NCBI GenBank assembly: GCA_026396015.1
Contig: JAPLXP010000003.1
Location: 105,810 to 169,809 of the forward strand
Origin: Candidatus Nomurabacteria bacterium
Lineage (GTDB): Bacteria; Patescibacteriota; Minisyncoccia; Phycocordibacterales; UBA9973
Direction of reading: 5' to 3'
DNA length: 64,000 nucleotides
Shown here: positions 1-64,000 of the stretch, piece after piece
How the letters are laid out: each line of letters opens with the position of its first letter
How positions within the stretch are numbered: the first letter of the stretch is position 1
Position numbers and translations under genes: made by a program
The notes under the pieces: model-generated
The model's input: the letters and a program-made list of their open reading frames with translations, nothing else
What the model was told of the DNA's origin: nothing
Databases searched by the model: none

Positions 1-679
1 ACTGGTCCATATTGTAGGGTGGTTGTGATGACTCTCGGGGAGGAGGTCAGATGCACCGATGTAGATAAAGAATCCTGTAAATACTGCGAGGATGATTCCG
101 AGTATTGATTCAGGAAGTGAGAAGAATAGGGTAGAAGTGATTCCGAGTACTGGGGCGATAGCATCCACTAGGAGCCAATTAAATGCTTCTTTTTTTGTAC
201 CTCCGTTCTTCATTATCATGCTGACAGTGTTTATACCATCAGAAAAGTCGTGCACTAGTACCGCCACTGCAACTATTGCTCCGACGGCAGCGGAGATCTG
301 AAAGGCCAATCCGATGGCTGCACCATCTAGAAAGCTATGTATGGATAGACTACCTGCACCTAGTATTCCACGCTTGTTTTCTGTGTGGGTATGCTCGTGC
401 TCATCTTCGTGATTATGGCTGTGCATTATTACAAATCTGTCGAGTATCATAAATAGTATAAAACCAAATGCTACGATAGAGGTCGTAATAGATATTGCAT
501 AGGTATTCTTTGTCAGTTCTAGAGCTTCTGGTAGTAGATCAAAAAAGGCGACTCCTATAACAGCACCCGCAGAGAAGCCCATGATCATATGGAGTTTGTC
601 TTTGAATCTAATAGCAAAAAGTCCACCCAAAAATGTGGCGATAAATACAGCAAAACTTAATATAAGTAATATATTCATA
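1..679 (-). CDS. ZIP family divalent metal (zinc) transporter, 5'-complete but running off the window start (partial). Not in the ORF track because no stop lies inside the window
   Basis: Minus-strand translation from ATG at 679 reads MNILLILSFAVFIATFLGGLFAIRFKDKLHMIMGFSAGAVIGVAFFDLLPEALE...SHNHEDEHEHTHTENKRGIL. It shows multiple TM helices, a His-rich loop, ZupT-like motifs, and stays open to position 1. Confidence 0.7.
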
Positions 680-778
680 TATTTATACTATAGCATAGTC
701 GTCAAGTGTTTTACTTGTCTTTCGTGCATGTTATAATTTTAATATTAAAAGTAGTCTTACATAGTAAGAAATTAAATT

Positions 779-1423
779 ATGAAAAATAAATTATTTGTTT
801 TTGGTTTGGCTTTGGTCCTGAGTGTTTCATTTGTAAATATAGTTTTAGCTACTGATACAGCCGGTGCAGCAGTGGGGGGTTCTGTAGTCTCAGGTACTAC
901 CATGACTCCACCTACACCTCCAGTGATAGATACTACAAATTTTACTGACGCTCAAAAGACAGCACTAGCAAGTGTAAAGACTCTAATGGATCAATCAAAG
1001 GCATTAAGAGAACAAGCTGATAAAGTTTTAAAAGATGCAGGTATTACTCCAAAAATGATGGGTCAGGTAGAAATGAAAGATAAAATGAAGGGTGATAAGG
1101 GTACAGATCAAGAAGATAATCAGGGTGATCATCAGGATGGTGAAAAAGTTTTTGATATGAAAAAGGCTCCAAAACTAGATGGTCAAAAAATGGATGGTAA
1201 CAAAAATCCAGAGAATACAAAAAAGACAGGTGATATAAAAAAGCCTTCTAGTAAGAAAGCTCCAAAGAAAATGGGTGACAAAAAAGAAGGAGACAAGAAG
1301 GGTGGAGAAGGAAAGGGTCCATTCATGGGCGACCGTAAATCACAAGACGGAAAACTTCCTCCAGCAAATAATACACCTGCAGCTCCTGCACAAAATGCAG
1401 CAGCACCAGCAGTGAATCAATAA
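779..1423 (+). CDS. secreted low-complexity Lys/Gly/Asp-rich protein (hypothetical)
   Basis: N-terminal signal/TM (MKNKLFVFGLALVLSVSFVNIVLA). The C-terminal half is KK/GDK/DGQK low-complexity repeats. Confidence 0.5.
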   Translation: MKNKLFVFGLALVLSVSFVNIVLATDTAGAAVGGSVVSGTTMTPPTPPVIDTTNFTDAQKTALASVKTLMDQSKALREQADKVLKDAGITPKMMGQVEMKDKMKGDKGTDQEDNQGDHQDGEKVFDMKKAPKLDGQKMDGNKNPENTKKTGDIKKPSSKKAPKKMGDKKEGDKKGGEGKGPFMGDRKSQDGKLPPANNTPAAPAQNAAAPAVNQ

Positions 1424-1440
1424 TTTAATTTTGAATAAAA

Positions 1441-1470
1441 AAACTCCCATGAGGGAGTTTTTTTTATTCA
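1441..1470. terminator. bidirectional rho-independent terminator (hairpin ctccc-atga-gggag + T tract)
   Basis: aaaaactcccatgagggagtttttttt lies between the converging genes ending at 1423 (+) and 1464 (-). Confidence 0.6.
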
Positions 1471-3632
1471 AAATGCATTGTGATATTTTTTTGTTCGACA
1501 GTATTCAAGAGGATAGGGGATGATAGCAGTTTTGGGTCTTTTTCAATCAGTGCTATTGCCTCATTACGGGCAGCTTCTACCATTTTTATATTCTTGATAG
1601 CTTCCATTCCTAGGTCTGTGATGCCCCATTGTTTACCGCCGCCGAGTTCACCTGCACCACGTAGTGTCAGATCTAGTTCTGCGAGCTCGAAACCGCTCGC
1701 AGCTTTTGTTAGGGCTTTTAGACGGTCCATAGTCTTTTCTGTTTTTGCTTCTGCAAAAAGATAACAGTATGATTGATCGTTTGATCGGATTACTCGTCCA
1801 CGCAGCTGGTGCAGCTGTGCTAAGCCAAATCTTTCTGCTCCCTCGATGATTATCGATGTGGCATTCGGCACATTCACACCTACCTCTATCACTGATGTAG
1901 ATACTAGTATATCTATCTTGTGGTCTTTAAAGTCTTGCATGACTTCCTCCTTTTTTTGCTTTGTCATCTTGCTGTGCATGACTTCTATATTGTATTTTTG
2001 GAAGACTTCTTTTTTGAGGCGCTTTGCTTCTGTCGTCACATTCTTCATAGCTAATGCTTTTTCTTGATCTGGGTCTGGTTCATCAATACGTGGGCAGATG
2101 ACGTATGCTTGATGGCCTGCTTCAAGTTCTCTGTGAATTTTTGTATATGCTTCATCACGCTTACCTGGTGCGACTATTTCTGTGATTACTTTTTTTCTTC
2201 CAGCTGGCATCTCGTCTATGATAGATAGATCTAGGTCTCCGTATATAGTCAGTGCAAGTGTGCGGGGGATAGGAGTCGCCGTCATAGATAGATAATGTGG
2301 AGCATGACCTTCTTTCTTTGCGAGCTTCATTCTTTGATTAGTTCCAAAGCGATGCTGCTCATCGATGATGACCAATCCTAAATCCTCAAATTCTACTGAT
2401 TTGGATACGAGCGCATGAGTACCTACTAGTATTGGTATCTCGCCATTCTTTACCCATTTGAGGAGTTGGGATCGTGATATTGTAGTCCAGGGTTCAGAGG
2501 AACTTGCTACCTTGGTAGGGAACTTTCTACATCCAGATCCAGTAATAAGGCCAATTGATATTCCTGTATGTTTAAAATACTCAATAAAGCTTTCGAATAG
2601 CTGTGTAGCTAGCACTTCGGTCGGTGCCATATATGCCACTTGGATATTTCCAAAGTTTTGTCCGACTGGGCGATTCTTGATCACTGCATATGCTACTGTT
2701 GCAGCAACAAAAGTCTTACCAGACCCTACATCACCTTCGACGAGGCGCGACATTGCCTTGTCTTTTTGAAAGTCTTCAAGTATTGAATTGATTGCATTAC
2801 TCTGTGCATTCGTCGGCTTGAAAGGGAATCGACTGACAAAGTCTGCGATGTCTGCTTTTGGAATTTTCAATTTATATGAGAAAAGTTCTTCGTATTCCTT
2901 ACGCTCCTTTTGGCGTGCCAGCTGTATAAAGAATACTTCTTCAAAAGCGAATCGTTTGCGGGCTGCATCGGCGTCATTCTTTTTCTGAGGTGCGTGTATC
3001 CAGATGAGTGCAGTCTTTAGATTTGGTAGGCTGTATTTTTTAATTATTTCTTCCGGTATGTATTCTCTGATATTTTCCAATGCGCCACTTTTAATAATTT
3101 TCTGTATTGTATGATACATCCATTTTGAAGTGATACCTTTTGTCTCAGGATATATAGGGTAGCCAAAGCTCTGTGTATTTTCCCCACTTGCAAATAGTGA
3201 GTCATGCGTGTCGATAGGTAGGATGTCCTCCTTGGTAATCTCGGGGTTGGTCAGAGTCATACCATATGTCGGACTATTGGATACCTTTCCTGTCACACGC
3301 ACTACCGCTCCTTCGCGTAGCATTTTCGCAAGGTACGGCTGATGGAACCAGACAATCTTTATCTTACCAGTCAGATCTGAAAGTTCTGCGTGGCCCATAG
3401 GAATTTTACTCTTGAAACCTTTTTTAGTTTCGAGTTTGGAAATAGTTCCTAATAGTGTGACTTGCTCACCGTCAGAAATATTATTTATATGTTTTACTTC
3501 TGATATGTCTGTGTATCGTGTAGGGAAGTAGTATAGTAGATCATGAATAGTATTGATACCTAGTCGGACTAGGGCCCCTTTTTGATTGATGTCTATTCTG
3601 AAATTTTTCTCTATTTTGTCCGTCAGATTCAT
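1464..3632 (-). CDS. recG: ATP-dependent DNA helicase RecG
   Basis: 722 aa with Walker A GDVGSGKT and DEAH box DEQHRFG. Wedge/helicase architecture and length are typical of RecG. Confidence 0.85.
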   Translation of the reverse strand: MNLTDKIEKNFRIDINQKGALVRLGINTIHDLLYYFPTRYTDISEVKHINNISDGEQVTLLGTISKLETKKGFKSKIPMGHAELSDLTGKIKIVWFHQPYLAKMLREGAVVRVTGKVSNSPTYGMTLTNPEITKEDILPIDTHDSLFASGENTQSFGYPIYPETKGITSKWMYHTIQKIIKSGALENIREYIPEEIIKKYSLPNLKTALIWIHAPQKKNDADAARKRFAFEEVFFIQLARQKERKEYEELFSYKLKIPKADIADFVSRFPFKPTNAQSNAINSILEDFQKDKAMSRLVEGDVGSGKTFVAATVAYAVIKNRPVGQNFGNIQVAYMAPTEVLATQLFESFIEYFKHTGISIGLITGSGCRKFPTKVASSSEPWTTISRSQLLKWVKNGEIPILVGTHALVSKSVEFEDLGLVIIDEQHRFGTNQRMKLAKKEGHAPHYLSMTATPIPRTLALTIYGDLDLSIIDEMPAGRKKVITEIVAPGKRDEAYTKIHRELEAGHQAYVICPRIDEPDPDQEKALAMKNVTTEAKRLKKEVFQKYNIEVMHSKMTKQKKEEVMQDFKDHKIDILVSTSVIEVGVNVPNATSIIIEGAERFGLAQLHQLRGRVIRSNDQSYCYLFAEAKTEKTMDRLKALTKAASGFELAELDLTLRGAGELGGGKQWGITDLGMEAIKNIKMVEAARNEAIALIEKDPKLLSSPILLNTVEQKNITMHFE

Positions 3633-3649
3633 AAATGAATTGTATCATA

Positions 3650-3686
3650 AAAATAGCCCCGACCTTTGGTCGGGGCTATTTTTATT
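3650..3686. terminator. rho-independent terminator hairpin (agccccgacc tttg gtcggggct) + T tract
   Basis: Perfect GC-rich stem seen directly. It lies downstream of the minus-strand receiver/small-ORF pair. Confidence 0.55.
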
Positions 3687-3771
3687 TGTAGAGTATCAAT
3701 CCGCCTATTGCTATTAGTATCATCAGTAGAATTATAGCAATTTTCTCATTATTTACTCTTGGAATTTTCAT
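3682..3771 (-). CDS. 29-aa single-TM micro-protein, translationally coupled to the upstream response regulator (TAATG overlap)
   Basis: Minus strand encodes MKIPRVNNEKIAIILLMILIAIGGLILYK. Its start overlaps the regulator stop by 1 nt. Not in the ORF track (under 60 aa). Confidence 0.3.
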   Translation of the reverse strand: MKIPRVNNEKIAIILLMILIAIGGLILYK

Positions 3772-4136
3772 TATTTCAAAATAGCTTTTATCTCAGTCAC
3801 TAATTCTTCTAGCGTAAAGTTTGATTTAACCATGAATTTTGTAGCTCCTAATTGTTCTGCTTTTTGCATTGCAGATTCCTCTGATAGGTTTGAGAATACA
3901 ATTACAGGGATAGCCTTTGTTGTTTCTTGTTCTCGGACTTTTTTAAGAATATCAAATCCATCAAAATTGGGAAGCATCAAATCAAGAAGTATTAATGCTA
4001 CACCTTCCTCATTTATCTTTTTCATTCCATCGTCTCCTGTGCTTGCAGTAATAACTTCAAATTTTTCTTTTGTAAGTTTACTTGCCTCTAGGCTCTGTAG
4101 GAAACTATCATCTTCAATTACTAAAATCTTACTCAT
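3771..4136 (-). CDS. response regulator, receiver (CheY-like) domain only
   Basis: KILVIEDD...LILLDLMLP...DGF...K receiver motifs. 121 aa with no output domain. Confidence 0.75.
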   Translation of the reverse strand: MSKILVIEDDSFLQSLEASKLTKEKFEVITASTGDDGMKKINEEGVALILLDLMLPNFDGFDILKKVREQETTKAIPVIVFSNLSEESAMQKAEQLGATKFMVKSNFTLEELVTEIKAILK

Positions 4137-4156
4137 ATGAGATTATTGTATCATAG

Positions 4157-4897
4157 TTAATTATTAAGAGGCAATGTGATGAAAAAAGTAGTACCTTTTT
4201 CATCACTTTCAAACCATATCTTTCCTTTGTGATTCTCTACTATTTTTTTTGTTGTGTATAGCCCCAATCCTGAACCTATGGCATCTTTTTGTTTAGCGTT
4301 TTCTGTTCTGTAGAATTTCTCAAATATATGTTTTTGATCATCATTTGATATTGTGATACCTGTGTCTCTTACTGATAAATCTATTTCGTCTTCGTTTTGA
4401 CTTATGGATATGACTACTTTTCCATGTATATTACTGTATTTGATAGAATTCTCTACTAAATTTTGGAATACTACGCGTATCATTTCTTTGTCTACAGATA
4501 CTTTGTTCAGTATTGAGGATGGTTTTAAGAAAATCAATTCGATTTCTTTTTTATGAGATTCACCATAGAATTCAAAAATTGTCTGTTCTAATAATTCCAC
4601 AAGATCTACATCTTGAAAATTAAAAGATAGTATCTTGTCCTCTGTATGATTCAGTGTGATCATCTCATTTGTCAGCATGATCATTCTCTCTGTGCTCTCG
4701 TATGCTTTGTTTAGTAGATTTTCTTGTTCACTCGTGATATCTCCGAGGTCCTTATCTAGGAACATTTTGAGTATCCATTTTGATGCAGATAGTGATGTAC
4801 GGAGTTGGTGTGCAGAGATAGAAATAAGATCAGATCTGACTAGGTTAATATTCTTTAACTCCTCATTCTCAGCTTTTATTTTAAGTATGTCATCCAT
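4157..4897 (-). CDS. cytoplasmic sensor histidine kinase (HisKA + HATPase_c)
   Basis: H-box SISAHQLRTSLS and G-box GSGLGLYTTKKIVENHKGKIW. No TM segment. Confidence 0.75.
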   Translation of the reverse strand: MDDILKIKAENEELKNINLVRSDLISISAHQLRTSLSASKWILKMFLDKDLGDITSEQENLLNKAYESTERMIMLTNEMITLNHTEDKILSFNFQDVDLVELLEQTIFEFYGESHKKEIELIFLKPSSILNKVSVDKEMIRVVFQNLVENSIKYSNIHGKVVISISQNEDEIDLSVRDTGITISNDDQKHIFEKFYRTENAKQKDAIGSGLGLYTTKKIVENHKGKIWFESDEKGTTFFITLPLNN

Positions 4898-4900
4898 ATA

Positions 4901-5260
4901 TTATTTTTTTATAGAAGTCGCTGTTATTGCTGGTACTTTGATTTGAGCTTGGTCTACTTTCAGTAATTTTACCCCACCATATACGACAAGAGCTACAACG
5001 ATAAAATCTATACCATTGTTCAAGAATGCTCCGTAGTGCACAGATACTTTACCTATTTTAAATACTTCATTACCTAGATCATCCACACCACCGAGGAGTC
5101 CATTTATTATAGGATTGATTATGTCAGTGACTAATGATGTAACGAATTTAGATATTGCACCTCCAAGTATAAAACCTATCGCTAATCCCACTACACCCTG
5201 ACTTTTTATAAAATCAGTAAAACCTGTAAGCCCACGTATTTTTTTGAGGTGTTGTCTCAT
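4901..5260 (-). CDS. mscL: large-conductance mechanosensitive channel MscL
   Basis: 119 aa. GLAIGFILGGAISKFVTSLVTDIINPIING matches the MscL TM1 signature. Two TM helices. Confidence 0.8.
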   Translation of the reverse strand: MRQHLKKIRGLTGFTDFIKSQGVVGLAIGFILGGAISKFVTSLVTDIINPIINGLLGGVDDLGNEVFKIGKVSVHYGAFLNNGIDFIVVALVVYGGVKLLKVDQAQIKVPAITATSIKK

Positions 5261-5387
5261 AAATTTATTATAACATAGGTAGTGTCCATTTCCCTTGATT
5301 GACTTTATGTATTTTTGCTGGTATACTATTTAAAATTTATTTGGAGTAATCCATTTTTCTTTAACTATAAAAAATTTAAAAAAAGAA

Positions 5388-5795
5388 ATGAGTAATGTAC
5401 ACAAAGCGCTAGAGGCAGCTATTGATGAAGGAGTAGATGGTAAGGACATAATCTATTACACAAGAAGAAATGGTGTAAATAAGGATATATTGCCTGAATT
5501 TACAAAAGGAGAATGCCAAGAAAAGTATACCTATTATTTATCGTTTGATAAAAAGAAAGGCAACTCAAACAGGAGGATTAAAGCTGTTCTGGATTATTTA
5601 TTAAAAATTTATAATACACATTTTTTGGGAGGAGGAAGATATTACTTTTCAACACAAGAAAATGTAAATGAAAAAATTGTTGTTTATGTTTTTGGTAAGG
5701 ATAATGTAATTTTTCATTTTTTTGTTGCTCATTCCATTGACCCCTGTAATTATATTTTTTTGAATCACCAGAATATTAATTTTGAGAGAGTTTAA
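5388..5795 (+). CDS. hypothetical protein
   Basis: 135-aa ORF with clean ATG and followed by a terminator hairpin. No recognisable motif. Confidence 0.4.
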   Translation: MSNVHKALEAAIDEGVDGKDIIYYTRRNGVNKDILPEFTKGECQEKYTYYLSFDKKKGNSNRRIKAVLDYLLKIYNTHFLGGGRYYFSTQENVNEKIVVYVFGKDNVIFHFFVAHSIDPCNYIFLNHQNINFERV

Positions 5796-5796
5796 A

Positions 5797-5832
5797 TTTA
5801 AAATCCAGAACACATAGTTCTGGATTTTTATT
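5797..5832. terminator. terminator hairpin (atccagaac acat agttctggat) + T tract
   Basis: Perfect 9-bp stem directly after the 5388..5795 CDS. Confidence 0.6.
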
Positions 5833-5834
5833 TG

Positions 5835-5921
5835 CGGAGCCGGACGGATTCGAACCGTCGAGGGCTTTTACACCCTGCCTCTTTAGCAAAGAGGTACGTT
5901 AGACCACTCTGACACGGCTCC
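5835..5921 (-). tRNA. tRNA-Ser (anticodon GCU), type II with long variable arm
   Basis: Minus strand GGAGCCG...CCTCT-TTGCTAA-AGAGG...GACGG-TTCGAAT-CCGTC-CGGCTCC-G. It has a 7-bp acceptor stem, canonical T loop and discriminator G. Confidence 0.85.
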
Positions 5922-5957
5922 AATATCGTCAAATATATCACATTTTATAAATATAAA

Positions 5958-5995
5958 AAATCTCCCACAGGCTGGACCTAGGGGAGATTTTTATT
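5958..5995. terminator. terminator hairpin (tctccc...ggggaga) + T tract, downstream of minus-strand gene ending at 6002
   Basis: aaaaatctcccacaggctggacctaggggagatttttatttg. Confidence 0.5.
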
Positions 5996-6001
5996 TGTGT
6001 A

Positions 6002-6535
6002 CTAAGCTTGCTTTCTAAATCTGTCTAATCCGATCCATCCTGCGACCTTGCGTCCACAAAGGATGAATATTTGTAGGAGTAGAAGCCAAGGGTTTGTACT
6101 GACTGTACCTGCGAATAGATAATTGAAATTCATGAATGCTCCAAATGTCGCTGCAGCTCTCGTGAATAGTCCGAGTATCAATCCTAGTCCTACGAGTATT
6201 TCTCCGAAAGTCACAATGTTTGCAAATAGACATGCATTTGGTATTGCGACATGGTTGATGAACCATGCATACCACATAGATACATCATGGTGTTCTCCGG
6301 TGATATATGCTTTTGCCATTGCGCCCATCAAGAATCCTTTTATTGGACCTCCAGCGTCGATACCAGCCCATGCTGTATTCCAAATTAGTGTGTGTTTAAT
6401 AAAGAGCTTGTCCCATCCAGCGATTAGCCATTCATATCCGACGTATATACGTAATAGTAACCAGAGAATTGCAGAACGTTTATCTGTGGTAAAGAAATCA
6501 TAGATTTTTTTACAATAGATTTTTGTATTGTTCAT
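6002..6535 (-). CDS. DoxX/DoxD-like polytopic membrane protein
   Basis: 177 aa with 4-5 hydrophobic helices. LLRIYVGYEWLIAGWDKL resembles the DoxX N-terminal helix. Confidence 0.4.
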   Translation of the reverse strand: MNNTKIYCKKIYDFFTTDKRSAILWLLLRIYVGYEWLIAGWDKLFIKHTLIWNTAWAGIDAGGPIKGFLMGAMAKAYITGEHHDVSMWYAWFINHVAIPNACLFANIVTFGEILVGLGLILGLFTRAAATFGAFMNFNYLFAGTVSTNPWLLLLQIFILCGRKVAGWIGLDRFRKQA

Positions 6536-6634
6536 ATTTAAAAGTAAAATTTAATTTACTTGAATAATTATTAATGCTTATATTATAGACCTGTCTCTTT
6601 GTGCCGACAAGGGATAGGGTATATAATCAGTCTT

Positions 6635-7786
6635 ATGAATCACGATAATATATACAAAGAATCACTGGAATTACACGAGAAATATCATGGCAAACTAGAA
6701 ACTGTCAGTAAAGTCAGACTCGACAGTAAGGAAGTATTGTCACTGGCATATAGTCCCGGAGTAGCCGAGGTTTCTCGTGCTATATCTGCCGATCCTAGTA
6801 CTGCGCGCCTTTATACATTGAAGGGTAATACTGTCGCCATCGTAAGTGACGGTTCTGCTATCTTGGGATTGGGAAATCTGGGACCACTGGCAGCAATTCC
6901 TGTGATGGAGGGCAAGGCTTGCATACTAAAAGAATTCGCAGGTGTGGATGCATTCCCTATATGTCTGGATACTCAGGATACAGAGGAGATAATAAAAGCA
7001 GTAAAGCAAATTGCTCCAGTATTCGGTGCTATCAACCTCGAGGATATCGCAGCTCCGAGATGTTTTGAAATAGAAGAGAGGCTCCGTGCTGAACTAGATA
7101 TCCCAGTCATGCACGATGACCAATGGGGTGCAGCTACTGTGACACTGTCTGCGATAATAAATTCACTAAAATTAATCGGTAAGACAAAAGAGGAAATAAA
7201 AGTAGTTCTTTCTGGGGTGGGTGCAGCTGGTGTGGCTACTGCACGATTGCTATCTGTATACGGAATAAAAAATATTGTCTTCTGTGATAGTCACGGTATC
7301 ATCCATCACGATCGTACTGATCTGACAAAAGAGAAAAAGGAATTACTCACTGGTAGTACTGCTGTCGTATCTGAAGGGGACTTGGCTCTCGCAATAATCG
7401 ATGCCGATGTATTCATCGGACTTTCCAAGCCAGGAGTACTCTCTGCGGATATGGTGCGAACAATGGCTGCGAAGCCTGTGATATTTGCACTAGCCAACCC
7501 GACTCCAGAGATCATGCCGGATATTGCTCATGAAGCTGGTGCATATATAGTAGCTACAGGTCGTAGTGATTTTCCAAATCAGATAAACAACTCTCTAGTA
7601 TTTCCAGGTGCATTCAGGGGGATGCTCGATGCACAGATACCACAATTTAAAATAGAAATGTTTTCTGCTATCGCCCAGGCTATCGCAGATTCAGTCGTCG
7701 ACCTAACACCTGAGAAAATAATCCCGACAATGTGGGATGAGGGTGGCGTAGATCTGGTGGCGAATACTATTAAGAGATTTAAATAA
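6635..7786 (+). CDS. NAD(P)-dependent malic enzyme (short form; ORF-track start 6599 is GTG, likely true ATG at 6635)
   Basis: YTLKGNTVAIVSDGSAILGLGNLGPLAAIPVMEGKA plus the Rossmann GVGAAGVA motif. Length matches MaeB-type short malic enzymes. Confidence 0.8.
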   Translation: MNHDNIYKESLELHEKYHGKLETVSKVRLDSKEVLSLAYSPGVAEVSRAISADPSTARLYTLKGNTVAIVSDGSAILGLGNLGPLAAIPVMEGKACILKEFAGVDAFPICLDTQDTEEIIKAVKQIAPVFGAINLEDIAAPRCFEIEERLRAELDIPVMHDDQWGAATVTLSAIINSLKLIGKTKEEIKVVLSGVGAAGVATARLLSVYGIKNIVFCDSHGIIHHDRTDLTKEKKELLTGSTAVVSEGDLALAIIDADVFIGLSKPGVLSADMVRTMAAKPVIFALANPTPEIMPDIAHEAGAYIVATGRSDFPNQINNSLVFPGAFRGMLDAQIPQFKIEMFSAIAQAIADSVVDLTPEKIIPTMWDEGGVDLVANTIKRFK

Positions 7787-7846
7787 AAAGTTCACAAAAT
7801 ACCACCTTTCTGCTATACTCAGAAAATCATACATGGAGGCGTGGAT

Positions 7847-7970
7847 ATGAAATATGAACTGCTTCATATTTCATCCGTTCGGTCACAATAGACCGACGAG
7901 CGATTATACGAAGTATAAGCTCGAGGGTAGGGTCCGGGAGGACACGAAGACACAACGACGAGTATAACGA
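7847..7970 (+). other. about 125-nt structured intergenic element bounded by a 12-nt direct repeat of the downstream tRNA 5' end (GGAGGCGTGGAT at 7835 and 7971). It contains GC-rich boxes related to the ligA-insert repeat
   Basis: Perfect hairpins tgaaatatgaa-ctgc-ttcatatttca, cggtc-acaata-gaccg and gagcgattatac-gaa-gtataagctc. cggtc...ccgacgagcg and gtccgggaggac resemble the boxes at 29681 and 29704. Confidence 0.4.
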
Positions 7971-8055
7971 GGAGGCGTGGATGAGTGGTTTAAATCAACG
8001 GTTTACTAAACCGTCGTCTGTTACAGGACCGTGAGTTCGAATCTCACCGCCTCCG
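7971..8055 (+). tRNA. type II tRNA with Ser-type identity (long variable arm, discriminator G). The apparent anticodon ACU is unusual
   Basis: Acceptor GGAGGCG/CGCCTCC, T arm GTGAG-TTCGAAT-CTCAC, anticodon stem-loop ACGGT-TTACTAA-ACCGT giving positions 34-36 = ACT. Confidence 0.6.
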
Positions 8056-8094
8056 CAAAATTGTGATAGCACGATATTTGTCATAAATGAACAC

Positions 8095-8844
8095 ATGAAA
8101 ATACTCACTCTCAATACCCAAAAAGCATACCAACCGGATTTTAAAAATTTTATTGTGAATGTTCTAAATAGAGGAGAGTATGATTTCATTTTGCTTCAAG
8201 AGGTCACATCTTCTGTTTCAGACATGATAAAAACAGCTTCTTCGGAGTATCAAATGATCAATCCATTTGATCCTGAACTCGGAGAACATACGCATGGATG
8301 TGTACTTTATAAAAATTTGTTTACTTTGCAAAAAGAACTATTTGTATCTTTTGCCATTCTTGAACCTGGATTTCCTCGCCATGGCTGGGGATTTACGGGA
8401 GGAGTTTTTAATTACGGCGGTAAAAGAATATTTGTTGGCTCAGCACACTTGCATCCAGGATTAAGAAAGAAACGTCGAATGGAACAGCTTAAACTCGTAA
8501 AGGAAAAAGTTATGGCAGAATTTGGTGCGATAACTGTAGTATTTGGTGGTGATTTTAATTTCGGAATGCCGGGAGAAATTTCTTGTTCCGAAAAGATACT
8601 GTCTCCGGAATTTGTGCGAGTCACGAAAGGTCTTGGTCCAACGCTTGATAGTAGATATACCGAGAAAACATCGTGGGGCGTAGCTAGGATAGCGAACATA
8701 CTAGCGAAACTTGGTATTTCTATTAGGCTCAGAGCTGATCATGTATATATCGATAGCCTCACTGTAAAAAGCGCACCTGTGAGATGTCGGATAGTTCCTG
8801 ATCGGGTATCGGATCATTTGGCAGTCGAAGTCTCTATTGGATAA
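8095..8844 (+). CDS. endonuclease/exonuclease/phosphatase (EEP) family protein
   Basis: FILLQEV near the N-terminus, GGDFNF, and the C-terminal SDHLAV motif typical of ExoIII/EEP-fold enzymes. Confidence 0.7.
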   Translation: MKILTLNTQKAYQPDFKNFIVNVLNRGEYDFILLQEVTSSVSDMIKTASSEYQMINPFDPELGEHTHGCVLYKNLFTLQKELFVSFAILEPGFPRHGWGFTGGVFNYGGKRIFVGSAHLHPGLRKKRRMEQLKLVKEKVMAEFGAITVVFGGDFNFGMPGEISCSEKILSPEFVRVTKGLGPTLDSRYTEKTSWGVARIANILAKLGISIRLRADHVYIDSLTVKSAPVRCRIVPDRVSDHLAVEVSIG

Positions 8845-8920
8845 GGTGCTCGAGACGCGTCGATTTTGAATCTGAAAAAATGCTAAAATGACCTTACTGG
8901 TCTTGTCGGGTTTTAGTTCT

Positions 8921-9040
8921 AACACGACGTTCTCCGCAAAAAAGAAAACCCGAAAGGGTTTTTCTTTTTTTGCGGGCGAGAAAGTGATCTGCGTCACTTT
9001 TGTGTGAGATTCGAAGACCTTTTCGTTATGATTAAAGAAT
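8921..9040 (+). other. degenerate copy (C) of the tRNA-3'-end-associated element family (see 33442 and 40116). It includes a 42-nt palindromic terminator-like hairpin
   Basis: ccgcaaaaaagaaaacccgaaagggtttttctttttttgcgg (8934-8975) parallels the hairpin after tRNA-Asp. gaagaccttttcgttatga matches gaagaccttttccttatga at 40181 at 18/19 positions. It is preceded by the tRNA-3'-like remnant ttctccgca. Confidence 0.4.
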
Positions 9041-9121
9041 GCTATTCTTTAATACTCGTCTTGTTTTCAATTATGATTTTTGACTATAGCAGAAAATGGT
9101 CTTTTTTGCTACTATGTTTTT

Positions 9122-9943
9122 ATGGATAATAGTTTTTTAAAAAATATTAAAAACATTGAAATAGACTCAAAACACAGGGAACTTCAGGAAAATGTTGAAT
9201 CTTTTTTAACTCTACCAGATAGAATAGGGGCTACTAATGAAGACAAAAATCTCCCAAAAGATTTAGGTAAATTTCTCGTTGAGAGAGATTTTATAAAAGG
9301 GGTTGATGTGTGGCGCGGGAGTTGGGGTTTTAAGTATAATTCAGAAGATAAAAAAATATCTATTGCTGAAAATGAAATGTCTAAAGAAAATTATGATTAT
9401 TATATTTTTAGATTAGGTTTAGGGAATAACGGTGAATCATTGTTCCCAAAGTATGGAATAGAGACAGATCAATATAGATTCCTCCATGAGGCCGGTCACG
9501 CATATCAAAGTTACCTTGTAAAAAATGAATCATCAGTATTAAATATTGATCCAATGTCTTGGTACAATGAGTCTATAAAAGGAGAAGACAATTCAACATT
9601 TTCTATGCTATTTAATTTGTGCTACAAAATAAGATCAGTAAATGAGAATAGAGGTTTGTCTACATGGGGTAATGTCCCAGATTACAATGCAATAGATGGT
9701 AGTTCGAATAGAATAGCGATGAGAGCGCTAGAAGATGCAAATGAATTAGTGGTCATGAAATTGTGGCATCCTAAATACTTGGAAACTTTTCTTGATTATG
9801 TTTCTCTCAAAATTAATGGATGTAATGAGTCAAATTTAGAGAGTGATAGACTGGTTAAACTTGGAGAAAATACTAAAAGTAATATAAAAGAAATAATTGA
9901 TTTGTATATAGAAGAAATGAAGCATGAAATAAATAAAAAATAA
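9122..9943 (+). CDS. hypothetical protein with HExxH zinc-metallopeptidase-like motif (ORF-track TTG start at 9080; likely ATG at 9122)
   Basis: HEAGHAYQ motif. No other recognisable domain. Confidence 0.4.
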   Translation: MDNSFLKNIKNIEIDSKHRELQENVESFLTLPDRIGATNEDKNLPKDLGKFLVERDFIKGVDVWRGSWGFKYNSEDKKISIAENEMSKENYDYYIFRLGLGNNGESLFPKYGIETDQYRFLHEAGHAYQSYLVKNESSVLNIDPMSWYNESIKGEDNSTFSMLFNLCYKIRSVNENRGLSTWGNVPDYNAIDGSSNRIAMRALEDANELVVMKLWHPKYLETFLDYVSLKINGCNESNLESDRLVKLGENTKSNIKEIIDLYIEEMKHEINKK

Positions 9944-9944
9944 T

Positions 9945-10820
9945 ATGAACAACAATCCTAATAATGTACGTATAGCGACCGTGCAATGGAAGATGCAATT
10001 GTTTGCTTCTGTAGGTGCGATGCTCGCACATATAGATAATCTGATATTGGAAGCAACTGAAAAGGGTGCAGATTTTATTTTATTCCCAGAACTTTTTACT
10101 ACTCCATTGATTCATCTGATTCCACATACTACAGGCCCCGAGGCTATTATGAAGCTCTCAGAATATACAGACCAATTCGTAAAACATTTTAATGAGCAGG
10201 CTCTCCAAAATAAAATAAATATAATAACCGGTAGTATGCCTATATATGAAGAGGGTATTGTAAAGAATGTAGGATATGTATGTCACCGTGATGGACGAAT
10301 AGAAAAATACGAGAAGCTGCACATCACTCCTGCCGAGGAATCTCTCTGGGGTGTAAAGGGCGGAAATAGTTTGAAAACTTTTGATACTGATATGGGTAAG
10401 ATCGGAGTACTCATCTGCTACGACGTAGAATTCCCCGAGCTAGGTAGATTACTCGCAGAGGGAGGTATGCAGGTATTGTTCGTACCCTTTAATACATACA
10501 ATGTGCATGCATATATGCGAGTACGAATCTGTGCTGCCGCACGTGCAGTAGAGGACGAGTGCTATGTAGTCATTTCTGGTAGTACAGGGGAGATGCGCGA
10601 GGTTGCGAATATGGAGACGAATTATTCTCAGGTTGCTATATTTACTCCGAGTGACAATAATTTCCCGGCAAATGCTATAGCTGTTGAATCAGGATTAAAT
10701 ACAGAGGAATTAATATTCGGTGATGTGGATCTGGCAAAACTCGAACATCTACACAATAGTGGCAGTGTAAAGAATCTAAAAGAACGACGTACTGATTTTT
10801 ATTCACTTAAAAAACTCTAA
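9945..10820 (+). CDS. carbon-nitrogen hydrolase (nitrilase superfamily) protein
   Basis: E-K-C catalytic triad context: FPELF, KLH, ICYDVEFPE. Confidence 0.75.
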   Translation: MNNNPNNVRIATVQWKMQLFASVGAMLAHIDNLILEATEKGADFILFPELFTTPLIHLIPHTTGPEAIMKLSEYTDQFVKHFNEQALQNKINIITGSMPIYEEGIVKNVGYVCHRDGRIEKYEKLHITPAEESLWGVKGGNSLKTFDTDMGKIGVLICYDVEFPELGRLLAEGGMQVLFVPFNTYNVHAYMRVRICAAARAVEDECYVVISGSTGEMREVANMETNYSQVAIFTPSDNNFPANAIAVESGLNTEELIFGDVDLAKLEHLHNSGSVKNLKERRTDFYSLKKL

Positions 10821-10842
10821 AATTATTTTAGAGTTTTTTATT
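10812..10842. terminator. terminator hairpin (ctctaaaat-ta-ttttagag) + T tract
   Basis: Directly after the stop at 10820. Confidence 0.5.
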
Positions 10843-10870
10843 TTTAAAGTAAGTGTGCGATAATATATTC

Positions 10871-11920
10871 ATGTCTCTTTCACCCTACAAAAAACAAATT
10901 AAAATTCTGGGTATTTTTTCACTAGTTATTATCGTTGTACTCGGTGCGTGGGGGAGTATGTATTCTGGTAAACAAATTCGCGACAAGGATTTGAATAGTC
11001 TATTATTGCGTGTTAAAAATATCGCTTTATTTGTGGATACATCCAAGATCAAGGCTCTGGATGGATCAGATTCAGATTTAGATAAGTCAGAGTACCAGAA
11101 CTTAAAAATAAAGCTTGTTCAGGTTAGGGGTGTAAATGATGATATCAGATTCGTATATCTCATGGGCTTAAAAAATAATCAGCAATTTTTCTATTTAGAT
11201 TCTGAAGATCCTAGTTCTAAAGATTATTCACCTCCAGGACAGGTTTATTCTGAGGCTACAGATACAGATATATATAATCATAAGAATGGGATTGCGTATA
11301 TCAATGGTCCCTATAATGATGAATGGGGGAATTGGATTTCAGCATATGCCCCTGTCATCGACCCAGATACCAATACTACTATTGCTATGGTTGGTATGGA
11401 TGTAAATGCTTCTGAATTCAATTCTCATATTATTTTTACTGAGACTGCAGTTGTCTTAGTATTTCTCTTGATATTTGTTTGTGTATTATTATTTGTTGTC
11501 TTGAATAATAAGATTGATAAATATGTATCAGAGTTGGAAAAAACAAATCAAGATTTACAGATAAATAAAGAATATCTAACAGAGGCAGAACAGATGGCCA
11601 GATTAGGTCAGCTGACCTGGAATGCATCTACTAATGACATATCTATAAATAAAATAATTATGGAGATACTTGGTACTTCTTCAAATAAAATATCCTTGGA
11701 TAAATTTATAAGTTATGTGGATGCTGCTGACTTGGAACGTATTAAAGGTAATTTCTTGAAGATTGACCCTATCACTACGTATATGAATTTTAAATATAAA
11801 ATAAATGGACAAGAAGATAAAAAACATTACATGGTCTCTCTATGTAAAATAAAACGTGATTCAAAAGAAAACATTTCTCATGTTGTGTGTACAGCTCAAG
11901 ATGTCACTGATACTTTTTAA
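10871..11920 (+). CDS. membrane-anchored sensor-domain protein (TM - extracytoplasmic domain - TM - coiled coil - PAS-like) with no output domain
   Basis: Two hydrophobic segments (IFSLVIIVVLGAW; AVVLVFLLIFVCVLLFVVL). PAS-like C-terminal region (LGQLTWNAST...). Confidence 0.4.
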   Translation: MSLSPYKKQIKILGIFSLVIIVVLGAWGSMYSGKQIRDKDLNSLLLRVKNIALFVDTSKIKALDGSDSDLDKSEYQNLKIKLVQVRGVNDDIRFVYLMGLKNNQQFFYLDSEDPSSKDYSPPGQVYSEATDTDIYNHKNGIAYINGPYNDEWGNWISAYAPVIDPDTNTTIAMVGMDVNASEFNSHIIFTETAVVLVFLLIFVCVLLFVVLNNKIDKYVSELEKTNQDLQINKEYLTEAEQMARLGQLTWNASTNDISINKIIMEILGTSSNKISLDKFISYVDAADLERIKGNFLKIDPITTYMNFKYKINGQEDKKHYMVSLCKIKRDSKENISHVVCTAQDVTDTF

Positions 11921-12589
11921 CTAGTGGGCAACAGCTATTCCATACACCTCTTTTGCTCCAGCTTTTTTGAGGATTTTTATAATCTCAAATAAGGTGGCAC
12001 CTGTTGTCGTGACATCATCTACTACAAATATAATTCTGTTTTTTACATAAATATTTAAATCTATATTTTTGTTTAGACTAAATGCACCGATCATATTTTT
12101 GAGGCGGATTTTTTTATTGTGAATACGAGCTTGGTGGCCAGTGTCTTTATTTTTGATGACTATATCTGTATGTAATTCAAAAATATTTACACTGAAGCTC
12201 TCTGTAAAGGCACGAGATATATATTCGGCTTGATTGTATCCACGCTCACGGCGACGCTCTTTTGTGAGGGGGACTGGTATTATGATAAATTTCTGACCAT
12301 TGTGTATTTGCCTTAATTCAGATATTTCTTCTTGCATATACCCACCCAACTGTTTTCCTAACATGAACCCCGCAAGCTTTTTATTGTAATATTTAAGATC
12401 CCAAATAGCTTTTTTGATTAATGGATGCTGATAATCAAAACATGCCACAATGTTGTCCAATTTTTCATGATTAGGTTCTGGTATTTTATCAATGCATTCC
12501 TCACAAAGATAGAAGTTTTTTCTTTTGCATCCAATACACTCGAGAGGGAATAAAATATCAACAATAAAGTTGTATATATTTACTAACAT
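11921..12589 (-). CDS. comFC: ComF family protein (ComFC-like phosphoribosyltransferase, competence)
   Basis: N-terminal CxxC...CxxC zinc ribbon (CIGCKRKNFYLCEEC) and PRTase motif IIFVVDDVTTTGATL. Confidence 0.7.
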   Translation of the reverse strand: MLVNIYNFIVDILFPLECIGCKRKNFYLCEECIDKIPEPNHEKLDNIVACFDYQHPLIKKAIWDLKYYNKKLAGFMLGKQLGGYMQEEISELRQIHNGQKFIIIPVPLTKERRRERGYNQAEYISRAFTESFSVNIFELHTDIVIKNKDTGHQARIHNKKIRLKNMIGAFSLNKNIDLNIYVKNRIIFVVDDVTTTGATLFEIIKILKKAGAKEVYGIAVAH

Positions 12590-12633
12590 ATTCCTTTATT
12601 TTACATTATTTATGATATAATAGTACTCATAAT

Positions 12634-13758
12634 ATGAATATTCCTTTTGGAGATATAATCAAAGACGGCCTAACTTCATTCTTCAAGAAAGAAAGCAATG
12701 AGAGTGTTCTTGGTATAGATATTGGATCATCTTCTATAAAAGTTGTTCAGATCAAGAAAAAAGGAGGCAAGGCAGTCCTTGAGACTTACGGTGCACTATC
12801 ACTAGGTCCATACATGCAGTCTGATATCGGTCAGGTTGTGAATGCTCCGGTGGATGTGATAGCTTCAGCACTTGTTGATGTCATCAAAGAAGCAAATGTT
12901 ACTACAAATTATAGTGCGGCGGCTATACCATCATTGTCTAGTTTTATGTCTGTAATTACCTTGCCGTCTGGGGTATCAAAAGAAAATTTTGCAGAGATCA
13001 TACCAAATGAAGCTCGTAAATATATTCCAATACCTATGTCTGAGGTTTCTTTGGATTGGTGGCCAATACCTAGGCAAGTAGAGTCCTATGAAGAGAGCGA
13101 GGTGGGTGTAGTCCAACCAGAAGTTAAGACTGAAGTTTTATTGGTAGCCATACACAATGATACTCTTTCTAAATATCAAGATATCTTGAATAAAGTTGGA
13201 TTAAATACTAATTTTTTTGAGCTTGAAATATTTAGTTCTATTCGTTCTACTTTTTCTCACGATCTGGCCCCAGTCTTGTTTATCGACTTTGGTGCATCTA
13301 AGACAAAGCTTTCTATCGTTGAATACGGTATTATCCGGGTATTTCATATTGTGAATCGTGGAGGTGCAGATATTTCTAAGAATATTTCACAAGCGATGTC
13401 TATTTCATTTAAAGATGCTGAAAAATTAAAGAGGGAGATAGGTCTAGATAAATCAGCAAATGTTGATGCTGCAGAGATAGTTTCATTGTCTATAGAGTAT
13501 ATGCTTTCTGATGCAAATAATGTTGTACTTGCTTATGAAAAGAAGTATAATAAAAATATCAGTAAGGTTATTCTATCAGGTGGCGGAGCACTTACAAAAG
13601 GATTGTTTAATCGCGCAAAAGAAAATTTTCGTGCCGAGGTTATTTATGGAGATCCTTTTTCAAAAACAGAAGCACCAGCATTTTTAACTCCAGTATTAGA
13701 AGTAAGTGGTCCAGAATTTGCAGCAGCAGTGGGTATTGCCTTAAGGCAACTTTCATAA
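12634..13758 (+). CDS. pilM: type IV pilus assembly ATPase-fold protein PilM
   Basis: Actin-like fold start LGIDIGSSSIKVVQIKKKG. Size and position ahead of pilN/O-like genes. Confidence 0.8.
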   Translation: MNIPFGDIIKDGLTSFFKKESNESVLGIDIGSSSIKVVQIKKKGGKAVLETYGALSLGPYMQSDIGQVVNAPVDVIASALVDVIKEANVTTNYSAAAIPSLSSFMSVITLPSGVSKENFAEIIPNEARKYIPIPMSEVSLDWWPIPRQVESYEESEVGVVQPEVKTEVLLVAIHNDTLSKYQDILNKVGLNTNFFELEIFSSIRSTFSHDLAPVLFIDFGASKTKLSIVEYGIIRVFHIVNRGGADISKNISQAMSISFKDAEKLKREIGLDKSANVDAAEIVSLSIEYMLSDANNVVLAYEKKYNKNISKVILSGGGALTKGLFNRAKENFRAEVIYGDPFSKTEAPAFLTPVLEVSGPEFAAAVGIALRQLS

Positions 13759-13761
13759 CAT

Positions 13762-14520
13762 ATGGACAAATCTTTTCAAACATCATTTATTCCCAAGAAA
13801 CCATTACTACAAGAAAGCTATGTAAAATCAGAGCCGATGAGTTTTTTTTCATTTATTGCAGGTGTTTTGTTTGTAGGATCACTTCTTTGTTTTGGGGGAC
13901 TTTATCTGTATAAGAGTTTTTTATTGAATCAAAAAAGTGTTTTAGAAAAATCTTTACTGTCATCACGTGATAGCTTTGAACCAGAAACAATAAAAGTTTT
14001 AGAACTTTTTGATTTAAAAACAAATATATCTAAACAGTTATTATCCAGTCATACTGTAATTTCTCCTTTCTTTAATACCTTATCATCTTTAACTATTCCT
14101 TCTGTTCAATACACAAAGTTTGGCATAGACGTTTCAGAAAAGGGAGCATCTGTTACTATGACTGGTGTTGCTTTGGATTATCAATATATTGCTCTTCAAG
14201 CTCAGACATTTAATAATGCAAAAGGATCCTATTTTAAGAATGTTATTTTTTCTGATCTAGTTTTAAAAGATAAAAAGAGCGGAAATGTTTCTTTTAAAAT
14301 ATCTTTTGATGTCGATCCTGCATTGTTATCCTACGAAAGATCTGTCTCTAGTCCAGAAAGTGCTCAGCCTGCAGTAAATAATGTCATTCCAGCAAAAGAT
14401 GTACCCAGCACTGATGTTGTCGCTCCTGTGTCACAGGATATAAAGATAGACAATTCTCAGCCAAAAACTGTACCACCGAGTGTACAAGGACAATCATTAA
14501 TTATTCCTAAAAAACCATAA
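13762..14520 (+). CDS. PilN-like pilus assembly protein (bitopic)
   Basis: Single N-proximal TM (FFSFIAGVLFVGSLLCFGGLYLY). Gene-order context between pilM and pilO-like. Confidence 0.5.
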   Translation: MDKSFQTSFIPKKPLLQESYVKSEPMSFFSFIAGVLFVGSLLCFGGLYLYKSFLLNQKSVLEKSLLSSRDSFEPETIKVLELFDLKTNISKQLLSSHTVISPFFNTLSSLTIPSVQYTKFGIDVSEKGASVTMTGVALDYQYIALQAQTFNNAKGSYFKNVIFSDLVLKDKKSGNVSFKISFDVDPALLSYERSVSSPESAQPAVNNVIPAKDVPSTDVVAPVSQDIKIDNSQPKTVPPSVQGQSLIIPKKP

Positions 14521-14521
14521 T

Positions 14522-15145
14522 ATGAGAAATATAACATCGATTATTTTTATAGTTATATCATTAGGTGTATTTATTGTTCTTGTTAGTCCTCTGTATTCTA
14601 ATGTTAAAAAGATTAAATCTGATATTGTTGTTTACAATACTGCTCTTTCTAATGCAACAAATCTACAGAAAACTAGAGATTCTCTTTTGAATAACTACAA
14701 AAGTATAAGTCAGTCTGATGCCGAGCGTTTGAATCACTTTATTCCTAATACGGTTGATAATATACAGCTAATTCTCCAGATTCAAAAAATTGCTAAAAAA
14801 TATTCATTAGTTTTGAAAAACATTAAATTTGATTCACCTTCATTGGATAAAAATAATCAAAACCAGCAACAGAAGACTGTCGCTATATCTGGGTCAAAAG
14901 ATGGACTACCCTATGGTATTTTTAATTTAGAATTTTCAGTAGATGCACGCTATGGTGATTTTAACTCTTTCCTTAAAGATCTTGAATACAATATACGCCT
15001 GTTGAATATTAAAAATATTTCATTTACTGTACCAAATCAGTCAGACAAGAGCGTAAAGCCCTATGATCCAAATTCACCCTTTGAGTCAAATGATCCTAGT
15101 ATATATACTTATTCATTAAAAATTGAGACATATTGGCTTAAATAA
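14522..15145 (+). CDS. PilO-like pilus assembly protein (bitopic)
   Basis: N-terminal TM ITSIIFIVISLGVFIVLVSPLY. Context. Confidence 0.5.
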   Translation: MRNITSIIFIVISLGVFIVLVSPLYSNVKKIKSDIVVYNTALSNATNLQKTRDSLLNNYKSISQSDAERLNHFIPNTVDNIQLILQIQKIAKKYSLVLKNIKFDSPSLDKNNQNQQQKTVAISGSKDGLPYGIFNLEFSVDARYGDFNSFLKDLEYNIRLLNIKNISFTVPNQSDKSVKPYDPNSPFESNDPSIYTYSLKIETYWLK

Positions 15146-15150
15146 ATATT

Positions 15151-15531
15151 ATGAGTAAAATTATTAAAATTATATTGATTGTAGCAGTGATAGCTCTTTT
15201 GGGTTTTGTATCTTTTTATTTTATCAACCAAAAGTCAGATACTTCTTCTGGTGATACTCCTAGTGTAGAAACCGCATCTTCTACTTCATTTATTTCAACT
15301 CTATTATCATTGAATAAAATTAAAATAGATCCAACTCTTTTTAAAAATCCTTTTTTCTTAAAATTGCAGGATAATACTGTTTCTGTAAAGAATGAGAGTG
15401 GGGTAGTGGGTCGAACCAATCCTTTTGCTCAAATCGAGGTTCAGTCTACTTCTAGTTCAGAGATATTGTTACCTCAAATAAATACAAATTTAAATGTTGA
15501 GTCAAAAAATATTAACCCAGCAGTTAATTAA
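15151..15531 (+). CDS. small membrane-anchored pilus-locus protein (PilP-like?)
   Basis: N-terminal TM IIKIILIVAVIALLGFVSFYFI. Context only. Confidence 0.3.
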   Translation: MSKIIKIILIVAVIALLGFVSFYFINQKSDTSSGDTPSVETASSTSFISTLLSLNKIKIDPTLFKNPFFLKLQDNTVSVKNESGVVGRTNPFAQIEVQSTSSSEILLPQINTNLNVESKNINPAVN

Positions 15532-15534
15532 TCT

Positions 15535-17271
15535 ATGTTGTTTTTAAATGAATTATTGAAGAGGGGTTTATTGACGGAAAATCAAATTTCTGAAGTTCTT
15601 TCTGTCGCCAATGATAAATATGGAGGAGTTATTGATTTAGCTCTTTTGGATTTTAAAATAAGTGAAGATGTGATTCTTGACATAAAGGGCTCTTTTTACA
15701 ATATTCCTATAAAGAAAATTGATCCAAAATCTGTAAAACCATCCACTTTAAAATACATTCAAATAGAAACTGTTAAAAATTATGGTTTTGTACCTATTGG
15801 TCTTTCTGATGATGTTTTAGAGGTTGGGCTCGTTGATCCTGAAAATATCCATGCCATGGATGCATTGCAATTCATATCTACGCAAATAAATAAACCATAT
15901 AAAATTTTTCTTATTGGTTATTCTGTTTTTAATCAATTGATTGATATGTACCAAAACCTCGGCAATGAGGTTGACCAGGCACTTTCTGAATTAGATTCTG
16001 AAATATCAAATGTGACAGGGGATGGTGGTGTATCTATTGAGAATATAAAAAAACAAGACGATCTAAAACCCGGAGAAGAAGAAAAAATAGTTGAGGATGC
16101 TCCTATTATAAAAATTGTAGCTGTTATTCTTCGTCATGCGACAGAGGGTAATGCTTCAGATATACATATTGAAAATAGTGGAGATAAAGTAAAAGTAAGA
16201 TTCCGTGTTGATGGTGTGCTCCACACTTCACTCATATTGCCATTAAATGTATATAGTGGGGTTGTTGCTCGCATAAAAATTTTATCTAAATTAAGACTTG
16301 ATGAAAAGAGAAAGCCTCAAGATGGTGGATTTTCTGCTAAAATTGAGGGTAGAAAGATTGATTTTCGTGTATCTACAATGCCGTCCTACTATGGAGAAAA
16401 AGTTGTTATGCGTATCCTTGATCCTGAAAAGAGTGTCCACAAATTGGACAATATTGGTCTTACTGAAGAAAATCTAAAACTGGTGCGTGATGCACTCAGC
16501 AAGCCTTATGGCTTAATTCTCATTACTGGTCCTACTGGTTCAGGTAAGAGTACTACTCTGTATTCAATGCTCACAGAACTTGATTCAGAGGAAGACAATA
16601 TTGTATCACTCGAAGACCCTGTAGAATATCATATTCCTGGAGTAAACCAATCTCAGGTTATGCCAGAGATAGGGTATACATTTGCTTCGGGCTTGCGTTC
16701 TATTCTTCGTCAGGACCCAGATATCATAATGGTGGGAGAGATTCGTGACAAAGAGACTGCCCAGCTAGCCATCCAGGCAGCATTGACTGGTCACCTTGTG
16801 TTTTCTACTTTGCACACCAATAATTCAGTTGGGGCTATCCCTCGTCTTATAGATATGGGGGTTGATCCTTATCTTATCGCCCCCACTCTAATATTGACTA
16901 TTGCTCAGCGTCTAGCACGCAGAATTCACCCTTCATCACGTCACAAAATACAGATGGATGAATCTACGAAAGAAATGATAAACAAACAATTTGCAGATTT
17001 ACCAGAAGAACAGAGATCAAAATTGCCAATTGGGGATACTATTTACGAGAGTGTATCTTCTTCGGAATGTGCATCTGGCCTACAGGGCCGTGTGCCAGTA
17101 TTTGAGATGTATGCCGTGGATAAAGAAATGCAAAGAGTTATTCTAAAAAACCCTACAGAAGATGATATATATAAATTGGCTCGCTCAAAAGGAATGCTTA
17201 CAATGAAAGAGGACGCAATATTAAAGAATTTGAAGGGAGAATTGCCATTTCAGGAGGTTTACAATCTGTAA
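15535..17271 (+). CDS. pilB: type IV pilus assembly ATPase PilB (GspE family)
   Basis: N-terminal GspE_N domain, Walker A GPTGSGKST, Asp box, His box, CxxC...CxxC tetracysteine region. Confidence 0.85.
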   Translation: MLFLNELLKRGLLTENQISEVLSVANDKYGGVIDLALLDFKISEDVILDIKGSFYNIPIKKIDPKSVKPSTLKYIQIETVKNYGFVPIGLSDDVLEVGLVDPENIHAMDALQFISTQINKPYKIFLIGYSVFNQLIDMYQNLGNEVDQALSELDSEISNVTGDGGVSIENIKKQDDLKPGEEEKIVEDAPIIKIVAVILRHATEGNASDIHIENSGDKVKVRFRVDGVLHTSLILPLNVYSGVVARIKILSKLRLDEKRKPQDGGFSAKIEGRKIDFRVSTMPSYYGEKVVMRILDPEKSVHKLDNIGLTEENLKLVRDALSKPYGLILITGPTGSGKSTTLYSMLTELDSEEDNIVSLEDPVEYHIPGVNQSQVMPEIGYTFASGLRSILRQDPDIIMVGEIRDKETAQLAIQAALTGHLVFSTLHTNNSVGAIPRLIDMGVDPYLIAPTLILTIAQRLARRIHPSSRHKIQMDESTKEMINKQFADLPEEQRSKLPIGDTIYESVSSSECASGLQGRVPVFEMYAVDKEMQRVILKNPTEDDIYKLARSKGMLTMKEDAILKNLKGELPFQEVYNL

Positions 17272-17350
17272 TTCTAAGATTCATTTCACATCCTTGTTTA
17301 GTAGTGCAGGCCTAGGCAAAAAATTAGTAGTGTAATATAATTAATATATT

Positions 17351-17734
17351 ATGGAAACAAAGAAAAAAATTTTAATTGTTGACGACGACGTTTTTCTTTT
17401 AGATATGTATGCTTTAAAATTTAGTCAATCAAATTTTGACGTTATTACTGCTCTTGGACCAGAGGTTGCTTTAGAAAAAGTAAAAGACGGACTTAATCCT
17501 GATGTTATGATTTTGGATATCATAATGCCAGTCATGGATGGATTTGAATTTTTGGAAAAGATTAATGAAGAGCAGTTGATGAAAGATACAATAAAAATAT
17601 TATTATCTAATCGTGGTCAACAGTCAGATATTGCCAGAGGGGAAGCGTTGGGTGCATCTGGATATATAGTCAAAGCCTCAAATACTCCATCTGAAGTTGT
17701 TCAAAAAGTTGTAGATATTATTAATAAAAAATAA
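17351..17734 (+). CDS. receiver-only response regulator (PilH/PilG-like) inside the pilus ATPase operon
   Basis: KILIVDDD...MILDIIMPVMDGFEF...K. 127 aa. Confidence 0.7.
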   Translation: METKKKILIVDDDVFLLDMYALKFSQSNFDVITALGPEVALEKVKDGLNPDVMILDIIMPVMDGFEFLEKINEEQLMKDTIKILLSNRGQQSDIARGEALGASGYIVKASNTPSEVVQKVVDIINKK

Positions 17735-17738
17735 AAAA

Positions 17739-18794
17739 ATGGAAAAAAAGGCTGGAATTGAGGATTTTATCACAACATTGATTCGCGAGGGGGGGTCAGA
17801 TCTTCACCTTGCAGCAGGGAGAAAGCCCGCTATTCGTGTTAGTGGTGATTTGTTGTTTTTGGTGAATCAAGATGAAATATCTTCCGACCAAATGGTTGAT
17901 TTTTTGAATACTTTACTCGGTAATGATCGATATGAATCTTTTTTGAAGAAAAAAGAATTTGATTTTTCTTATAGTTTCAATGGTTCACGTCTCCGCGGGA
18001 ATGCTTTTTTTCAGAGAGGTCTAGCTTGTCTGTCCTTGCGTCTTATTCCAAAATCAAAACCAATATCTGAATTGCACCTCCCTACAATACTAGAGAATTT
18101 TTCCCGTAGAAAGCAGGGGTTCTTTCTCGTAGTGGGACCTGTAGGTCAAGGAAAATCTACAACCCTTTCTTCTATGGTTGATTTGATTAATCAGGAGCGA
18201 ACTGCACATATTGTGACAATCGAAGATCCAATAGAATTTATATATGAACCAAATAAATCAATCATTGATCAGCGTGAAGTAGGAATAGACACAGATGATT
18301 TTCCTGTAGCACTCAAGGCTGCACTCCGCGAAGATGTGAATGTGCTATTGATAGGGGAGATGCGTGACCCAGAGACTATATCTGCCGCTGTGACTGCTGC
18401 TGAGACTGGGCACCTTGTATTCTCTACACTACATACAAACAATGCTTCACAGACTATCGACCGTATTATCGACTCATTTCCACAAGGACAACAAGATCAG
18501 ATTCGCATACAATTGGCAGCTAGTTTGATCGGAATTTTTTCTCAGAGATTGATCCCTCGTATTGCAGGTGGCAGAGTACCAGCATATGAACTATTGATAA
18601 ATAATAATGCAGTTTCTAATTTGATCCGTGAAAGGAGAACCCACGAGATAGATATAGTCATAGAGACCAGTTTTGAGCAGGGGATGATAGATATGAATCG
18701 TTCACTCATCGAGCTAGTCCAGCAGGGCGAGATTTCTATGGACACAGCTTATCAGTATTCTTTTAATCCAAAAGCTCTAGAACAGCTCATGTAA
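17739..18794 (+). CDS. pilT: twitching-motility / pilus retraction ATPase PilT
   Basis: Walker A GPVGQGKST plus AALREDVNVLLIGEMRD and GHLVFSTLHTNNA motifs. Confidence 0.85.
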   Translation: MEKKAGIEDFITTLIREGGSDLHLAAGRKPAIRVSGDLLFLVNQDEISSDQMVDFLNTLLGNDRYESFLKKKEFDFSYSFNGSRLRGNAFFQRGLACLSLRLIPKSKPISELHLPTILENFSRRKQGFFLVVGPVGQGKSTTLSSMVDLINQERTAHIVTIEDPIEFIYEPNKSIIDQREVGIDTDDFPVALKAALREDVNVLLIGEMRDPETISAAVTAAETGHLVFSTLHTNNASQTIDRIIDSFPQGQQDQIRIQLAASLIGIFSQRLIPRIAGGRVPAYELLINNNAVSNLIRERRTHEIDIVIETSFEQGMIDMNRSLIELVQQGEISMDTAYQYSFNPKALEQLM

Positions 18795-18795
18795 T

Positions 18796-19998
18796 ATGTT
18801 ATTTACCTACAAAGCTATAACCAATACAAATGAAAAAAAAGAAGGCTCTGTGGAGGCTCTTTCTCGAGATACTGCTATCACTGCATTGCAGCGACGTGGA
18901 CTCATTGTCATATCTATCGAGGAATCAGGCAAGCCTAAAAATTTTCTAGAGATTAGGTTGTTTGATAATGTGCCCATGAAAGATATCGTGATAATGTCAC
19001 GTCAGATTTCAACATTGTTCGAGGCGAGTGTATCAGCATTAAAGGCCTTCAGTCTTCTCGCTGGAAATACTCAAAATCACAAATTGTCTGGTATTTTAAA
19101 TAATATCTGTGAAGATATTCAGGCGGGTACATCTATCAATGCTGCTATGGCAAAGCACCCCGATGTATTTTCTGAATTCTATACAAACATGGTCAAGGCC
19201 GGAGAGGAATCAGGTAAGATGACACAGACATTCACATACCTGGCTGACTATTTAGAACGTCAGTATCAGCTCACATCCAAGACAAAGAATGCATTGATAT
19301 ACCCAGCATTCGTCATCGGTGTATTCTTTTTAGTTATGATCTTGATGTTTACATTTATCGTCCCAAAGCTGACAGCTATGATCAAGGATTCAGGGCAGGC
19401 GATACCACCATTCACAAAAGTCATCATGGGGATCAGTGATTTGTTCGTAAGCTATGGAATCTTCATGTTGATATTTTTTGCTATAGGTGTATTTTTGCTT
19501 TATCGTTTTATGACGACAGAAAAAGGTAAATACTATATGGATAATCTGAAGATTTCTGTGCCTGTAGTAAAGAATATTTACCAAAAATTGTACCTATCTC
19601 GTATGGCAGACAATATGGATACGATGCTATCCTCTGGTATCCCTATTGTGCGGTCTATCGAGTTGACTGCTGCTGTGGTGGGGAATCGTGTGTATGCAGA
19701 AATTCTAAAAAATACTACTGAGATGGTAAAGTCTGGTAGCTCGCTATCCGAAGCTTTTGCAAAGCATGAGGAGATACCAGCAATCATGACTCAGATGATA
19801 CGTGTGGGGGAGGAGACTGGATCCCTGGGTAATATTCTCAAAACCCTAGGTCACTTTTACAATCGTGAGGTGCAGGACGCCGTAGATACTATGGTGGGAT
19901 TGATCGAGCCTATCATGATTGTGGGTCTAGGTTTAGGTGTGGGGATCCTTCTATCTGCTATTTTGATGCCTATATACAACATTGCAGGGGGTATGTAA
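18796..19998 (+). CDS. pilC: type IV pilus inner-membrane platform protein PilC (GspF family)
   Basis: 400 aa, two GspF repeats, three TM segments. Confidence 0.8.
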   Translation: MLFTYKAITNTNEKKEGSVEALSRDTAITALQRRGLIVISIEESGKPKNFLEIRLFDNVPMKDIVIMSRQISTLFEASVSALKAFSLLAGNTQNHKLSGILNNICEDIQAGTSINAAMAKHPDVFSEFYTNMVKAGEESGKMTQTFTYLADYLERQYQLTSKTKNALIYPAFVIGVFFLVMILMFTFIVPKLTAMIKDSGQAIPPFTKVIMGISDLFVSYGIFMLIFFAIGVFLLYRFMTTEKGKYYMDNLKISVPVVKNIYQKLYLSRMADNMDTMLSSGIPIVRSIELTAAVVGNRVYAEILKNTTEMVKSGSSLSEAFAKHEEIPAIMTQMIRVGEETGSLGNILKTLGHFYNREVQDAVDTMVGLIEPIMIVGLGLGVGILLSAILMPIYNIAGGM

Positions 19999-20092
19999 TA
20001 CAAAATAGGTGGATATGGTTGTCCACAGTTTGGTTTAGTTGTGTTTTTTATATCTACATATGATATAATACACGTATTACAAATTAGGTCGC

Positions 20093-20109
20093 GTCTTTTC
20101 GAAAAAGAC
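20093..20109. promoter_or_regulatory. perfect palindrome GTCTTTTCGAAAAAGAC in the pilin leader/promoter region
   Basis: 7-bp arms + 3-nt centre, 25 nt upstream of the pilin ATG. It could be an operator or a 5'-UTR stem. Confidence 0.3.
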
Positions 20110-20133
20110 ACAATTATTAGTATTTTTAAAAAT

Positions 20134-20535
20134 ATGAAATTAAATTATAAAAAAGGTTTTACATTGATCGAATTGTTGGTTGTTATCGCAATCATTGGTA
20201 TTCTTGCTTCTGTTGTTATGACATCATTGTCATCTGCAAAGACAAAGGCAAATAGAGCATCAGCTCTATCAAGTGCTGCTGGGGTAATGCCAGCAATCGT
20301 TTCATGTGCAGATAATTCAACAGCTACTGTTAATGCACCAACAAATACTTCAATTGGTGGTGGAAGTATTTGTAGTGATTCTTCTAATGTTAATTCAACA
20401 TGGCCAAGTTTAGGTTCAACAGGATATACATATTCTGTTACAAACTTCACTGCTACAACTGGTTCAACATTTAGTGTTAACTCAGCTACTGGTGCAAATA
20501 TAACTTGTAATTCTATAACTGGCTCTTGTCTATAG
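20134..20535 (+). CDS. type IV pilin, candidate major pilin (prepilin leader MKLNYKKG|FTLIELLVV); ORF-track start 20041 is an upstream in-frame extension
   Basis: Class III signal peptide with G at -1 and E at +5, hydrophobic alpha1, Ser/Thr-rich C-terminal domain. Confidence 0.8.
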   Translation: MKLNYKKGFTLIELLVVIAIIGILASVVMTSLSSAKTKANRASALSSAAGVMPAIVSCADNSTATVNAPTNTSIGGGSICSDSSNVNSTWPSLGSTGYTYSVTNFTATTGSTFSVNSATGANITCNSITGSCL

Positions 20536-20545
20536 TATGTTTTTT

Positions 20546-20578
20546 AAAAAACCACCCATTGGGTGGTTTTTTTGTTTT
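20546..20578. terminator. terminator hairpin ccaccc-att-gggtgg + T tract
   Basis: The same core ccacccaWtgggtgg recurs at 48712. Confidence 0.65.
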
Positions 20579-20605
20579 AAATTAGTATTATGTTAAAATC
20601 ATTTA

Positions 20606-21313
20606 ATGGATAAAAAGATACTTTCAGTTGTAATTCCAGCATATAATGAGTCATATACTATAGGTTTAGTTATTGAAAAAGTATTAAATTTAAAATTTAT
20701 CAATCATTGGACAATTGAGCTTATTGTTGTGAATGATGGTTCTACTGATAATACTCTTGAAGTTTTAAGAAAATATCAAGATAAAATTATTTTAATAGAC
20801 AAAAATATAAATGAGGGCAAGGGTTCTGCCGTAAAATATGGACTTAGGGTTGCGAAAGGGGATTACGTTATTATTCAGGATGCAGATTTAGAATATGATC
20901 CAGTGGATTATATGATTTTTTTGCATATGATTGATTCTGGTTATGATGTTGTTTTTGGGTCTAGGGTTTTAAATAAAAATAATATACCTTATAGTAGAGT
21001 ATATTATTATGGTGGGTTGTTATTAACGAAATTATTTAACTTTCTTTTTAAGACAAATTTTACAGATTTAGCTTCCTGTTATAAAATTTTTCCTCGAAAA
21101 TATATAAAGCAAATTATTAAAATTAAAGACAATGATTTTTCTTTTGATTTTTTGGGTATTTCTCATGTTTTGATTTTGAATGAAAAAAATATAATTGAGG
21201 TACCCATTAGATACACCCCTAGATCGTCAAAAGAAGGAAAGAAGTTAAATTTTTTTCACGGTCTAAAAATATTTTTAAGCATTATAAAGTTATATATTAA
21301 TAAATATGAATAA
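20606..21313 (+). CDS. family 2 glycosyltransferase (GtrB / DPM1-like polyprenyl-phosphate sugar synthase)
   Basis: VVIPAYNE, DGSTD and DAD(LEYD) motifs of GT-A fold GT2. Confidence 0.75.
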   Translation: MDKKILSVVIPAYNESYTIGLVIEKVLNLKFINHWTIELIVVNDGSTDNTLEVLRKYQDKIILIDKNINEGKGSAVKYGLRVAKGDYVIIQDADLEYDPVDYMIFLHMIDSGYDVVFGSRVLNKNNIPYSRVYYYGGLLLTKLFNFLFKTNFTDLASCYKIFPRKYIKQIIKIKDNDFSFDFLGISHVLILNEKNIIEVPIRYTPRSSKEGKKLNFFHGLKIFLSIIKLYINKYE

Positions 21314-22997
21314 TTTTTTACGTATTCTAAAAAATAAATTAGGCTTTTATTTAAATATTTTAAATACGAATAAATTAATATCTTATTTGTGTGTATTTTC
21401 TATATTTTTTGTCATTTTTGCTTTTACTTATATGACTACGAATAATTTATCGTCTAGCGACGATCATTATTTTCATATAAGGTTTGCAGAACAAATGCGG
21501 CAGGTAGGTTTTCTGGATTCTTTTAATAATTTTAAAGCTGTATATTTTAGTAAGAGTGCCCATGGTATATCTTATATGTATTATAATTTTTTGTTTTATT
21601 TATTGTTAATACCATTTACTTTTATTGTTCCACTATATTTAGGTATAAAGTTGTATGCTGTTTTTATTCTAGCTGTTATATCTGTTTCAATGTATTTTGT
21701 TTTCAGGTCATTAAAAATAACAAATGCCTTTCTTTGGACAGCTGGATTCTTTGCTGTTGTTGGTTTGAGTCCATTATTTAGACTTTTTTTATCACGTCCA
21801 TATGTATTAGCGCCTACTATTTTATTGTTTGTATTACTATTTTTACATAAAAAAAAATATGTTCTAGTTTTAATATCGTCTTGTTTGTATGTAATTTGGC
21901 ACGGTGCCACTTTCTTTCTACCTTTTTTTATTGGTTGTAGCTATTTTATCTCAAATATTTTATACACTCGTAAATATAATTGGAAAATTTTAATTTATAC
22001 CTTTAGTGGGGTACTAGGGGGGGTTGCTATTACTTATCTTTTTGGTCATGGATTTTTTACCTATATAAATGATGATCTAATTAGCGTACTGAAAGATTTT
22101 TTAAGTAATAAAAAGATCAATATACCAGAAGGTAATGAATTATACCCTAAGAACTTTTTTGATTTCATAAATCAAAATGTATTATTTTTCTTTTTATTTA
22201 TGGTGTCTATAGTATCTGGTTGTGTAATTTACTTTAAAAAATATACAGATAATAAAAAAGAAAACTTTAGAATTCTTGACGATTCAGATACGCTGGTGCT
22301 GTCCTTATTTTTGATTTCAACTGTTTTTTTTGTTGCAATATCTAGTTTTAGTAATCGTTTTAGTGACTTCTTTATATTTTTCGGGTGGATTTTTATTGTA
22401 TTAATTTTAAATTTAATAATTAAAAACATTAGTTTTAATACTGTAGTGGTTAAAAATGGATTTTTTTCTGGAATATTAATTGCAATGCTTTATTTGTTTG
22501 GGAATAATCTTTTGCAAATCAGGGATTTTTTTGGAAGTAACCCAAATACGTTTGTGAATATTGGTAATTATATTGATAGAAATGTCCCAAAAGGAGATAT
22601 TGTATTTGATACAAATTGGTCATGGTTTCCACAGTTGTATTACTATGCGCCAAATGTTAATTATGTAGTTGGTCTTGAGCCCAAGTTAACATATCAGTAT
22701 AATCAGGAAATTTATTGGTTGTGGTCTCATATTGGTGATGGTTATGTCTGTAATGTTGAATCATGCCAAGATAAGATGGATTCTATTAAAAAATTATCTG
22801 ATGAAAAATTTGCTAAAAAATGGAAAAAAGAGGAGGGGGATGCTATGGCTGAGATATTAATTAATAAATTTAGTAGTCATACAGTAGTAACTTCCAAGGA
22901 CTATAGAGCTTTGAATTTTGTATTACAAAATAATGATAGATTTAAGCTAGAATTAAAAGATAATAATTTATATGTGTATACTGTTTTAAACAAATAA
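21306..22997 (+). CDS. large polytopic membrane protein, candidate GT-C-fold glycosyltransferase (ArnT/PMT/YfhO-like)
   Basis: 563 aa with more than 10 TM helices, acidic DD in the first extracytoplasmic loop (SSSDDHYFHIRFAE), large C-terminal soluble domain. Overlaps the GT2 gene. Confidence 0.4.
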   Translation: MNNFLRILKNKLGFYLNILNTNKLISYLCVFSIFFVIFAFTYMTTNNLSSSDDHYFHIRFAEQMRQVGFLDSFNNFKAVYFSKSAHGISYMYYNFLFYLLLIPFTFIVPLYLGIKLYAVFILAVISVSMYFVFRSLKITNAFLWTAGFFAVVGLSPLFRLFLSRPYVLAPTILLFVLLFLHKKKYVLVLISSCLYVIWHGATFFLPFFIGCSYFISNILYTRKYNWKILIYTFSGVLGGVAITYLFGHGFFTYINDDLISVLKDFLSNKKINIPEGNELYPKNFFDFINQNVLFFFLFMVSIVSGCVIYFKKYTDNKKENFRILDDSDTLVLSLFLISTVFFVAISSFSNRFSDFFIFFGWIFIVLILNLIIKNISFNTVVVKNGFFSGILIAMLYLFGNNLLQIRDFFGSNPNTFVNIGNYIDRNVPKGDIVFDTNWSWFPQLYYYAPNVNYVVGLEPKLTYQYNQEIYWLWSHIGDGYVCNVESCQDKMDSIKKLSDEKFAKKWKKEEGDAMAEILINKFSSHTVVTSKDYRALNFVLQNNDRFKLELKDNNLYVYTVLNK

Positions 22998-22998
22998 T

Positions 22999-23580
22999 AT
23001 GAAAACAAAAAATTTTAATGCGATAGATAAGACTATAGCAAAAATGAGATTAAGAAAGGTTTCTCAGTTTGTAAATAAAGATGATGTTGTTTTAGATTTT
23101 GGTTGTGGGTATCAAGCTTTTTTCTTAAAAAGTATTAGTGATAAAATTTCTAAAGGGTGGGGTATTGATTATGAGGTAGAAAATGATGTTAGCTTTAAAA
23201 ATCTAACATTAATGAACCTTAATTACCAGGGAAATTTACCTTTTGAAGATAAAAAATTTGATAAGATTTTTCTATTGGCAGTTTACGAGCATATCCCACT
23301 TGAGAGCACTGTGTCACTTTTGATTGAACTAAAGAGGGTATTGAAAGACAATGGAAAAATAGTGTTAACTATACCAACGCCAAAAGGTAAGTCAGTAATG
23401 GAATTTTTGGCATTTAAATTAGGGGTAATTTCAAGGGCTGAAATTGCTGATCATAAAAAGTATTATTCAAAGGAGGACATTCATGGTGATGCTACTAAAG
23501 CAGGATTATGTTTGAGTTATCATCGTTATTTTCAATTTGGGTGGAACAGTCTACAGGTCTTAGAAAAGAATAATGATTAA
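22999..23580 (+). CDS. class I SAM-dependent methyltransferase
   Basis: Motif I VLDFGCGYQAFF and motif post-I/II spacing. 193 aa. Confidence 0.55.
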   Translation: MKTKNFNAIDKTIAKMRLRKVSQFVNKDDVVLDFGCGYQAFFLKSISDKISKGWGIDYEVENDVSFKNLTLMNLNYQGNLPFEDKKFDKIFLLAVYEHIPLESTVSLLIELKRVLKDNGKIVLTIPTPKGKSVMEFLAFKLGVISRAEIADHKKYYSKEDIHGDATKAGLCLSYHRYFQFGWNSLQVLEKNND

Positions 23581-23974
23581 TTTTTTCCAAAAAATAAGCA
23601 ATGTTAAATTTGTAAGGTATGTATTTTTTGGCGCAGTCGTTGCATTTTCTGTGTTTTTACTCTTATATTTACTTGTTAACATATTTAACCTATGGTATTT
23701 ACCTGCCTCGGTTATTACATTCTGTTTTGGCGTAATATTAAGTTTTTTATTACATAAATATTTTACATTTAAAGACCATGTAAATAGTAAAAGTAAGCAA
23801 TTTTATATTTTTTTTGTTTATAATATAGGAATTCTTGTTTTGAATACGCTGCTAATGTATATATTTGTTGATGTTTTTGGGTTTTGGTATATGTACTCCC
23901 AAATATCAATAACTATAATCACTGCATTTGTAAATTATCTAATTTTTAATAGGTTTATATTTAGATTTAATTAA
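23573..23974 (+). CDS. GtrA-family small membrane protein (polyprenyl-P-sugar flippase component)
   Basis: 133 aa with 4 TM. The VRYVFFGAVVAFSVFLLLYLL...KYFTFKD pattern is typical of GtrA. Confidence 0.6.
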   Translation: MINFFQKISNVKFVRYVFFGAVVAFSVFLLLYLLVNIFNLWYLPASVITFCFGVILSFLLHKYFTFKDHVNSKSKQFYIFFVYNIGILVLNTLLMYIFVDVFGFWYMYSQISITIITAFVNYLIFNRFIFRFN

Positions 23975-23998
23975 CAAAAACTACCTCTTGGGTGGTTT

Positions 23999-24511
23999 TT
24001 GTTTTTGTATTATAATAAAAAAGGTTTTACATTACTAGAGTTGCTTGTTGTCATTGCGGTTATTGGTATTTTGGCTGCTGTAATAATGGTAAGCGTTTCT
24101 AGTTCTAAAACTAAAGCACAAGTGGCAAATATAAAACAGCAATTTGATAGTATGCGATCACAATCAGATGTATATTATGCAAATAATAATGATTACGGAA
24201 CAGGGTATGCTTATTCTTCTCGTGGGGATAAGTCTGGTACTGGATCTGAAATTTGGGTAAATGATAATTGTGTTACAGATAGTGGTACTGGTATTTTTAG
24301 GCGCTCAACAACTGGTCTTGGTAATCTCATAAACGGTATTTGTAAATCTGGTGCGTCTAGTATTATCGTTGCTGTTGATACTGACCCTGCCACAAAGTGG
24401 GCTATTAAAGTAACTGGTCCGGGTTCAAATTATTTTTGTGAAGATAGCTCTGGTGTTTTGTATTTTCGTACAACTTCTGCTTATAATGTTCTTAATGGCG
24501 TTTGCTCGTAA
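23999..24511 (+). CDS. type IV pilin 2 (prepilin leader ...NKKG|FTLLELLVV); apparent TTG start
   Basis: Class III signal peptide and hydrophobic alpha1, about 150-aa globular domain. Confidence 0.7.
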   Translation: MFLYYNKKGFTLLELLVVIAVIGILAAVIMVSVSSSKTKAQVANIKQQFDSMRSQSDVYYANNNDYGTGYAYSSRGDKSGTGSEIWVNDNCVTDSGTGIFRRSTTGLGNLINGICKSGASSIIVAVDTDPATKWAIKVTGPGSNYFCEDSSGVLYFRTTSAYNVLNGVCS

Positions 24512-24553
24512 TATTTTTATACCTTTTTAAAATTAAAATGCTATAATAAATTT

Positions 24554-25363
24554 ATGTCTACACTCGCATATTTTTTTATTTTTTGTTTTGGTACCATTAT
24601 CGGAAGTTTTCTCAATGTAGTTATCTATCGTTTTAATAGTGGCAAGACTCTAGGGGGTAGGTCCATGTGTATGACATGTAGCAAGACACTGGCATGGTAT
24701 GAGTTAATACCAGTATTTTCTTATTTGTTCCAAGTTGGTAAATGTCGTTCTTGTTCTACTCGCATATCACACCAGTATCCACTGGTTGAATTATTCACAG
24801 GTGTAGTATTTACAATGATTGCGTATCATTTTTATGACATTGTCTTTGTCTCATTCAATCAGTATATATTGCTCGTATCAGTATACATGATGATATTTTC
24901 TCTACTATTGGTCATCTCTGTGTACGATATGCGTCACAAGGTGATTCCAGATCCGCTCGTTTTTGCTTTTATCGTATTTAGTTTTTTTACAATGTTCATC
25001 AGTAGTGTTCCTTTTGGCAATTTATTCGTGCAGCCTAGCATGTCTGCATTTTTGGCTGGACCGCTATACGCTCTACCATTTGCATTGATATGGTTATTGT
25101 CTCGCGGAAGATTTATGGGGCTAGGAGATGCAAAATTAATTCTTGGTATTGGTTGGATGTTCGGTATAGTCCAGGGTGGGGCAGCATTGATGTTGTCTTT
25201 TTGGATTGGTACTATTGTCAGTCTGCTGATTATATTTTTTAGTAAAATGAAATTCTCTATGAATACAGAGATTCCTTTTGGTCCGTTTTTGGCAATCAGC
25301 ACACTCATAGTATTTTTCTTTTCTTTAAATGTATTTGATTTAGCTTCTATCTTTAGTTTTTAA
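24554..25363 (+). CDS. pilD: prepilin peptidase PilD (A24 family)
   Basis: N-terminal tetracysteine CMTC...CRSC, 7-8 TM, catalytic Asp context. Confidence 0.8.
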   Translation: MSTLAYFFIFCFGTIIGSFLNVVIYRFNSGKTLGGRSMCMTCSKTLAWYELIPVFSYLFQVGKCRSCSTRISHQYPLVELFTGVVFTMIAYHFYDIVFVSFNQYILLVSVYMMIFSLLLVISVYDMRHKVIPDPLVFAFIVFSFFTMFISSVPFGNLFVQPSMSAFLAGPLYALPFALIWLLSRGRFMGLGDAKLILGIGWMFGIVQGGAALMLSFWIGTIVSLLIIFFSKMKFSMNTEIPFGPFLAISTLIVFFFSLNVFDLASIFSF

Positions 25364-25366
25364 AAA

Positions 25367-26704
25367 ATGATGAATCTTAATAATAAACAAAAGAATAGGG
25401 GAATGACTCTCGTTGAATTGATGGTCGTTCTTGCTATCATGTCTATTATTTCTGCTATTGTTGTTACTAATTATTCAGGATATAAATCTAGTAATTCCAT
25501 CAAGATAACTGCAGACGACATAGCTCTCTCTGTTCGACAAGCTCAGGCTTTTGCTATTGGTGTCAGGTCTACCTCTTCTGATGTCTTTCCTGGGTATGGT
25601 ATTCATTTTGATACGTTTGATAGTGGTTCTGTCGTGAATGTTGAAGTTTTACCAGAATGCTCTGATCACAAGGACAATGATGCAGATATGTATTTTGATA
25701 TAGGTGATCCTTCTTGTCATTCAGATTTTGATACATCAAATGCGTCCAGTTATAATCCAGATTTTAATGATGAGTCTCGTAAATCTCAATGTTCTGATGG
25801 ACTTGATAATGATGGAGATGGGTCTGTGGATATTGACGATCCGCAGTGTCATACAGACAGTGACTCTTCTAATTTTGGCTCTTATAATCCATTGTGGGAC
25901 AACGAATCTTCTCGATCTACACTGGGTACTTTTTTGTGCTCAAATGGTATAGACGATGATTCAGATGGACAGATTGATTACAATGATCCTGATTGTCATA
26001 TTGATAAAAATAATCAAAATATAAATAGTTACAACAAGACTATAAATAGTGAAGGTAATTCTACTCTGAATACTGGCTCTGGTGATGCTGGTGGAGGTGG
26101 TGTTGTTGATCCAAATATTGGTCCAGCTGCTTTTTTATTTAATAACTTGAGTAAAAAAATTGCTCAAAATATTTCTAGTGAATTAAATAATTTTTTAAAG
26201 AATACGACTCCTAGTGTTTTTGCTGATGGTGTTCTCGGTAGTATCTCGGGGAATAGTAATTCCTTTATTTTGTTTGCAGATATTCCTTGTGGTATTGGAG
26301 ATCAAAAAGGTAATAATCAGTATGATTATCCAAATACAAGTTCACCCACACCTTGTGGTGGATCTAGTGCCAGTACAGGTTATGTTTGTGATAGTTCATC
26401 TCTTGTCTCAGGGTATGAGTGTCTGAATATTTTCAATACACCTGGTACAGACAAGATCGTCGGCCTCTGTGTAAATGATGAATGCGAGAATTCCATGTTG
26501 GGTAGCAAGGGTACATTGGATATTGTATTCAACAGACCCAATCCAGATGCTAATTTTTGTTTCAGAATTTTAGGGTCTCTTTCTAGTGGTTGCAGTAATA
26601 ATTCTGCCGAGATATCCCATGCTGGTATTATTGTTCAATCAAGTATAGATGAGAGGACAAAAAAGGTGATCATTTATAGCACAGGTCAGATCAGTGTAGA
26701 ATAA
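25367..26704 (+). CDS. large pilin-like protein (prepilin leader NRG|MTLVELMVV) with three tandem Cys-bounded Asp-rich metal-binding repeats; candidate tip/minor pilin adhesin
   Basis: Class III signal. Repeats C.D..DND.DG..D..DP.CH.D.D.SN..SYNP x3 (aa 98-224). Confidence 0.65.
   Translation: MMNLNNKQKNRGMTLVELMVVLAIMSIISAIVVTNYSGYKSSNSIKITADDIALSVRQAQAFAIGVRSTSSDVFPGYGIHFDTFDSGSVVNVEVLPECSDHKDNDADMYFDIGDPSCHSDFDTSNASSYNPDFNDESRKSQCSDGLDNDGDGSVDIDDPQCHTDSDSSNFGSYNPLWDNESSRSTLGTFLCSNGIDDDSDGQIDYNDPDCHIDKNNQNINSYNKTINSEGNSTLNTGSGDAGGGGVVDPNIGPAAFLFNNLSKKIAQNISSELNNFLKNTTPSVFADGVLGSISGNSNSFILFADIPCGIGDQKGNNQYDYPNTSSPTPCGGSSASTGYVCDSSSLVSGYECLNIFNTPGTDKIVGLCVNDECENSMLGSKGTLDIVFNRPNPDANFCFRILGSLSSGCSNNSAEISHAGIIVQSSIDERTKKVIIYSTGQISVE
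25658..26040 (+). repeat. three tandem coding repeats (about 40 codons each) encoding DxDNDxDGxxDxxDPxCH motifs (MopE/thrombospondin-type-3-like Ca/metal-binding)
   Basis: ECSDHKDNDADMYFDIGDPSCHSD / QCSDGLDNDGDGSVDIDDPQCHTD / LCSNGIDDDSDGQIDYNDPDCHID read directly from the translation. Confidence 0.6.
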
Positions 26705-26707
26705 TTT

Positions 26708-27283
26708 ATGTCAGAAAAATATTTTAAAAAAAATAATGGTTTTACCTTGATTGAAATAATGGTTTCAATGTCTATTTTTATGATAGTTGTGTTGATGGCA
26801 TTGGGGGCATTGCTTGTGGTGAGTGGTACTGCAAAAAAGTCACGAGCACTACATCAAACTATGGACAATATAAATTTTGCTATGGAGAGTATGACAAGAT
26901 CATTACGAACAGGTACAGATTATAGTTGTATTGATTCTGGAGACTATGTCATATTGCCTCTATCTTATACAGCAGATTGTTCTTTTGGTGGTGATGCTAT
27001 TGCCTTTAGACCTCAAAATAGTAGCTCATCAGATACGATGTATTTGTTTGATCACGATAAATCTGTTTTGAAAAAGTGTACTATTTCTGGGTGTGTAAAT
27101 ATGACATCACCAAATGTGGTAGTAGATGATTTGAAATTCTTTGTAAAAGGAACTGGTTCATCTTTTTTGGGTGATTATACTCAGCCAAGTGTTTTTATCC
27201 GGATGAGTGGGTATGTCATGAATGGTGAAAATAAAGAGCAATTTTATTTACAGACTATGGCTTCACAGCGTAGTGCAGAATAA
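26708..27283 (+). CDS. minor pilin / pseudopilin (leader KKNNG|FTLIEIMV)
   Basis: Class III signal peptide motif. Confidence 0.6.
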   Translation: MSEKYFKKNNGFTLIEIMVSMSIFMIVVLMALGALLVVSGTAKKSRALHQTMDNINFAMESMTRSLRTGTDYSCIDSGDYVILPLSYTADCSFGGDAIAFRPQNSSSSDTMYLFDHDKSVLKKCTISGCVNMTSPNVVVDDLKFFVKGTGSSFLGDYTQPSVFIRMSGYVMNGENKEQFYLQTMASQRSAE

Positions 27284-27286
27284 TAT

Positions 27287-27910
27287 ATGTTAAATATTAA
27301 TTATAAAATTTTAAAAAATAACAAAAAAAATCCTCAAATTTTAAGGCAAGGAGGATTTACTCTACTGGAGACATTGATTGCTCTGTTGCTATTGGTTATG
27401 GTTTTGAATCCAGCTTTTACTCTGTTGTCAAATAGTCTTCTTGGTTCAAAATATGCCAAGAATCAGATGACTGCGGATTATTTACTTCAGGAAGTTGTTG
27501 ATTTTATTCGTAATGATAGAGATAGTTTTACTCAGAATAACAAGGATTGGGATGGTTTTGTTAAAAAATATGGATTGGTAGACGGGGGTATGGGTAAAAC
27601 AATCAAATCAGCTTGTGTTATAGAGACATCACCATTGAATAATGTGGTGGATTGTCAGACTATCCCAGATAACTCTGAAAGTTCCGTTCCTCCGGCCACC
27701 CTTTATTACGACAAGAGTAGTGTTTATGGTGGGTACTATACAACAAAATCAAATATTGCAAATGCAACACCTACCATCTTTAAGAGAGAAGTCCTCATGA
27801 CTCTACTCGAGGGGGATGAAGTGGATATATCAGTGACAGTGACATGGAGTGATGGTTTTTCTGAAAAAAAACGTACACTATATAGTAGCTTACTTAATTG
27901 GCAGCAATAA
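27287..27910 (+). CDS. minor pilin (PilV-like), long leader then G|FTLLETLIALLLL
   Basis: QGGFTLLETLIA prepilin cleavage/methylation motif. Confidence 0.5.
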   Translation: MLNINYKILKNNKKNPQILRQGGFTLLETLIALLLLVMVLNPAFTLLSNSLLGSKYAKNQMTADYLLQEVVDFIRNDRDSFTQNNKDWDGFVKKYGLVDGGMGKTIKSACVIETSPLNNVVDCQTIPDNSESSVPPATLYYDKSSVYGGYYTTKSNIANATPTIFKREVLMTLLEGDEVDISVTVTWSDGFSEKKRTLYSSLLNWQQ

Positions 27911-27912
27911 TA

Positions 27913-35869: not shown

Positions 35870-36556
35870 ATGATTTATTTTGATAATGTAACAAAACAAT
35901 ATACAGACACAGATACAGAACCGTCACTAGAAGGGGTGACGTTTTCTATTGCCCCTGGTGAATTCGTGACTATTGTAGGTCACTCTGGTGCAGGCAAGAC
36001 TACCTTGGCAAAATTGATCATAGCAGAGGAGAAGCCGACTGTTGGTAAAGTGTCTTTTCAGTCTGTTGATATTCATAAATTATCTAATTCAGGCCTGACT
36101 GAACTTCGACGCAAGATTGGAGTAGTTTTCCAAGATTTTAGATTGATTGCAAACAAGACTTCTTTTGAGAATATCGCTTTTGCTATGGAGGCACTAGGCA
36201 AGGATGATGACGAGATAGCATCAGATGTGATGCATGTATTGTCATTGGTCAACTTAGACAACAGATCTTTGCATTTTCCGCATCAACTGTCAGGTGGAGA
36301 AAAGCAGCGTCTAGCTATCGCTCGTGCCATCATCAATCAGCCAGAAATTATCATCGCAGATGAGCCGACTGGCAATCTTGATCCTATAAGTGCAGGGGAG
36401 ATAGTAAATATCTTGAAGAGAATCAATAGCTTGGGTACCACTATCATTTTAACTACTCACAATAAAACCGTCGTGGACTCTCTAGGGAAGCGTGTAATTA
36501 CTCTAGAAAAAGGCCGAATCATCCGAGATGATAAGGAGGGTAAGTATGTGATATAA
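35870..36556 (+). CDS. ftsE: cell division ABC ATPase FtsE
   Basis: Walker A GHSGAGKTT, signature LSGGEKQR, followed by ftsX. Confidence 0.8.
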   Translation: MIYFDNVTKQYTDTDTEPSLEGVTFSIAPGEFVTIVGHSGAGKTTLAKLIIAEEKPTVGKVSFQSVDIHKLSNSGLTELRRKIGVVFQDFRLIANKTSFENIAFAMEALGKDDDEIASDVMHVLSLVNLDNRSLHFPHQLSGGEKQRLAIARAIINQPEIIIADEPTGNLDPISAGEIVNILKRINSLGTTIILTTHNKTVVDSLGKRVITLEKGRIIRDDKEGKYVI

Positions 36557-36563
36557 TATTTTT

Positions 36564-37487
36564 ATGTTTTTAAAAAAGCTCAAAAGAACAATTCGTTCAG
36601 GTACTCACAACTTTGTAAGAAGTGGCTTCACTTCTGTTTCTTCTGTTCTCGTTATGGTGGTCACACTATTTGTCATCACTAGTTTGATCTTTGTTCAAGC
36701 TGCATTGACATCAGCACTCGCTGATATGAAGGACAAGGTTGATGTGACTGTATATTTCACTCCACACGCCGACACAAATATTATTCATTCTGTGGAGAGT
36801 ATTGTAAAAAAGGCACCCGAGGTAAAAAGCGTTACATATACTTCATCTGAAGACGCACTCGATGCGTACAAACAAAAACATATAAATGACAATATGATTC
36901 TTCAAGTCTTTGATATTCTAGATGAGAATCCTCTTGGAGCATCACTCAATATTAAGGCAAAAGACCCATCACAATACGAGAGTATTTTGAATTATCTAAA
37001 GAGTGACTCAGTACTATCTTCTGGTATGTTGTCTGTGATTGACTCTGTAGACTATAATCGCAACAAGCTAGTTATTGACCGCCTTACTAATATCATAGAT
37101 GGTGCTCAGAGATTGGGATTTGTATTAGCTGTTATTCTTATATTCATTTCTATTATCATTACTTTCAATACTATCCGTCTTATCATCTATATGTCTCGTG
37201 AAGAGATAGGTGTGATGAAGCTAGTAGGTGCAGGTAATAAATTTATCCGTGGTCCGTTTATGGTTTCTGGTATTCTGGTTGGATTGTTTGCTTCGATTGT
37301 CACTATTATAATATTCTGGCCTGTATCATACTGGCTCGGTCATAATATGACGGATTTCCTTGGTGTAGATTTGTACGCATATTATAAGTCAGAATTTTTG
37401 CAATTGTTCTTTATTCAGATTGTTGCAGGTGTGTCTATCGGGGCGATATCGAGCGCTCTTGCAGTTCACAAATATTTAAATAAATAA
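36564..37487 (+). CDS. ftsX: cell division permease FtsX
   Basis: TM1 - large extracytoplasmic loop - 3 TM topology, adjacent to ftsE. Confidence 0.7.
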   Translation: MFLKKLKRTIRSGTHNFVRSGFTSVSSVLVMVVTLFVITSLIFVQAALTSALADMKDKVDVTVYFTPHADTNIIHSVESIVKKAPEVKSVTYTSSEDALDAYKQKHINDNMILQVFDILDENPLGASLNIKAKDPSQYESILNYLKSDSVLSSGMLSVIDSVDYNRNKLVIDRLTNIIDGAQRLGFVLAVILIFISIIITFNTIRLIIYMSREEIGVMKLVGAGNKFIRGPFMVSGILVGLFASIVTIIIFWPVSYWLGHNMTDFLGVDLYAYYKSEFLQLFFIQIVAGVSIGAISSALAVHKYLNK

Positions 37488-37490
37488 ATT

Positions 37491-39179
37491 ATGAAAAAGT
37501 CTCAAAATAAACCTTCCCAAAAAGAAAAGGAGTTGTCTTCATGTAAGTATATTTTCGTAGTCGGTGGTGTGATCTCTGGTGTAGGAAAGGGTATAGCAGC
37601 ATCATCTATCGCACGTATACTGCAAGATCGTGGCCAGATTGTCACAGCTATAAAAATAGACCCATATATAAATATTGATGCGGGTACGATGAATCCTACT
37701 GAGCATGGGGAGGTGTTTGTGACAAATAGTGGTGATGAATGTGATCAGGATATGGGTAATTATGAGAGATTTTTAAATATAAATTTAGAACATATAAATT
37801 ACATGACTACTGGTCGTGTGTATCAGAGTGTGATTAATCGTGAGAGAAACCTAGGGTATGGTGGTGCTTGTGTTCAAGTGGTACCGCACATTCCTCTAGA
37901 AGTAATCAGTCGCATAGAAGCTGCTCGCGACAATGTAGGTGCAAATGTGGTAGTCGTTGAGATTGGTGGAACTGTCGGTGAATATGAAAATATATTATTC
38001 CTTGAAGCCGCAAGAATGCTTAAGATAAAGCACCCAAGAGATGTATTCTTTGTGATGGTATCGTATCTACCTATACCTTCAAAGGTGGGCGAGATGAAGA
38101 CAAAGCCTACTCAGCATGCTGTGCGTACACTCAATGCTTCAGGTATTCAGCCAGATATTATTATTGCTCGCAGTAATCAACCTTTAGATGAAAAACGTAA
38201 AGAGAAATTATCTATGTTTTGTAATATTTCTCCTGAGCGTGTAATCTCTGCTCCGGATGTCGATAGTGTATATGATATACCTATAAATTTTGAAAAGGAG
38301 GGTCTTGGCGACATGATCTGTGATGTAGTAGCTATGAAATGTGATCCATCTGATAACCCAGGATCTCGTGCATGGAAGAAATTTGTAAAATCTACACACA
38401 ATACAAAAGGTGAGGTTCGTATAGCTGTAATTGGTAAATATTTTGATACAGGAGATTTTACTTTTTCAGATTCCTATTTATCTGTTATTGAAGCTTTAAA
38501 ATATTCTGCATATGCTGTGGGTCGCAAGCCAGTATTGACTTGGCTTTCATCTACTACTTTTGAGAAAGATCCGAATAAATTAAAAGAACTTTCTCAGTAT
38601 GATGGGATCATTGTACCAGGTGGATTCGGTACTCGTGGAGTAGAGGGTATTCTAAAAGTTATAGAATACGCTCGAAATAAAAAGATTCCATACTTTGGGT
38701 TGTGTTATGGTATGCAACTACTCGTGATTGAGTATGCTCGAAATGTACTTGGATTTAAAGATGCTCACACACGTGAAGTAAATCCAAAATCTACTAACAT
38801 AATAATTGATATTATGGAGAGTCAAAAAGAAAACGTTGCAATGAAGAGAATGGGAGGTAGTATGAGATTGGGTGCCTACACAGCAATTTTGAAAAAAGGG
38901 ACAGTAGCAGAAAAGGCATACAAGAAGCCACAGGTAGAAGAGCGTCATCGTCATCGCTACGAGGTGAACAATGCCTATGTAGAGCAATTAGAAAAAGCTG
39001 GATTGGTATTCTCTGGAAAATCTCCAGATGGACATCTCTGTGAAATCGCAGAATTGCCTGGTAAGGATCATCCATTCTTCCTGGGTACTCAATTCCACCC
39101 AGAATTCCTAGCAAGACCACTTTCTCCTCATCCATTATTCACTGCATTCCTCAAAGCTTGTATCAAGAAAGATAAATAA
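37491..39179 (+). CDS. pyrG: CTP synthase
   Basis: N-terminal synthetase domain KYIFVVGGVISGVGKGIAASS, C-terminal GATase with GLCYGMQL and His/Glu. Confidence 0.9.
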   Translation: MKKSQNKPSQKEKELSSCKYIFVVGGVISGVGKGIAASSIARILQDRGQIVTAIKIDPYINIDAGTMNPTEHGEVFVTNSGDECDQDMGNYERFLNINLEHINYMTTGRVYQSVINRERNLGYGGACVQVVPHIPLEVISRIEAARDNVGANVVVVEIGGTVGEYENILFLEAARMLKIKHPRDVFFVMVSYLPIPSKVGEMKTKPTQHAVRTLNASGIQPDIIIARSNQPLDEKRKEKLSMFCNISPERVISAPDVDSVYDIPINFEKEGLGDMICDVVAMKCDPSDNPGSRAWKKFVKSTHNTKGEVRIAVIGKYFDTGDFTFSDSYLSVIEALKYSAYAVGRKPVLTWLSSTTFEKDPNKLKELSQYDGIIVPGGFGTRGVEGILKVIEYARNKKIPYFGLCYGMQLLVIEYARNVLGFKDAHTREVNPKSTNIIIDIMESQKENVAMKRMGGSMRLGAYTAILKKGTVAEKAYKKPQVEERHRHRYEVNNAYVEQLEKAGLVFSGKSPDGHLCEIAELPGKDHPFFLGTQFHPEFLARPLSPHPLFTAFLKACIKKDK

Positions 39180-39185
39180 ATAAAA

Positions 39186-39220
39186 TAAAAACCATCACGA
39201 ATGTGATGGTTTTTATTTTG
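39186..39220. terminator. bidirectional terminator ccatcac-gaa-tgtgatgg + T tracts
   Basis: Between pyrG (+) and the LOG-family gene (-). Confidence 0.6.
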
Positions 39221-39222
39221 TG

Positions 39223-39948
39223 TTATTTCAATTCTCCTAGACCAGGCTTACTTTGTTTGATTATATTTACTATCTCATTTACATCGTCTGTAATAGTGTA
39301 CAGGCTCAATTCTTGAGTGGTAATAGTATTATATTTTTCTAGCATTGTCTGCTGTATTGCAAGTTGGAATGGTGCCCAGAATTCTTTTCCTACTAGTATG
39401 ATCGGTACATCAGATATCTTCTTTGTCTGCTTTAGTGTGAGGACTTCGAATAATTCATCAAATGTTCCAAATCCACCAGGGAAGAATAAGCAGGCTTCTG
39501 TTGTGTATGACATTGATACTTTTCTTGTAAAGAAAAAATAAAATGGAATAGAATCAGTCACATATTTGTTTGTCTTTTGATCGTGGGGGAGTTTGATTGT
39601 TAGACCCACTGATCTTCCTCCTGCTTCGTATGCACCACGATTGGCTGCCTCCATTATGCCACCACCACCACCTGAAAGAATTGATACACCCGTCTCCTCA
39701 ACTATACGCTTGGCAATCATTTGTGCTTGTTTATAACTAGGATCATCCTCGGGTAGTCTTGCTGATCCATAAAATGTGACTGACGGACTAAAAGATTGAA
39801 TCATTTCTATTCCTTGTCTGAACTCCTCTTGAACCATACAGAGCTTTGTCTCCTCGTTATCTTCTCCGTATAGGGTCATACAACCGTCACGGATATCTTC
39901 AACTGTTAAATGTTTTGGCCTAAAGGCTTGTTTTTTTTCTTCACTCAT
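39223..39948 (-). CDS. LOG family protein (TIGR00730; cytokinin riboside 5'-monophosphate phosphoribohydrolase-like)
   Basis: GGGGGIMEAANRGA and PGGFGTFDELFE motifs. Confidence 0.8.
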   Translation of the reverse strand: MSEEKKQAFRPKHLTVEDIRDGCMTLYGEDNEETKLCMVQEEFRQGIEMIQSFSPSVTFYGSARLPEDDPSYKQAQMIAKRIVEETGVSILSGGGGGIMEAANRGAYEAGGRSVGLTIKLPHDQKTNKYVTDSIPFYFFFTRKVSMSYTTEACLFFPGGFGTFDELFEVLTLKQTKKISDVPIILVGKEFWAPFQLAIQQTMLEKYNTITTQELSLYTITDDVNEIVNIIKQSKPGLGELK

Positions 39949-40044
39949 TCCTATATGATACTCTGCTGTACCATATTTTTCAATTGTTTTTTATCTATTT
40001 TGTGGTAATATATGCCTATTACCATTTTGTAAATTGGTAAATAT

Positions 40045-40115
40045 TGCTAGATCGTCTAATGGTAGGACAACGGTTTCTGGTACCGTTTATCTAGGTTCGA
40101 GTCCTAGTCTAGCAA
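40045..40115 (+). tRNA. tRNA-Gln (CUG)
   Basis: U1-A72 acceptor TGCTAGA/TCTAGCA as in bacterial tRNA-Gln, anticodon stem-loop ACGGT-TTCTGGT-ACCGT, T arm CTAGG-TTCGAGT-CCTAG. Confidence 0.7.
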
Positions 40116-40276
40116 CAAAAAATAGCGCAGCGGTTTTTGCTGCTAGAAACAAGACAACTGCTTGTCTTGTGGCTAGGACAAGAAGACCTTTTCCTTATGA
40201 GTGTAATCACGAATGGAAAAGTGTGTACTGAATCTGTAAGGTTTGAGAGGTGTAATCACGGTCCTAGTCTAGCAGC
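40116..40276 (+). other. tRNA-Gln-associated structured element (B). Hairpin, tRNA-5'-like TGCTAGA, a 9-bp hairpin, GGCTAGGACAAG, the conserved GAAGACCTTTTCCTTA...GGAAAAGT, then a 14-nt direct repeat of the tRNA-Gln 3' end followed by GCCA
   Basis: gtcctagtctagca at 40261 repeats 40102-40115. The gtgtaatcacg direct repeat appears twice. Motifs are shared with element A. Confidence 0.5.
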
Positions 40277-40601
40277 CAACTCGTGTTAGCTCAAAGATAG
40301 AGCTAATTAGGAAAATTTATACTTAAACTGCATACCTGCTGATATCTTACTTTGGAAATATAATTGGTGAATATGCAGTATTCTTAATCCCAATCTCTTT
40401 GGAACGTGGTATAACTAGTACTCAACCAATATTCACGCTTTTGTTTGCTATTATTTTTTTAAAAAAAGCACCAGGTTCATTTAAAGAATCTATTGATTTT
40501 TATTCGTTATGTAAAAAGATAACAATCTTTATTTTTGTAATTGTTGGAATAATATTGATTACTTGGTAGGATTATTTATTATTGTATTTTATAATGATTA
40601 T

Positions 40602-41069
40602 ATGGTGGATATTATAATTCGCAAATTAAAAAATACTGATATTGATATAATTTCTTTTTTGGTTAATAAATTTAGCCATGAATGGATAATTCCAGAAAAA
40701 GAAATTAAAGAAGAATTTGTCGATGCTTCTTTTTTGGGAAGTTTTCCTTATATTTTTATTGCTGTAGCTGAAAATGGTGAATTTGTGGGTGATATTATTT
40801 TGTCTATAGAGAAGGACTGGTTTTTAGGTATTGATAATGAGGTTTGGATTAGTGGGGTTTTTGTTGTGGAAAAGTATCGTAACCAGGGTATAGCAAGAAA
40901 GCTCATTTCTCAGGCTGAATCTGTAGTGCTTGAATGTGGATATAAAAATTTATATTTAGATACGATACATGCATCTGGGTATTATCAAAAAATCGGTGGA
41001 TGGGTGGAAATAGGAAAAGATACATGGAAAGATGAAGAAGTTATTATAATGAAAAAAGAGCTTTTATAA
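40602..41069 (+). CDS. GNAT family N-acetyltransferase (ORF-track TTG start 40563; likely ATG 40602)
   Basis: Motif A VVEKYRNQGIARKLI. Confidence 0.65.
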   Translation: MVDIIIRKLKNTDIDIISFLVNKFSHEWIIPEKEIKEEFVDASFLGSFPYIFIAVAENGEFVGDIILSIEKDWFLGIDNEVWISGVFVVEKYRNQGIARKLISQAESVVLECGYKNLYLDTIHASGYYQKIGGWVEIGKDTWKDEEVIIMKKELL

Positions 41070-41074
41070 AATAT

Positions 41075-41245
41075 ATGGATTCAAAAAAGATAATTTTAAT
41101 ATGTACGATGGTTGGTTCATTCTTGGGTAGTATTATTCCCGAGCTATGGGGTGACAGTATGATGTCTATGACATCTATATTACTCACGGCTGTCGGTGGG
41201 GCGCTGGGTATCTATATAGGATACAAAATAAGTCAAAATTACTAA
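41075..41245 (+). CDS. 56-aa two-TM micro-protein (not in ORF track)
   Basis: MDSKKIILICTMVGSFLGSIIPELWGDSMMSMTSILLTAVGGALGIYIGYKISQNY, followed by hairpin agcttgca...tgcaagct + T tract. Confidence 0.3.
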   Translation: MDSKKIILICTMVGSFLGSIIPELWGDSMMSMTSILLTAVGGALGIYIGYKISQNY

Positions 41246-41249
41246 TAAA

Positions 41250-41282
41250 AAAGCTTGCAACAATAATGCTGCAAGCTATTTT
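41250..41282. terminator. bidirectional terminator agcttgca-acaataatgc-tgcaagct
   Basis: 8-bp stem between converging genes. Confidence 0.5.
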
Positions 41283-41669
41283 TTAATTTATGACAGTCGC
41301 TGTAGCAAAGCTACTTTCTGTCTCATGTAATTTTATTTCTGTGACTCTACCGTCACCAAATTTTTCTGATTCTAGCATAACAAGTATTTGTAGCGCTAAG
41401 TTTTCAGCAGTTGTCGGTAAATCACCAAATATATTATTTAAATTTTTGTGATCAAATTTGTCAACCACTAATTCTTTCACAATTTTTTTAATGTCACCAT
41501 AATCCACAATCATTCCTTTTTTAGGACCTGATTTTTGTGTTTCTCCTGTTATCGTTACATATAGTATGTAATTATGACCGTGATTTTCTTTACACTTACC
41601 GTCATGATTAGGTAGTGAGTGTGATGCCGAAAAGGTAAACCTTTTGGTGATTGATAGTTGTATACCCAT
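41283..41669 (-). CDS. queD: 6-carboxy-5,6,7,8-tetrahydropterin synthase QueD (PTPS family)
   Basis: 128 aa, SASHSLPNHDGKCKENHGHNY (Cys-x5-HGH zinc site). Confidence 0.8.
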   Translation of the reverse strand: MGIQLSITKRFTFSASHSLPNHDGKCKENHGHNYILYVTITGETQKSGPKKGMIVDYGDIKKIVKELVVDKFDHKNLNNIFGDLPTTAENLALQILVMLESEKFGDGRVTEIKLHETESSFATATVIN

Positions 41670-41679
41670 AATATTAAAG

Positions 41680-41730
41680 ATTAGTTTTTTGTTTATCTTA
41701 CAATCTACACAATATTTGTCAATTATATGC
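41680..41730 (-). promoter_or_regulatory. candidate preQ1-I-like riboswitch tail in the queD leader (low confidence)
   Basis: Minus-strand leader ...ttgtgtagattgtaagataaacAAAAAACTAAtctttaatatt-ATG contains the preQ1-I A-rich tail AAAAAACUAA and an upstream loop with UAG. The P1 stem is weak. Confidence 0.2.
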
Positions 41731-41786
41731 TTTTTGTGTTTATGCTATAATTTGTCTACAAAATTATTATTAATAAATTTATTTAA

Positions 41787-42200
41787 ATGAAAAAAATTCA
41801 TGAATTGGTTCATAAATTCAATAATCCAAATCTTGGAATATTGTTTATCCGTATCGCTTTAGGAGTAGTATTTATCAGTGAAGGTTGGACAAAGATAAGT
41901 CATATCGAATATGTAGCAGGATTTTTTGGTGTAATCGGTATTCCTGTATTCTTGGCATATTTTGTTTCATATTTTGAATTTGTAGCTGGTATATTATTGA
42001 TTTGTGGAGTATTTGTCAGATACGTAGGAATAATACTATCAGCTATAATGTTAGTTGCTATTGCAAAGGTTCATTTTGTTCATGGTTTTAATGTACAGAA
42101 TGGTGGATACGAATACGTCTATGTATTGTTGCTATCAGCAATGTCTCTCGTTACTTTTGGTTCTGGGCCTTACTCTGTAAAAAAGTTTTTGAATAAATAA
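41787..42200 (+). CDS. DoxX family membrane protein
   Basis: LGILFIRIALGVVFISEGWTKI DoxX signature, 4 TM, 137 aa. Confidence 0.7.
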   Translation: MKKIHELVHKFNNPNLGILFIRIALGVVFISEGWTKISHIEYVAGFFGVIGIPVFLAYFVSYFEFVAGILLICGVFVRYVGIILSAIMLVAIAKVHFVHGFNVQNGGYEYVYVLLLSAMSLVTFGSGPYSVKKFLNK

Positions 42201-42210
42201 TTTTACTAAT

Positions 42211-42242
42211 AAAAAAAACGATGCATATGCATCGTTTTTTTA
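42211..42242. terminator. bidirectional terminator acgatgca-ta-tgcatcgt flanked by A/T tracts
   Basis: Between DoxX (+) and the CDF gene (-). Confidence 0.6.
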
Positions 42243-43247
42243 TTAGTTTATCTCTATGTCTACGTATAAGATTTCTGGAAATTTTTCACGCATTCTTTTT
42301 TCTATTTCATCAATATGATTACCTACTAGGCGGGGGATACGGTCTGTTGTCTTGAACATGAGTTTTGTGAATTCTTTAAAGCTGTCTTTTATCTTGTTGA
42401 ATTCTTCTTTTAAATCTCCTGCACCGTATATCTCTTCATATAGTGGTGAACCATTCCACTCCACTGTCGCATATATTCTGTATTTATTTATATCTACTGC
42501 TACTGATTTAAAATCAAGTACTGTTTCAACGCATGGATCTTCCTGTAGAAATTCTAGAATTTCTTCTTTGAGTTCTTCGCTTATTGATTTGCCTATGATG
42601 TATTGATAATTTTTTCTTATCAATATTATTGCCAAGAATCCCAATATTAGACCAACAATAATACCTCCTATGCCATCATATATACTATTGCCTGTCAGAT
42701 AGAGTAAGGATTGTGAGACAAGAGCTATGAGTACTCCGAGTACTGCTGCTCCGTCTTCGTATACTACAGCTAGTGTTACAGGGTCGGCATCTTCAAATAT
42801 TTCTTTTGACAATTCTCGTTCACCACGTAGTTCTTTGAGTGCTACAAGTAATGTGAATCCTTCAATAAAAAAGGCAATAACTAGAACCACAACACTGAGA
42901 TAATTAAAGGAATGTATCATCTCATCATGGCTAAGTAGTGAGTCGATTGAATGGTATACAGTGACCCCAGCACCAATGAATAAAATTCCGCAAGCTGATA
43001 TTAGAGACCAGAAAAATCTTTCAATGCCATATCCATATCCCCGAATGTGATCTGCTGGTTTCTGTGATCTTTTTAGTCCTATATATAATAGTGCTTGGTT
43101 AAGTGTGTCAGCTATACTATGTACACTCTCTGCGAACATACTCGCAGATCCTGAGACTACTGCTATTATTGTTTTAATTATAGATACTATTATATTCCCG
43201 GACAATGCTGTTAATACTGATTTACTGCCTTGCGCTTTGTGTGTCAT
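42243..43247 (-). CDS. cation diffusion facilitator (CDF) family metal efflux transporter
   Basis: 6 TM + cytoplasmic C-terminal domain. HSIADTLNQ and DHIRGYGYGIERF motifs. Confidence 0.75.
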   Translation of the reverse strand: MTHKAQGSKSVLTALSGNIIVSIIKTIIAVVSGSASMFAESVHSIADTLNQALLYIGLKRSQKPADHIRGYGYGIERFFWSLISACGILFIGAGVTVYHSIDSLLSHDEMIHSFNYLSVVVLVIAFFIEGFTLLVALKELRGERELSKEIFEDADPVTLAVVYEDGAAVLGVLIALVSQSLLYLTGNSIYDGIGGIIVGLILGFLAIILIRKNYQYIIGKSISEELKEEILEFLQEDPCVETVLDFKSVAVDINKYRIYATVEWNGSPLYEEIYGAGDLKEEFNKIKDSFKEFTKLMFKTTDRIPRLVGNHIDEIEKRMREKFPEILYVDIEIN

Positions 43248-43302
43248 TTTTTGATTATAACATACAAAATGACCCCTTATTAGGGGTCATTTAATTCAAA
43301 TG

Positions 43303-43662
43303 CTATATTCCAAAATCAGAAGTTATGCTGTTATTTATTGATTTAACTGCAGCATTATACTGAATATATCCTACATAACACAATATTACAAAAGATATTC
43401 CCATTAATGCACAAGCGATGAATCCTATTTGTTTAGTTTTTTCATCTTTTGATTTTAAATACTTGATGCCATCCCATTTCCCAATCGTAAAAAATCCTAT
43501 CCATGGCAAAACGATACTATAAATATAAAGTTTTGTTTGTTCCGCAGGATTTGTTGATAGGGGAGAATCTTGAACTTTTGTTCCACAATTTGGGCAAAAG
43601 TAATATTCTGGTTTTAGTATCTGATGGCACATCGCACACAATTTAGTTTCAGTATTTTCCAT
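43303..43662 (-). CDS. zinc-ribbon membrane protein (CxxC...CxxC then 2 TM); likely ATG at 43662
   Basis: CAMCHQILKPEYYFCPNCGTKV. Confidence 0.5.
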   Translation of the reverse strand: MENTETKLCAMCHQILKPEYYFCPNCGTKVQDSPLSTNPAEQTKLYIYSIVLPWIGFFTIGKWDGIKYLKSKDEKTKQIGFIACALMGISFVILCYVGYIQYNAAVKSINNSITSDFGI

Positions 43663-43663
43663 A

Positions 43664-45595
43664 TTATTTTTCAATTCCGCGAATGAGTACTTTTAATAAT
43701 GATTCCAATCCCATAGTGGCCACTCCTGTGACTTTATCACCTCCTCCATAATACAAGTAGAGTATTCCTTTATCTTCCACTACACCACAAGGGAATACTA
43801 CATTGTTAACGATACCATTTTTTTCATAATCCATTTCTGGTTCGAATATTGGGTCAGTGGTACGAGCTAAAACTAGAGCTGGATCTTTTTTATCAAGGAG
43901 TACTGCTCCTACTCTGTATGTACTGTGACTCTTGGATACTCCGTGGTATATTAGCAGCCATCCGTATTTTGTGTTGATTGGAGGTGATGCTATCCCTACT
44001 TTTAATCCATCCCATTTATTTTGTCTTGGGCCAAATATTTGAATACACTTGTTAACTTTTTCTTTTTCAAAATTCAGACTGTGTAGATAGTCCCCGCAAA
44101 CTTGATTACCCACACGATGAATGACTAGATATCCGTCCTTGAATTTTTCAGGGAATATACATGCATCCTTGTCATCAAATCCACTAGGTGTAATCAGTGA
44201 TGGTTTGTCCCATTTCCAATTGTGCGCAAGAAAATTTTTTTCAGTAATTGATGTTATTGCTACACGAGGTACATTGATACTGTCATATGCTGTATAGCAC
44301 ATGTAAATATTTTTACCGATTTGTGTCACTCTTGGATCTTCACAACCAGAATTTCCATTTGTTATTTTTTTGCTCTCAAAATCCTCACGTGGAAGATATA
44401 TTGGCTCAGGTGACCTGTAATCAATTTTTACTCCATTTTTTGTACTTGCATATCCTATATATGATGTATTGTCATTTGAAAATGATCTGTACATTATGTG
44501 TGTAGTTCCGCCTATTCTAATAGCAGCAGGATTGAATGTCGCCTTGGATTCCCATAGATGATCCTCGATGGGGGAGATTATTGGATTTTCCTTCCATCTT
44601 TTAAATGTATATACTCCTGCAGTTTCAGGTCTGATTGTGTTGATCAAATCTGTAATATTTACTTTTGCCTTACACACAGTAGTATCTGCTGCGCCGTAGT
44701 AAATACTTAGGACATCACCCTCGAGTAGTGCACCACTAGGGAATACTATATTACCAATATGACCGGTGAGTTCATAGACTTCACTCGGTACTAGTATAGG
44801 ACCTTTTGTCCTTCCGATTATTTTTCTTGGATCTTTTAGATCGAGTAGTAATACTTCGACTCCGAAAATACGATCTAAGTGTTCATTGCTCTCAAAATAA
44901 TTTTGAATATGAGAATAAATTAAAAGCCATCCGTACTTTGTTTTTATTGGAGTAGCACCTATCTCTACGTGGTCACTCTTTGTCCTACGTGGGTCTATTG
45001 TGTGTTCGTCTATTTCTGCATACCACTTTTCCCAAAATTCAGGATTCCAAAAATCTTCAACATTTTTGGATTGTGCGATGGCTATCTGTGAAGGTGGTAG
45101 GTCTGTGTGTACTGTCAGTATCAGTGTTGCTTTTCCATTTATGCGCTCCGGAAAAAGAGTAGCTGCTTTAGCGTTAAAAGGTGTCACTAGATGGCGCTCA
45201 GTTACATTTTTTAAATCCTTAGATATTCCTACTGCTACTTTAATATTCTCGTGTGAAAAAGGGAAGCCGCCCAATGCAGTATAAAAAGTATAATATTTAC
45301 CTTCAAATTTTGTCACGCGTGGATCTTCACACCCGTATTTTTCCCAATCCTCTACAGGAACGATGAATTGCTCATGCTCCTCAAAGTGAGTACCATCCTT
45401 GCCGCGCCCGATACCTACCACAGAAGTTTGTTCTGGGTTACGCATTTTGTCTACCGCAGAAATCGCTCGATATATACCATAATAATTTTTACCTTCTTTG
45501 ATAGGAGATAAATTAAATACAGCACCAGCTTCCCAGTAGTGATCTTTGTTTGGGACAAGTATTGGATTATGTGAAGATCTTTTTACGACGTACAT
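43664..45595 (-). CDS. tandem two-domain GH130/DUF377-like glycoside phosphorylase (beta-mannoside phosphorylase family)
   Basis: Two repeats of the NPIL...W(E)..(A)(T)FNP(A/S)... 5-bladed propeller pattern. 643 aa. Confidence 0.55.
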   Translation of the reverse strand: MYVVKRSSHNPILVPNKDHYWEAGAVFNLSPIKEGKNYYGIYRAISAVDKMRNPEQTSVVGIGRGKDGTHFEEHEQFIVPVEDWEKYGCEDPRVTKFEGKYYTFYTALGGFPFSHENIKVAVGISKDLKNVTERHLVTPFNAKAATLFPERINGKATLILTVHTDLPPSQIAIAQSKNVEDFWNPEFWEKWYAEIDEHTIDPRRTKSDHVEIGATPIKTKYGWLLIYSHIQNYFESNEHLDRIFGVEVLLLDLKDPRKIIGRTKGPILVPSEVYELTGHIGNIVFPSGALLEGDVLSIYYGAADTTVCKAKVNITDLINTIRPETAGVYTFKRWKENPIISPIEDHLWESKATFNPAAIRIGGTTHIMYRSFSNDNTSYIGYASTKNGVKIDYRSPEPIYLPREDFESKKITNGNSGCEDPRVTQIGKNIYMCYTAYDSINVPRVAITSITEKNFLAHNWKWDKPSLITPSGFDDKDACIFPEKFKDGYLVIHRVGNQVCGDYLHSLNFEKEKVNKCIQIFGPRQNKWDGLKVGIASPPINTKYGWLLIYHGVSKSHSTYRVGAVLLDKKDPALVLARTTDPIFEPEMDYEKNGIVNNVVFPCGVVEDKGILYLYYGGGDKVTGVATMGLESLLKVLIRGIEK

Positions 45596-45598
45596 ATA

Positions 45599-46759
45599 TT
45601 ATTTTTTTGTTTTAATTTTAGTTGTTAATTTTAATGCTTTATCGTGCATTAATTCCTCTAGGAATAAATCAAGATTTGCTTTTGCTACACATGTGACCAT
45701 ATCTCCGCCGCCATAATATATGAATAATTCTTTATCTTTCACCACTGCACCACATGAGTATACTATTCCTGGCTTACCTTCATTCTCGTAATGTTCTTCT
45801 GGTTCTAGTATTGGATCTTTGGATTTGTGGAGTATCAAAGTGGGATCTTTTTTGTCGAGCAGCATGGCATGGAGATTGTATTTAGATGAATCCTTTTGAT
45901 TGTTCGTATGATAGATCACTAGCCATCCGTACTTTGTCTTGATAGGGGCGGGGCCTATGCCTCGCATATTTCTATCTCGCATTTTCCATAGTGGGTGATC
46001 CTGGTGAATGCTATGGATAAAAGTCTTACCATTGAATTCATTCAAATTGTCACTATAGTAGATCATAATCTCTGGAGATATTGCATGGATAATTGCATAC
46101 TTACCATTTATTTTCTCTGGGAAAAGAACCCAATTTTTCTGTACTTCACCTGGCATAGATATCAATACAGGCTCTTTCCAATTAAAATTTTTATTCACAA
46201 AATCTTTAACTTTTATATGCGTCATTCCAATACGAACAGAACCCCATCCATCAAATGCTGTATACATCATATAGATGTTGTCTTCTATGAGGGTCATTCT
46301 TGGGTCCTCGCATCCACCATCTCCACCACCACCAGAAATATAGTCTAATTTTTTTAGACTTTTATTCTTGTTTGTGGAGTGTTTGTATATGGGCATCGAT
46401 AATCGCTCAGTGATATGCAATCCATCTTTTGTTTTTGCATAACCCAATACTGAAGTATCACCGATTCCTATCGCACGATATACTATATGTATATGTCCAT
46501 CATGGTAAATTGCACTTGGATTGAATGTGGCTCCAGATTCCCAATTGGGATAATGACTAGGTTTTAATATTGGATTATTATAGGATCTTTTTAACGTAAT
46601 TTTTTTTGCTATCTGTATTTTATCATTTTTGGTTGCGGATGACTTTTTAATCACTTTTAATTTGCCCACAGTTTTTTTCTTTGGTGTTTTTTTAATCTTT
46701 GATATGGTCTTCAATTTTTTGATGATTGGAGCTTTTGTTTTTTTAATTTTCTCTACCAT
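45599..46759 (-). CDS. GH130/DUF377-like glycoside phosphorylase with Lys-rich N-terminal tail
   Basis: RSYNNPILKPSHYPNWESGATFNPSAIYHDGHIHIVYRAIG. N-terminal about 55 aa KKTK...KKK low complexity. Confidence 0.55.
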   Translation of the reverse strand: MVEKIKKTKAPIIKKLKTISKIKKTPKKKTVGKLKVIKKSSATKNDKIQIAKKITLKRSYNNPILKPSHYPNWESGATFNPSAIYHDGHIHIVYRAIGIGDTSVLGYAKTKDGLHITERLSMPIYKHSTNKNKSLKKLDYISGGGGDGGCEDPRMTLIEDNIYMMYTAFDGWGSVRIGMTHIKVKDFVNKNFNWKEPVLISMPGEVQKNWVLFPEKINGKYAIIHAISPEIMIYYSDNLNEFNGKTFIHSIHQDHPLWKMRDRNMRGIGPAPIKTKYGWLVIYHTNNQKDSSKYNLHAMLLDKKDPTLILHKSKDPILEPEEHYENEGKPGIVYSCGAVVKDKELFIYYGGGDMVTCVAKANLDLFLEELMHDKALKLTTKIKTKK

Positions 46760-47087
46760 ATTTATCCTCTAATCTAACTATATCTGACTCATCAAAATTA
46801 CCATGAGCAATCTCAAGGAATTTTACATCTTCATTCGTAGCTTCTATTCTGTGGGGGACTGTATTATCTATTGTGAATTCATCATTCTGCTGGGCTTGAA
46901 TCTTTTCAGTGCCAATAGTTACTATAGGATTGCCTTCTATAATTTTCCAGAATTCTGATCTATTTTTATGGTATTGGAGACTTAATGATTCTCCTTTGTT
47001 TATGTAAATTATCTTTACTGTAGTAGGTTCGTTTAGTGTGTATTGTTCAAATTTTCCCCAAGGTTTTTGTGTTGTTGTGGTTTTCAT
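46743..47087 (-). CDS. type II phosphomannose isomerase cupin-domain protein
   Basis: WGKFEQYT...SLQYHKNRSEFWKIIEG...VPHRIEA...DIVRLEDKYGR matches the PMI type-II C-terminal cupin pattern. Confidence 0.6.
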   Translation of the reverse strand: MKTTTTQKPWGKFEQYTLNEPTTVKIIYINKGESLSLQYHKNRSEFWKIIEGNPIVTIGTEKIQAQQNDEFTIDNTVPHRIEATNEDVKFLEIAHGNFDESDIVRLEDKYGREN

Positions 47088-47088
47088 T

Positions 47089-47853
47089 TTAGATTAGTTT
47101 TATTAATACATTAATTGTATCATTTGGGTTAGATACTGAAATACAATCTACTCCAGAATTTACAGCTGGATGATCATTACCTCCAATTTGTAATTTGTCT
47201 CCCATAAATATTATATCAGATTTATTTATGTCCAGATAACTTATTAATTTATTTATTGCATATTCTTTGTCTACTCCTGATCTAGTCACATCTATTGTAT
47301 TTGTTCCTCCAAAATTTATAGAGAATTCAGGTATAAGAGGGAGCATGACATCTCTAACTTTTTTTCTTTTTTCTTGATCGGGGTCCCATGTGGACTTCAC
47401 AGAAAATGGTGCATCTTGTCCACAAGCTGAAAATGACATCTGAGTTCCACGGTCCTCAATGACTTGTCCATATGAAGGTGTCGGTAATATTGTATTTGTT
47501 TCTTTTATTGATTTCTCCCAGGCTGCGACAATCTTATCTTTATCTTCTTGGTTTAAGAGTTCTTCGTATTCACATATCCATTGATTGTCTTTGTATACAT
47601 AAAGGGAGCTGCCTGTAGTAGGGAATAATATTAGATTACTAAAAAAATCAGATTCATCATTTGTGAATGTATCTATAACTTGTTTTTTGAATTGAGTGTA
47701 GGAACCCCCAGATATTATTGCTATTTTGTATTTTTTAAGTAGTTTAGATAATACTTCAGACATCTTTGGGTTAATAGGTGATTTACTCTCGGCTAGTGTT
47801 CCATCTAGGTCAAAAGCTATAACTTTTTTATTGTTAAAAATATTATTATTCAT
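47089..47853 (-). CDS. HAD-superfamily phosphomannomutase (eukaryotic-type PMM, PF03332-like)
   Basis: IAFDLDGTLAE DxDGT motif. FGGTNTIDVTRSGVDKEYAI...FMGDKLQIGGNDHPA...VSNPNDT parallels the PMM GDK..GGND and P.DT motifs. Confidence 0.6.
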   Translation of the reverse strand: MNNNIFNNKKVIAFDLDGTLAESKSPINPKMSEVLSKLLKKYKIAIISGGSYTQFKKQVIDTFTNDESDFFSNLILFPTTGSSLYVYKDNQWICEYEELLNQEDKDKIVAAWEKSIKETNTILPTPSYGQVIEDRGTQMSFSACGQDAPFSVKSTWDPDQEKRKKVRDVMLPLIPEFSINFGGTNTIDVTRSGVDKEYAINKLISYLDINKSDIIFMGDKLQIGGNDHPAVNSGVDCISVSNPNDTINVLIKLI

Positions 47854-47937
47854 ATATAGATTATATAATAATAAGATTCTCTACACTATAGGCATAATAG
47901 TTAGACTTCTTTTGGGTTCTGTATTATAGTGTCATAT

Positions 47938-48693
47938 ATGGCAAAACAAGAAAAAATCTATATATATGGCAAGCACGCACTTGTCGAGGCTCTTACTAAT
48001 TCACCAACAGCTGTAAAGAAAGTATTCTTGGCTCGTGAAGACGATAAAGAGTTGGTTCATCTGATCAAAAAAGCAGGTATTACAATATCTCAGCTAGGTA
48101 AGGGTGAGGGGGTAGGTGATGTGTCTAATGATAGCAAGCACCAGGGAGTTATCGGTCTGTTGTCTCTAGATAAAATAATCCAACCATATGAAAGATTTAT
48201 GAATAGTCTAGTTGTGAATCCAAATACTTGCATCATCATTCTTGGAGAATTGGAGGACCCTCAAAATGTTGGATCTATTATTCGTACTGCTGCAGCTATG
48301 GGTATAGCTGGTGTATTGATACCAGAACACAACCAGGCTCCTATCACAGGCTCAGTCGTAAAAGTTTCTGCTGGTATGGTGTTCCGCGTACCTGTAGTCC
48401 AAATCGGTAATATCAACAATGTCATTCGTGATCTAAAAGAAAAAGGATTTTGGATTTACGGATTAGATGGTGAATCAAAGCAATCATTAAATGATGAATC
48501 TTTTGATACTCCGACAGCATTTATCATAGGTAACGAGGCTCGTGGTATAAGAGAGAAGACTCGTGAACTCTGCGATATCATGCTCCGCATTCCAATGCAT
48601 CCACAATGTGAATCTATGAATGCTGCTGTATCTACGGCCATCGCCATGTACTCATGGAGTGCAAAGCATCCTGATTCTGTAAAAGGTAAATAA
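47938..48693 (+). CDS. TrmH/SpoU-family RNA 2'-O-methyltransferase (RlmB-like); ORF-track GTG start 47929
   Basis: N-terminal substrate-binding domain + SpoU methylase motifs (GLDGESKQ, IIGNEARGI, IPMHPQCESMNAAVSTAIAMY). Confidence 0.75.
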   Translation: MAKQEKIYIYGKHALVEALTNSPTAVKKVFLAREDDKELVHLIKKAGITISQLGKGEGVGDVSNDSKHQGVIGLLSLDKIIQPYERFMNSLVVNPNTCIIILGELEDPQNVGSIIRTAAAMGIAGVLIPEHNQAPITGSVVKVSAGMVFRVPVVQIGNINNVIRDLKEKGFWIYGLDGESKQSLNDESFDTPTAFIIGNEARGIREKTRELCDIMLRIPMHPQCESMNAAVSTAIAMYSWSAKHPDSVKGK

Positions 48694-48705
48694 TCAATGA
48701 ACACT

Positions 48706-48733
48706 AAAAAACCACCCAATGGGTGGTTTTTAG
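48706..48733. terminator. bidirectional terminator ccaccc-aat-gggtgg
   Basis: Same hairpin core as at 20552. Confidence 0.65.
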
Positions 48734-48737
48734 ATTA

Positions 48738-49223
48738 TTAGTTAGTTTTTAGGTCGTGCCCAAATTTATTTTTAACATGCTGTCCTATTGCCATAGGTTT
48801 TCTATTGGCATTGGTCCAGGTGTCGACATTCGTAGCGATGGCTGTATGGTTCACTTGGTCTATCGTACCTGTGATCATCACACCCTGTCCGACTACAAGA
48901 TTGGTGATAGATCCAACCACGTTGTCCTTTTTAAAGATTGTCGTACTTGTTGTGTTAATAATAAATTGTGGTTTTGTTGTATTGGATTTTTTGTCGAAGC
49001 TTTTTGTTTCAATTGTAAAACTATTTCCATTTATTGCAGTAATTGTACCTGCAACATGATTTGATATTTTATTTATTTTTGGAACTGAACTTTTATGCAT
49101 TTGCCTTGCGTCTTTGTTCGTATCTGTACGCATTGAAGCAAATGAAATATTTGCAGAAGTTATTGTTATAATTATGATGGCTGTTCCACCTATTTTAATC
49201 AATATATTTCTTTTTTTACTCAT
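48738..49223 (-). CDS. secreted/membrane-anchored hypothetical protein
   Basis: Signal/TM ILIKIGGTAIIIITITSANISFA, Thr/Asn-rich mature part. Confidence 0.45.
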   Translation of the reverse strand: MSKKRNILIKIGGTAIIIITITSANISFASMRTDTNKDARQMHKSSVPKINKISNHVAGTITAINGNSFTIETKSFDKKSNTTKPQFIINTTSTTIFKKDNVVGSITNLVVGQGVMITGTIDQVNHTAIATNVDTWTNANRKPMAIGQHVKNKFGHDLKTN

Positions 49224-49379
49224 ATTTTTGATTCTGCGGAATCACATCGTGTACGTCCTTTTGACGCGATGCTACTTTTTAATTACTTATAAAACCGACC
49301 TATTTATGTATACGCACATGTTTCAGAAATGGTGCACATGTACCATATTTTGAAAATGCGCGTATAATGCATCTATAAT

Positions 49380-49946
49380 ATGGAGTATTCTGATCATGAT
49401 TTAATAGTCTCATATCTAGCAGGGGATGAAGAATCTCTGAAGGTTTTGTTTGGTAGATATACTAATGACATATATAACTATGCCAGACGCATGGGTGGAT
49501 TAGACGATGCATCAGATATTACTTCAGAGGTTTTTATAAAAGTTTGGAAAAATCTAAAGAATTTTAATGTTAAAAAAGCTGGATTTAAAACTTGGATTTT
49601 TATGATAGCGAGACGGACTATTATTGATTATTTGAGAAAAAGAAAAAATGTCCCATTATCGTATCTAGATAATGAAGAAAGCGGTACATCATATGCAGAT
49701 TCTATACCAGATGACCGAACGCTTCCTGATATTACTTTTGATAAAGAAATAGATATAAAAACTCTAAACAAAATTCTCGAATCAATCTCGCCGCCGCACC
49801 GTGAAGTATTAACCTTGTACTACCAAGAGGATATGACTTTTGATGAAATAGGAAAAGTTCTCGATAAATCTATAAACACAGTAAAGAGTCAGCATCGAAG
49901 AGCCTTGATCTCGCTCCGGGAGAAGTATCAAGATTTGAGTAAGTAA
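49380..49946 (+). CDS. RNA polymerase sigma-70 factor, ECF subfamily
   Basis: Region 2 (DDASDITSEVFIKVWKNL...TWIFMIARRTIIDYLRK) and region 4 HTH (LTLYYQEDMTFDEIGKVLDKSINTVKSQHRRAL). Confidence 0.75.
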   Translation: MEYSDHDLIVSYLAGDEESLKVLFGRYTNDIYNYARRMGGLDDASDITSEVFIKVWKNLKNFNVKKAGFKTWIFMIARRTIIDYLRKRKNVPLSYLDNEESGTSYADSIPDDRTLPDITFDKEIDIKTLNKILESISPPHREVLTLYYQEDMTFDEIGKVLDKSINTVKSQHRRALISLREKYQDLSK

Positions 49947-49988
49947 TGCACCAAAGGGCTTTATAAAACGTATATATACATGTAATTT

Positions 49989-50390
49989 ATGAAAATAGAT
50001 ATAGAAAAACAAATTAAGGACGCCAAGTATAATGCAACAGATGAATTATCTGCTTGTATTTTTTTGGCTATTAGAGCAGAACAAAACAAAGAATATAGAC
50101 TCAGGATGTATATGCACGGAGTACTTAGTTTCTCTTTTTTGATTGTGATGGTACCAGTGATTCAGTCTTTGGTTGCTGACTTGTCTAGCTCAGGAATCTT
50201 TCAGTATGCATCATTGATTTTTTCTGATAGCTCGTCTTTGTCTGTCGCATGGCAAGAATTATCTATGTCCATTGTGGATGTATTGCCTGGTATGAGTATC
50301 GCATTGTTCGCAGTTGTGTTGTTTGCACTATCTATTTCAATTCGTAATTTTGCTTTAAATTTTTCAAGTCGAGTGTCGGTTGTTAGTTAA
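49989..50390 (+). CDS. putative anti-sigma factor (membrane protein downstream of ECF sigma)
   Basis: Position and single/double TM. No motif. Confidence 0.35.
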   Translation: MKIDIEKQIKDAKYNATDELSACIFLAIRAEQNKEYRLRMYMHGVLSFSFLIVMVPVIQSLVADLSSSGIFQYASLIFSDSSSLSVAWQELSMSIVDVLPGMSIALFAVVLFALSISIRNFALNFSSRVSVVS

Positions 50391-50455
50391 TATTAAATAA
50401 TAATAAAAACAGAACAGATATTTAATAAAATAATTTGTCTTGTAACTATAAATAT

Positions 50456-50953
50456 ATGAAAGAAGAAATAAAAACAATTGTAAAGAGTGTGTCTGATTCA
50501 AAAAAAGTAAAGAGAATGATAGTGATCATTGCGTGCTTTGCTGTACTGTCTATAGTTTTTCAAGCTGGTGTCGTAGTTGGTTTTAAAAAGGCTTCATTTG
50601 GAAAACATTGGGGTGAAAATTATGAGAGAAATTTTGGCATGGTAAAGCACAATAGAATGATGGGTGATACACCAGACAGACTACCAAATGCTCACGGTGC
50701 GATAGGTAAGATAGCCAAGATCGAATTACCTAATATCATTGTCACTGACAATGATGGAATTGAAAAGATTGTTGTATTAAATGTTGAAACTCTTATCAAA
50801 AAAGGCCCTGAAAATATTTTAGAAAAAGATTTGTTAATCAATGATTTTATTGTAGTAGTGGGTACTCCGAACGATAAAGGTCAAATAGTTGCAAAGCTAA
50901 TACGTGTAATACCTAGCCCAATGATGGGTGCCAAGGCAGAAGTAATTAAATAA
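50456..50953 (+). CDS. membrane-anchored hypothetical protein (likely ATG 50456; ORF-track TTG 50435)
   Basis: N-terminal TM MIVIIACFAVLSIVF. Confidence 0.4.
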   Translation: MKEEIKTIVKSVSDSKKVKRMIVIIACFAVLSIVFQAGVVVGFKKASFGKHWGENYERNFGMVKHNRMMGDTPDRLPNAHGAIGKIAKIELPNIIVTDNDGIEKIVVLNVETLIKKGPENILEKDLLINDFIVVVGTPNDKGQIVAKLIRVIPSPMMGAKAEVIK

Positions 50954-50962
50954 TAAACATTT

Positions 50963-52678
50963 ATGCAATCATTCTTTAGCTATATAAAAGAAAATAAAAT
51001 TAAGTCAGCTATCGTGATTATAATTGTGCTGGCAGTAGGTTATTATCTGTATAAATTATTATTTCCAACACCAATAATTACTCGATATGTATTAGGAAAT
51101 GTTCAAAAATCAACCGTTATATCTACAGTATCTGGCACAGGTCAGATCTCCTCTGGTGCCTCAATAGATGTGAAGCCAAAAGTATCAGGAGATATTTTGT
51201 CTGTGAACGTTAAAAATGGTCAGTATGTTTCTGCGGGCCAATCTATCGTAGTACTTGATAATACAAGTGCACTTAAAAATGTGAGAGATGCGCAGATCCG
51301 TCTGGATCAAGCAAAATTGGCATTGCAGAGAATGAAGGGTGGTGCTGTTGATACTGGTGAAGTGCGCAGCACAACGCAAAAAGCAAGTGATGCATTATTG
51401 AAATCTTATGATGATGGATTCAATACTGTAGCTAGTACATTTATAGATTTACCTGCAGCTATGACAGGATTGCATGATGTTCTTCTTAATTCTGACTTTG
51501 GTATGGGTCAGCAGCCTAATATAGCTTTTTATTTTGATCAATTAAAAGTTTCAAATTCAGAAAATGCTGATAAGGCAAAACTTTTTAGTGATGATGCAAA
51601 TAAAAAATACACTGAAGCACGTGCAATGTACGACCGAGTATTTTTAGAATATAAAAATACAAATAGAAATTCTTCAAATTCAGACGTAGAAAGATTGATT
51701 AATGATACTTATGATACAGACAAAGCAATAGCTGAAGCAATTAAAAGTTCTCAGAATTTAATACGTTTGTATCAAGATACTTTTACTTTGGCAAATATGA
51801 AAATTGAATCAAAGTCTAATACTCATCTGACAAGCTTAAATACATATACTGGTATGACCAATGGTCATCTAGTAGATCTACTTGCTGCTAAAGATAATAT
51901 TTTATCCAACAAAGAATCTATAGTTACTTCTTCTTTTGATCTTACTGATCAAGAGATATCAATCAAACAAGCAGAAAATGCATTACAGGACGCTAGAGAT
52001 ACTCTTGCGAACTATGTAATTCGTGCCCCTATCGATGGTATCGTTGGGAAGCTTTCAGCCGTTCGTGGTGATACAGCTAGTAGTACATCTCTCGCAACTA
52101 TTATCACAACAAAGAAAATCGCGCAGATATCTTTAAATGAAGTTGATGTGGCAAAAATTAAAGTTGGTGACAAGGTCACTCTTACTTTTGATGCGATACC
52201 AGATTTGACTGTAGTAGGATTGATATCTGATATTGATAGTATTGGTACTGTGTCTTCGGGTGTTGTAAATTATAATATAAAAATTAGTTTTGATTCATCA
52301 AACGATAGTATCAAGGAGGGGATGAGTGTTTCTGCTGCGATTATTACAAAAATTGCTGCTGACGTAGTTGTAGTTCCTAACAGTGCATTGAAAACAAAAA
52401 ATGGTAATTCTTTTGTTGAGGTATTTGATGTAGCTCCAGCTGCTACTACAGATGGATTGCAAGGTGCACCCTCTGCTATCGCACCAAAGCAAGTAGGTGT
52501 GGAAATTGGAATTTCTGATGATACAAATACTGAGGTAATTTCAGGATTAAAAGTTGGGGATAACATTGTCACAAAGACAATCACCACAACAACTGTATCT
52601 ACGGCAAATACGGCACCAAGTCTTTTGGGTGCTGTCGGTGGAAATAAATCAGGTGCTCGAGCAATGACAGGTAGATAA
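50963..52678 (+). CDS. efflux periplasmic adaptor (HlyD/MacA-type membrane fusion protein)
   Basis: N-terminal TM, long coiled-coil region, lipoyl/beta-barrel-like segments (VKPKVSGDILSVNVKNGQYVSAGQSIVVLD...IRAPIDGIVGKL). Confidence 0.65.
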   Translation: MQSFFSYIKENKIKSAIVIIIVLAVGYYLYKLLFPTPIITRYVLGNVQKSTVISTVSGTGQISSGASIDVKPKVSGDILSVNVKNGQYVSAGQSIVVLDNTSALKNVRDAQIRLDQAKLALQRMKGGAVDTGEVRSTTQKASDALLKSYDDGFNTVASTFIDLPAAMTGLHDVLLNSDFGMGQQPNIAFYFDQLKVSNSENADKAKLFSDDANKKYTEARAMYDRVFLEYKNTNRNSSNSDVERLINDTYDTDKAIAEAIKSSQNLIRLYQDTFTLANMKIESKSNTHLTSLNTYTGMTNGHLVDLLAAKDNILSNKESIVTSSFDLTDQEISIKQAENALQDARDTLANYVIRAPIDGIVGKLSAVRGDTASSTSLATIITTKKIAQISLNEVDVAKIKVGDKVTLTFDAIPDLTVVGLISDIDSIGTVSSGVVNYNIKISFDSSNDSIKEGMSVSAAIITKIAADVVVVPNSALKTKNGNSFVEVFDVAPAATTDGLQGAPSAIAPKQVGVEIGISDDTNTEVISGLKVGDNIVTKTITTTTVSTANTAPSLLGAVGGNKSGARAMTGR

Positions 52679-52682
52679 AATT

Positions 52683-53363
52683 ATGATTGAAATTAAAAAT
52701 ATTACAAAAAAATATCAAAGTGGTAAGGAGCCATTCCTGGCTTTAAAAGGTGTCAGTTTTATTATTGAGGATGGGGAGTTTGTCGCTATAACTGGTCCAT
52801 CTGGGTCTGGTAAGTCCACTTTGATGCATATTCTCGGTGCACTCGATAATCCTACTTCCGGTACATATTTTTTGGATGGAAAGGATGTGTCTACTCTGTC
52901 TGATGACGAATTGGCAAATATAAGAAAAAATAAAATTGGTTTTGTCTTTCAATCTTTCAATCTACTTCCTCGTACTACAGTAATAAGAAATGTATCGTTG
53001 CCTCTTGTGTACGCTGGTGTAGAAGAAAAAGAAAGAATTCGAAGAGCTGAAGAAGCTTTAATCTCTGCTGGTCTTGATCGCGAGCACTTCACTCATTTAT
53101 CAAATGAATTATCTGGTGGGCAAATACAACGCGTAGCTATCGCTCGTGCACTCGTGAACAATCCTACATTGATACTAGCTGATGAGCCTACCGGTAATCT
53201 TGATTCAAAAACGGGGGATATAGTATTGGGAACTTTTCAAAGATTGAATCGTGAACATGGTCGTACTATTATACTCATCACACACGAGCCAGATGTAGCA
53301 GCACATGCTGACCGCATTATTCACATAAAAGACGGATTGGTTCTAAGTGATAAGAAAAAATAA
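52683..53363 (+). CDS. ABC transporter ATP-binding protein (MacB/LolD type)
   Basis: Walker [11 protein letters not shown]-loop, signature LSGGQIQR, Walker [13 protein letters not shown]-loop. Confidence 0.85.
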
Positions 53364-53382
53364 TGTGCTTCATAAATTATAT

Positions 53383-53451
53383 TCTTTTCTCAGGTCCTCG
53401 GATCTCCTCGCAAATGCAAAATTCGCTCGGCCAGACCGTTCGAAAAGAAAA
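53383..53451 (-). repeat. second copy (inverted) of the GC-rich palindromic element found inside ligA. It sits in the spacer between the ABC ATPase and permease genes
   Basis: aggtcctcggatctcc (53392-53407) and cgctcggccagaccgt (53424-53439) are exact reverse complements of 29704-29718 and 29681-29696. Flanking inverted repeat ttcttttc...gaaaagaa. Confidence 0.6.
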
Positions 53452-53475
53452 TAATTTATTACGCAAAGAGTAATT

Positions 53476-54699
53476 ATGAAAACAAAAGATATTTTAGAAG
53501 AGACATGGATAGCATTATCGAGCAACAAAGTTCGATCTGGTTTGACTATGCTCGGTATAGTGATCGGTATTGCATCAGTGATCGCAATGACTGCTATTGG
53601 TCAAGGTGCTCAGTCATCAATACAGTCATCTATTCAATCTATAGGATCAAATCTAGTTCTAGTTACTCCTGGAGCTCAGAGGGGTCCCGGTATGCAAATT
53701 TCTGGGGGGCGTGGTTCTGCTAAAAGTCTGACAATTGAAGATTCAGATGCTATTGTCTCTGGTGTGTCCGGAGTCAAATCTGTAGCACCAGAGGTATCTA
53801 GTAGATATCAGGTTACAGCACGAGGCACAAATACCAATACGACTGTATCAGGGGTGAATTCAAGTTATTCTGATGTCCGAAATGTCACCGTTGATAATGG
53901 TAATTTTATTACCGATCAAAATGTAGACAGTGGTGCAAAAGTTGCTGTACTCGGGCCGTCTGCCCGTGACGATCTATTTGGTGTAGATGGTGATGCGATA
54001 GGTCAGACTATAAAGATAAAACAAATTAATTTTAAAGTTGTAGGTATTACTCATAGTAAAGGTGGCTCAGGGTTCCAAAATCCAGATGATATGATTTTTA
54101 TTCCTATCACTACTGCCCAAAGATTTCTCTCTGGAGATCAATATGTGTCCACAATATCTGTCGGAGCACTAGATGCAAGTACCACCACCCAAGTCCAAGC
54201 TGATGTCACTGCATTATTACTTTCCCGCCATCACATATCAAACCCCGCATCAGCTGATTTTTCAACTTTGAATCAAGCAGATATTATCGCTACAGCCTCA
54301 TCTGTGACAGGTACATTTACAATATTGCTTGCAGCTGTCGCTGGTATATCATTGATTGTTGGTGGTATCGGTATTATGAATATGATGCTCACTACGGTCA
54401 CAGAACGCACTCGTGAGATTGGATTACGCAAAGCTATCGGTGCGCAACGTAAAGATATAAATCGTCAGTTTTTAATCGAAGCCATTATGCTCACATTTAT
54501 TGGAGGAGTTATAGGTGTGGCACTCGGGTGGGGTGTATCCTTGCTCGTGTCAAAATTAGGTATTCTTCAAACAAGTGTATCTATTTCTTCTGTTCTCCTT
54601 TCATTTGGAGTCTCTGCCGCTATTGGAATTATCTTTGGATATTACCCAGCAAAAAAAGCTGCCAAGTTAAATCCAATCGAAGCCTTGAGATATGAATAA
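53476..54699 (+). CDS. ABC transporter permease (MacB/FtsX-like, 4 TM with large extracytoplasmic domain)
   Basis: MacB_PCD-like periplasmic domain then FtsX-type TM bundle (LLAAVAGISLIVGGIGIMNMMLTTVTERTREIGLRKAIGA). Confidence 0.8.
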   Translation: MKTKDILEETWIALSSNKVRSGLTMLGIVIGIASVIAMTAIGQGAQSSIQSSIQSIGSNLVLVTPGAQRGPGMQISGGRGSAKSLTIEDSDAIVSGVSGVKSVAPEVSSRYQVTARGTNTNTTVSGVNSSYSDVRNVTVDNGNFITDQNVDSGAKVAVLGPSARDDLFGVDGDAIGQTIKIKQINFKVVGITHSKGGSGFQNPDDMIFIPITTAQRFLSGDQYVSTISVGALDASTTTQVQADVTALLLSRHHISNPASADFSTLNQADIIATASSVTGTFTILLAAVAGISLIVGGIGIMNMMLTTVTERTREIGLRKAIGAQRKDINRQFLIEAIMLTFIGGVIGVALGWGVSLLVSKLGILQTSVSISSVLLSFGVSAAIGIIFGYYPAKKAAKLNPIEALRYE

Positions 54700-54736
54700 T
54701 GCACCAAAATAATTTATAAGACGTATAATATAATAT

Positions 54737-55195
54737 ATGAAAAACATAAAACACGAACATTTTTTAATAATTTTAATTGCAGTATTTTTGATCGGCGGCG
54801 GTATTGGATTTTTTGCAGGAAAGGGAATCACAAATAAAAATTTACAAAATCCTCAATCTGGATTTGCAAATCGTGGGGGTCAGGGCGGAATGATGGGTGG
54901 GGGTAATCGTGGAGGTCAAGGTAGTGGTATGATGCGCGGTAGTGGATTCGCAAGTGGCGAAGTCTCATCTGTCGATACAAATAGTATCGTAGTTCGGATG
55001 CGTGATGGATCTTCAAAAATTGTGCTGTACGCACCATCTACAGAAATCGGTAAATTCACTACTGGAGTATTGTCTGATGTTGTAGTAGGTAAACAGATAA
55101 TGGTAAATGGCACAGCAAACAGTGATGGATCTGTGACTGCTACAAATATCCAAATTCGCCCGAACATGCCAATTGGAAAACCCGCAAAACAATAA
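54737..55195 (+). CDS. membrane-anchored Gly/Met-rich protein (hypothetical)
   Basis: N-terminal TM. GGQGGMMGGGNRGGQGSGMMRG low-complexity stretch. Confidence 0.4.
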   Translation: MKNIKHEHFLIILIAVFLIGGGIGFFAGKGITNKNLQNPQSGFANRGGQGGMMGGGNRGGQGSGMMRGSGFASGEVSSVDTNSIVVRMRDGSSKIVLYAPSTEIGKFTTGVLSDVVVGKQIMVNGTANSDGSVTATNIQIRPNMPIGKPAKQ

Positions 55196-55274
55196 TTGTA
55201 TTATTAAAATACCTAGGAAATAATTTCCTAGGTATTTTTGTTATGTTTGTTAAATCTAGTATACTAATACCTAC

Positions 55275-56204
55275 ATGCTCAAAAATAATAATAAAAACTG
55301 GGGTCCATATTTGATAGTAGTCGCAGCTTTCCTTTGGGGGATAGACGGTATTTTGAGACGTATGTTCGCTGGTATTCCACCTATTACAATAATTTTTTTC
55401 GAGCACACAATTGGAGCGATCATACTTTTGCCATTTGCTTGGAGCGTGGCGAGTAAAGAAAAAGTTAGTAATAAAGATTTTGGATATTTAATATTGGTAT
55501 CATTGCTGTCTGGATTGTTGGGTACACTGTGGTTCACTACAGCACTTCTTCAGACTTCGTTCATATCATTTTCTGTTGTTTTTCTTTTGCAAAAATTGCA
55601 ACCAATATTTGCAATCACAACATCGTCTTTAATTTTGAAAGAAAAATTTGAAAAGTCGTATGTGAAATGGGCAGTGCTGGCAGTCGTATCTGCTTATTTT
55701 GTAACATTTAAAAATGGGTATATAAATTGGCACACAGGACAAGATACAATGATAGCTGCGTTATATGCATTGGGTGCTGCATTTGCTTGGGGTACATCTA
55801 CTACATTTTCAAAAATAATTTTAAAAAATATTAGTGCCAAGACTAGTACTATATATAGATTTTTGTTTACTGCACTATTTTCATTTATTGTTATGTTTTT
55901 TGTGGGAAATTGTCCTAGTTTGACTGTTGTCACTCCACTGCAATACGGTACATTTGTTCTGATTGCTCTTTCTTCTGGTATGGTGGGATTGCTAATATAT
56001 TATTATGGACTTAAGAATACTTCTGTTCATGCATCAACAATCTTGGAATTATTCTATCCACTTGTAGCCGTATTGATTGGAATATTTATATATCATGATG
56101 TATTATCTCTATCACAATATGTTGCCGGAATAGTTTTGTGTTTTGCTATTTATAAAATCGCCACGATAAACAAAAAGATTCAAGTTACAAAAGAAATTAA
56201 ATAG
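55275..56204 (+). CDS. DMT superfamily (EamA-like) transporter
   Basis: 10 TM, two EamA-type halves. Confidence 0.7.
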   Translation: MLKNNNKNWGPYLIVVAAFLWGIDGILRRMFAGIPPITIIFFEHTIGAIILLPFAWSVASKEKVSNKDFGYLILVSLLSGLLGTLWFTTALLQTSFISFSVVFLLQKLQPIFAITTSSLILKEKFEKSYVKWAVLAVVSAYFVTFKNGYINWHTGQDTMIAALYALGAAFAWGTSTTFSKIILKNISAKTSTIYRFLFTALFSFIVMFFVGNCPSLTVVTPLQYGTFVLIALSSGMVGLLIYYYGLKNTSVHASTILELFYPLVAVLIGIFIYHDVLSLSQYVAGIVLCFAIYKIATINKKIQVTKEIK

Positions 56205-56218
56205 TGTAAAATAGTACA

Positions 56219-56590
56219 ATGGTATTTCAATCAAAACACATAAAAGGTATTGGTCGCGGAAAGAATTTAGGATTTCCTACAATCAATTTAACAATCCCAG
56301 AAGAACTACTTCTTGATGATGGCATCTATGCTGCATGGATAGACATCGGAGGTAGGACATATAAAGGTGCACTTCATTTTGGTCCAGTGCCGACATTCAA
56401 TGAGCGTGAATCACAGCTCGAAGTACATCTGATAGATGTTACAGATGATAATTTTCCAAATACGGTGGACGTAGACATAGAAGTGGATGTAGTAGAAAAA
56501 ATTCGCGAGGTGCAGAGATTTGACGAGACAGTAGACCTGATCGAACAAATCGCTCGTGATGTAGAAAAAGTACAAAAGATTTTAAAATAA
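56219..56590 (+). CDS. monofunctional riboflavin kinase
   Basis: GIGRGKNLGFPTINL matches the riboflavin-kinase G.GRG..LGFPTAN motif. 123 aa. Confidence 0.65.
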   Translation: MVFQSKHIKGIGRGKNLGFPTINLTIPEELLLDDGIYAAWIDIGGRTYKGALHFGPVPTFNERESQLEVHLIDVTDDNFPNTVDVDIEVDVVEKIREVQRFDETVDLIEQIARDVEKVQKILK

Positions 56591-56591
56591 A

Positions 56592-56632
56592 AAATACCCC
56601 GCGCCTGTGGCGCGGGGTATTTTTTATTCTGT
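56592..56632. terminator. bidirectional terminator ccccgcgcc-tgt-ggcgcgggg + T tract
   Basis: 9-bp GC stem read directly. Confidence 0.7.
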
Positions 56633-58267
56633 ACATGCACCGTTTGAGTTTACATTTACAAGATTGAACATTTGGATACACAAGTCATCGATATTCTTTT
56701 TATATTTGAATACATGATCTTCACCTGCGTAGGGGATGAAAGTAACATTCTTGCCTGCATCTTTTAATTTTCCATATAGTAGATCAGCTTGCCATGGTGG
56801 TATAGTGCGATCACTCTGTCCTTGAACTAGAAATATTTTTTGATTACCAATATTTCGAATTTTATTTATGATTGAGGCTTGATCGTATTGAGATCTATTG
56901 TTTGTATCTGGTAATCCCCCGAACTGCACATTGAATATAGAAGTCTTCATTTTGATTAGCAAACTTTCCCAATCTGTCACGCCATTGATAGACATGATAC
57001 TACGGAATTTTTCTGGATGCTCAGCTAGAGTTTTTAGTGATAGGTATCCACCATAGCTATTTCCAGCCATATACACATCATTCACATTGTATCTAGATTT
57101 GATATTGTCTATTGAATTTATTACATCATTCACATCACCACGTCCGACCTCACCTTTTAATCTCTCTGAATATTCTGTGCCGAATCCTAGACTACCTCTA
57201 TAATCTAGCTTTAAAACTATCACACCACTCCCCGATAGCTTTTGTAAAATCTCATCGTATATACCATAGCTGTGGAATGAGTGGTATCCGAGCCCAGCTT
57301 GCCTGTATGGGCCTCCGTGGAGCCATACGAGCAGAGGGTGGGGCACAGACATGTCCGATGGAGTCATAATTATTCCGTTTAAATCTCCAATTTTTATTTC
57401 ATGCTCATTATCTAGATTTGCTGTTTTTTGTATTCCTGGAATATTGAATTTTTTTACTATGCCACTCTTTGTGTCATACATAGCTGGGCCATAACCTTTT
57501 TGTTCTAGGTTGTAGAATGCTATGTATTTACCAATTTTATATAGTGGTCCAGTATGTGCTGCTATACCACTATCTATTTTTATCTCTGCCTGTTTTGATA
57601 TGTTGTATTTATATAATGACCATTTGTATGGATCTGCTTTTGTATTTGCTATGTAATAGATTGTATTTGAATCTGTAACAATAAAATTATTTATATTGAG
57701 TGTGTTACTCTTCAATTCTTTGATTCTTGGATTGTTTGTTTGATTACCAGATGCTTCTACTATATATAGCTGCATGGATCCAGATTTATCATCTACATAT
57801 ACGACTTGATTTGAATTTGGAATAAAATCAAATAATTTTCTCGCATCAGTGATACTGTCCCAGTACGATAATTGCTTGCTGATTGTGTATGTTTTTTTAT
57901 TTTTGATATTTTCAAATACAAAAGTCCTAGTCCCATTTGTTTTATTAAGAGTACCAAGGTAATAGGCAAGGATATTTTTTGAAGGGGATAGTGTTATATA
58001 ATCTGCTTTAATCTTTGATAGTATTTTTGTTGTCTTGCTTGGTATAGCTATACTCCCTGGTTTTCCTAGGGAGATATTATTTTTTTGGTCACATGAAAAG
58101 TCTGCGAGTGAACATAGATAATTTGTCTTTGTATTTACTCCATAATATTGAATAAAAATATCTTTAGAATTCCATCCATTTATATTCCCATAATTGATTG
58201 ATATCGCATATGTAGTATGTGTTGAAAATAATATTAATATTATTATTAAATATTTGAAGTATCTCAT
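56624..58267 (-). CDS. S9 family serine peptidase (prolyl oligopeptidase/DPP-like) with N-terminal signal peptide and beta-propeller
   Basis: Nucleophile elbow GNSYGGY, C-terminal alpha/beta-hydrolase domain with D and H. Confidence 0.75.
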   Translation of the reverse strand: MRYFKYLIIILILFSTHTTYAISINYGNINGWNSKDIFIQYYGVNTKTNYLCSLADFSCDQKNNISLGKPGSIAIPSKTTKILSKIKADYITLSPSKNILAYYLGTLNKTNGTRTFVFENIKNKKTYTISKQLSYWDSITDARKLFDFIPNSNQVVYVDDKSGSMQLYIVEASGNQTNNPRIKELKSNTLNINNFIVTDSNTIYYIANTKADPYKWSLYKYNISKQAEIKIDSGIAAHTGPLYKIGKYIAFYNLEQKGYGPAMYDTKSGIVKKFNIPGIQKTANLDNEHEIKIGDLNGIIMTPSDMSVPHPLLVWLHGGPYRQAGLGYHSFHSYGIYDEILQKLSGSGVIVLKLDYRGSLGFGTEYSERLKGEVGRGDVNDVINSIDNIKSRYNVNDVYMAGNSYGGYLSLKTLAEHPEKFRSIMSINGVTDWESLLIKMKTSIFNVQFGGLPDTNNRSQYDQASIINKIRNIGNQKIFLVQGQSDRTIPPWQADLLYGKLKDAGKNVTFIPYAGEDHVFKYKKNIDDLCIQMFNLVNVNSNGACTE

Positions 58268-58283
58268 ACATATATAGTATAGT

Positions 58284-58901
58284 ATGTGTATGGATACGAC
58301 AAGAGAAAAGGAAATAGTACTCGTTCAAATATTTTATTTGTTTCTTTTACCTATATTTTTATTATATTTTCATATAATACCTGGATCTTATAGGTTTATA
58401 ATATTGGCATCTGTGGCCCTCATGTTGATGGGAATTATTCACAAATCACAGTGGACACTATCTGATATTGGTTTCAAGAAAGATTGGAAATCTGATTTGA
58501 AGGTTTACTTTCTTTTTACCGTCGGAGGTTTGTTTTTCTTGTATTGGCTAGCTAGTATTGTTCCACATAGCCCATTTCTCGATTGGGATGATAATAAAAA
58601 ATTCCTAATACTATTTGCTCCTATCAGTATTCTTCAAGAAGTTATTTTTCGAGGAATACTGATTAAGATGCTCTTGAAAGCTTTCAATCGAATTGAGATC
58701 GTTATTCTAATCAATGCTGTAGTGTTTACTCTGATGCATGTCATTTATCTTAATGCCATCTTTGTCCTGCCACTTACATTTATCGCAGGCGTGGCGTTTG
58801 CTTGGATGTATATTTATAAGCCCAATATTGTTCTGATTTCTATTAGTCATACTATCTTGAATTTTGTAGCTATGATATTGGGATTTTTTATTATTAGGTA
58901 G
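58284..58901 (+). CDS. CPBP family intramembrane metalloprotease (CAAX protease-like)
   Basis: ILQEVIFRGIL (EExxxR) and FTLMHV (FxxxH) motifs in TM helices. Confidence 0.7.
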   Translation: MCMDTTREKEIVLVQIFYLFLLPIFLLYFHIIPGSYRFIILASVALMLMGIIHKSQWTLSDIGFKKDWKSDLKVYFLFTVGGLFFLYWLASIVPHSPFLDWDDNKKFLILFAPISILQEVIFRGILIKMLLKAFNRIEIVILINAVVFTLMHVIYLNAIFVLPLTFIAGVAFAWMYIYKPNIVLISISHTILNFVAMILGFFIIR

Positions 58902-58933
58902 CTTTTTAGAATAAAAGGGCATATACTAATTTT

Positions 58934-59434
58934 ATGAATGCAGATGAACATCGGTCAGAAAATACTAGACCTTCCTGGGATGAATATTTTATAAAACTTA
59001 CCGAGATTGTGGGTACTCGTGGTACTTGTGATCGTGGGTATGCTGGATGCGTCATCGTAAAAGACAAGAGAATATTGTCTACTGGATATGTAGGCGCACC
59101 TATGGGTCTACCGCATTGTAATGAAGTAGGACACGAGATGCATACAGTCAGACAGGAAGATGGCACTGAATCTCGTCATTGTATACGTACTGCACATGCC
59201 GAGCAGAATGCTATAAATAATGCTGCACGAGTAGGGGTAGCTATCGATGGTGCGACTGTATACTGCAAGATGATACCATGCTACAAATGTGCACAGAGTA
59301 TTATCAACTCTGGTATCGTGCGAGTCGTAGCTATGAAGGATTACCACGGTGCGACTAGGACAAAAGAAATATTTGCCCAATGTGGAATGCAATACGAAAT
59401 CCTAGGGGAAATGGAGGTTTATAAAGATATGTAA
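58934..59434 (+). CDS. dCMP deaminase (cytidine/deoxycytidylate deaminase family)
   Basis: HAEQNAI and PCYKCAQSI zinc-binding motifs. Confidence 0.8.
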   Translation: MNADEHRSENTRPSWDEYFIKLTEIVGTRGTCDRGYAGCVIVKDKRILSTGYVGAPMGLPHCNEVGHEMHTVRQEDGTESRHCIRTAHAEQNAINNAARVGVAIDGATVYCKMIPCYKCAQSIINSGIVRVVAMKDYHGATRTKEIFAQCGMQYEILGEMEVYKDM

Positions 59435-59446
59435 TATAATCACTAT

Positions 59447-59776
59447 ATGGTAGAACTCAAAGATTTACAAAAGGAGGTAATGCGAAATAAGGTAGAAAAA
59501 GGTTTTAATACCACAGATATGGCTCTGGACTTTTGTCGAGCGCACGAGGAACTTTCAGAGGCATTTTCTAAATTTAATAAAAATCAAGAAGGTGTCGCCG
59601 AAGAACTAGCAGACGTAATGATTTTTATTCTGGGTATGTGCGAAAATCTTGGATATGACCTAGAGGCAGAACTAGTGAGAAAAATTGAAATAAACAAAAA
59701 TAGAAAATACATAAAAACTAAATCACCAGACGGTAAGGATATATTTATCAGAGAAAAGACAGATATCGATCCATAA
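59447..59776 (+). CDS. MazG-like nucleoside triphosphate pyrophosphohydrolase (all-alpha NTP-PPase)
   Basis: EELSEAFS...ELADVMIFIL motif pair. 109 aa. Confidence 0.55.
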   Translation: MVELKDLQKEVMRNKVEKGFNTTDMALDFCRAHEELSEAFSKFNKNQEGVAEELADVMIFILGMCENLGYDLEAELVRKIEINKNRKYIKTKSPDGKDIFIREKTDIDP

Positions 59777-59782
59777 GAAATA

Positions 59783-59816
59783 AAAACACCCCGACAATTG
59801 TCGGGGTGTTTTTATT
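59783..59816. terminator. bidirectional terminator caccccgaca-att-gtcggggtg + T tract
   Basis: Read directly. Confidence 0.7.
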
Positions 59817-60288
59817 TCTTTTTGTAAACGGAAAATCTGTATGGTGGGTCATTTTCAAAATGTTCTTCACTTGATATCCCCCCCCATTCAGTACTCTTTA
59901 TTTCAGGAAAAAAAGTATCAGCATCAAATTCTTTTTCAACATGAGTCACATACAATTTATCTGCAAAGGGTAGAGTTTGTTTGTATACCTCACCTCCACC
60001 GATTATGAATACTTCATCTTCATACTTACATGCATCCAATGCTTTGATTAATGAATTCACGACTTCAGTACCTTCGTGTGTATATGATGCATCACGAGTG
60101 ATTATTATGTTGCGGCGATTAGGAAGTGGACGACCTATCGATTCAAAAGTCTTGCGACCCATGATTATAGTATGACCAGAAGTTATTTCTTTAAAATGCT
60201 TAAGGTCATCTGGTATATTCCATAGTAAGGTATTGTCTTTTCCTATAGCATTATTTTTTGATATGGCTACGATTATTGATGTGATCAT
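59812..60288 (-). CDS. folA: dihydrofolate reductase
   Basis: IVAISKNNAIGKDNTLLWNIPDDLKHF, GRKTFESIG, 158 aa. Confidence 0.8.
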   Translation of the reverse strand: MITSIIVAISKNNAIGKDNTLLWNIPDDLKHFKEITSGHTIIMGRKTFESIGRPLPNRRNIIITRDASYTHEGTEVVNSLIKALDACKYEDEVFIIGGGEVYKQTLPFADKLYVTHVEKEFDADTFFPEIKSTEWGGISSEEHFENDPPYRFSVYKKK

Positions 60289-60290
60289 AA

Positions 60291-61232
60291 TTATACTGCG
60301 ATTGGTGCACGTATCGCTTCATGTGGATTGTATTCGACCAATTCAAAATCATTAATAGTAAAATCTTCAATATTTTTAATCTCTTTATTCAGGATCATTT
60401 TTGGCATTGGACGTAGGTCATTTTTTCTAGATAATTGTATGTCTACTTGATCCATGTGATTGTTGTATAGATGTACATCTCCTCCAGTCCATACGAATTC
60501 TCCAGGTTCTAGTCCTGTGACTTGAGCTATCATCATGATCAATATTGAATAAGATGCGATATTGAATGGCACACCTAGGAATGTATCACAACTTCTCTGG
60601 TACAGCTGGCAAGAAAGTTTTCCGTTGGATACATAGAATTGAAATAGACAGTGGCAAGGTGGGAGCCCGGCTTTTGCCATCTCGTCGATATCAGCTACAT
60701 TCCATGCAGATACTATCATTCTCCTGTCGTTTGGATTTTTCTTTAGCTGCTCGATTACGTTTTTTAATTGATCTATATGTCCACCACCAGGTGTGGGCCA
60801 GTTGCGCCATTGATATCCATATATCGGTCCGAGGTTTCCGTAATCTTTTGCAAAATTTTCATCATTTTTTATTTTTTCAATGAATTCTTTTATTCCGGTA
60901 TTCCACTCATCACTACATGTAGGGGGGACTTGGATATTGTTTCGGATTAAGTATGCCTTGTATGGCCACTCATCCCAAATGTGAACATTGTTTTCTGCGA
61001 GGTATTTTAGATTGCTATCTCCTCGTACAAACCATATCAATTCGTGGATTATTGCTTTGATAGGAACTTTTTTTGTTGTGAGTAATGGGAATCCTTTTGA
61101 TAAATCAAAGCGCATTTGATGACCAAAGATAGATAGTGTACCAGTACCTGTACGGTCACCCTTTTGGGATCCCTCATTTTTAATTCTTTCTATTAGATCT
61201 AGATATATATTATCTACATGATATTTGTCCAT
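60291..61232 (-). CDS. thyA: thymidylate synthase (ThyA)
   Basis: Catalytic Cys context [21 protein letters not shown], 313 aa. Confidence 0.9.
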
Positions 61233-61319
61233 GGATATATTGTACGTTTTTTATGTATGTAGCACCACTCTTGACGATTTCTTATTTTAGGCGTACATTC
61301 AATGTAAATAATACCTACT

Positions 61320-61775
61320 ATGAAAAATAAAATAATTTTTGCCAGTAACTTTTTGATGCAAATATGCTGGATGATACCACTATTCATAGTGCTATCATAT
61401 ACAAAGAATCAGAATACTTTGCACTCTAAATCAAATGGAGAGTACCGTACCGATAGTCTGTATGTGCCACCTTGCGAGCATCCTGCCTATATGGGTGGAT
61501 GCGAAAATGACACACTACATATTGTATTTTTTAAATCAATGGGTAGAAAAATTTGCATATCTGTTTTTATTAAAAATGTACAGACAAATTTTCAGCGATT
61601 TGTTAAAGATACTTGTTGCCGAGATTCTTTGTTTTATACATTTTTAAATAAAGGAATAACAAAATACGAATGTGTAAGGCTAGTTCATTCTTTGTATGAT
61701 TGTAAAGATAGCTTGCTGTCTAAAAAGGTTGTTATCTTTTACAATAAAGATTTTGTGCAATCGAACTTTTATTAA
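61320..61775 (+). CDS. Cys-rich secreted/membrane-anchored hypothetical protein
   Basis: N-terminal hydrophobic segment, 9 Cys in 151 aa. Confidence 0.4.
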   Translation: MKNKIIFASNFLMQICWMIPLFIVLSYTKNQNTLHSKSNGEYRTDSLYVPPCEHPAYMGGCENDTLHIVFFKSMGRKICISVFIKNVQTNFQRFVKDTCCRDSLFYTFLNKGITKYECVRLVHSLYDCKDSLLSKKVVIFYNKDFVQSNFY

Positions 61776-61864
61776 AGCCAATATTTATATTATAAGTATT
61801 GGCTTTTGCTTGACCTAATTAAATTTAAGTGGTAGATTAAAAGAAAAATTTAATAAATATACAA

Positions 61865-62641
61865 ATGAAGATAGATGAAAAATGCGCACAAACGCTTGTT
61901 GATAATTTTTTTAAGTCTTATTTAAATAGATTAAAAGAAGAAGGATTAATCAATAGATTTGAAATTATTGTTGTAGGTGATACACCAATCATAATAGTGA
62001 CCTGTTATTTTGATTACAAAGAAGATCCTTTTAAAAAAAGAACTCCGCGTAATATCCGAAAAGAGCTTTATGCCAAGGTGATTCTTTCAACACAGAAAAA
62101 TTTTGATTTTGATACTAAATATTCTTTTGTGGAGGATGATCCAGGATTTGACTGGTTTAGATTAAAGGTCATAAAAAAAATTAAGGAAAGGAGCTGCGGA
62201 GAATCTGCAGAAAATAGAGCAATATCTTTGATGCAAGAATTAAAATCTGAGGGTCGCTGTGGAATTGTTCACGTATATAAAAGCGGGGAGTATTCAGATA
62301 ATAATTTAAAATTGGATGTAATTCTTGTAATTGAAAAGAAAATGCCAAAAGTTTTTTTTGATGAGAGAAATGAAAGATTTACAATTGGATTTAATGTCAA
62401 ATCTTCTATAGAAGGCCAGAAAAATCATATTGAAAAAAATAAACATATTCCATCTCTGTGTTTGGATAAAAATCTAAGCGATGAGGAAATTAAAAAAAAT
62501 GCAAAAGAGCTTATTATCCATTCTTTGATTTATCTTCATACTAAATTCACTGGATCTTTATTGGATAAAATGCCTGAGTATAATTTTTCAGATTCATTGA
62601 AATTTATTCTGACAAAGTCCAAACAGAAAATTCATAAATAA
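61865..62641 (+). CDS. hypothetical protein
   Basis: 258-aa ORF followed by a strong terminator. No recognisable motif. Confidence 0.4.
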   Translation: MKIDEKCAQTLVDNFFKSYLNRLKEEGLINRFEIIVVGDTPIIIVTCYFDYKEDPFKKRTPRNIRKELYAKVILSTQKNFDFDTKYSFVEDDPGFDWFRLKVIKKIKERSCGESAENRAISLMQELKSEGRCGIVHVYKSGEYSDNNLKLDVILVIEKKMPKVFFDERNERFTIGFNVKSSIEGQKNHIEKNKHIPSLCLDKNLSDEEIKKNAKELIIHSLIYLHTKFTGSLLDKMPEYNFSDSLKFILTKSKQKIHK

Positions 62642-62643
62642 AT

Positions 62644-62682
62644 AAAAAGCCTATATTACACCAAGTAATATAGGCTTTTTTC
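62644..62682. terminator. terminator agcctatattac-acca-agtaatataggct + T tract
   Basis: 12-bp stem read directly. Confidence 0.7.
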
Positions 62683-62738
62683 TTTATCTGGATGCTGTGA
62701 TAGAATACCTATATTAATCTCTAATTTTTTTAATCTAT

Positions 62739-63920
62739 ATGGCAATGAAAGACAAACAGGTAGAAAAACTTATTAAGGCAGAGGACAAGCGTCAGAAGAG
62801 TGTTGTTAATTTGATCGCTTCAGAGAACTATGTATCTCGGGATGTCCTCGCAGCATTGGGCTCAACTTTGACTAATAAATACGCCGAGGGGTATCCAGGA
62901 CGCCGATACTATGGTGGTAATGAGATCATAGATAAGGTAGAGCAACTATGTATAGATCGAGCACTCAAACTTTTTAAATTAAAAAATACAGACTGGCATG
63001 TGAATGCACAGCTACTATCTGGATCTCCTGCAAACTTTGCACTTTACTCTGCACTCGTACCACTAGGAGAGAAAATCATGGGTATGAAGCTGACATCTGG
63101 TGGGCACCTCACACATGGGCACCCACTATCTATGACCGGCAAGCTTTGGAAGCCTGTGCAATTCGAACTCGGTGGAGAAAGTGAAGTGATAGATTATGAT
63201 GCATTGATGGAGATAGCAAAGAAAGAAAAGCCGGCGATAATAGTCGCAGGATTCACTGCATACCCACGTACTGTGGACTTCAAAAAATTCCGAGAAATCG
63301 CAGATGCATGCGGAGCGATACTGCACGTAGACATGTCACATTTTGCGGGGCTCGTAGCTGGTGGGGCATACCCATCACCATTCCCACACGCTGACTCTGT
63401 GATGACTACTACTCATAAATCTCTCCGTGGCCCAAGACAAGCACTCCTCTTTGTGAAAAAAGATGAAAGAGGTTTTGACAAGAAACTCGACAAGATGGTC
63501 ATCCCTGGACTCTTTGGTGGTCCGCACGAGAACAATATTGCTGCCGTTGCGATAGCGTTGAACGAGGCCTCAAAACCAGAATTCAAAAAATATGCAAAGC
63601 AAGTAGTAAAGAATGCGCAGACTCTTGCAAAAGAACTCAAAAAACTCGGCTGGCATATCATCTCTGGGGGCACAGATTCACATTTGATATTGATGGATAC
63701 ATGGATGGATGGTGCTGGAGTATCCGGTAGTGATGCGAGCAAGAAACTCGAAAAAGCAGGTATCATCGTGAATATGAATACTATCCCTGGCGACAAGCGC
63801 TCTGTCATGGATCCATCTGGTATCCGCCTCGGTACTTGTGCAGAGACTACTCGTGGAAGAAAGGAGAAGGATATGATCAAGATTGCCCAAAAGATGGATA
63901 AGATTTTAAGAGGAAAATAA
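62739..63920 (+). CDS. glyA: serine hydroxymethyltransferase
   Basis: PLP-lysine region TTTHKSLRGPR, HLTHGH, GYPGRRYYGG. Confidence 0.9.
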   Translation: MAMKDKQVEKLIKAEDKRQKSVVNLIASENYVSRDVLAALGSTLTNKYAEGYPGRRYYGGNEIIDKVEQLCIDRALKLFKLKNTDWHVNAQLLSGSPANFALYSALVPLGEKIMGMKLTSGGHLTHGHPLSMTGKLWKPVQFELGGESEVIDYDALMEIAKKEKPAIIVAGFTAYPRTVDFKKFREIADACGAILHVDMSHFAGLVAGGAYPSPFPHADSVMTTTHKSLRGPRQALLFVKKDERGFDKKLDKMVIPGLFGGPHENNIAAVAIALNEASKPEFKKYAKQVVKNAQTLAKELKKLGWHIISGGTDSHLILMDTWMDGAGVSGSDASKKLEKAGIIVNMNTIPGDKRSVMDPSGIRLGTCAETTRGRKEKDMIKIAQKMDKILRGK

Positions 63921-63923
63921 TTT

Positions 63924-64000
63924 ATGAAAATATATTTCTCAGGGTCAATACGTGGAGGGAGGGGGCATCAAGCTTGGTATGATTATATTGTAAAACAGAT
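63924..64000 (+). CDS. 2'-deoxynucleoside 5'-phosphate N-hydrolase (DNPH1/Rcl-like), 5' partial
   Basis: MKIYFSGSIRGGRGHQAWY matches the DNPH1 N-terminal M.IYF.GSIRGGR motif. Runs off the window end. Confidence 0.4.
   Translation, partial: MKIYFSGSIRGGRGHQAWYDYIVKQ

What the first reader, a model, noticed from the sequence alone, without database searches (positions are those of the whole stretch)
7787..8094. Type II tRNA with apparent ACU anticodon, preceded by a 12-nt copy of its own 5' end and a GC-box-bearing structured spacer
The tRNA at 7971-8055 has Ser identity features: a long variable arm, discriminator G, and a standard acceptor and T arm. The only 5-bp anticodon stem I can form (ACGGT/ACCGT) leaves the loop TTACTAA, that is anticodon ACU. 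A separate tRNA-Ser(GCU) exists at 5835. A34 anticodons are rare in bacteria outside tRNA-Arg(ACG), though reduced genomes such as Mycoplasma carry unmodified A34 tRNAs. Exactly 136 nt upstream, GGAGGCGTGGAT, the first 12 nt of the tRNA, is repeated. The interval contains three perfect hairpins plus motifs (cggtc...ccgacgagcg; gtccgggaggac) resembling the two boxes of the ligA/macB GC-rich repeat. So this locus may link the GC-rich repeat family to the tRNA-end-duplicating elements. Alternatively the tRNA is a non-functional paralogue.
Basis: partly seen in the sequence, partly recalled or inferred. Interest (0 to 1): 0.55.

Follow-up and report, generated by a model that had tools for sequence, protein, structure and literature searches.

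The report
AGU-reading serine tRNA with decoy leader
A candidate-phyla (Patescibacteria) genome carries a conserved, evidently functional serine tRNA with the very rare anticodon ACU, and it sits behind a conserved folded leader, apparently undescribed and found only in front of serine tRNA genes, that begins with an exact copy of the tRNA's first 12 bases.

Summary
ARAGORN and Rfam call a type II tRNA-Ser(ACU) at 7971-8056, and GGAGGCGTGGAT recurs exactly 136 nt upstream. The tRNA is not a pseudogene. Nineteen distinct homologues, from related Patescibacteria genomes, metagenomes and six IMG/VR contigs with large tRNA arrays, keep every stem through compensatory changes and keep the loop UUACUAA. 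The genetic code is standard, and AGU outnumbers AGC 3.5 to 1. The most likely role is an AGU-specific reader working beside tRNA-Ser(GCU).

The 12-nt copy plus 124-nt spacer is one unit of a widespread leader. It is absent from Rfam and from the literature I searched. A metagenome scan found it in front of 44 tRNA genes, all tRNA-Ser (anticodons CGA, UGA, GCU, ACU). The upstream 12-mer equals that tRNA's own 5' end in 35 of 40 units, across 11 different 12-mers. The hairpins covary. An internal 6-mer complements tRNA positions 4-9.

I read the leader as a co-transcribed, tRNA-Ser-derived domain whose decoy 5' strand competes for the acceptor 3' strand. Its function is inferred, not shown.

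The proposed link to the ligA/macB GC-rich repeat is not supported. The link to the other tRNA-end-duplicating elements in the window is supported.

The parts
7791..7819 (+). Sigma-70-like promoter, TTCACA-17-TATACT, with TG before the -10. It lies 15 nt upstream of the first 12-mer copy.
   Evidence: Promoter scan, 10 of 12 matches, extended -10. Relatives that lack the leader have their -10 at the same 13-16 nt from tRNA position +1. No terminator-like site lies on the + strand between here and the tRNA.
7835..7846 (+). X1: exact copy of tRNA positions 1-12 (acceptor 5' strand, U8, G9, D-stem 5' strand). This is the 'decoy' strand.
   Evidence: Direct repeat. X1 is identical to the tRNA's own first 12 nt in 35 of 40 unique units, covering 11 different 12-mers.
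7847..7874 (+). P_A: perfect 12-bp hairpin ATGAAATATGAA/CTGC/TTCATATTTCAT, occupying the position of a D arm.
   Evidence: Inverted repeat I2. In the family, 99.7% of cells are paired and 5 of 12 pairs show double (compensatory) changes.
7879..7896 (+). P_B: hairpin TCGGTC/ACAATA/GACCGA. Its sequence varies across the family but the structure is conserved.
   Evidence: Folding of 33 family members shows P_B immediately followed by P_C in at least 30 of 33.
7897..7923 (+). P_C: two-tier hairpin CGAGC-GA-TTATAC/GAA/GTATAA-GCTCG.
   Evidence: The same two-tier shape appears with unrelated sequences in the other units.
7924..7949 (+). Junction AGGGTAGG, then P_D (GTCC-GGGA-GGAC, 7932-7943, GNRA loop), then the invariant ACGAAG. 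This is 'box B'.
   Evidence: Invariant columns in alignment A1. The P_D pair U:A changes to C:G in 15 of 33 units. The motif GGGNCCGNRAGGNCACGAAGNCA retrieved 44 tRNA-Ser loci from metagenomes.
7951..7956 (+). X': CACAAC, the segment that in the family is complementary to tRNA positions 4-9. In this window it is partly degenerate, with 4 of 6 pairs.
   Evidence: The helix is 88.8% paired across the family and 4 of 6 pairs show double changes. Mean pairing is 5.1 of 6 with the cognate tRNA against 4.4 of 6 with non-cognate tRNAs.
7957..7970 (+). Tail GACGAGTATAACGA. It ends at the predicted RNase P cleavage site, 7970/7971.
   Evidence: The conserved GACGAR....RYGA tail appears in most units. 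The cleavage site is inferred from the mature tRNA 5' end.
7971..8056 (+). tRNA-Ser(ACU). The anticodon is at 8005-8007, there is a long variable arm, and the discriminator G is at 8055.
   Evidence: Nineteen unique homologues keep all stems paired, and compensatory changes occur in the acceptor, D, anticodon, variable and T stems.
5834..5921 (-). tRNA-Ser(GCU), the usual divergent neighbour of the ACU gene in relatives. Here it is separated from it by DoxX and malic-enzyme genes.
   Evidence: GCU(-)/ACU(+) pairs lie 70-170 nt apart in L018, L019, L022, L026, L027, L031 and L037.
8945..9095 (-). Degenerate inverted partial copy of the promoter-leader-tRNA unit. It has the same promoter over 25 nt, then GACGAGTAT, then TTCGAATCTCAC, then a terminator hairpin.
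   Evidence: blastn-short hits 7807-7831 to 9095-9072 (92%) and 8036-8047 to 9015-9004. The sequence was read. The three blocks are collinear. Not followed up further.

Best explanation
Two linked things are present.

(1) 7971-8056 is a functional serine tRNA with anticodon ACU. It is conserved in a clade of Patescibacteria (Paceibacteria/Nomurabacteria-like), usually next to a divergent tRNA-Ser(GCU). Its A34 most likely stays unmodified and pairs by Watson-Crick geometry with AGU, the dominant AGY codon in these AT-rich genomes. tRNA-Ser(GCU) would then cover AGC. The code stays standard, with AGA and AGG read as Arg.

(2) The 12-nt copy plus the 124-nt spacer (7835-7970) is one unit of a conserved structured 5' leader found only in front of tRNA-Ser genes. 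The unit is laid out like a degenerate type II tRNA:
- X1, the tRNA's 5' acceptor and D strand;
- four hairpins, P_A to P_D;
- the invariant ACGAAG;
- X', a remnant of an acceptor 3' strand;
- a short tail.

It sits between the promoter (7791-7819) and the tRNA, so it is transcribed as part of the precursor. It must be removed by cleavage at 7970/7971, presumably by RNase P.

X1 equals the true 5' end (X2), and X' complements both. The precursor can therefore adopt two exclusive folds:
- Fold A: X' pairs with X1, and X2 pairs with the acceptor 3' strand. This is the native tRNA and can be processed.
- Fold B: X1 pairs with the acceptor 3' strand, and X' masks X2. This cannot be processed correctly.

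I propose that the leader acts in cis as a decoy or switch that gates folding and 5' maturation of tRNA-Ser.

Shown: the gene, its conservation, the leader family and its Ser specificity, the covariation, and the X1=X2 identity. Inferred: transcription, RNase P cleavage, the A34 modification state, and the switch function.
For: tRNA:
- ARAGORN and Rfam call it.
- Ser(ACT) genes occur in 8 related genomes beside Ser(GCT), in more than 14 metagenome contigs, and in 6 IMG/VR contigs with tRNA arrays.
- Nineteen unique sequences have 100% paired stems with compensatory changes, and the loop UUACUAA is invariant.
- U36-A37 is the same loop context as in the GCU isoacceptor.
- AGT 247 against AGC 70 in the window's ORFs.
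- AGA and AGG align with Arg columns, and AGT and AGC with Ser/Thr columns, in 80 malic-enzyme orthologues.
- An engineered tRNA with anticodon ACU reads AGU in E. coli, but AGC and AGA were below detection (PMC11066159).
- Relatives carry tRNA-Arg(GCG), and no Arg(ACG) was seen in the Patescibacteria-type loci scanned. This hints that TadA may be absent.

Leader:
- The box B scan gave 44 hits upstream of tRNA genes, all of them Ser (anticodons cga, tga, gct, act).
- X1=X2 in 35 of 40 units over 11 different 12-mers.
- Within the ACU-type leader lineage, the acceptor change GCG to GAU (L146, L147) is mirrored in X1 and complemented in X' (CAATCC).
- P_A, P_D and X' are 96.8% paired, with 10 pairs showing double changes. 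None of 500 shuffles reached this, and slid controls gave 26-48%.
- G:U pairs occur in P_A and P_D; of their 528 cells one is not a standard pair (G opposite A), and none is A opposite C. This fits sense-strand RNA.
- P_B and P_C keep their shape with unrelated sequences.
- The promoter lies at the same distance from X1 as from tRNA +1 in leaderless relatives.
- The X1-closed fold is predicted more stable than the native fold in 40 of 40 units, by a mean of 7 kcal/mol, and it is the minimum-free-energy fold in the window.
- No Rfam family matches.
Against: - There are no expression, 5'-end or modification data.
- The whole genome could not be checked for tadA or for the full tRNA set.
- X' is degenerate in this window (4 of 6 pairs) and in several other units, so the 'switch' cannot depend strictly on it here.
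- The excess of cognate over non-cognate X' pairing is modest, 5.1 against 4.4 of 6.
- The greater predicted stability of the X1-closed fold is partly a trivial result of loop-entropy terms.
- Orthologous Ser(ACU) genes in L019, L022, L026, L027, L031 and L037 do without the leader. L020, L109 and L127 carry truncated versions. The leader is therefore dispensable.
- Tandem arrays and scars (L099, L106, L112, L125, L151) show that slippage occurs, and slippage could homogenise X1 and X2 without any function.
- The Rfam tRNA model does not recognise the leader, so 'tRNA-derived' rests on architecture only.
Confidence: 0.55

Rival explanations
1. The leader is a selfish or neutral relic. It could be a miniature integrated element that restores the tRNA 5' end, making the 12-mers an att-like or target duplication. 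Or it could be the decayed upstream copy of a tandem tRNA-Ser duplication. Either way it is simply tolerated, because RNase P removes it. X1 stays identical to X2 through replication slippage or unequal crossing-over between the repeats.
For: - Presence is patchy among orthologous loci, with truncated forms.
- There are tandem arrays and deletion scars.
- An exact direct repeat of a tRNA end is typical of tRNA-targeted integration (established knowledge; Williams 2002, from memory).
- A sister family of elements duplicates tRNA 3' ends, sometimes together with the terminator.
- The promoter sits before X1, as if X1 were the original gene start.
Against: - No integrase, transposase or reverse transcriptase was found among the window ORFs scanned.
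- There are no terminal inverted repeats (read directly from the sequence).
- All occurrences are at tRNA-Ser genes and in the sense orientation.
- Junction nucleotides are strongly conserved and helices covary with G:U pairs.
- Leader subtypes follow the isoacceptor types. This argues for long vertical association, during which an unconstrained X1 should have decayed.
- The complementary change in X' (CAATCC for GGATTG) is not explained by slippage.
Confidence: 0.3
2. The tRNA's A34 is deaminated to inosine, so it would read AGU, AGC and weakly AGA. Or the tRNA serves a non-ribosomal role, for example as a seryl donor for cell-wall or lipid modification, rather than reading AGU.
For: A34 is converted to I34 in nearly all known bacterial A34 tRNAs (established knowledge). 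In the IMG/VR arrays Ser(ACU) is the only AGY-reading tRNA, and Arg(ACG) is present. This would fit an I34-capable host.
Against: - Bacterial TadA is specific for the Arg ACG loop (established knowledge). The engineered ACU tRNA in E. coli read neither AGC nor AGA, the opposite of what I34 would give.
- Relatives use Arg(GCG) rather than Arg(ACG).
- I34 in a split codon box would misread AGA (Arg), which is used 177 times in the window's ORFs.
- The anticodon loop is invariant and matches the ANN-decoder context U36-A37. That conservation is unnecessary for a mere aminoacyl donor.
Confidence: 0.1
3. The 136 nt between the two 12-mers is an intervening sequence in the D region. X1 would be the true 5' exon, and the segment from 7847 to 7982 would be spliced out.
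For: X1 lies where the gene start is expected relative to the promoter. X1 can replace positions 1-12 in the cloverleaf. The X1-closed fold is the predicted minimum. Introns are frequent in Patescibacteria tRNA genes (PMC13011429).
Against: - No group I intron or any other Rfam model matches.
- Known Patescibacteria tRNA introns are group I and lie in the anticodon loop.
- The two junctions are same-sense repeats, so no bulge-helix-bulge motif can form (read from the sequence).
- An intact tRNA directly follows, so simple RNase P cleavage is enough.
- Tandem leader units (L099, L106) would require repeated splicing.
Confidence: 0.04
4. The tRNA is a non-functional paralogue or pseudogene. The spacer is a copy of the GC-rich repeat seen in ligA and macB.
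For: ACU is an unusual anticodon, and a GCU isoacceptor already exists 2 kb away. A few short motifs look alike to the eye.
Against: Nineteen homologues are conserved with compensatory changes and no stem mismatch. There is no significant similarity of the spacer or of the leader profile to any other part of the window.
Confidence: 0.02

Closest known systems
Natural unmodified-A34 tRNAs of reduced genomes (Mycoplasma capricolum tRNA-Thr(AGU); yeast mitochondrial tRNA-Arg(ACG)) and the engineered ACU-anticodon tRNA of Schmitt et al. 2024 (PMC11066159)
   Same: A at the wobble position in a small AT-rich genome. It is expected to prefer the U-ending codon strongly. The engineered ACU anticodon read AGU, while AGC and AGA were below detection.
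   Different: Here the A34 tRNA sits in a split codon box (AGY Ser, AGR Arg), whereas the natural unmodified-A34 examples cited (Mycoplasma tRNA-Thr, yeast mitochondrial tRNA-Arg) read four-codon boxes. It coexists with a G34 isoacceptor instead of replacing it. It is conserved across many species and also occurs in tRNA arrays of IMG/VR contigs.
Integrative elements and genomic islets inserted in tRNA genes, which leave a direct repeat of the tRNA segment (att sites)
   Same: An exact direct repeat of a tRNA gene end flanks the inserted DNA, and the tRNA gene stays intact.
   Different: - The 5' end rather than the 3' end is duplicated.
- The insert is only 124 nt.
- No recombinase gene was found in the window.
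- The insert is always in front of tRNA-Ser and is transcribed in sense.
- Its helices covary like an RNA.
- The repeat tracks later changes in the tRNA acceptor stem.
tRNA-like RNA domains (the tmRNA tRNA-like domain, bacterial Y-RNA-like YrlA, viral tRNA-like structures)
   Same: A multi-hairpin domain that borrows a tRNA's acceptor-strand sequence and its order of arms.
   Different: No Rfam model matches. The domain lacks its own complete acceptor 3' strand and lacks a T loop. It is fused directly upstream of the tRNA it mimics.
Leader RNAs that switch between exclusive pairings (attenuators, T-box and other riboswitches)
   Same: Three segments with the same or complementary sequence (X1, X', X2), plus the acceptor 3' strand, allow two mutually exclusive folds. 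One fold is productive.
   Different: The controlled step would be 5' maturation of a tRNA, not transcription or translation of an mRNA. No ligand or sensing element has been identified. This is a resemblance in logic only and was not tested.
The window's own 3' tRNA-end-duplicating elements (after tRNA-Asp, 33472-33592; after tRNA-Gln, 40140-40276) and their relatives after Arg, Glu, Leu and Ser genes in other loci
   Same: They start with a copy of the neighbouring tRNA's 5' acceptor strand, followed at once by a long hairpin capped by AACTRCTT. They carry a CGAA(A)G motif and are highly structured.
   Different: They lie downstream of the tRNA, after a terminator hairpin. They carry their own complete acceptor 3' strand and T-stem strand, giving a closed Y shape. 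They are not restricted to serine.

Membership tests
Bacterial type II tRNA-Ser | A cloverleaf recognised by tRNA covariance and heuristic models | tested here: met
   ARAGORN calls tRNA-Ser. Rfam RF00005 scores 57.4 bits against a gathering score of 29.
Bacterial type II tRNA-Ser | Long variable arm, discriminator G73, G1-G2-A3 acceptor start, 3-bp D stem | tested here: met
   Read from the sequence and from the alignment of 19 homologues.
Bacterial type II tRNA-Ser | Anticodon cognate to a serine codon under the organism's genetic code | tested here: met
   ACU pairs with AGU. AGT and AGC align with Ser/Thr columns, and AGA and AGG with Arg columns, in 80 orthologues.
Bacterial type II tRNA-Ser | Charged by SerRS and used on the ribosome | not testable with these tools
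   This needs tRNA-seq, charging assays or reporter decoding.
tRNA pseudogene | Broken stems and no conservation across species | tested here: not met
   All stem pairs are standard pairs in 19 unique sequences, with compensatory changes in every stem.
A34-to-I34 (TadA substrate) tRNA | The genome has TadA, and the anticodon loop resembles that of tRNA-Arg(ACG) | tested here: inconclusive
   No deaminase domain was found in the window ORFs scanned, but only 64 kb was available. Relatives carry Arg(GCG) rather than Arg(ACG). The loop is UUACUAA, not CUACGAA.
MITE or insertion sequence | Terminal inverted repeats and a short target-site duplication | tested here: not met
   A 12-nt direct repeat is present. 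The element ends (ATGAAATATG... and ...GAGTATAACGA) are not inverted repeats in the window, in L025 or in L076.
tRNA-targeted integrative element | A direct repeat of a tRNA segment flanking the insert | tested here: met
tRNA-targeted integrative element | A recombinase gene within or next to the insert | tested here: not met
   The insert is 124 nt and non-coding. The flanking genes are a malic enzyme and an Exo_endo_phos family protein. No integrase was found among the other scanned ORFs.
Group I intron or any other Rfam family | A match to the covariance model | tested here: not met
   cmscan of 7700-8150 at E up to 10 returned only the tRNA and chance-level hits.
ligA/macB GC-rich repeat of this window | Statistically significant sequence similarity | tested here: not met
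   blastn-short. nhmmer with the family profile. Smith-Waterman against shuffles, p = 0.18-0.8.
tRNA-Ser leader family (defined here) | X1 equal to tRNA nt 1-12, the P_A hairpin, the GYCC-GNRA-GGRC hairpin plus ACGAAG, and a position directly upstream of tRNA-Ser | tested here: met
   The window unit scores 107.6 bits, E = 3e-31, against the profile of 33 units of which it is itself one.

The most novel reading that the evidence does not exclude
The leader is a new class of cis-acting RNA switch that controls maturation of a tRNA. A decoy copy of the tRNA's 5' strand (X1) and an anti-strand (X') set up two exclusive precursor folds. The invariant junction nucleotides (AGGGAA, ACGAAG, GACGAG) would bind a factor or metabolite linked to serine or seryl-tRNA supply, and this would decide whether RNase P can release tRNA-Ser. 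Together with the 3' Y-shaped elements next to Asp, Gln, Arg, Glu and Leu genes, it would define a Patescibacteria-wide superfamily of tRNA-mimicking RNAs that share their neighbour's acceptor sequence.
Probability: 0.15. Interest if true: 0.85.

Novelty: new variant of a known kind. Interest (0 to 1): 0.68.

Why it matters
A naturally conserved tRNA-Ser(ACU) bears on the textbook expectation that A34 is avoided in split codon boxes. It offers a natural system for studying unmodified-A34 decoding. It is also relevant to how AT-rich reduced genomes, and whatever the IMG/VR tRNA-array contigs represent, tune AGU reading.

The leader is a widespread RNA element, apparently undescribed and specific to one tRNA identity. 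If its decoy-strand architecture does gate RNase P processing, it would be the first leader-encoded control of tRNA maturation in bacteria. If it is instead a selfish element, it shows a new way in which tRNA genes are parasitised without being inactivated.

Either way it affects annotation. These units and their 3' cousins are unannotated structured sequences beside many Patescibacteria tRNA genes.

Tried and rejected
1. Short leader ORF. GGAGG-N7-ATG gives MKYELLHISSVRSQ* (7847-7891). Rejected because the stop is not conserved (in L025 the frame runs on into the tRNA) and because the hairpin's compensatory changes are non-synonymous (E to K, H to Y).
2. Genetic-code change (AGR read as Ser through 'superwobble'). 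Rejected because AGA and AGG align with Arg.
3. Recent duplicate of the neighbouring GCU gene. Rejected at 65.5% identity.
4. Known RNA families, ribozymes and introns. No hit in Rfam 15.
5. MITE. No terminal inverted repeats.
6. Similarity to the ligA or macB GC-rich segments. None.
7. Phage origin of the leader. The box B scan of IMG/VR found nothing. GenBank phages hold only Ser(UGA) relatives of the tRNA.
8. Literature. Five full-text searches found no description of a natural bacterial tRNA-Ser(ACU) or of this leader. The Patescibacteria tRNA-intron paper does not cover either.
9. The source contig. It could not be traced beyond two 0.9-kb Logan contigs.
10. Global enrichment of AACTRCTT in the window. 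Not enriched, 6 observed against 5.5 expected. Only its placement at the hairpin apices of the three tRNA-linked elements is notable.
Full report
**Observation**

ARAGORN finds eight tRNA genes in the window. They include tRNA-Ser(GCT) at 5834-5921 (-) and tRNA-Ser(ACT) at 7971-8056 (+). Rfam's tRNA model scores the second at 57.4 bits, against a gathering score of 29, using the standard cloverleaf. The anticodon loop is TTACTAA, with the anticodon at 8005-8007.

The 12-mer GGAGGCGTGGAT occurs at 7835-7846 and again as tRNA positions 1-12, exactly 136 nt apart. The 124 nt between the copies contain a perfect 12-bp hairpin (7847-7874) and three more hairpins. This stretch folds better than shuffled sequence (z = -3.6), as does leader plus tRNA (z = -4.0).

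**Organism and context**

Orthologues of the adjacent malic enzyme (6599-7786) come from Patescibacteria MAGs labelled Paceibacterota, Nomurabacteria or Saccharibacteria, at 66-82% identity. The flanking genes are DoxX, a malic enzyme and an Exo_endo_phos family protein.

The rest of the window holds a type IV pilus cluster, ligA, gatCA and similar genes. No deaminase, integrase, transposase or reverse transcriptase was found among the 48 of its roughly 60 substantial ORFs that were scanned.

**The tRNA is a real, conserved gene**

In eight related genomes a tRNA-Ser(ACT) lies next to a tRNA-Ser(GCT), usually divergent and 70-170 nt away. More copies came from metagenome contigs. Six further copies came from IMG/VR contigs. 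These contigs carry large tRNA arrays, five of the six with a tmRNA gene, and Ser(ACU) is the only AGY-reading tRNA in the arrays.

Nineteen distinct sequences keep every stem pair as a standard pair. Compensatory changes occur in the acceptor, D, anticodon, variable and T stems. The loop UUACUAA is invariant.

The gene is not a recent copy of the window's GCU gene. Identity is 65.5%, against 74-76% to UGA/CGA-type Ser tRNAs.

The code is standard. In 80 malic-enzyme orthologues AGA and AGG fall in Arg columns, and AGT and AGC in Ser/Thr columns. In the window's ORFs AGT outnumbers AGC 247 to 70.

An engineered tRNA with anticodon ACU reads AGU in E. coli, while AGC and AGA were below detection (PMC11066159). 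The same paper stresses how rare natural unmodified-A34 tRNAs are.

Relatives carry tRNA-Arg(GCG), and none of the Patescibacteria-type loci scanned showed Arg(ACG). This suggests, but does not prove, that TadA is absent.

My reading is that this is an AGU-specific serine tRNA working beside tRNA-Ser(GCU). The A34 state and the decoding are inferred.

**The 12-mer and spacer belong to a family**

The same leader, with its 12-nt copy, precedes Ser(ACT) in L025, where one hairpin pair has changed from G:C to A:U. A truncated form precedes Ser(ACT) in L020. A full form precedes tRNA-Ser(TGA) in L076, and there the upstream 12-mer is that tRNA's own GGAGGCGTGCCT.

A metagenome scan with the conserved 'box B' (GGGNCCGNRAGGNCACGAAGNCA) returned 65 matches in 63 loci. 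Forty-four are followed by a tRNA gene, and every one is tRNA-Ser, with anticodons cga, tga, gct or act. Most of the remaining matches are chance hits inside GC-rich contigs; the AT-rich remainder are leaders cut off by a contig end or upstream units of tandem arrays.

Among 40 unique units the upstream 12-mer (X1) equals the tRNA's first 12 nt (X2) in 35 and differs by one base in 5. Eleven different 12-mers are represented.

The shared anatomy, in order, is:
- X1;
- AT, then hairpin P_A (about 12 bp, apex AACTGCTT);
- CYGN, then P_B directly followed by the two-tier P_C;
- RGGRA, GG, then P_D (GYCC-GNRA-GGRC);
- the invariant ACGAAG;
- X', six nucleotides complementary to tRNA positions 4-9;
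- the tail GACGAR...CGA;
- the tRNA.

Covariation is strong. For P_A, P_D and X', 96.8% of cells are paired and 10 pairs show double changes. None of 500 shuffles reached the observed values, and slid controls gave 26-48% paired.

G:U pairs occur in P_A and P_D; one of their 528 cells is not a standard pair (G opposite A), and none is A opposite C. This fits structure on the sense strand.

P_B and P_C keep their shape while their sequences differ completely between subtypes.

No Rfam family matches. Five literature searches found no description.

**How it is placed**

A sigma-70-like promoter with an extended -10 (7791-7819) lies 15 nt upstream of X1. Leaderless relatives have their -10 at 13-16 nt from tRNA +1. 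No terminator-like site intervenes on the + strand.

The leader is therefore most likely transcribed with the tRNA and removed at 7970/7971. This is inferred, presumably by RNase P.

The order of its parts is: acceptor 5' strand, U8 G9, a D-position hairpin, two further arms, a short GNRA-capped arm, a CGAAG stretch resembling a T loop, then a partial acceptor 3' strand. This is the order of a type II tRNA. I therefore regard the leader as derived from a tRNA-Ser copy. That view rests on architecture only, because the tRNA covariance model does not score it.

**Why I favour a functional leader over a scar**

Leader subtypes follow the isoacceptor types, which implies long vertical association. 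Yet X1 has stayed identical to X2 while acceptor stems diverged.

Within the ACU-type lineage, L146 and L147 changed the acceptor from GGAGGCG to GGAGGAT. X1 carries the same change, and X' changed to the complementary CAATCC or CATTCC.

If X1 only needed to close the leader on X', it would not need to match the tRNA. The match suggests that X1, X2, X' and the acceptor 3' strand interact.

Constrained folding predicts that the conformer with X1 on the acceptor 3' strand is more stable than the native tRNA fold in 40 of 40 units, by a mean of 7 kcal/mol. It is also the minimum-free-energy fold in the window.

Hence the decoy or switch model:
- Fold A: X':X1 and X2:3' strand. This can be processed.
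- Fold B: X1:3' strand and X':X2. This cannot be processed correctly.

**Caveats**

- X' is degenerate in this window (CACAAC, 4 of 6 pairs).
- The cognate excess for X' pairing is modest, 5.1 against 4.4 of 6.
- Part of the energy difference between the two folds comes from loop-entropy terms.
- Several orthologous genes lack the leader or carry truncated forms.
- Tandem arrays and scars show that slippage occurs, and slippage could homogenise X1 and X2.
- The main rival, a tolerated selfish or relic insertion, therefore keeps a substantial probability of 0.3.

The GC-rich segments in ligA (about 29625-29757) and in the peptidase ORF (57261-57373) show no similarity to the spacer. This was tested by blastn-short, by a profile of 33 leaders, and by Smith-Waterman against shuffles, p = 0.18-0.8.

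The link to the 'tRNA-end-duplicating elements' is real. After tRNA-Asp (33472-33592) and tRNA-Gln (40140-40276) lie Y-shaped structures (z = -5.8 and -4.9). Their closing stems are copies of the neighbouring tRNA's acceptor strands. Their first hairpin has the same AACTRCTT apex as P_A. Similar 3' elements follow Arg(GCG), Glu, Leu and Ser genes in other loci.

**Verdict**

The finding is real on both counts. The tRNA is a new, conserved variant of a known kind: an A34 tRNA, but in a split codon box. The leader is an apparently undescribed structured element, specific to tRNA-Ser, whose mechanism remains inferred.

Noticed in passing
window 33443-33592: After tRNA-Asp (33368-33442) and a terminator-like hairpin lies a 121-nt Y-shaped element. 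It starts with GCGGTCGGAGC, about 10 of the first 11 nt of the tRNA. It ends with TCCGGTCGACCGCGC, an exact copy of the tRNA's last 15 nt. A second terminator hairpin follows. Fold z = -5.8.
   Followed up: partly
window 40117-40276: After tRNA-Gln (40045-40116) lies a homologous element. It has TGCTAGA (the tRNA 5' strand), a hairpin with apex AACTGCTT, the CTTTTCC...GGAAAAG module shared with the Asp element, and an exact copy of the tRNA 3' end, GTCCTAGTCTAGCA. Fold z = -4.9.
   Followed up: partly
L049, L058, L106, L118 (Arg-GCG); L103 (Glu); L115 (Leu); L018, L044, L076, L145 (Ser): The same kind of 3' element occurs 140-200 nt downstream of other tRNA genes in other Patescibacteria. It combines a 5'-strand copy, a GAACTGCTTC hairpin, GCGAAAAGCTTTTC...GAAAAGG...GATATCC, and a copy of the tRNA 3' end. 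In L115 and L106 the terminator is duplicated as well.
   Followed up: partly
window 8945-9095 (- strand): A small transcription-unit-like stretch. Its promoter is 92% identical over 25 nt to the Ser(ACU) promoter. It then has GACGAGTAT, TTCGAATCTCAC (the T loop and stem of Ser(ACU)) and a strong terminator hairpin. It looks like a decayed inverted copy of the leader-tRNA unit on the far side of the Exo_endo_phos gene.
   Followed up: partly
L083-L088 (IMG/VR contigs up to 238 kb): Arrays of 13-28 tRNA genes (five of the six loci also hold a tmRNA gene) contain a close homologue of tRNA-Ser(ACU). They also hold Ser(UGA), Arg(ACG) and Arg(UCU), but no Ser(GCU) in the stretches seen. The host is unknown, and GC is 33-42%.
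   Followed up: partly
L004, L006, L023, L049, L050, L052, L054, L055, L058, L062, L065-L067, L070, L078, L081: Relatives encode tRNA-Arg(GCG), and no tRNA-Arg(ACG) was seen in any of the 80 genome loci. This hints that the clade may lack the TadA/I34 system.
   Followed up: no
L038 about 1310-1511; L051 about 835-1034: Upstream of tRNA-Ser(GGA) lies a partial copy of the tRNA (the first 25 nt). It is interrupted by a structured insert of about 85 nt, followed by an anticodon-arm-like piece with an altered loop, and then the intact gene. This is a different, longer kind of 5' duplication.
   Followed up: no
L018 about 8670-8860 (- strand): At least 56 nt of the 5' part of Ser(ACT) are repeated upstream of the intact gene. 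The stretch between them is a masked run of N, so the arrangement (tandem gene or longer leader) cannot be read.
   Followed up: no
window about 29625-29757 (in ligA, 28396-30564) and 57261-57373 (in the Peptidase_S9 ORF, 56624-58267): These are local GC-rich stretches (57-62% GC, against about 35% for the genome) inside coding regions. They are not similar to each other or to the tRNA leader by local alignment.
   Followed up: partly
window 34934-35836: This release-factor ORF (PCRF and RF-1 domains) starts at profile position 85 of PCRF. That would fit a prfB gene with the usual programmed +1 frameshift upstream. Not examined.
   Followed up: no
L091, L098, L134, L144 (GC-rich metagenome contigs): The box B pattern also matches just before an ATG in a conserved GC-rich 5' region (GGGGCCGAGAGGGCACGAAGTCATGG). 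These are unrelated organisms and no tRNA is nearby. I took it as coincidence.
   Followed up: no

Follow-up and report, generated by a model that had tools for sequence, protein, structure and literature searches.

A probable truncated tRNA-trailer element at a cassette junction downstream of tRNA-Ser(ACU) in a Candidatus Nomurabacteria contig

Plant-mitochondrial t-elements, the MALAT1 mascRNA and the species 1 and species 2 RNAs of phage T4 are non-tRNA sequences that carry a helix of the acceptor/T type and occur near tRNAs, and both the t-elements and the T4 RNAs are excised by RNase P and 3'-end enzymes. Integron attC sites and the attP site of CTX phage, which mimics dif, are folded single-strand sites in which separated segments rebuild the duplex of the chromosomal target. 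The MALAT1 mascRNA is likewise released by RNase P and 3'-end enzymes (PMC8457004), and tmRNA and the bacterial Y RNAs (YrlA) combine a tRNA-like and a non-tRNA domain in one small RNA (PMC4201824). At the borders of integrative elements, fragments of tRNA genes are described as a source of confusion in tRNA annotation (PMC9897764).

The locus described here occupies positions 8845-9080 of a 64,000-nt stretch of a Candidatus Nomurabacteria contig (JAPLXP010000003.1); this whole stretch is referred to as the window. An earlier note had presented the locus as a third, degenerate copy (copy 3) of a trailer element that also follows tRNA-Asp and tRNA-Gln, preceded by the decayed 3' part of a tRNA and followed by an operator-like palindrome. 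The features of the locus and of the two intact copies are listed in Table 1. Based on the evidence presented below, 8845-9080 is probably a truncated copy of a structured tRNA-trailer element together with a junction, and not a third tRNA locus.

Table 1. Features of the copy 3 locus, its upstream tRNA and the two reference copies (positions in the window).
Feature	Position	Strand	Basis and remarks
Intact tRNA-Ser, anticodon ACU, ending ...CTCACCGCCTCCGCA	7971..8057	+	ARAGORN; Rfam tRNA 57.4 bits
Single-gene cassette	8058..8933	+	left end aaattGTGATAGCACGATAT 8058-8077; EEP nuclease ORF 8095-8844; right end 8845-8933
Extended -10 promoter-like box TGCTAAAAT	8881..8889	+	cassette right end, facing hairpin and element; read from sequence
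tRNA-3'-end-like arm AGTTCTAACACGACGTTCTCCGCA	8915..8938	+	last 10 nt and flank (CTCCGCAAAA) directly repeat the tRNA end
A-tract/GC hairpin/T-run palindrome, CCGC...GCGG ends	8934..8975	both	hairpin core 8944-8963; terminator scan
P1 5' strand GCGGGCG	8972..8978	+	degenerate copy of tRNA-Ser acceptor 5' strand GGAGGCG; 3' partner absent
P2 hairpin GAAAGTGA-tCTGCg-TCACTTTT, with the conserved CUGC loop of the family	8980..9001	+	covariance-model alignment
P3 5' strand GTGAGATTC	9004..9012	+	complements tRNA-Ser T-loop/T-stem 3' strand GAATCTCAC; partner strand missing
Junction GAAGAC, P4a 5' strand CCTTTTCG and TTATGA	9013..9031	+	last homologous segment
AT-rich perfect palindrome ATTAAAGAAT-gct-ATTCTTTAAT	9031..9053		directly past the break; outside the family consensus
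Extended -10-like TGCTACTAT and ATG of the downstream gene (9122-9943)	9107..9124	+	read from sequence
Reference intact copy after tRNA-Asp	33443..33589	+	hairpin 33446-33471, element 33472-33589; model 99.1 bits
Reference intact copy after tRNA-Gln	40117..40275	+	element 40141-40275; model 75.9 bits

A complete element begins with a repeat of the acceptor 5' strand of the tRNA, followed by the conserved P2 hairpin (loop CUGC), the complement of the T-loop/T-stem 3' strand of the tRNA, a three-way junction (GAAAG-P4-ACC-P5) whose hairpin loops contain GUA and, at the 3' end, an exact copy of the last 19-21 nt of the tRNA. Since the element carries copies of the acceptor and T-stem strands, P1 and P3 would rebuild a helix of the acceptor/T type, which gives the fold a tRNA-like character; each module contains both strands of the last 16-20 bp of the tRNA, split around the conserved hairpin and the three-way junction. 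The copy after tRNA-Asp has a fold energy of -73.2 kcal/mol (z = -8.0), and the copy after tRNA-Gln represents a subfamily whose junction reads GAAGACC and in which one more hairpin (P6) is present.

A pattern scan of genomes detected 33 loci, 32 in Patescibacteria and one a chance match, and a covariance model produced 108 matches at E <= 1e-3 in 514 kb of related loci (designated by L numbers). Of these matches, 77 directly follow a tRNA (29 anticodon types in all), 10 lie in arrays, 19 are orphans and two are at contig edges. Judged from this distribution, the family is specific to Patescibacteria, which are tiny and mostly uncultured bacteria, and is present throughout the group. In viral contigs a first scan with the element pattern gave 10 chance matches in coding DNA and later scans gave nothing. 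The fold was supported by the observation that, in an alignment fitted by the model and thus to the structure, 93.5% of cells were paired (35-52% in slid controls) and 36 of 39 pairs changed on both sides, with a covariation score of 0.62 against 0.06-0.10 in the slid controls. In P2, represented by 105 distinct sequences, all nine pairs varied on both sides and 97.6% of cells were paired. From a plain MAFFT alignment, RNAalifold obtained P2, P4 and P5 and missed P1 and P3 through register shifts, which is why the pairs of these two helices were counted by a custom script and in the model-fitted alignment. With respect to the molecule that folds, a strand test based on G-U versus A-C pairs gave no clear preference with the first alignment and, with 105 sequences, gave 141 versus 69, favouring the tRNA strand only 2:1. 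Stable GNA triloops and tandem G.A pairs also form in DNA, and the folded molecule may be RNA or DNA.

Rfam 15 returned only tRNAs for the whole window at gathering score, and weak unrelated matches for the three element regions at E <= 10. No description of the family was found in the literature searched and it is apparently undescribed. SRP, 5S, RNase P, retron and box C/D RNAs, as well as self-cleaving ribozymes (hammerhead, HDV-like/theta, twister and others), were rejected by reasoning on topology and missing cores and by the computed silence of Rfam.

The strings on which the description of copy 3 had been based were all located in the window: the tRNA-like 24-mer agttctaacacgacgttctccgca (8915-8938), the 42-nt palindrome ccgcaaaaaagaaaacccgaaagggtttttctttttttgcgg (8934-8975), the 19-mer gaagaccttttcgttatga (9013-9031) and the inverted repeat TTAAAGAAT-gct-ATTCTTTAA (9032-9052), the arms of which are really 10 bp long and span 9031-9053. 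The 19-mer matches the Gln copy (40182-40200) at 18 of 19 positions and has two matches in the window at up to three mismatches and no others, the expectation from shuffled sequences being 0.00. This similarity extends into a gapless match of 50 nt with 70% identity (8982-9031 versus 40151-40200), and the hairpin upstream of it is in register, P2 showing compensatory changes relative to the Gln copy (repeat family D10). A covariance model trained without copy 3 matched 8974-9067 with 26.2 bits (E = 1.3e-4); in the window only the Asp and Gln copies rank higher, and the fourth match has E = 0.014. Taken by itself this score is modest evidence, only slightly higher than the 21.7 bits of a chance core match from 596 Gb (L020). 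The identity of 85-94% over about 97 nt to intact elements of relatives is regarded as decisive for membership: segment 8932-9031 shares 94% (L080), 93% (L081) and 93% (L069) identity with the hairpin and 5' half of complete elements, and the similarity reaches 56 nt past the 42-nt palindrome. Altogether, the proposal that copy 3 is a degenerate member of the family found after tRNA-Asp and tRNA-Gln was borne out, and the concern that the similarity might be limited to a terminator hairpin, with a 19-mer lacking any extension, did not hold.

The same observations bear on the reading that the spacer contains the intrinsic terminator of the EEP gene, plus chance similarity in AT-rich sequence, and nothing more. 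The hairpin core does fit a generic terminator on both strands: a terminator scan called 8944-8963 in plus and minus orientation (8 pairs and a 4-nt loop, then CTTTTTTT), in agreement with a stem of at least 5 bp with GC, a loop of 3-8 nt and a T-run within 2 nt, and similar terminator hairpins recur in the window (repeat families D3 and D5). Nevertheless, the 19-mer, the 50-nt in-register match with its compensatory changes in P2, the model E-value and the 93-94% identity over 97 nt to intact elements elsewhere refute this reading, which retains practically no probability. Seven related loci (L069, L074, L053, L057, L065, L068 and L085) have a nearly identical hairpin after tRNA-Ser, and the hairpin after tRNA-Asp in the window is similar; since nearly the same hairpin travels with the element after Asp and Ser tRNAs and across genomes, it behaves as part of the unit.

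Copy 3 thus preserves the A-tract, hairpin and T-run that in the family lie directly 3' of a tRNA-type end ...CCGCA, followed in the family order and spacing by the P1 5' strand, P2 with its CUGC loop, the P3 5' strand, the GAA(A)G junction and CUUUUC. Four intact elements (L040, L057, L080 and L081) have the same P1 strand, GCGGGCGAG, paired with CGCCTCC at 6 of 7 positions, and CTTTTCG is a legitimate covarying variant of P4a that pairs with CGAAAAG in L052, L053, L060 and others. Conversely, no CTTTTC...GAAAAG pair occurs at the copy 3 locus that would supply the P4a 3' strand (GAAAAG followed by UACC or GUGUAC), nor does a P5 hairpin with a GUA loop, the sole hairpin being the AT palindrome past the break; the covariance model can force this palindrome onto P5, but its loop is GCU and not GUA. 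The terminal tRNA copy that closes P3 and P1, CTCACCGCCTCCG, occurs exactly in the window only inside the tRNA (8043-8055), and no same-strand tRNA adjoins copy 3 within 130 nt, the nearest being tRNA-Ser(ACU), 917 nt upstream of the model match. Because the downstream genes might be cargo inserted into P4, the 3' half was sought elsewhere: no GAAAAG(U)AC...CTCACCGCCTCC was detected in the rest of the window, nor after the gene homologous to the 9122 gene in L091. Of seven local alignments with relatives, six terminate at 9024 or 9031, and the seventh (L088), which shares the junction, continues to 9075. As judged from these alignments, the element is broken at 9031/9032 and its 3' half is missing.

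The nearest same-strand tRNA upstream of copy 3, tRNA-Ser(ACU), is intact and located 878 nt upstream. In nine related contigs (L069, L074, L060, L084, L052, L056, L058, L076 and L082) a tRNA-Ser(ACU) identical or nearly identical to that of the window is directly followed by the hairpin and a complete element, the sites in L069 and L074 adjoining a malic-enzyme gene (75-77% amino-acid identity), and in L053, L057, L068 and others tRNA-Ser(UGA) takes the same place. The search of sister genomes for an intact tRNA, which had been suggested as a check, thus gave a positive answer. In the window and in L055 the site is occupied: tRNA-Ser(ACU) is followed by (a/c)a(a/g)t(t/c)GTGATAG(C/T)(A/G)CGATAT and one ORF, then by TG(C/T)TAAAAT...GTTCTAA(C/T)ACGACGTTCTCCGC, the hairpin and the element. 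The ORF of the window matches the EEP nuclease family (Pfam PF03372) and that of L055 encodes an unrelated protein of 200 aa, while segment 8884-9031 of the window is 80% identical to L055. Direct repeats bound the insert, CTCCGCAAAA in the window (10 nt) and CTCCGC in L055 (6 nt). An empty site in relatives, conserved ends at the occupied site and a repeat of the tRNA end are features of integrative cassettes, and these data indicate that copy 3 has tRNA-Ser(ACU) as its cognate tRNA and that the cassette was inserted there. The suggestion that the element outlives its tRNA is hence better replaced by one in which the tRNA persists intact upstream, parted from its element by a one-gene cassette.

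An insertion of the cassette here is favoured over a deletion in the relatives only by the presence of unrelated cargo between conserved ends. The insert encodes the EEP ORF only, without a recombinase gene. The cassette-free site in the source genome would be predicted to read ...CCTCCGCAAAAAAGAAAACCC, and the predicted junction of an excised circle, ...ACGACGTTCTCCGCAAAATTGTGATAGCACGA..., was not found in viral contigs. The left-end motif GTGATAGYRCGA also occurs once without tRNA context (L050), so that it may represent a box for promotion or regulation and not the end of a cassette. Right ends consisting of RGTTCYWA, a spacer of 10-20 nt and a tRNA-specific acceptor 3' strand were found at Ser, Glu, Asp and Asn tRNA loci: orphan elements in L070 (Ser), L043 (Glu), L048 (Asp) and L033 (Asn) have their cognate tRNA on the same strand 0.5-1.5 kb upstream and an RGTTCYWA...acceptor-like end just before the hairpin. 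The motif type of the tRNA-like arm of the window recurs in these four loci and in L055. Boxes equivalent to the -10-like box of the right end are present in L055 (TGTTAAAAT) and L040 (TGCTAGAAT), and it may act as a promoter. Synteny through homologs of the EEP protein (L003, L004 and L006, with 68%, 55% and 56% identity) led to unrelated contexts without tRNA or element.

The right end of the cassette is the segment that had been interpreted as a decayed T-arm and acceptor. On that interpretation, a second tRNA-Ser with a trailer of its own at about 8850-8938 would have decayed leaving its element behind, or the element would have arrived along with a 3' piece of a tRNA. When aligned from the CCGCA|AAAA junction, the 24-mer and the 3' end of tRNA-Ser(ACU) agree at 16 of 24 positions (P = 6e-5), a score equalled by only 6 of the 127,952 24-mers of the window, and true partial tRNAs do precede elements elsewhere, such as a tRNA-Lys with its 5' half replaced (L049) and a tRNA-Asp 3' half (L029); moreover, 19 of the 108 elements have no adjacent tRNA. 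However, ARAGORN reported no tRNA at 8845-8940 and Rfam (E <= 10) only the one at 7971-8055, the T-stem strands of the region do not pair, and the distance from the promoter-like box TGCTAAAAT (8881-8889) to CCGCA (8934-8938), about 50 nt, is too short for a tRNA-Ser of about 86 nt. The segment is common to L055 despite the unrelated cargo, including the positions that break the T-stem pairing, which fits a conserved cassette end and not independent decay. In addition, both genomes have the intact cognate tRNA at the other end of a one-gene insert, and the tRNA abuts this hairpin directly in the sister contigs. A decayed tRNA is hence considered unlikely, and the segment is better understood as a conserved right end of the cassette.

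Downstream of the break, the AT-rich palindrome had been regarded as operator-like. It lies beyond the end of homology at 9031, 70-90 nt upstream of the start codon and 55-75 nt upstream of the -10-like box of the 9122 gene, and its counterpart in the closest relative, L088 (ATAAAGAAT-gct-ATTCATTAA), is paired at 7 of 9 positions, with two changes that are not compensatory. The dyad is absent from the promoters of homologs in L091/L092, L089, L093 and L095, that is, it is not kept in orthologous promoters as expected of an operator. The window contains far more perfect hairpins of 9 bp or longer than expected (24 versus 2.3), so that the palindrome is one of many and no unique signal; as it starts at the break and is imperfect in L088, it was not read as an operator. 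The promoter layout of the 9122 gene, the mRNA of which is probably leaderless, is kept in L088, and a similar arrangement (TGGTATAAT, 7 nt, ATG) is present in L091/L092.

The neighborhood of this gene raises the alternative that the 5' half of the element was kept, alone or along with the palindrome, as a functional module upstream of the 9122 gene family and is not debris; it might work as an operator, as an attenuator of read-through or as a promoter-upstream element. L088, in which the downstream gene has 84% amino-acid identity, contains the same half-element, palindrome and promoter and differs from the window exactly at the P3 5' strand, and L091/L092 (63%) contain a half-element linked to tRNA-Trp that is cut right after the P4a 5' strand, before the homologous gene. 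Half-elements of Ser and Trp type are thus cut at the same helix before homologs of one gene, the palindrome of the window is a perfect 10-bp inverted repeat, and a weak promoter-like match (GTGAGA-17-TATGAT) overlaps the half-element. Against this, other homologs (L089, L093, L095 and L096) have no upstream element, tRNA-Trp in L095 being followed after 9 nt by the homologous gene; the palindrome is missing from L091/L092, uncompensated in L088 and distant from the probably leaderless start; and one ancestral junction with later recombination between elements upstream would explain the shared break equally well. A regulatory module at this locus is for these reasons held to be improbable, even though the persistence of half-elements before the same gene family in two lineages could point to a functional 5' half there instead of inert debris.

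The explanation preferred here, which is considered likely, is a composite junction, and it draws on what was observed above, namely the anatomy, the family with its covariation, the sites with and without an insert, and the break. In a first part, 8845-8933 would be the right end of the cassette, inserted exactly at the 3' end of tRNA-Ser(ACU) and carrying an outward-facing extended -10-like box and a tRNA-like arm whose last bases, CTCCGCA, repeat the tRNA end. In a second part, 8934-9031 would be the original trailer of tRNA-Ser(ACU), consisting of the terminator-like hairpin and the 5' half of the structured element. In a third part, this broken element would be joined at 9031/9032 to the promoter region of the 9122 gene, the AT-rich palindrome belonging to the unrelated sequence past the break. 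Site-specific recombination at the 3' end of the tRNA, by a recombinase encoded elsewhere, may have brought the cassette in, and copy 3 would be an inactive remnant whose hairpin now serves as terminator of the EEP gene.

Concerning the function of the family and its action as RNA or as folded DNA, we infer that transcription reading through from the tRNA yields the complete elements as RNA, which the enzymes of tRNA processing then trim, or, alternatively, that the elements act as folded single-stranded DNA. It can be tentatively speculated, as a possibility more doubtful than the composite junction itself, that copy 3 is a broken member of undescribed, Patescibacteria-wide modules programmed by the tRNA gene that they follow, the fold being the working part of a system for mobility or gene capture at tRNA 3' ends, with a role like that of attC or the CTX-phage attP and with one-gene cassettes, such as that of the EEP nuclease, as cargo. 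The alternative to gene capture is a processed tRNA-mimic RNA acting as a decoy or regulator of its own tRNA.

Copy 3 alone is a relic, and it is useful as it was caught between two processes that are apparently common in these very small genomes, namely a tRNA-tied structured element across Patescibacteria and one-gene cassettes that insert between a tRNA and its trailer. If the element is a real RNA, it would be a new class of tRNA mimic with stems copied from its neighbor; if it is folded DNA, it may point to gene capture at tRNA 3' ends in organisms with poorly known mobile elements. As to annotation, loci of this kind yield tRNA-like fragments as well as elements that seem to be "orphans", and both are easily mistaken for tRNA genes in decay.

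Compared with the known systems, the cassette resembles integrative elements with att-site tRNA fragments in that the 3' end of the tRNA recurs as a direct repeat at the borders of the insert and the tRNA stays intact, and nested or tandem insertions at the same tRNA are also shared. Unlike these elements, it has a single gene without integrase and a repeat of only 6-10 nt, and its right end is a stereotyped arm (RGTTCYWA, spacer and acceptor strand) and no exact tRNA fragment. The trailer elements of 110-150 nt differ from att scars in adding a conserved covarying fold to the exact repeat of 19-21 nt. Similarly, the hairpin at 8944-8963 is comparable to an intrinsic terminator (GC-containing stem, 4-nt loop, T-run after and A-tract before, which would allow it to act bidirectionally), and is unlike a plain terminator in that its stem is lengthened by pairing of tRNA-type CCGC with GCGG of the element.

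Among small RNAs, the trailer element is similar to t-elements, mascRNA and the T4 species RNAs in its closure by an acceptor/T-type helix and its location next to tRNAs. It differs from them in that both stems copy the neighboring tRNA, whatever its identity, one conserved hairpin replaces the D and anticodon arms, and a three-way junction of about 75 nt replaces the T loop; processing of the trailer element is putative. With tmRNA and YrlA it shares the combination of a tRNA-like and a non-tRNA domain. Each of these RNAs comes from a single-copy gene, has one tRNA mimic that is fixed and binds a protein partner that is known, unlike the trailer family, which is multi-copy, tRNA-linked and decaying; neither ARAGORN nor Rfam gave a tmRNA or Y-RNA match in the window.

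With integron attC sites, the trailer elements contrast in their strongly conserved core sequence and in their target, a tRNA 3' end, and neither an integron integrase nor R and L boxes were seen. As a lead only, the analogy with attC and the CTX attP lies in a structure that is conserved more than the sequence outside the core and in P1 and P3, which together would rebuild the last 16 bp of the tRNA, and, as is the case for integron attC, one-gene cassettes and arrays adjoin the trailer elements.

In the window, which derives from a Candidatus Nomurabacteria MAG (within Patescibacteria), tRNA-Asp (33368-33442) and tRNA-Gln (40045-40116) are followed on their 3' sides by one common architecture, the ordered parts of which are listed in the table. 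Based on this order, the element is closed by the helices P1 and P3, which rebuild the acceptor/T helix of the tRNA, while the P2 hairpin stands for the D and anticodon arms and a three-way junction for the T loop. The fold energy of the Asp copy is -73.2 kcal/mol (z = -8.0). No Rfam 15 family was found for the element, the only matches being the tRNAs themselves.

Parts of the trailer element and coordinates of features at copy 3 and tRNA-Ser(ACU)
Feature	Position	Description or basis
Element part 1	after tRNA-Asp/tRNA-Gln	hairpin between A-tract and T-run
Element part 2		repeat of tRNA acceptor 5' strand, GCGGTCG or TGCTAGA
Element part 3		P2 hairpin, loop CUGC or CUAC
Element part 4		strand complementary to T-loop/T-stem 3' part of tRNA
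Element part 5		core GAA(A)G-ACUUUUCC...GGAAAAGU-ACC, then GUA-loop hairpin
Element part 6		exact repeat of last 14-16 nt of tRNA
tRNA-like 24-mer	8915-8938	sequence
42-nt palindrome	8934-8975	sequence
19-mer GAAGACCTTTTCGTTATGA	9013-9031	sequence
Motif GTGATAG(C/T)(A/G)CGA	window 8058-8077; L055 1223-1245; L057, L072, L081 just past element 3' end
Structured 5' leader before tRNA-Ser	window 7836-7970; L082 7046-7180; L085 2568-2715

An earlier note had described a third, degenerate copy of this element (copy 3) at 8845-9080, between an EEP nuclease gene and a gene at 9122-9943; this observation was confirmed and all the strings quoted were found in place. The 19-mer has an 18/19 partner at 40182-40200, no other site of the window matching it with up to 3 mismatches (0.00 expected), and its likeness to the Gln copy is not confined to the 19-mer but extends over 50 nt, ungapped, at 70% identity. 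The hairpin upstream is in register between both copies, with its stem altered on both sides (GTGA/TCAC vs GACA/TGTC).

A core-derived pattern run on one-genome-per-species bacterial and archaeal contigs detected 33 loci. One is a chance match in Gilliamella, and the other 32 belong to Patescibacteria (including Paceibacterota, Nomurabacteria, Adlerbacteria and Saccharibacteria); a same-strand tRNA lies just upstream of nearly all genomic matches, and viral contigs gave only chance matches to a similar core pattern. A second scan for elements with P3 matching the tRNA-Ser T arm produced 37 metagenomic loci, including one chance match. The covariance model R1, built from 26 full-length copies, recovered 108 copies at E <= 1e-3 in the 514 kb of loci retrieved, and many of these copies had not been picked by the search patterns. 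Of the 108, 77 are located at most 130 nt after a tRNA (29 anticodon species), 10 after another element, 19 after neither and 2 at contig ends. The tRNA-to-element spacer is mostly 30-49 nt long and terminator-like in about half of the cases.

In an alignment fitted to the model, and hence biased towards the structure, standard pairs fill 93.5% of pair cells vs 35-52% with slid partners, changes on both sides occur in 36 of 39 pairs and the covariation score is 0.62 vs 0.06-0.10; the slid controls agree for P2, P4 and P5, on which a plain MAFFT/RNAalifold run concurs. In 25 of 35 copies, P3 forms 8 or 9 of its 9 pairs, and P1 is perfect in only about one quarter of copies. G-U and A-C pairs number 141 and 69, favouring the tRNA strand. 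An optional small hairpin, P6, shows stems GCG/CGC, ATG/CAT, ACG/CGT or GTG/CAC around UAMU. The closing pair of P4a covaries (CUUUUCC/GGAAAAG, CUUUUCG/CGAAAAG, CUUUUCU/AGAAAAG, CUUUUCA/UGAAAAG), and the lone mismatch in the 19-mer is therefore a legitimate variant.

Further trailers were observed among the related loci. Arrays with variant cores, such as GAAGCC-CGATTG...CAATCGGGGTAC, occur in L023, L028, L031 and L044. In L095 (1418-1502, minus strand) a tRNA-Tyr is followed 172 nt on by an exact repeat of its last 9 nt and a terminator; R1 gives no match there, and thus trailers copying a tRNA end are more diverse than the modelled family. One MAG carries two tRNA-Lys(UUU) copies (L049 5440-5670 and L027 4243-4470), each with hairpin, element and terminator, one with its 5' half swapped for unrelated sequence, evidencing that a tRNA 3' half and its element can be duplicated as a unit to a second locus.

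R1, built without copy 3, matches it at 8974-9067 (26.2 bits, E = 1.3e-4), third in the window and ahead of a next match with E = 0.014. This score is not decisive because a chance core match picked from 596 Gb reaches 21.7 bits. At the sequence level, the stronger evidence for membership is direct local alignment of 8932-9031 to relatives (94% identity to L080, 93% to L081 and L069, 87% to L040, 85% to L087), these alignments all ending at 9031 or 9024. Copy 3 retains the hairpin, the P1 5' strand, P2, the P3 5' strand, the junction and the P4a 5' strand, and is devoid of the P4a 3' strand, P5, P6 and the terminal tRNA copy.

When sister sequences were checked for an intact tRNA, tRNA-Ser(ACU) was found directly before a hairpin and a complete element in nine of the 37 loci of the second scan (L052, L056, L058, L060, L069, L074, L076, L082, L084), identical or near-identical to the gene at 7971-8056. 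In L069 and L074 the hairpin almost matches 8938-8971 of the window, and a malic-enzyme gene adjoins the locus as in the window (75-77% amino-acid identity). In the window, tRNA-Ser(ACU) is followed by aaattGTGATAGCACGATAT, the EEP gene, ...TGCTAAAATgaccttactggtcttgtcgggttttaGTTCTAACACGACGTTCTCCGCA and then the hairpin and half-element. L055 has an identical layout and both end sequences with an unrelated 200-aa ORF as cargo, and is 80% identical to window 8884-9031, which starts with the right end; a short direct repeat reads CTCCGCAAAA in the window and CTCCGC in L055. An empty site in relatives, together with occupied sites with conserved ends and differing cargo, is what a small mobile cassette inserted at a tRNA 3' end would leave; no recombinase was found for it, and site-specific recombination is the inferred route of insertion. 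The 24-mer, previously read as a decayed T arm, fits the tRNA end at 16 of 24 positions (P = 6e-5) but is better read as the right end of the cassette, and the suggestion that the element outlived its tRNA fails since the intact tRNA-Ser(ACU) precedes the EEP insert. Right ends of this type (RGTTCYWA, 10-20 nt, then the acceptor 3' strand of the local tRNA) also precede "orphan" elements in L070, L043, L048 and L033, where tRNA-Ser(UGA), Glu, Asp and Asn, respectively, stand 0.5-1.5 kb ahead of the element.

The tRNA-Ser(ACU) gene is well formed. Its anticodon begins with A (position 34), a base that bacteria seldom have there except in tRNA-Arg(ACG); identical or near-identical genes in nine related metagenomic contigs show that it is no one-off, and an ordinary tRNA-Ser(GCU) is encoded 2 kb from it (5834-5921). 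The leader of tRNA-Ser(ACU), which fits no Rfam family, starts with a 12-nt repeat of the tRNA's own 5' end (GGAGGCGTGGAT), followed by a P2-type hairpin ATGAAATATGAACTGCTTCATATTTCAT (7848-7873), two further hairpins and a conserved GAGGGNAGGGTCCGRGAGGACACGAAKMCAC, and a promoter-like TG-TATACT (7811-7819) stands ahead of it. In L082 and L085 the leader end pairs with the tRNA 5' end, covarying as CCACGC/GCGTGG vs CCACACCT/AGGTGTGG. The GTGATAG(C/T)(A/G)CGA motif occurs 5 nt past a CCTCCGC(A/C) tRNA-Ser-type end in four independent contexts, after either the tRNA or the element's terminal copy, and at L050 5473 with no tRNA end near; it may be a cassette left end or a promoter/regulatory box. 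Another partial tRNA duplication in this genome is a degenerate repeat of the tRNA-Met 5' end (tgtcgatgtagctgttttagttagaaagc, 33188-33217), with the real tRNA-Met following some 70 nt later at 33260.

No Pfam domain was detected in the downstream gene (9122-9943). L088 (84% amino-acid identity in this gene) shares GTGTGAGATTCGAAGACCTTTTCGTTATGA, the AT-rich palindrome, promoter and ATG. Its P3 5' strand, however, is preceded by the 3' part of another, complete element, and so this side has been reshuffled by inter-element recombination. L091/L092 (63%) contain rpmG, tRNA-Trp, a hairpin and a half-element (27.8 bits, E = 4.5e-5) severed directly after ACUUUUC and fused to TGGTATAAT-7 nt-ATG. 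Given these half-elements, the junction with the downstream-gene family is old and common to the closest relative. In L095 (62%) the homologue follows tRNA-Trp after 9 nt, and the homologues in L089, L093 and L096 have no upstream element. The palindrome (9031-9053) begins exactly where family homology ends and has arms of 10 bp, one longer than first reported. There is no sign that it serves as an operator: in L088 (ATAAAGAAT-gct-ATTCATTAA) 7 of 9 positions pair, without compensation, L091/L092 lack it, the distance to the extended -10-like box downstream (TGCTACTAT) is 55-75 nt, and the window contains 24 perfect hairpins of 9 bp or more, this one included, where 2.3 are expected. The earlier interpretation holds in part: family membership is supported, and the decayed-tRNA and operator readings are not.

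Extended -10 boxes (TGnTAnnnT) seem to be used 6-7 nt before the ATG in the window (9107-9124), L091 (~1840-1855) and L095 (2488-2503), which suggests that these genes may have leaderless mRNAs; in L095 a -10-like TAAAAT overlaps the final bases of tRNA-Trp. Transcription of the EEP gene is predicted to terminate at the 8944-8963 hairpin and its T-run. A near-same terminator hairpin, AAAAACCACCC-ATTG-GGTGGTTTTT, recurs in intergenic regions (20547-20571, 48707-48731, 23976-24006, 1438-1463); this genome seems to reuse or copy terminator sequences, as it does the hairpin travelling with the trailer element. Elsewhere, ORFs at 20144-20220, 24012-24088 and 25389-25465 open with related prepilin-type N-termini (KGFTLIELLVVIAIIGIL-like), indicating a type IV pilin-like gene cluster.

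CCA is not encoded in the eight tRNA genes of the window, CA following the discriminator in every case read, also in related loci. In a 2021 study, some two-thirds of the examined CPR RNase P RNAs were without the CCA-binding UGG motif (PMC8172020), which fits genes ending N73-CA rather than CCA. Terminal copies of the element often contain CA after the discriminator, arguing for copying from DNA and not from mature tRNA. No description of the trailer family turned up in full-text literature searches. A 2026 survey of Patescibacteria tRNA genes deals with group I introns, and the words "trailer", "duplicat" and "pseudogene" do not occur in it; for group II introns, the same survey reports none in the phylum (PMC13011429).

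Because P1, P3 and P4 cannot form, copy 3 would most simply be a remnant, a relic of moderate interest; the family and the cassettes ahead of its elements merit proper study. For the family, it can be proposed that transcription reading through from the tRNA promoter yields an RNA with an acceptor/T-like fold, which RNase P and 3'-end enzymes then excise. Alternatively, the element may act as a recombination site in the form of folded single-stranded DNA, P1 and P3 together restoring the tRNA gene 3' end as a duplex. Covarying helices, tandem G.A pairs and GNA loops are compatible with RNA and DNA alike. In the conserved Met-Met-Asp-Thr-Thr tRNA cluster, elements occupy differing positions in different genomes; these varying positions, the exact terminal repeats, the arrays and the adjacent one-gene cassettes fit a mobile or recombination-prone unit. 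We slightly prefer the excised RNA to explain expression, and recombination at the repeats to explain how elements spread and are lost. An excised RNA would resemble the plant-mitochondrial t-elements, mascRNA and the stable RNAs of the T4 tRNA cluster, and a folded DNA site the integron attC and CTX-phage attP. Partial tRNA copies from integrating elements are well known (PMC9897764), and the cassette at the copy 3 locus is a small variant of this theme; the trailer element itself seems to be a novel variant within the tRNA-like modules.

Follow-up and report, generated by a model that had tools for sequence, protein, structure and literature searches.

What does a set of putative sugar-transfer genes do between two type IV pilin genes? 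The question is raised by a 64,000-nucleotide stretch of a Candidatus Nomurabacteria contig (hereafter the window), in which a preliminary description made from the letters alone had suggested a dedicated pilin O-glycosylation system, possibly using a methylated sugar. The source organism is an ultra-small (CPR) bacterium known from an uncultured MAG. We consider it likely that positions 20606-23974 form a module for pilin glycosylation, accessory and horizontally mobile, that is inserted between the genes for the major pilin and the prepilin peptidase, and that this cassette most likely decorates the major pilin.

Position and distribution of the cassette

All six ORFs of the preliminary description, from pilin 1 to pilin 2, are present in that order on the forward strand (Table 1), and its assignments of the pilins, the GT2 glycosyltransferase, the methyltransferase, and the GtrA protein each agree with the matching profile. 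Overlaps of 8 nt exist both between the GT2 stop and the GT-C start and between the methyltransferase stop and the GtrA start. The genes are located within a complete type IV pilus operon that begins with PilM (12634), three small PilN/O-like genes, PilB (15535), a response regulator (17351), PilT (17739), and PilC (18796), a gene order shared by relatives in which Pfam PilM_2, T2SSE, and T2SSF are matched. On the other side follow PilD (24554; A24_N_bact and Peptidase_A24 profile matches), four minor pilins (25367-28392), one of which, of 445 aa, has an N_methyl match, and then LigA.

Table 1. Features of the cassette and its surroundings (window coordinates).
Feature	Position	Strand	Basis
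Upstream half of type IV pilus operon (context, outside cassette)	12634..19998	+	ORFs; synteny in relatives
Extended -10 promoter-like box TATGATATAAT, then conserved 5' leader hairpin of pilin 1	20062..20109	+	
Pilin 1	20134-20535	+	ORF; N_methyl PF07963, 5.4e-10
Intrinsic-terminator hairpin after pilin 1, repeat copy 1, AAAAACCACCCATTGGGTGGTTTTTTT	20546..20577	+	
GT2 glycosyltransferase, 235 aa	20606-21313	+	Glycos_transf_2 PF00535, 1.6e-32
GT-C-fold protein, 563 aa	21306-22997	+	ORF and structure model; no Pfam model
Class I SAM-dependent methyltransferase, 193 aa, soluble	22999-23580	+	Methyltransf_23, 5.4e-11; Methyltransf_11, 1.7e-9
GtrA-family protein, 4 TM, 133 aa	23573-23974	+	GtrA_DPMS_TM PF04138, 6.9e-19
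Repeat copy 2 of pilin-terminator hairpin	23973..24006	+	84% identical over 31 nt
Pilin 2, 170 aa, TTG start	23999-24511	+	N_methyl PF07963, 4.2e-9
Prepilin peptidase PilD and four minor pilins (context, downstream half of operon)	24554..28392	+	Profiles; synteny

Across 36 patescibacterial species representatives, the GT-C gene is pilin-linked and inside the pilus operon in 35, with one locus lacking any pilus gene, so that the proposed conservation next to pilins is borne out and a dedication of the cassette to the pilus system is supported. A pilin and PilC lie just upstream of it in 29 of 31 evaluable loci and PilD lies downstream in 25 of 26; the internal order of the cassette varies while its place in the operon, from PilC and the pilin to the prepilin peptidase, is constant. 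Presence is nevertheless patchy. None of the 18 operons of the closest relatives, chosen via PilC (54-82% identical to that of the window) and otherwise syntenic, carries the cassette, and the PilC of cassette-bearing loci is at most 58% identical to the window's. The divergence of GT-C does not track that of PilC (rho 0.30, p=0.12), and with a GC content of 26.4% against 35.5 +/- 2.7% the cassette is the lowest 3.4-kb stretch of the window (rank 1 of 304), a depression that extends to its soluble genes. Its absence from the closest relatives together with this base composition argues for an accessory, mobile pilin-modification module.

Components and their relation to known systems

The three-component architecture of a polyprenyl-phosphate-type GT2, a GtrA protein, and a GT-C protein is present in full. 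Among NCBIfam models, the GT2 protein matches AglJ best (2.2e-28), then PgfS, ArnC, and Dol-P-hexose transferase, but none of these scores reaches the equivalog cut-off of its model, so that the sugar is not specified; its only full-length PDB matches are Pyrococcus furiosus DPMS (5mlz) and ArnC (9hwj). Judged by these similarities, it would be a polyprenyl-phosphate sugar synthase of the DPMS, ArnC, and AglJ-like type acting at the cytoplasmic face, with GtrA as its candidate membrane partner and candidate flippase for the lipid-linked sugar. The likely substrate of the methyltransferase is the sugar, at the cytoplasmic side; the idea of a methylated sugar gains support from GT2-methyltransferase fusions in four loci (L023, L027, L040, and L041) and from the presence of a methyltransferase in ca. 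20 of 36 cassettes. Fusions of GT2 to GT-C (10 loci) and of GT2 to GtrA (L011 and L013, reproducing the archaeal DPMS architecture) likewise tie the parts together. GtrA is detected in only ca. 12 of 36 loci and an adjacent GT2 is missing from four fully flanked ones (L021, L038, L042, and L046), and some cassettes thus do not hold the full set of parts; in one relative (L005), the cassette includes rmlA/B/D-type nucleotide-sugar genes.

The 563-aa protein has no match in Pfam, NCBIfam, or PDB sequences, but its AlphaFold model (pLDDT 94.5) clearly has the GT-C fold, to which the preliminary description had beforehand tied its reading of the locus. It consists of ca. 13 transmembrane helices and an external C-terminal alpha/beta domain that had been called large but is of moderate size (ca. 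150 aa, residues ca. 410-563). Foldseek matched it to STT3 (8e-9), PglB (3e-8), DPY19 (4.5e-7), AglB (3e-6), and ArnT (2.4e-4); its nearest folds are the protein-modifying AglB, STT3, PglB, DPY19, and PMT, the majority of its top neighbors modify proteins, and its C-terminal domain searched alone matched that of AglB. Family members matched none of the Pfam GT-C models, including YfhO, PMT, and STT3, so that the YfhO-like character that had also been proposed is not supported. STT3/AglB sequence membership was not detectable for the 563-aa protein, which represents a new, previously unclassified GT-C family without a Pfam model. The DD noted in its first external loop is real: D52-D53 follow TM1, with D53 invariant and D52 86% conserved among 50 homologs. 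Further invariant residues are H57, K115, R159, and E278, with R164, R351, W438, and F441 near-invariant, while the WWDYG motif of oligosaccharyltransferases (OSTs) is not conserved and replaced by WxWFPQLYYY, which lacks the Asp.

Compared by described features rather than by sequence, the protein resembles TfpW, the GT-C arabinosyltransferase of Pseudomonas (para)aeruginosa group IV pilins, which is likewise encoded by a strain-variable accessory gene adjoining the major pilin gene, depends on a DDX motif in the first external loop (here D52-D53-H54), and acts on pilin at the outer face with a polyprenyl-phosphate monosaccharide donor, as proposed here. TfpW, however, ends in a TPR domain and is weakly similar to Emb enzymes, where the protein here has the AglB-like alpha/beta domain and no TPR; the TfpW donor comes from DprE1/DprE2/UbiA-type genes at other genomic sites, whereas GT2, GtrA, and methyltransferase lie within our cassette. 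The GtrA/GtrB/Gtr(type) and CsbB/GtcA/YfhO systems share the same parts (a GT2 charging polyprenyl phosphate, a small GtrA-family protein, and an outer-face GT-C) but modify O-antigen or teichoic acids and not proteins, while the context here points to a protein, the pilin. Moreover, the GT-C described here is outside all known Pfam GT-C families, a methyltransferase is often the fourth component, and GtrA is often absent. Accessory glycosylation of type IV pilins at the outer face, as we propose it, is also known from TfpO/PilO and PglL, with tfpO directly downstream of pilA; these enzymes are Wzy_C (O-antigen-ligase-like) proteins using undecaprenyl-diphosphate-linked oligosaccharides, unlike the GT-C-fold protein without Wzy_C match and the presumably monophosphate-linked monosaccharide donor of our cassette.

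Acceptor and linkage

Three cassette-free relatives (L089, L090, and L101) have one pilin each, to which pilin 1 is orthologous over its full length (41-48% identity). We take pilin 1 to be the major type IV pilin and propose it as the acceptor; its mature globular part contains 36% Ser+Thr, 10% Asn, five N-x-S/T sequons, and 4 Cys. Pilin 2, which lacks a leader of its own and is without an ortholog in L089 and L090, the nearest relatives free of the cassette, holds 22.8% Ser+Thr, an average value for pilins of these operons, and no N-x-S/T sequon. Ser/Thr-rich C-terminal domains had been ascribed to both pilins and apply only to the first, and the suggestion that both are targets is not supported, as the compositional signature described below is confined to the pilin upstream of GT-C. 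We envisage that the DPMS/AglJ-like GT2, anchored or assisted by GtrA, would charge polyprenyl monophosphate at the cytoplasmic face with a single sugar drawn from a nucleotide sugar, and that the soluble methyltransferase would methylate this sugar in its nucleotide- or lipid-linked form. After flipping to the outer face, possibly by GtrA, GT-C may use D53 with E278, R159, K115, and R351 to pass it to the globular domain of membrane-anchored pilin 1, presumably before polymerization.

An O-linkage to Ser or Thr would be the conventional expectation for a three-component system. It corresponds to a sub-case of the preferred glycosylation module that differs in linkage only, with a PMT-, Streptococcus mutans Pgf-, or TfpW-like GT-C attaching individual hexoses, possibly methylated, from a polyprenyl-phosphate donor to Ser/Thr hydroxyls of the pilin, and we regard it as a serious possibility at somewhat less than even odds. 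The known bacterial GT2 plus GT-C systems that act on proteins (PMT/Ppm1, Pgf, and TfpW) are O-linked, and the second-best NCBIfam match of GT2, the Ser+Thr content of pilin 1, and the lack of conservation of the OST motif that reads the +2 Ser/Thr of a sequon all agree with this chemistry. PMT with Ppm1 and Pgf (PgfS GT2 with PgfM1/M2 GT-C) differ from our cassette, which shows no PMT/PMT_2 match and no MIR domain, has an OST-like C-terminal domain, and is dedicated to a pilus operon. Ser+Thr is equal in pilins with and without cassette (22.9% versus 22.1%, p=0.6), and the signature tied to the cassette is Asn, which reaches 10.1% (3.0x the locus background) in the pilin just upstream of GT-C against 5.6% (1.3x) in cassette-free first pilins (p=3.6e-6). 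This difference is seen in loci of higher GC than the cassette-free ones, with other AT-codon residues equal. Dedication of the cassette to the pilus system is backed by operon linkage, with the O-linkage part of the earlier claim unproven.

N-linkage to Asn is instead suggested by the OST-like fold, N-oligosaccharyltransferases being closest in fold and alone in matching the C-terminal domain when searched separately, and by the Asn-rich acceptor-candidate pilins; the excess of N-x-S/T over its reverse, found chiefly within one pilin family, adds to this possibility. In archaea, N-glycans are found on type IV pilins and archaellins, and a methyltransferase takes part in the Haloferax pathway. 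The combination of AglJ (GT2), AglP (methyltransferase), and AglB in that system resembles our cassette in its GT2 and its candidate acceptors, and archaeal N-glycan transfer uses dolichol monophosphate carriers (PMC4476749). Unlike AglB with its WWDYG motif, the bacterial GT-C lacks that motif's Asp and any detectable sequence membership, and its cassette can build only a monosaccharide donor.

An unlikely alternative is that the acceptor is another envelope molecule (cell-wall polysaccharide, lipid, or S-layer protein), with the operon position reflecting only co-regulation or a permissive insertion site, or a glycan already present on the pilin, which would amount to the classical side-branch role of Gtr. 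The classical systems have O-antigen or teichoic acids and not proteins as their targets (compare the titles of PMC5836110 and PMC11127046), and the strong terminator of the pilin gene could make the site behind it neutral for insertions. No pilus linkage is seen for distant GT-C homologs (22-28% identity) in Chloroflexota, Acidobacteriota, Nitrospinota, and DPANN, so the family as a whole is not restricted to pilins. Yet nearly all species keep the operon position even though the cassette has been rearranged, has undergone fusions, and has apparently moved horizontally, which would be difficult to account for if its function did not depend on the pilus; the adjoining pilin bears the cassette-specific Asn signature, and no other glycan-assembly genes, such as Wzx/Wzy or an initiating phosphoglycosyltransferase, were found within the cassette of the window or next to it. 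That the 563-aa protein has no catalytic role and instead helps to assemble or anchor the pilus while keeping a GT-C-like fold, with GT2, GtrA, and methyltransferase serving an unrelated pathway, is highly improbable: PIG-U and GAB1, GPI-transamidase subunits among its weaker matches, are non-glycosyltransferases with a GT-C-like fold and some loci lack an adjacent GT2, but catalytic-type residues (D53, K115, R159, and E278, with R351 near-invariant) are conserved, GT-C is physically fused to GT2, and the complete pilus operons of the closest relatives do without it, indicating that it is not needed for pilus assembly.

Hairpins flanking the cassette and in the pilin leader

In keeping with a mobile character, two copies of the pilin-terminator hairpin bracket the cassette, the second directly following the GtrA stop and overlapping the TTG start of pilin 2, while cassette-free relatives have a single such hairpin after the pilin with PilD directly next. 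A terminator-type hairpin is also present at 48.7 kb of the window, however, and the two flanking copies may therefore represent a terminator in common use and not the trace of an insertion. The palindrome reported in the leader of pilin 1, GTCTTTTCGAAAAAGAC at 20093-20109, does exist and occurs once in the window (0.03 chance matches expected), but it is an imperfect one, a hairpin with a 7-bp stem and a 3-nt loop. Cassette-free relatives carry a hairpin in the same place after AAGUCG with different stems (GUCUUUU, GCUCUAU, UCAGCC, and AUCUGC); it is a conserved hairpin of the pilin mRNA leader, unrelated to the cassette.

The cassette within its type IV pilus operon

The window comes from a Candidatus Nomurabacteria (Patescibacteria/CPR) MAG and contains a complete type IV pilus operon, which runs from PilM over three small genes, PilB, a response regulator, PilT and PilC to pilin 1 (the major pilin) and continues with pilin 2, PilD, four minor pilins and LigA. 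Embedded midway in it, between pilin 1 and pilin 2, is a cassette of four genes for a GT2 glycosyltransferase, a 563-aa GT-C protein, a methyltransferase and a GtrA protein. All six genes that the preliminary description had placed here, i.e., the cassette and its two flanking pilins, are present on the + strand, and we consider it probable that the cassette serves the glycosylation of the pilin.

Features of the pilus operon, the cassette and their surroundings (positions in the window)
Feature	Coordinates	Strand	Match or remark
Response-regulator receiver gene	17351-17734		stand-alone
Pilin 1	20134-20535	+	N_methyl, 5.4e-10
Terminator-type hairpin, copy 1	20546-20577		
GT2	20606-21313	+	PF00535, 1.6e-32
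563-aa protein	21306-22997	+	no Pfam, NCBIfam or PDB-sequence match
Methyltransferase	22999-23580	+	Methyltransf_23, 5.4e-11
GtrA	23573-23974	+	GtrA_DPMS_TM PF04138, 6.9e-19
Terminator-type hairpin, copy 2	23973-24006		
Pilin 2	23999-24511	+	N_methyl, 4.2e-9
First minor pilin after PilD	25367-26704		NF033662, 3.2e-21
NAD-dependent DNA ligase	28396-30564		722 aa
Two tandem GH130 genes	43664-46759	-	1.4e-98 and 1.8e-39
Terminator-type hairpin, copy 3	48706-48730		

The proximity of cassette and pilins, on which this reading had been built, is conserved in relatives. We surveyed the neighborhoods of six individual homolog loci and scanned one genome per species, annotating the loci with our own ORF caller, phmmer and a prepilin regular expression, which covered 36 patescibacterial species representatives with GT-C proteins 31-46% identical to that of the window. 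A pilin gene and PilC are found immediately 5' of the GT-C gene in 29 of 31 evaluable loci and PilD follows downstream in 25 of 26, while a single one of the 36 representatives (locus L045) has no pilus gene. The position between pilin and PilD stays constant despite much variation inside the cassette, where the order of GT2 and GT-C differs and genes can be fused or lie on the opposite strand. Distant GT-C homologs (22-28% identity; loci L043-L088 and L008) from Chloroflexota, Blastocatellia/Acidobacteriota, Nitrospinota and DPANN archaea conserve a D-G-Y-Y-H-I-R/K motif in loop 1 and have neither pilus genes nor a conserved neighborhood, so that only the patescibacterial branch of the family is pilus-linked. 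Pilin-like ORFs beside the Nitrospinota homologs lie in GC-rich DNA and look spurious.

The cassette is an accessory element of this operon. Among 20 metagenome loci picked via PilC (54-82% identical to that of the window) and thus independently of the GT-C gene, the cassette is absent from all 18 that extend from PilC to PilD, and these operons are otherwise gene-for-gene syntenic with the window. In the nearest relatives without the cassette, the single pilin is orthologous to pilin 1 over its full length (41-48% identity), and an ortholog of pilin 2 is lacking. The species that do carry the cassette have PilC proteins at most 58% identical to that of the window, and GT-C does not follow PilC in its divergence (rho 0.30, p=0.12). 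With 26.4% GC, the cassette (20606-23974) ranks lowest among 304 sliding 3.4-kb windows (35.5 +/- 2.7%); an artefact of membrane protein composition does not account for this, since GC is just as low in the genes for the soluble GT2 and methyltransferase, and other membrane genes range from 33 to 41%. Two copies of a terminator-type hairpin, AAAAACCACCC-N3-GGGTGGTTTTT, bracket the cassette (84% identical over 31 nt, 20547-20577 and 23976-24006), and cassette-free relatives have one copy between pilin and PilD. A flanking repeat of this kind is only suggestive of an insertion scar because the same type of hairpin also ends genes around 48.7 kb, where the third copy forms a bidirectional terminator between convergent genes. 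Overall, the module resembles in its behavior those pilin accessory genes of Pseudomonas that vary between strains and protect against pilus-specific phages.

The 563-aa protein and its partner enzymes

The 563-aa protein, found at NCBI as NTX85_01260 (100% identity; 262-kb contig), belongs to a large GT-C family without a curated (Pfam) model. We found 100 homologs, of which those named by source are from Patescibacteria except for a few low-scoring archaeal entries and one labelled Nitrosopumilus; none of the 100 has a Pfam domain in its GT-C region and around one-fourth are fusions of ca. 800 aa with an N-terminal GT2 domain. A profile search across 1.84 billion cluster representatives (clusters at 50% identity) recovered 3,601 clusters at E<=1e-3, of which 1,731 remain at E<=1e-30, so that the family comprises at least 3,600 clusters. 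Pfam and NCBIfam assign the window's protein to no glycosyltransferase family, and no STT3 (PF02516), PMT, YfhO or other GT-C model matches any of 50 homologs in Pfam at E<=1. Searching the PDB with the single sequence returned nothing, and the family profile returned only four matches at chance level (E 0.8 to 5.4).

The fold is much clearer. An AlphaFold2 model built on a 50-sequence alignment (pLDDT 94.5, pTM 0.92) has about 13 membrane helices and an alpha/beta C-terminal domain of about 150 residues, and its top matches in a Foldseek search of the PDB are all GT-C enzymes, with yeast and human STT3 (8e-9; TM 0.63) ahead of PglB (3e-8), DPY19 (4.5e-7) and AglB (3e-6), and with ALG12, ALG9, ArnT (2.4e-4) and AftA further down. 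This bears out the GT-C fold guessed from the sequence; the YfhO-like alternative suggested along with it finds no backing, as there is no match to YfhO (PF09586), PMT (PF02366, PF13231) or ArnT-type profiles. Going by the model, the nearest structural relatives are mostly protein-modifying enzymes, and both a 13-helix GT-C core and an external C-terminal domain with the central-core fold of oligosaccharyltransferases are present in it. In structure comparison, the C-terminal domain matches that of AglB, and the soluble part thus looks oligosaccharyltransferase-like rather than YfhO-, TPR- or MIR-like. The 50-sequence alignment shows D53, H57, K115, R159 and E278 to be invariant, with conservation of at least 92% at R164, R351, W438 and F441. 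With an acidic residue in the first external loop, the modelled protein fits the GT-C component of a Gtr-type system.

While the N-oligosaccharyltransferases AglB, STT3 and PglB are closest in fold, neither sequence membership in their family nor their WWDYG motif is found. Aligning the family profile by hhalign with Campylobacter lari PglB and human STT3A (sequences verified against 5ogl_A and 6s7o_A) gave insignificant probabilities of 1.1% and 1.3%, and we therefore do not claim STT3-family membership for the 563-aa protein. The sole local alignment in each case, statistically insignificant as it is, falls on a known catalytic motif of oligosaccharyltransferases: DDHYFHIR on FDPYFNYR of STT3A, with D53 on D49, and NIPE (272-275) on TIME (E319) of PglB, with R351 on R375. 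The invariant glutamate of the GT-C family is E278 and not E275 of the NIPE segment. The WWDYG motif, which follows the last membrane helix and binds the +2 Ser/Thr of the sequon, is not conserved in the 50-sequence alignment, where its position by sequence order (not by superposition) is taken by WxWFPQLYYY without any Asp; W438, F441 and L444 of this segment are at least 92% conserved.

The GT2 protein is predicted from its matches to be of the type that makes a polyprenyl-phosphate monosaccharide (GtrB, CsbB, ArnC or DPMS type). Among solved structures, only two polyprenyl-phosphate sugar synthases match it over the full length, Pyrococcus furiosus DPMS (5mlz; residues 6-212) and ArnC (9hwj), while all others span only the generic N-terminal half. 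The best NCBIfam matches are AglJ (2.2e-28), PgfS, ArnC and a Dol-P-hexose transferase, all below the equivalog cut-offs. GtrA scores 68.6 bits against PF04138 (cut-off 26.1), a family that also makes up the membrane domain of archaeal DPMS, and a structure search found no solved relative of it. It is detectable in only about 12 of the 36 related cassettes, fewer than the roughly 20 with a methyltransferase.

Gene fusions tie all four components together pairwise. GT2 and GtrA are fused into one protein of ca. 360 aa at two loci (L011 and L013), exactly the architecture of archaeal DPMS, GT2 and the methyltransferase at four others (L023, L027, L040 and L041), and GT2 and GT-C at 10 of the 36; further loci have a class I methyltransferase 3' of the GT-C gene. 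The fusions also put GT2 and the methyltransferase at the cytoplasmic N-terminus of GT-C.

Proposed pathway and linkage of the sugar

From these components we infer donor, acceptor and chemistry as follows. GT2, with GtrA as its membrane partner, would load a sugar onto polyprenyl phosphate in the cytoplasm, to which the methyltransferase may add a methyl group, and the lipid-linked sugar would then be flipped, with GtrA as the candidate. At the outer face, GT-C would pass it on to the major pilin while this is still membrane-anchored and unassembled, with the globular domain as acceptor.

Among known systems, the O-oligosaccharyltransferases TfpO/PglL differ in that they have a Wzy_C domain, while the fold here is GT-C and neither the window's protein nor the 50 homologs match a Wzy_C or O-antigen ligase domain in Pfam. 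Three-component Gtr and CsbB-YfhO systems share the same list of parts but modify polysaccharides, and the GT-C protein described here falls into none of their GT-C families. The closest functional analogue is TfpW, likewise a GT-C enzyme encoded next to pilA that has a DDX motif in loop 1 and uses a polyprenyl-phosphate monosaccharide donor; here, the GT-C gene adjoins the major pilin gene and loop 1 has D52-D53-H54. Compared by its description, TfpW differs in its large periplasmic C-terminal TPR domain, in place of which we see a mixed alpha/beta, AglB-like domain of about 150 aa (and no TPR match in Pfam), and in its separate donor pathway; no genes for a D-arabinofuranose donor (DprE1, DprE2, UbiA-like) are among the annotated ORFs within the window.

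The preliminary description had proposed O-linkage based on the Ser/Thr richness of the pilins. This argument has no discriminating power because Ser+Thr content is the same with and without cassette, amounting to 22.9% in the pilins just upstream of GT-C and 22.1% in the first pilins of cassette-free operons (p=0.6). What does differ is Asn, with 10.1% in the upstream pilins (3.0 times the locus background) versus 5.6% in the cassette-free first pilins (1.3 times background; p=3.6e-6 for the difference). The loci with the cassette are richer in GC (47% versus 37% for those without), and their pilins do not differ in Lys, Ile, Phe or Tyr from those of the other group. Neither the pilin downstream of GT-C nor the minor pilins are enriched in Asn. 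Within the window's own pilin family, the difference in Asn remains, with 9.4% (n=4) versus 5.1% (n=7; p=0.04). In the upstream pilins, N-x-S/T occurs 114 times compared to 67 times for the reversed motif (binomial p=6e-4; per-pilin Wilcoxon p=4e-4), while the control sets are close to 1:1 (40/42, 112/128 and 50/50), and its excess over composition-preserving shuffles is z=2.1. To the totals for the upstream pilins, the three pilin families contribute 80/37, 18/18 and 16/12; taken by alignment column, the numbers of 43 vs 27, 13 vs 14 and 13 vs 9 show only a trend. As the asymmetry thus rests on one family of 24 pilins, we keep N-x-S/T enrichment as a hypothesis only.

An N-linkage of the sugar to the pilin is plausible because the fold is oligosaccharyltransferase-like, the GT2 AglJ-like, and archaeal AglB enzymes use dolichol monophosphate carriers (PMC4476749), but we regard it as possible rather than probable. 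Similarly tentative is the wider idea that the cassette gives a bacterium a pared-down N-glycosylation pathway of the archaeal style. In this reading, polyprenyl monophosphate would be loaded with a single, possibly methylated sugar by an AglJ-like GT2 together with an AglP-like methyltransferase, and a very divergent STT3/AglB-like GT-C, with the 13-helix core and C-terminal domain fold of AglB but having lost the WWDYG motif, would transfer it to Asn of the major pilin. If so, the GT-C family would add to the oligosaccharyltransferase superfamily a branch that had so far gone unrecognised, and CPR pili would, like archaeal ones, carry N-linked sugars. Protein N-glycosylation of the oligosaccharyltransferase type would then extend to a bacterial lineage and an enzyme family that are both new to it, which would sharpen the question of how the glycosylation of bacterial and archaeal type IV filaments relates.

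In Patescibacteria (CPR), no surface machine is better conserved than the type IV pili, which mediate host attachment in the few cultivated members. For pilin glycosylation in general, irrespective of linkage, what is new in an accessory, GT-C-based three-component system is the enzyme family and the lineage, and our finding names a concrete, testable set of enzymes for pilin modification in CPR. Since the module is strain-variable and mobile, it would therefore provide a handle on variation in host range, phage evasion or immune evasion of these uncultured episymbionts. Searching the literature on Patescibacteria or Parcubacteria together with pilin, glycosyltransferase or oligosaccharyltransferase, we found no description of such a module; a 2024 study of Saccharibacteria pili only predicted O-glycosylation sites, named no enzyme and called for confirmation (PMC11623550).

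Pilin leader, second pilin and neighboring genes

A palindrome in the leader of pilin 1 had been listed with the glycosylation cassette but does not belong to it. GTCTTTTCGAAAAAGAC (20093-20109) folds into a hairpin of 7 bp in the pilin leader region (20062-20109), located directly after a conserved AGGUCG/AAGUCG and about 20 nt downstream of TATGATATAAT, an extended -10 box. In relatives without the cassette, this place is likewise occupied by a hairpin, whose stem differs in sequence, and among relatives the stem covaries (GUCUUUU/AAAAGAC, GCUCUAU/AUAGAGC, UCAGCC/GGCUGA and AUCUGC/GCAGAU). RNAalifold returned no consensus for these leaders owing to their length differences, and the hairpin is seen when each sequence is folded separately. 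Conserved as part of the pilin mRNA leader, the hairpin is independent of the cassette and probably has an mRNA-stabilising or regulatory role.

The start of pilin 2 is unusual in that the region around it (23973-24030) has no ATG, promoter-like box or leader, and the sole possible start codons, TTG at 23999 or 24005, lie within the T-tract that belongs to the terminator hairpin before it. Expression of pilin 2 would hence require read-through, and it could be a poorly expressed or alternative pilin. Nearly all related operons, whether they carry the cassette or not, have the receiver gene at this same place between PilB and PilT. Further downstream, the first minor pilin after PilD is 445 aa long with 14 Cys and has three "acidic double-disulfide repeats" inserted in its globular part, while its orthologs in relatives measure only about 190-260 aa. 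The DNA ligase is longer than the 665-690 aa or so of most relatives and has an Arg/Gly/Ser-rich insert of ca. 60 residues near the zinc-finger region (RETESRKSPRGDGLAERAREGDPRTSMRGAFSAEGKTSQ...).

Two observations touch on sugar supply. At locus L005, one of the related cassettes, three nucleotide-sugar genes of the rmlA/B/D type (dTDP-6-deoxyhexose-type; NTP_transferase, RmlD_sub_bind and a dehydratase/epimerase; 11808-14482 of that locus) are located between methyltransferase and GtrA, which hints that the transferred sugar differs between lineages. The window itself has two GH130 genes, of the beta-1,4-mannooligosaccharide phosphorylase family, the first with an N-terminal extension of about 340 aa without Pfam match, and this pair could supply mannose-1-phosphate to nucleotide-sugar synthesis.
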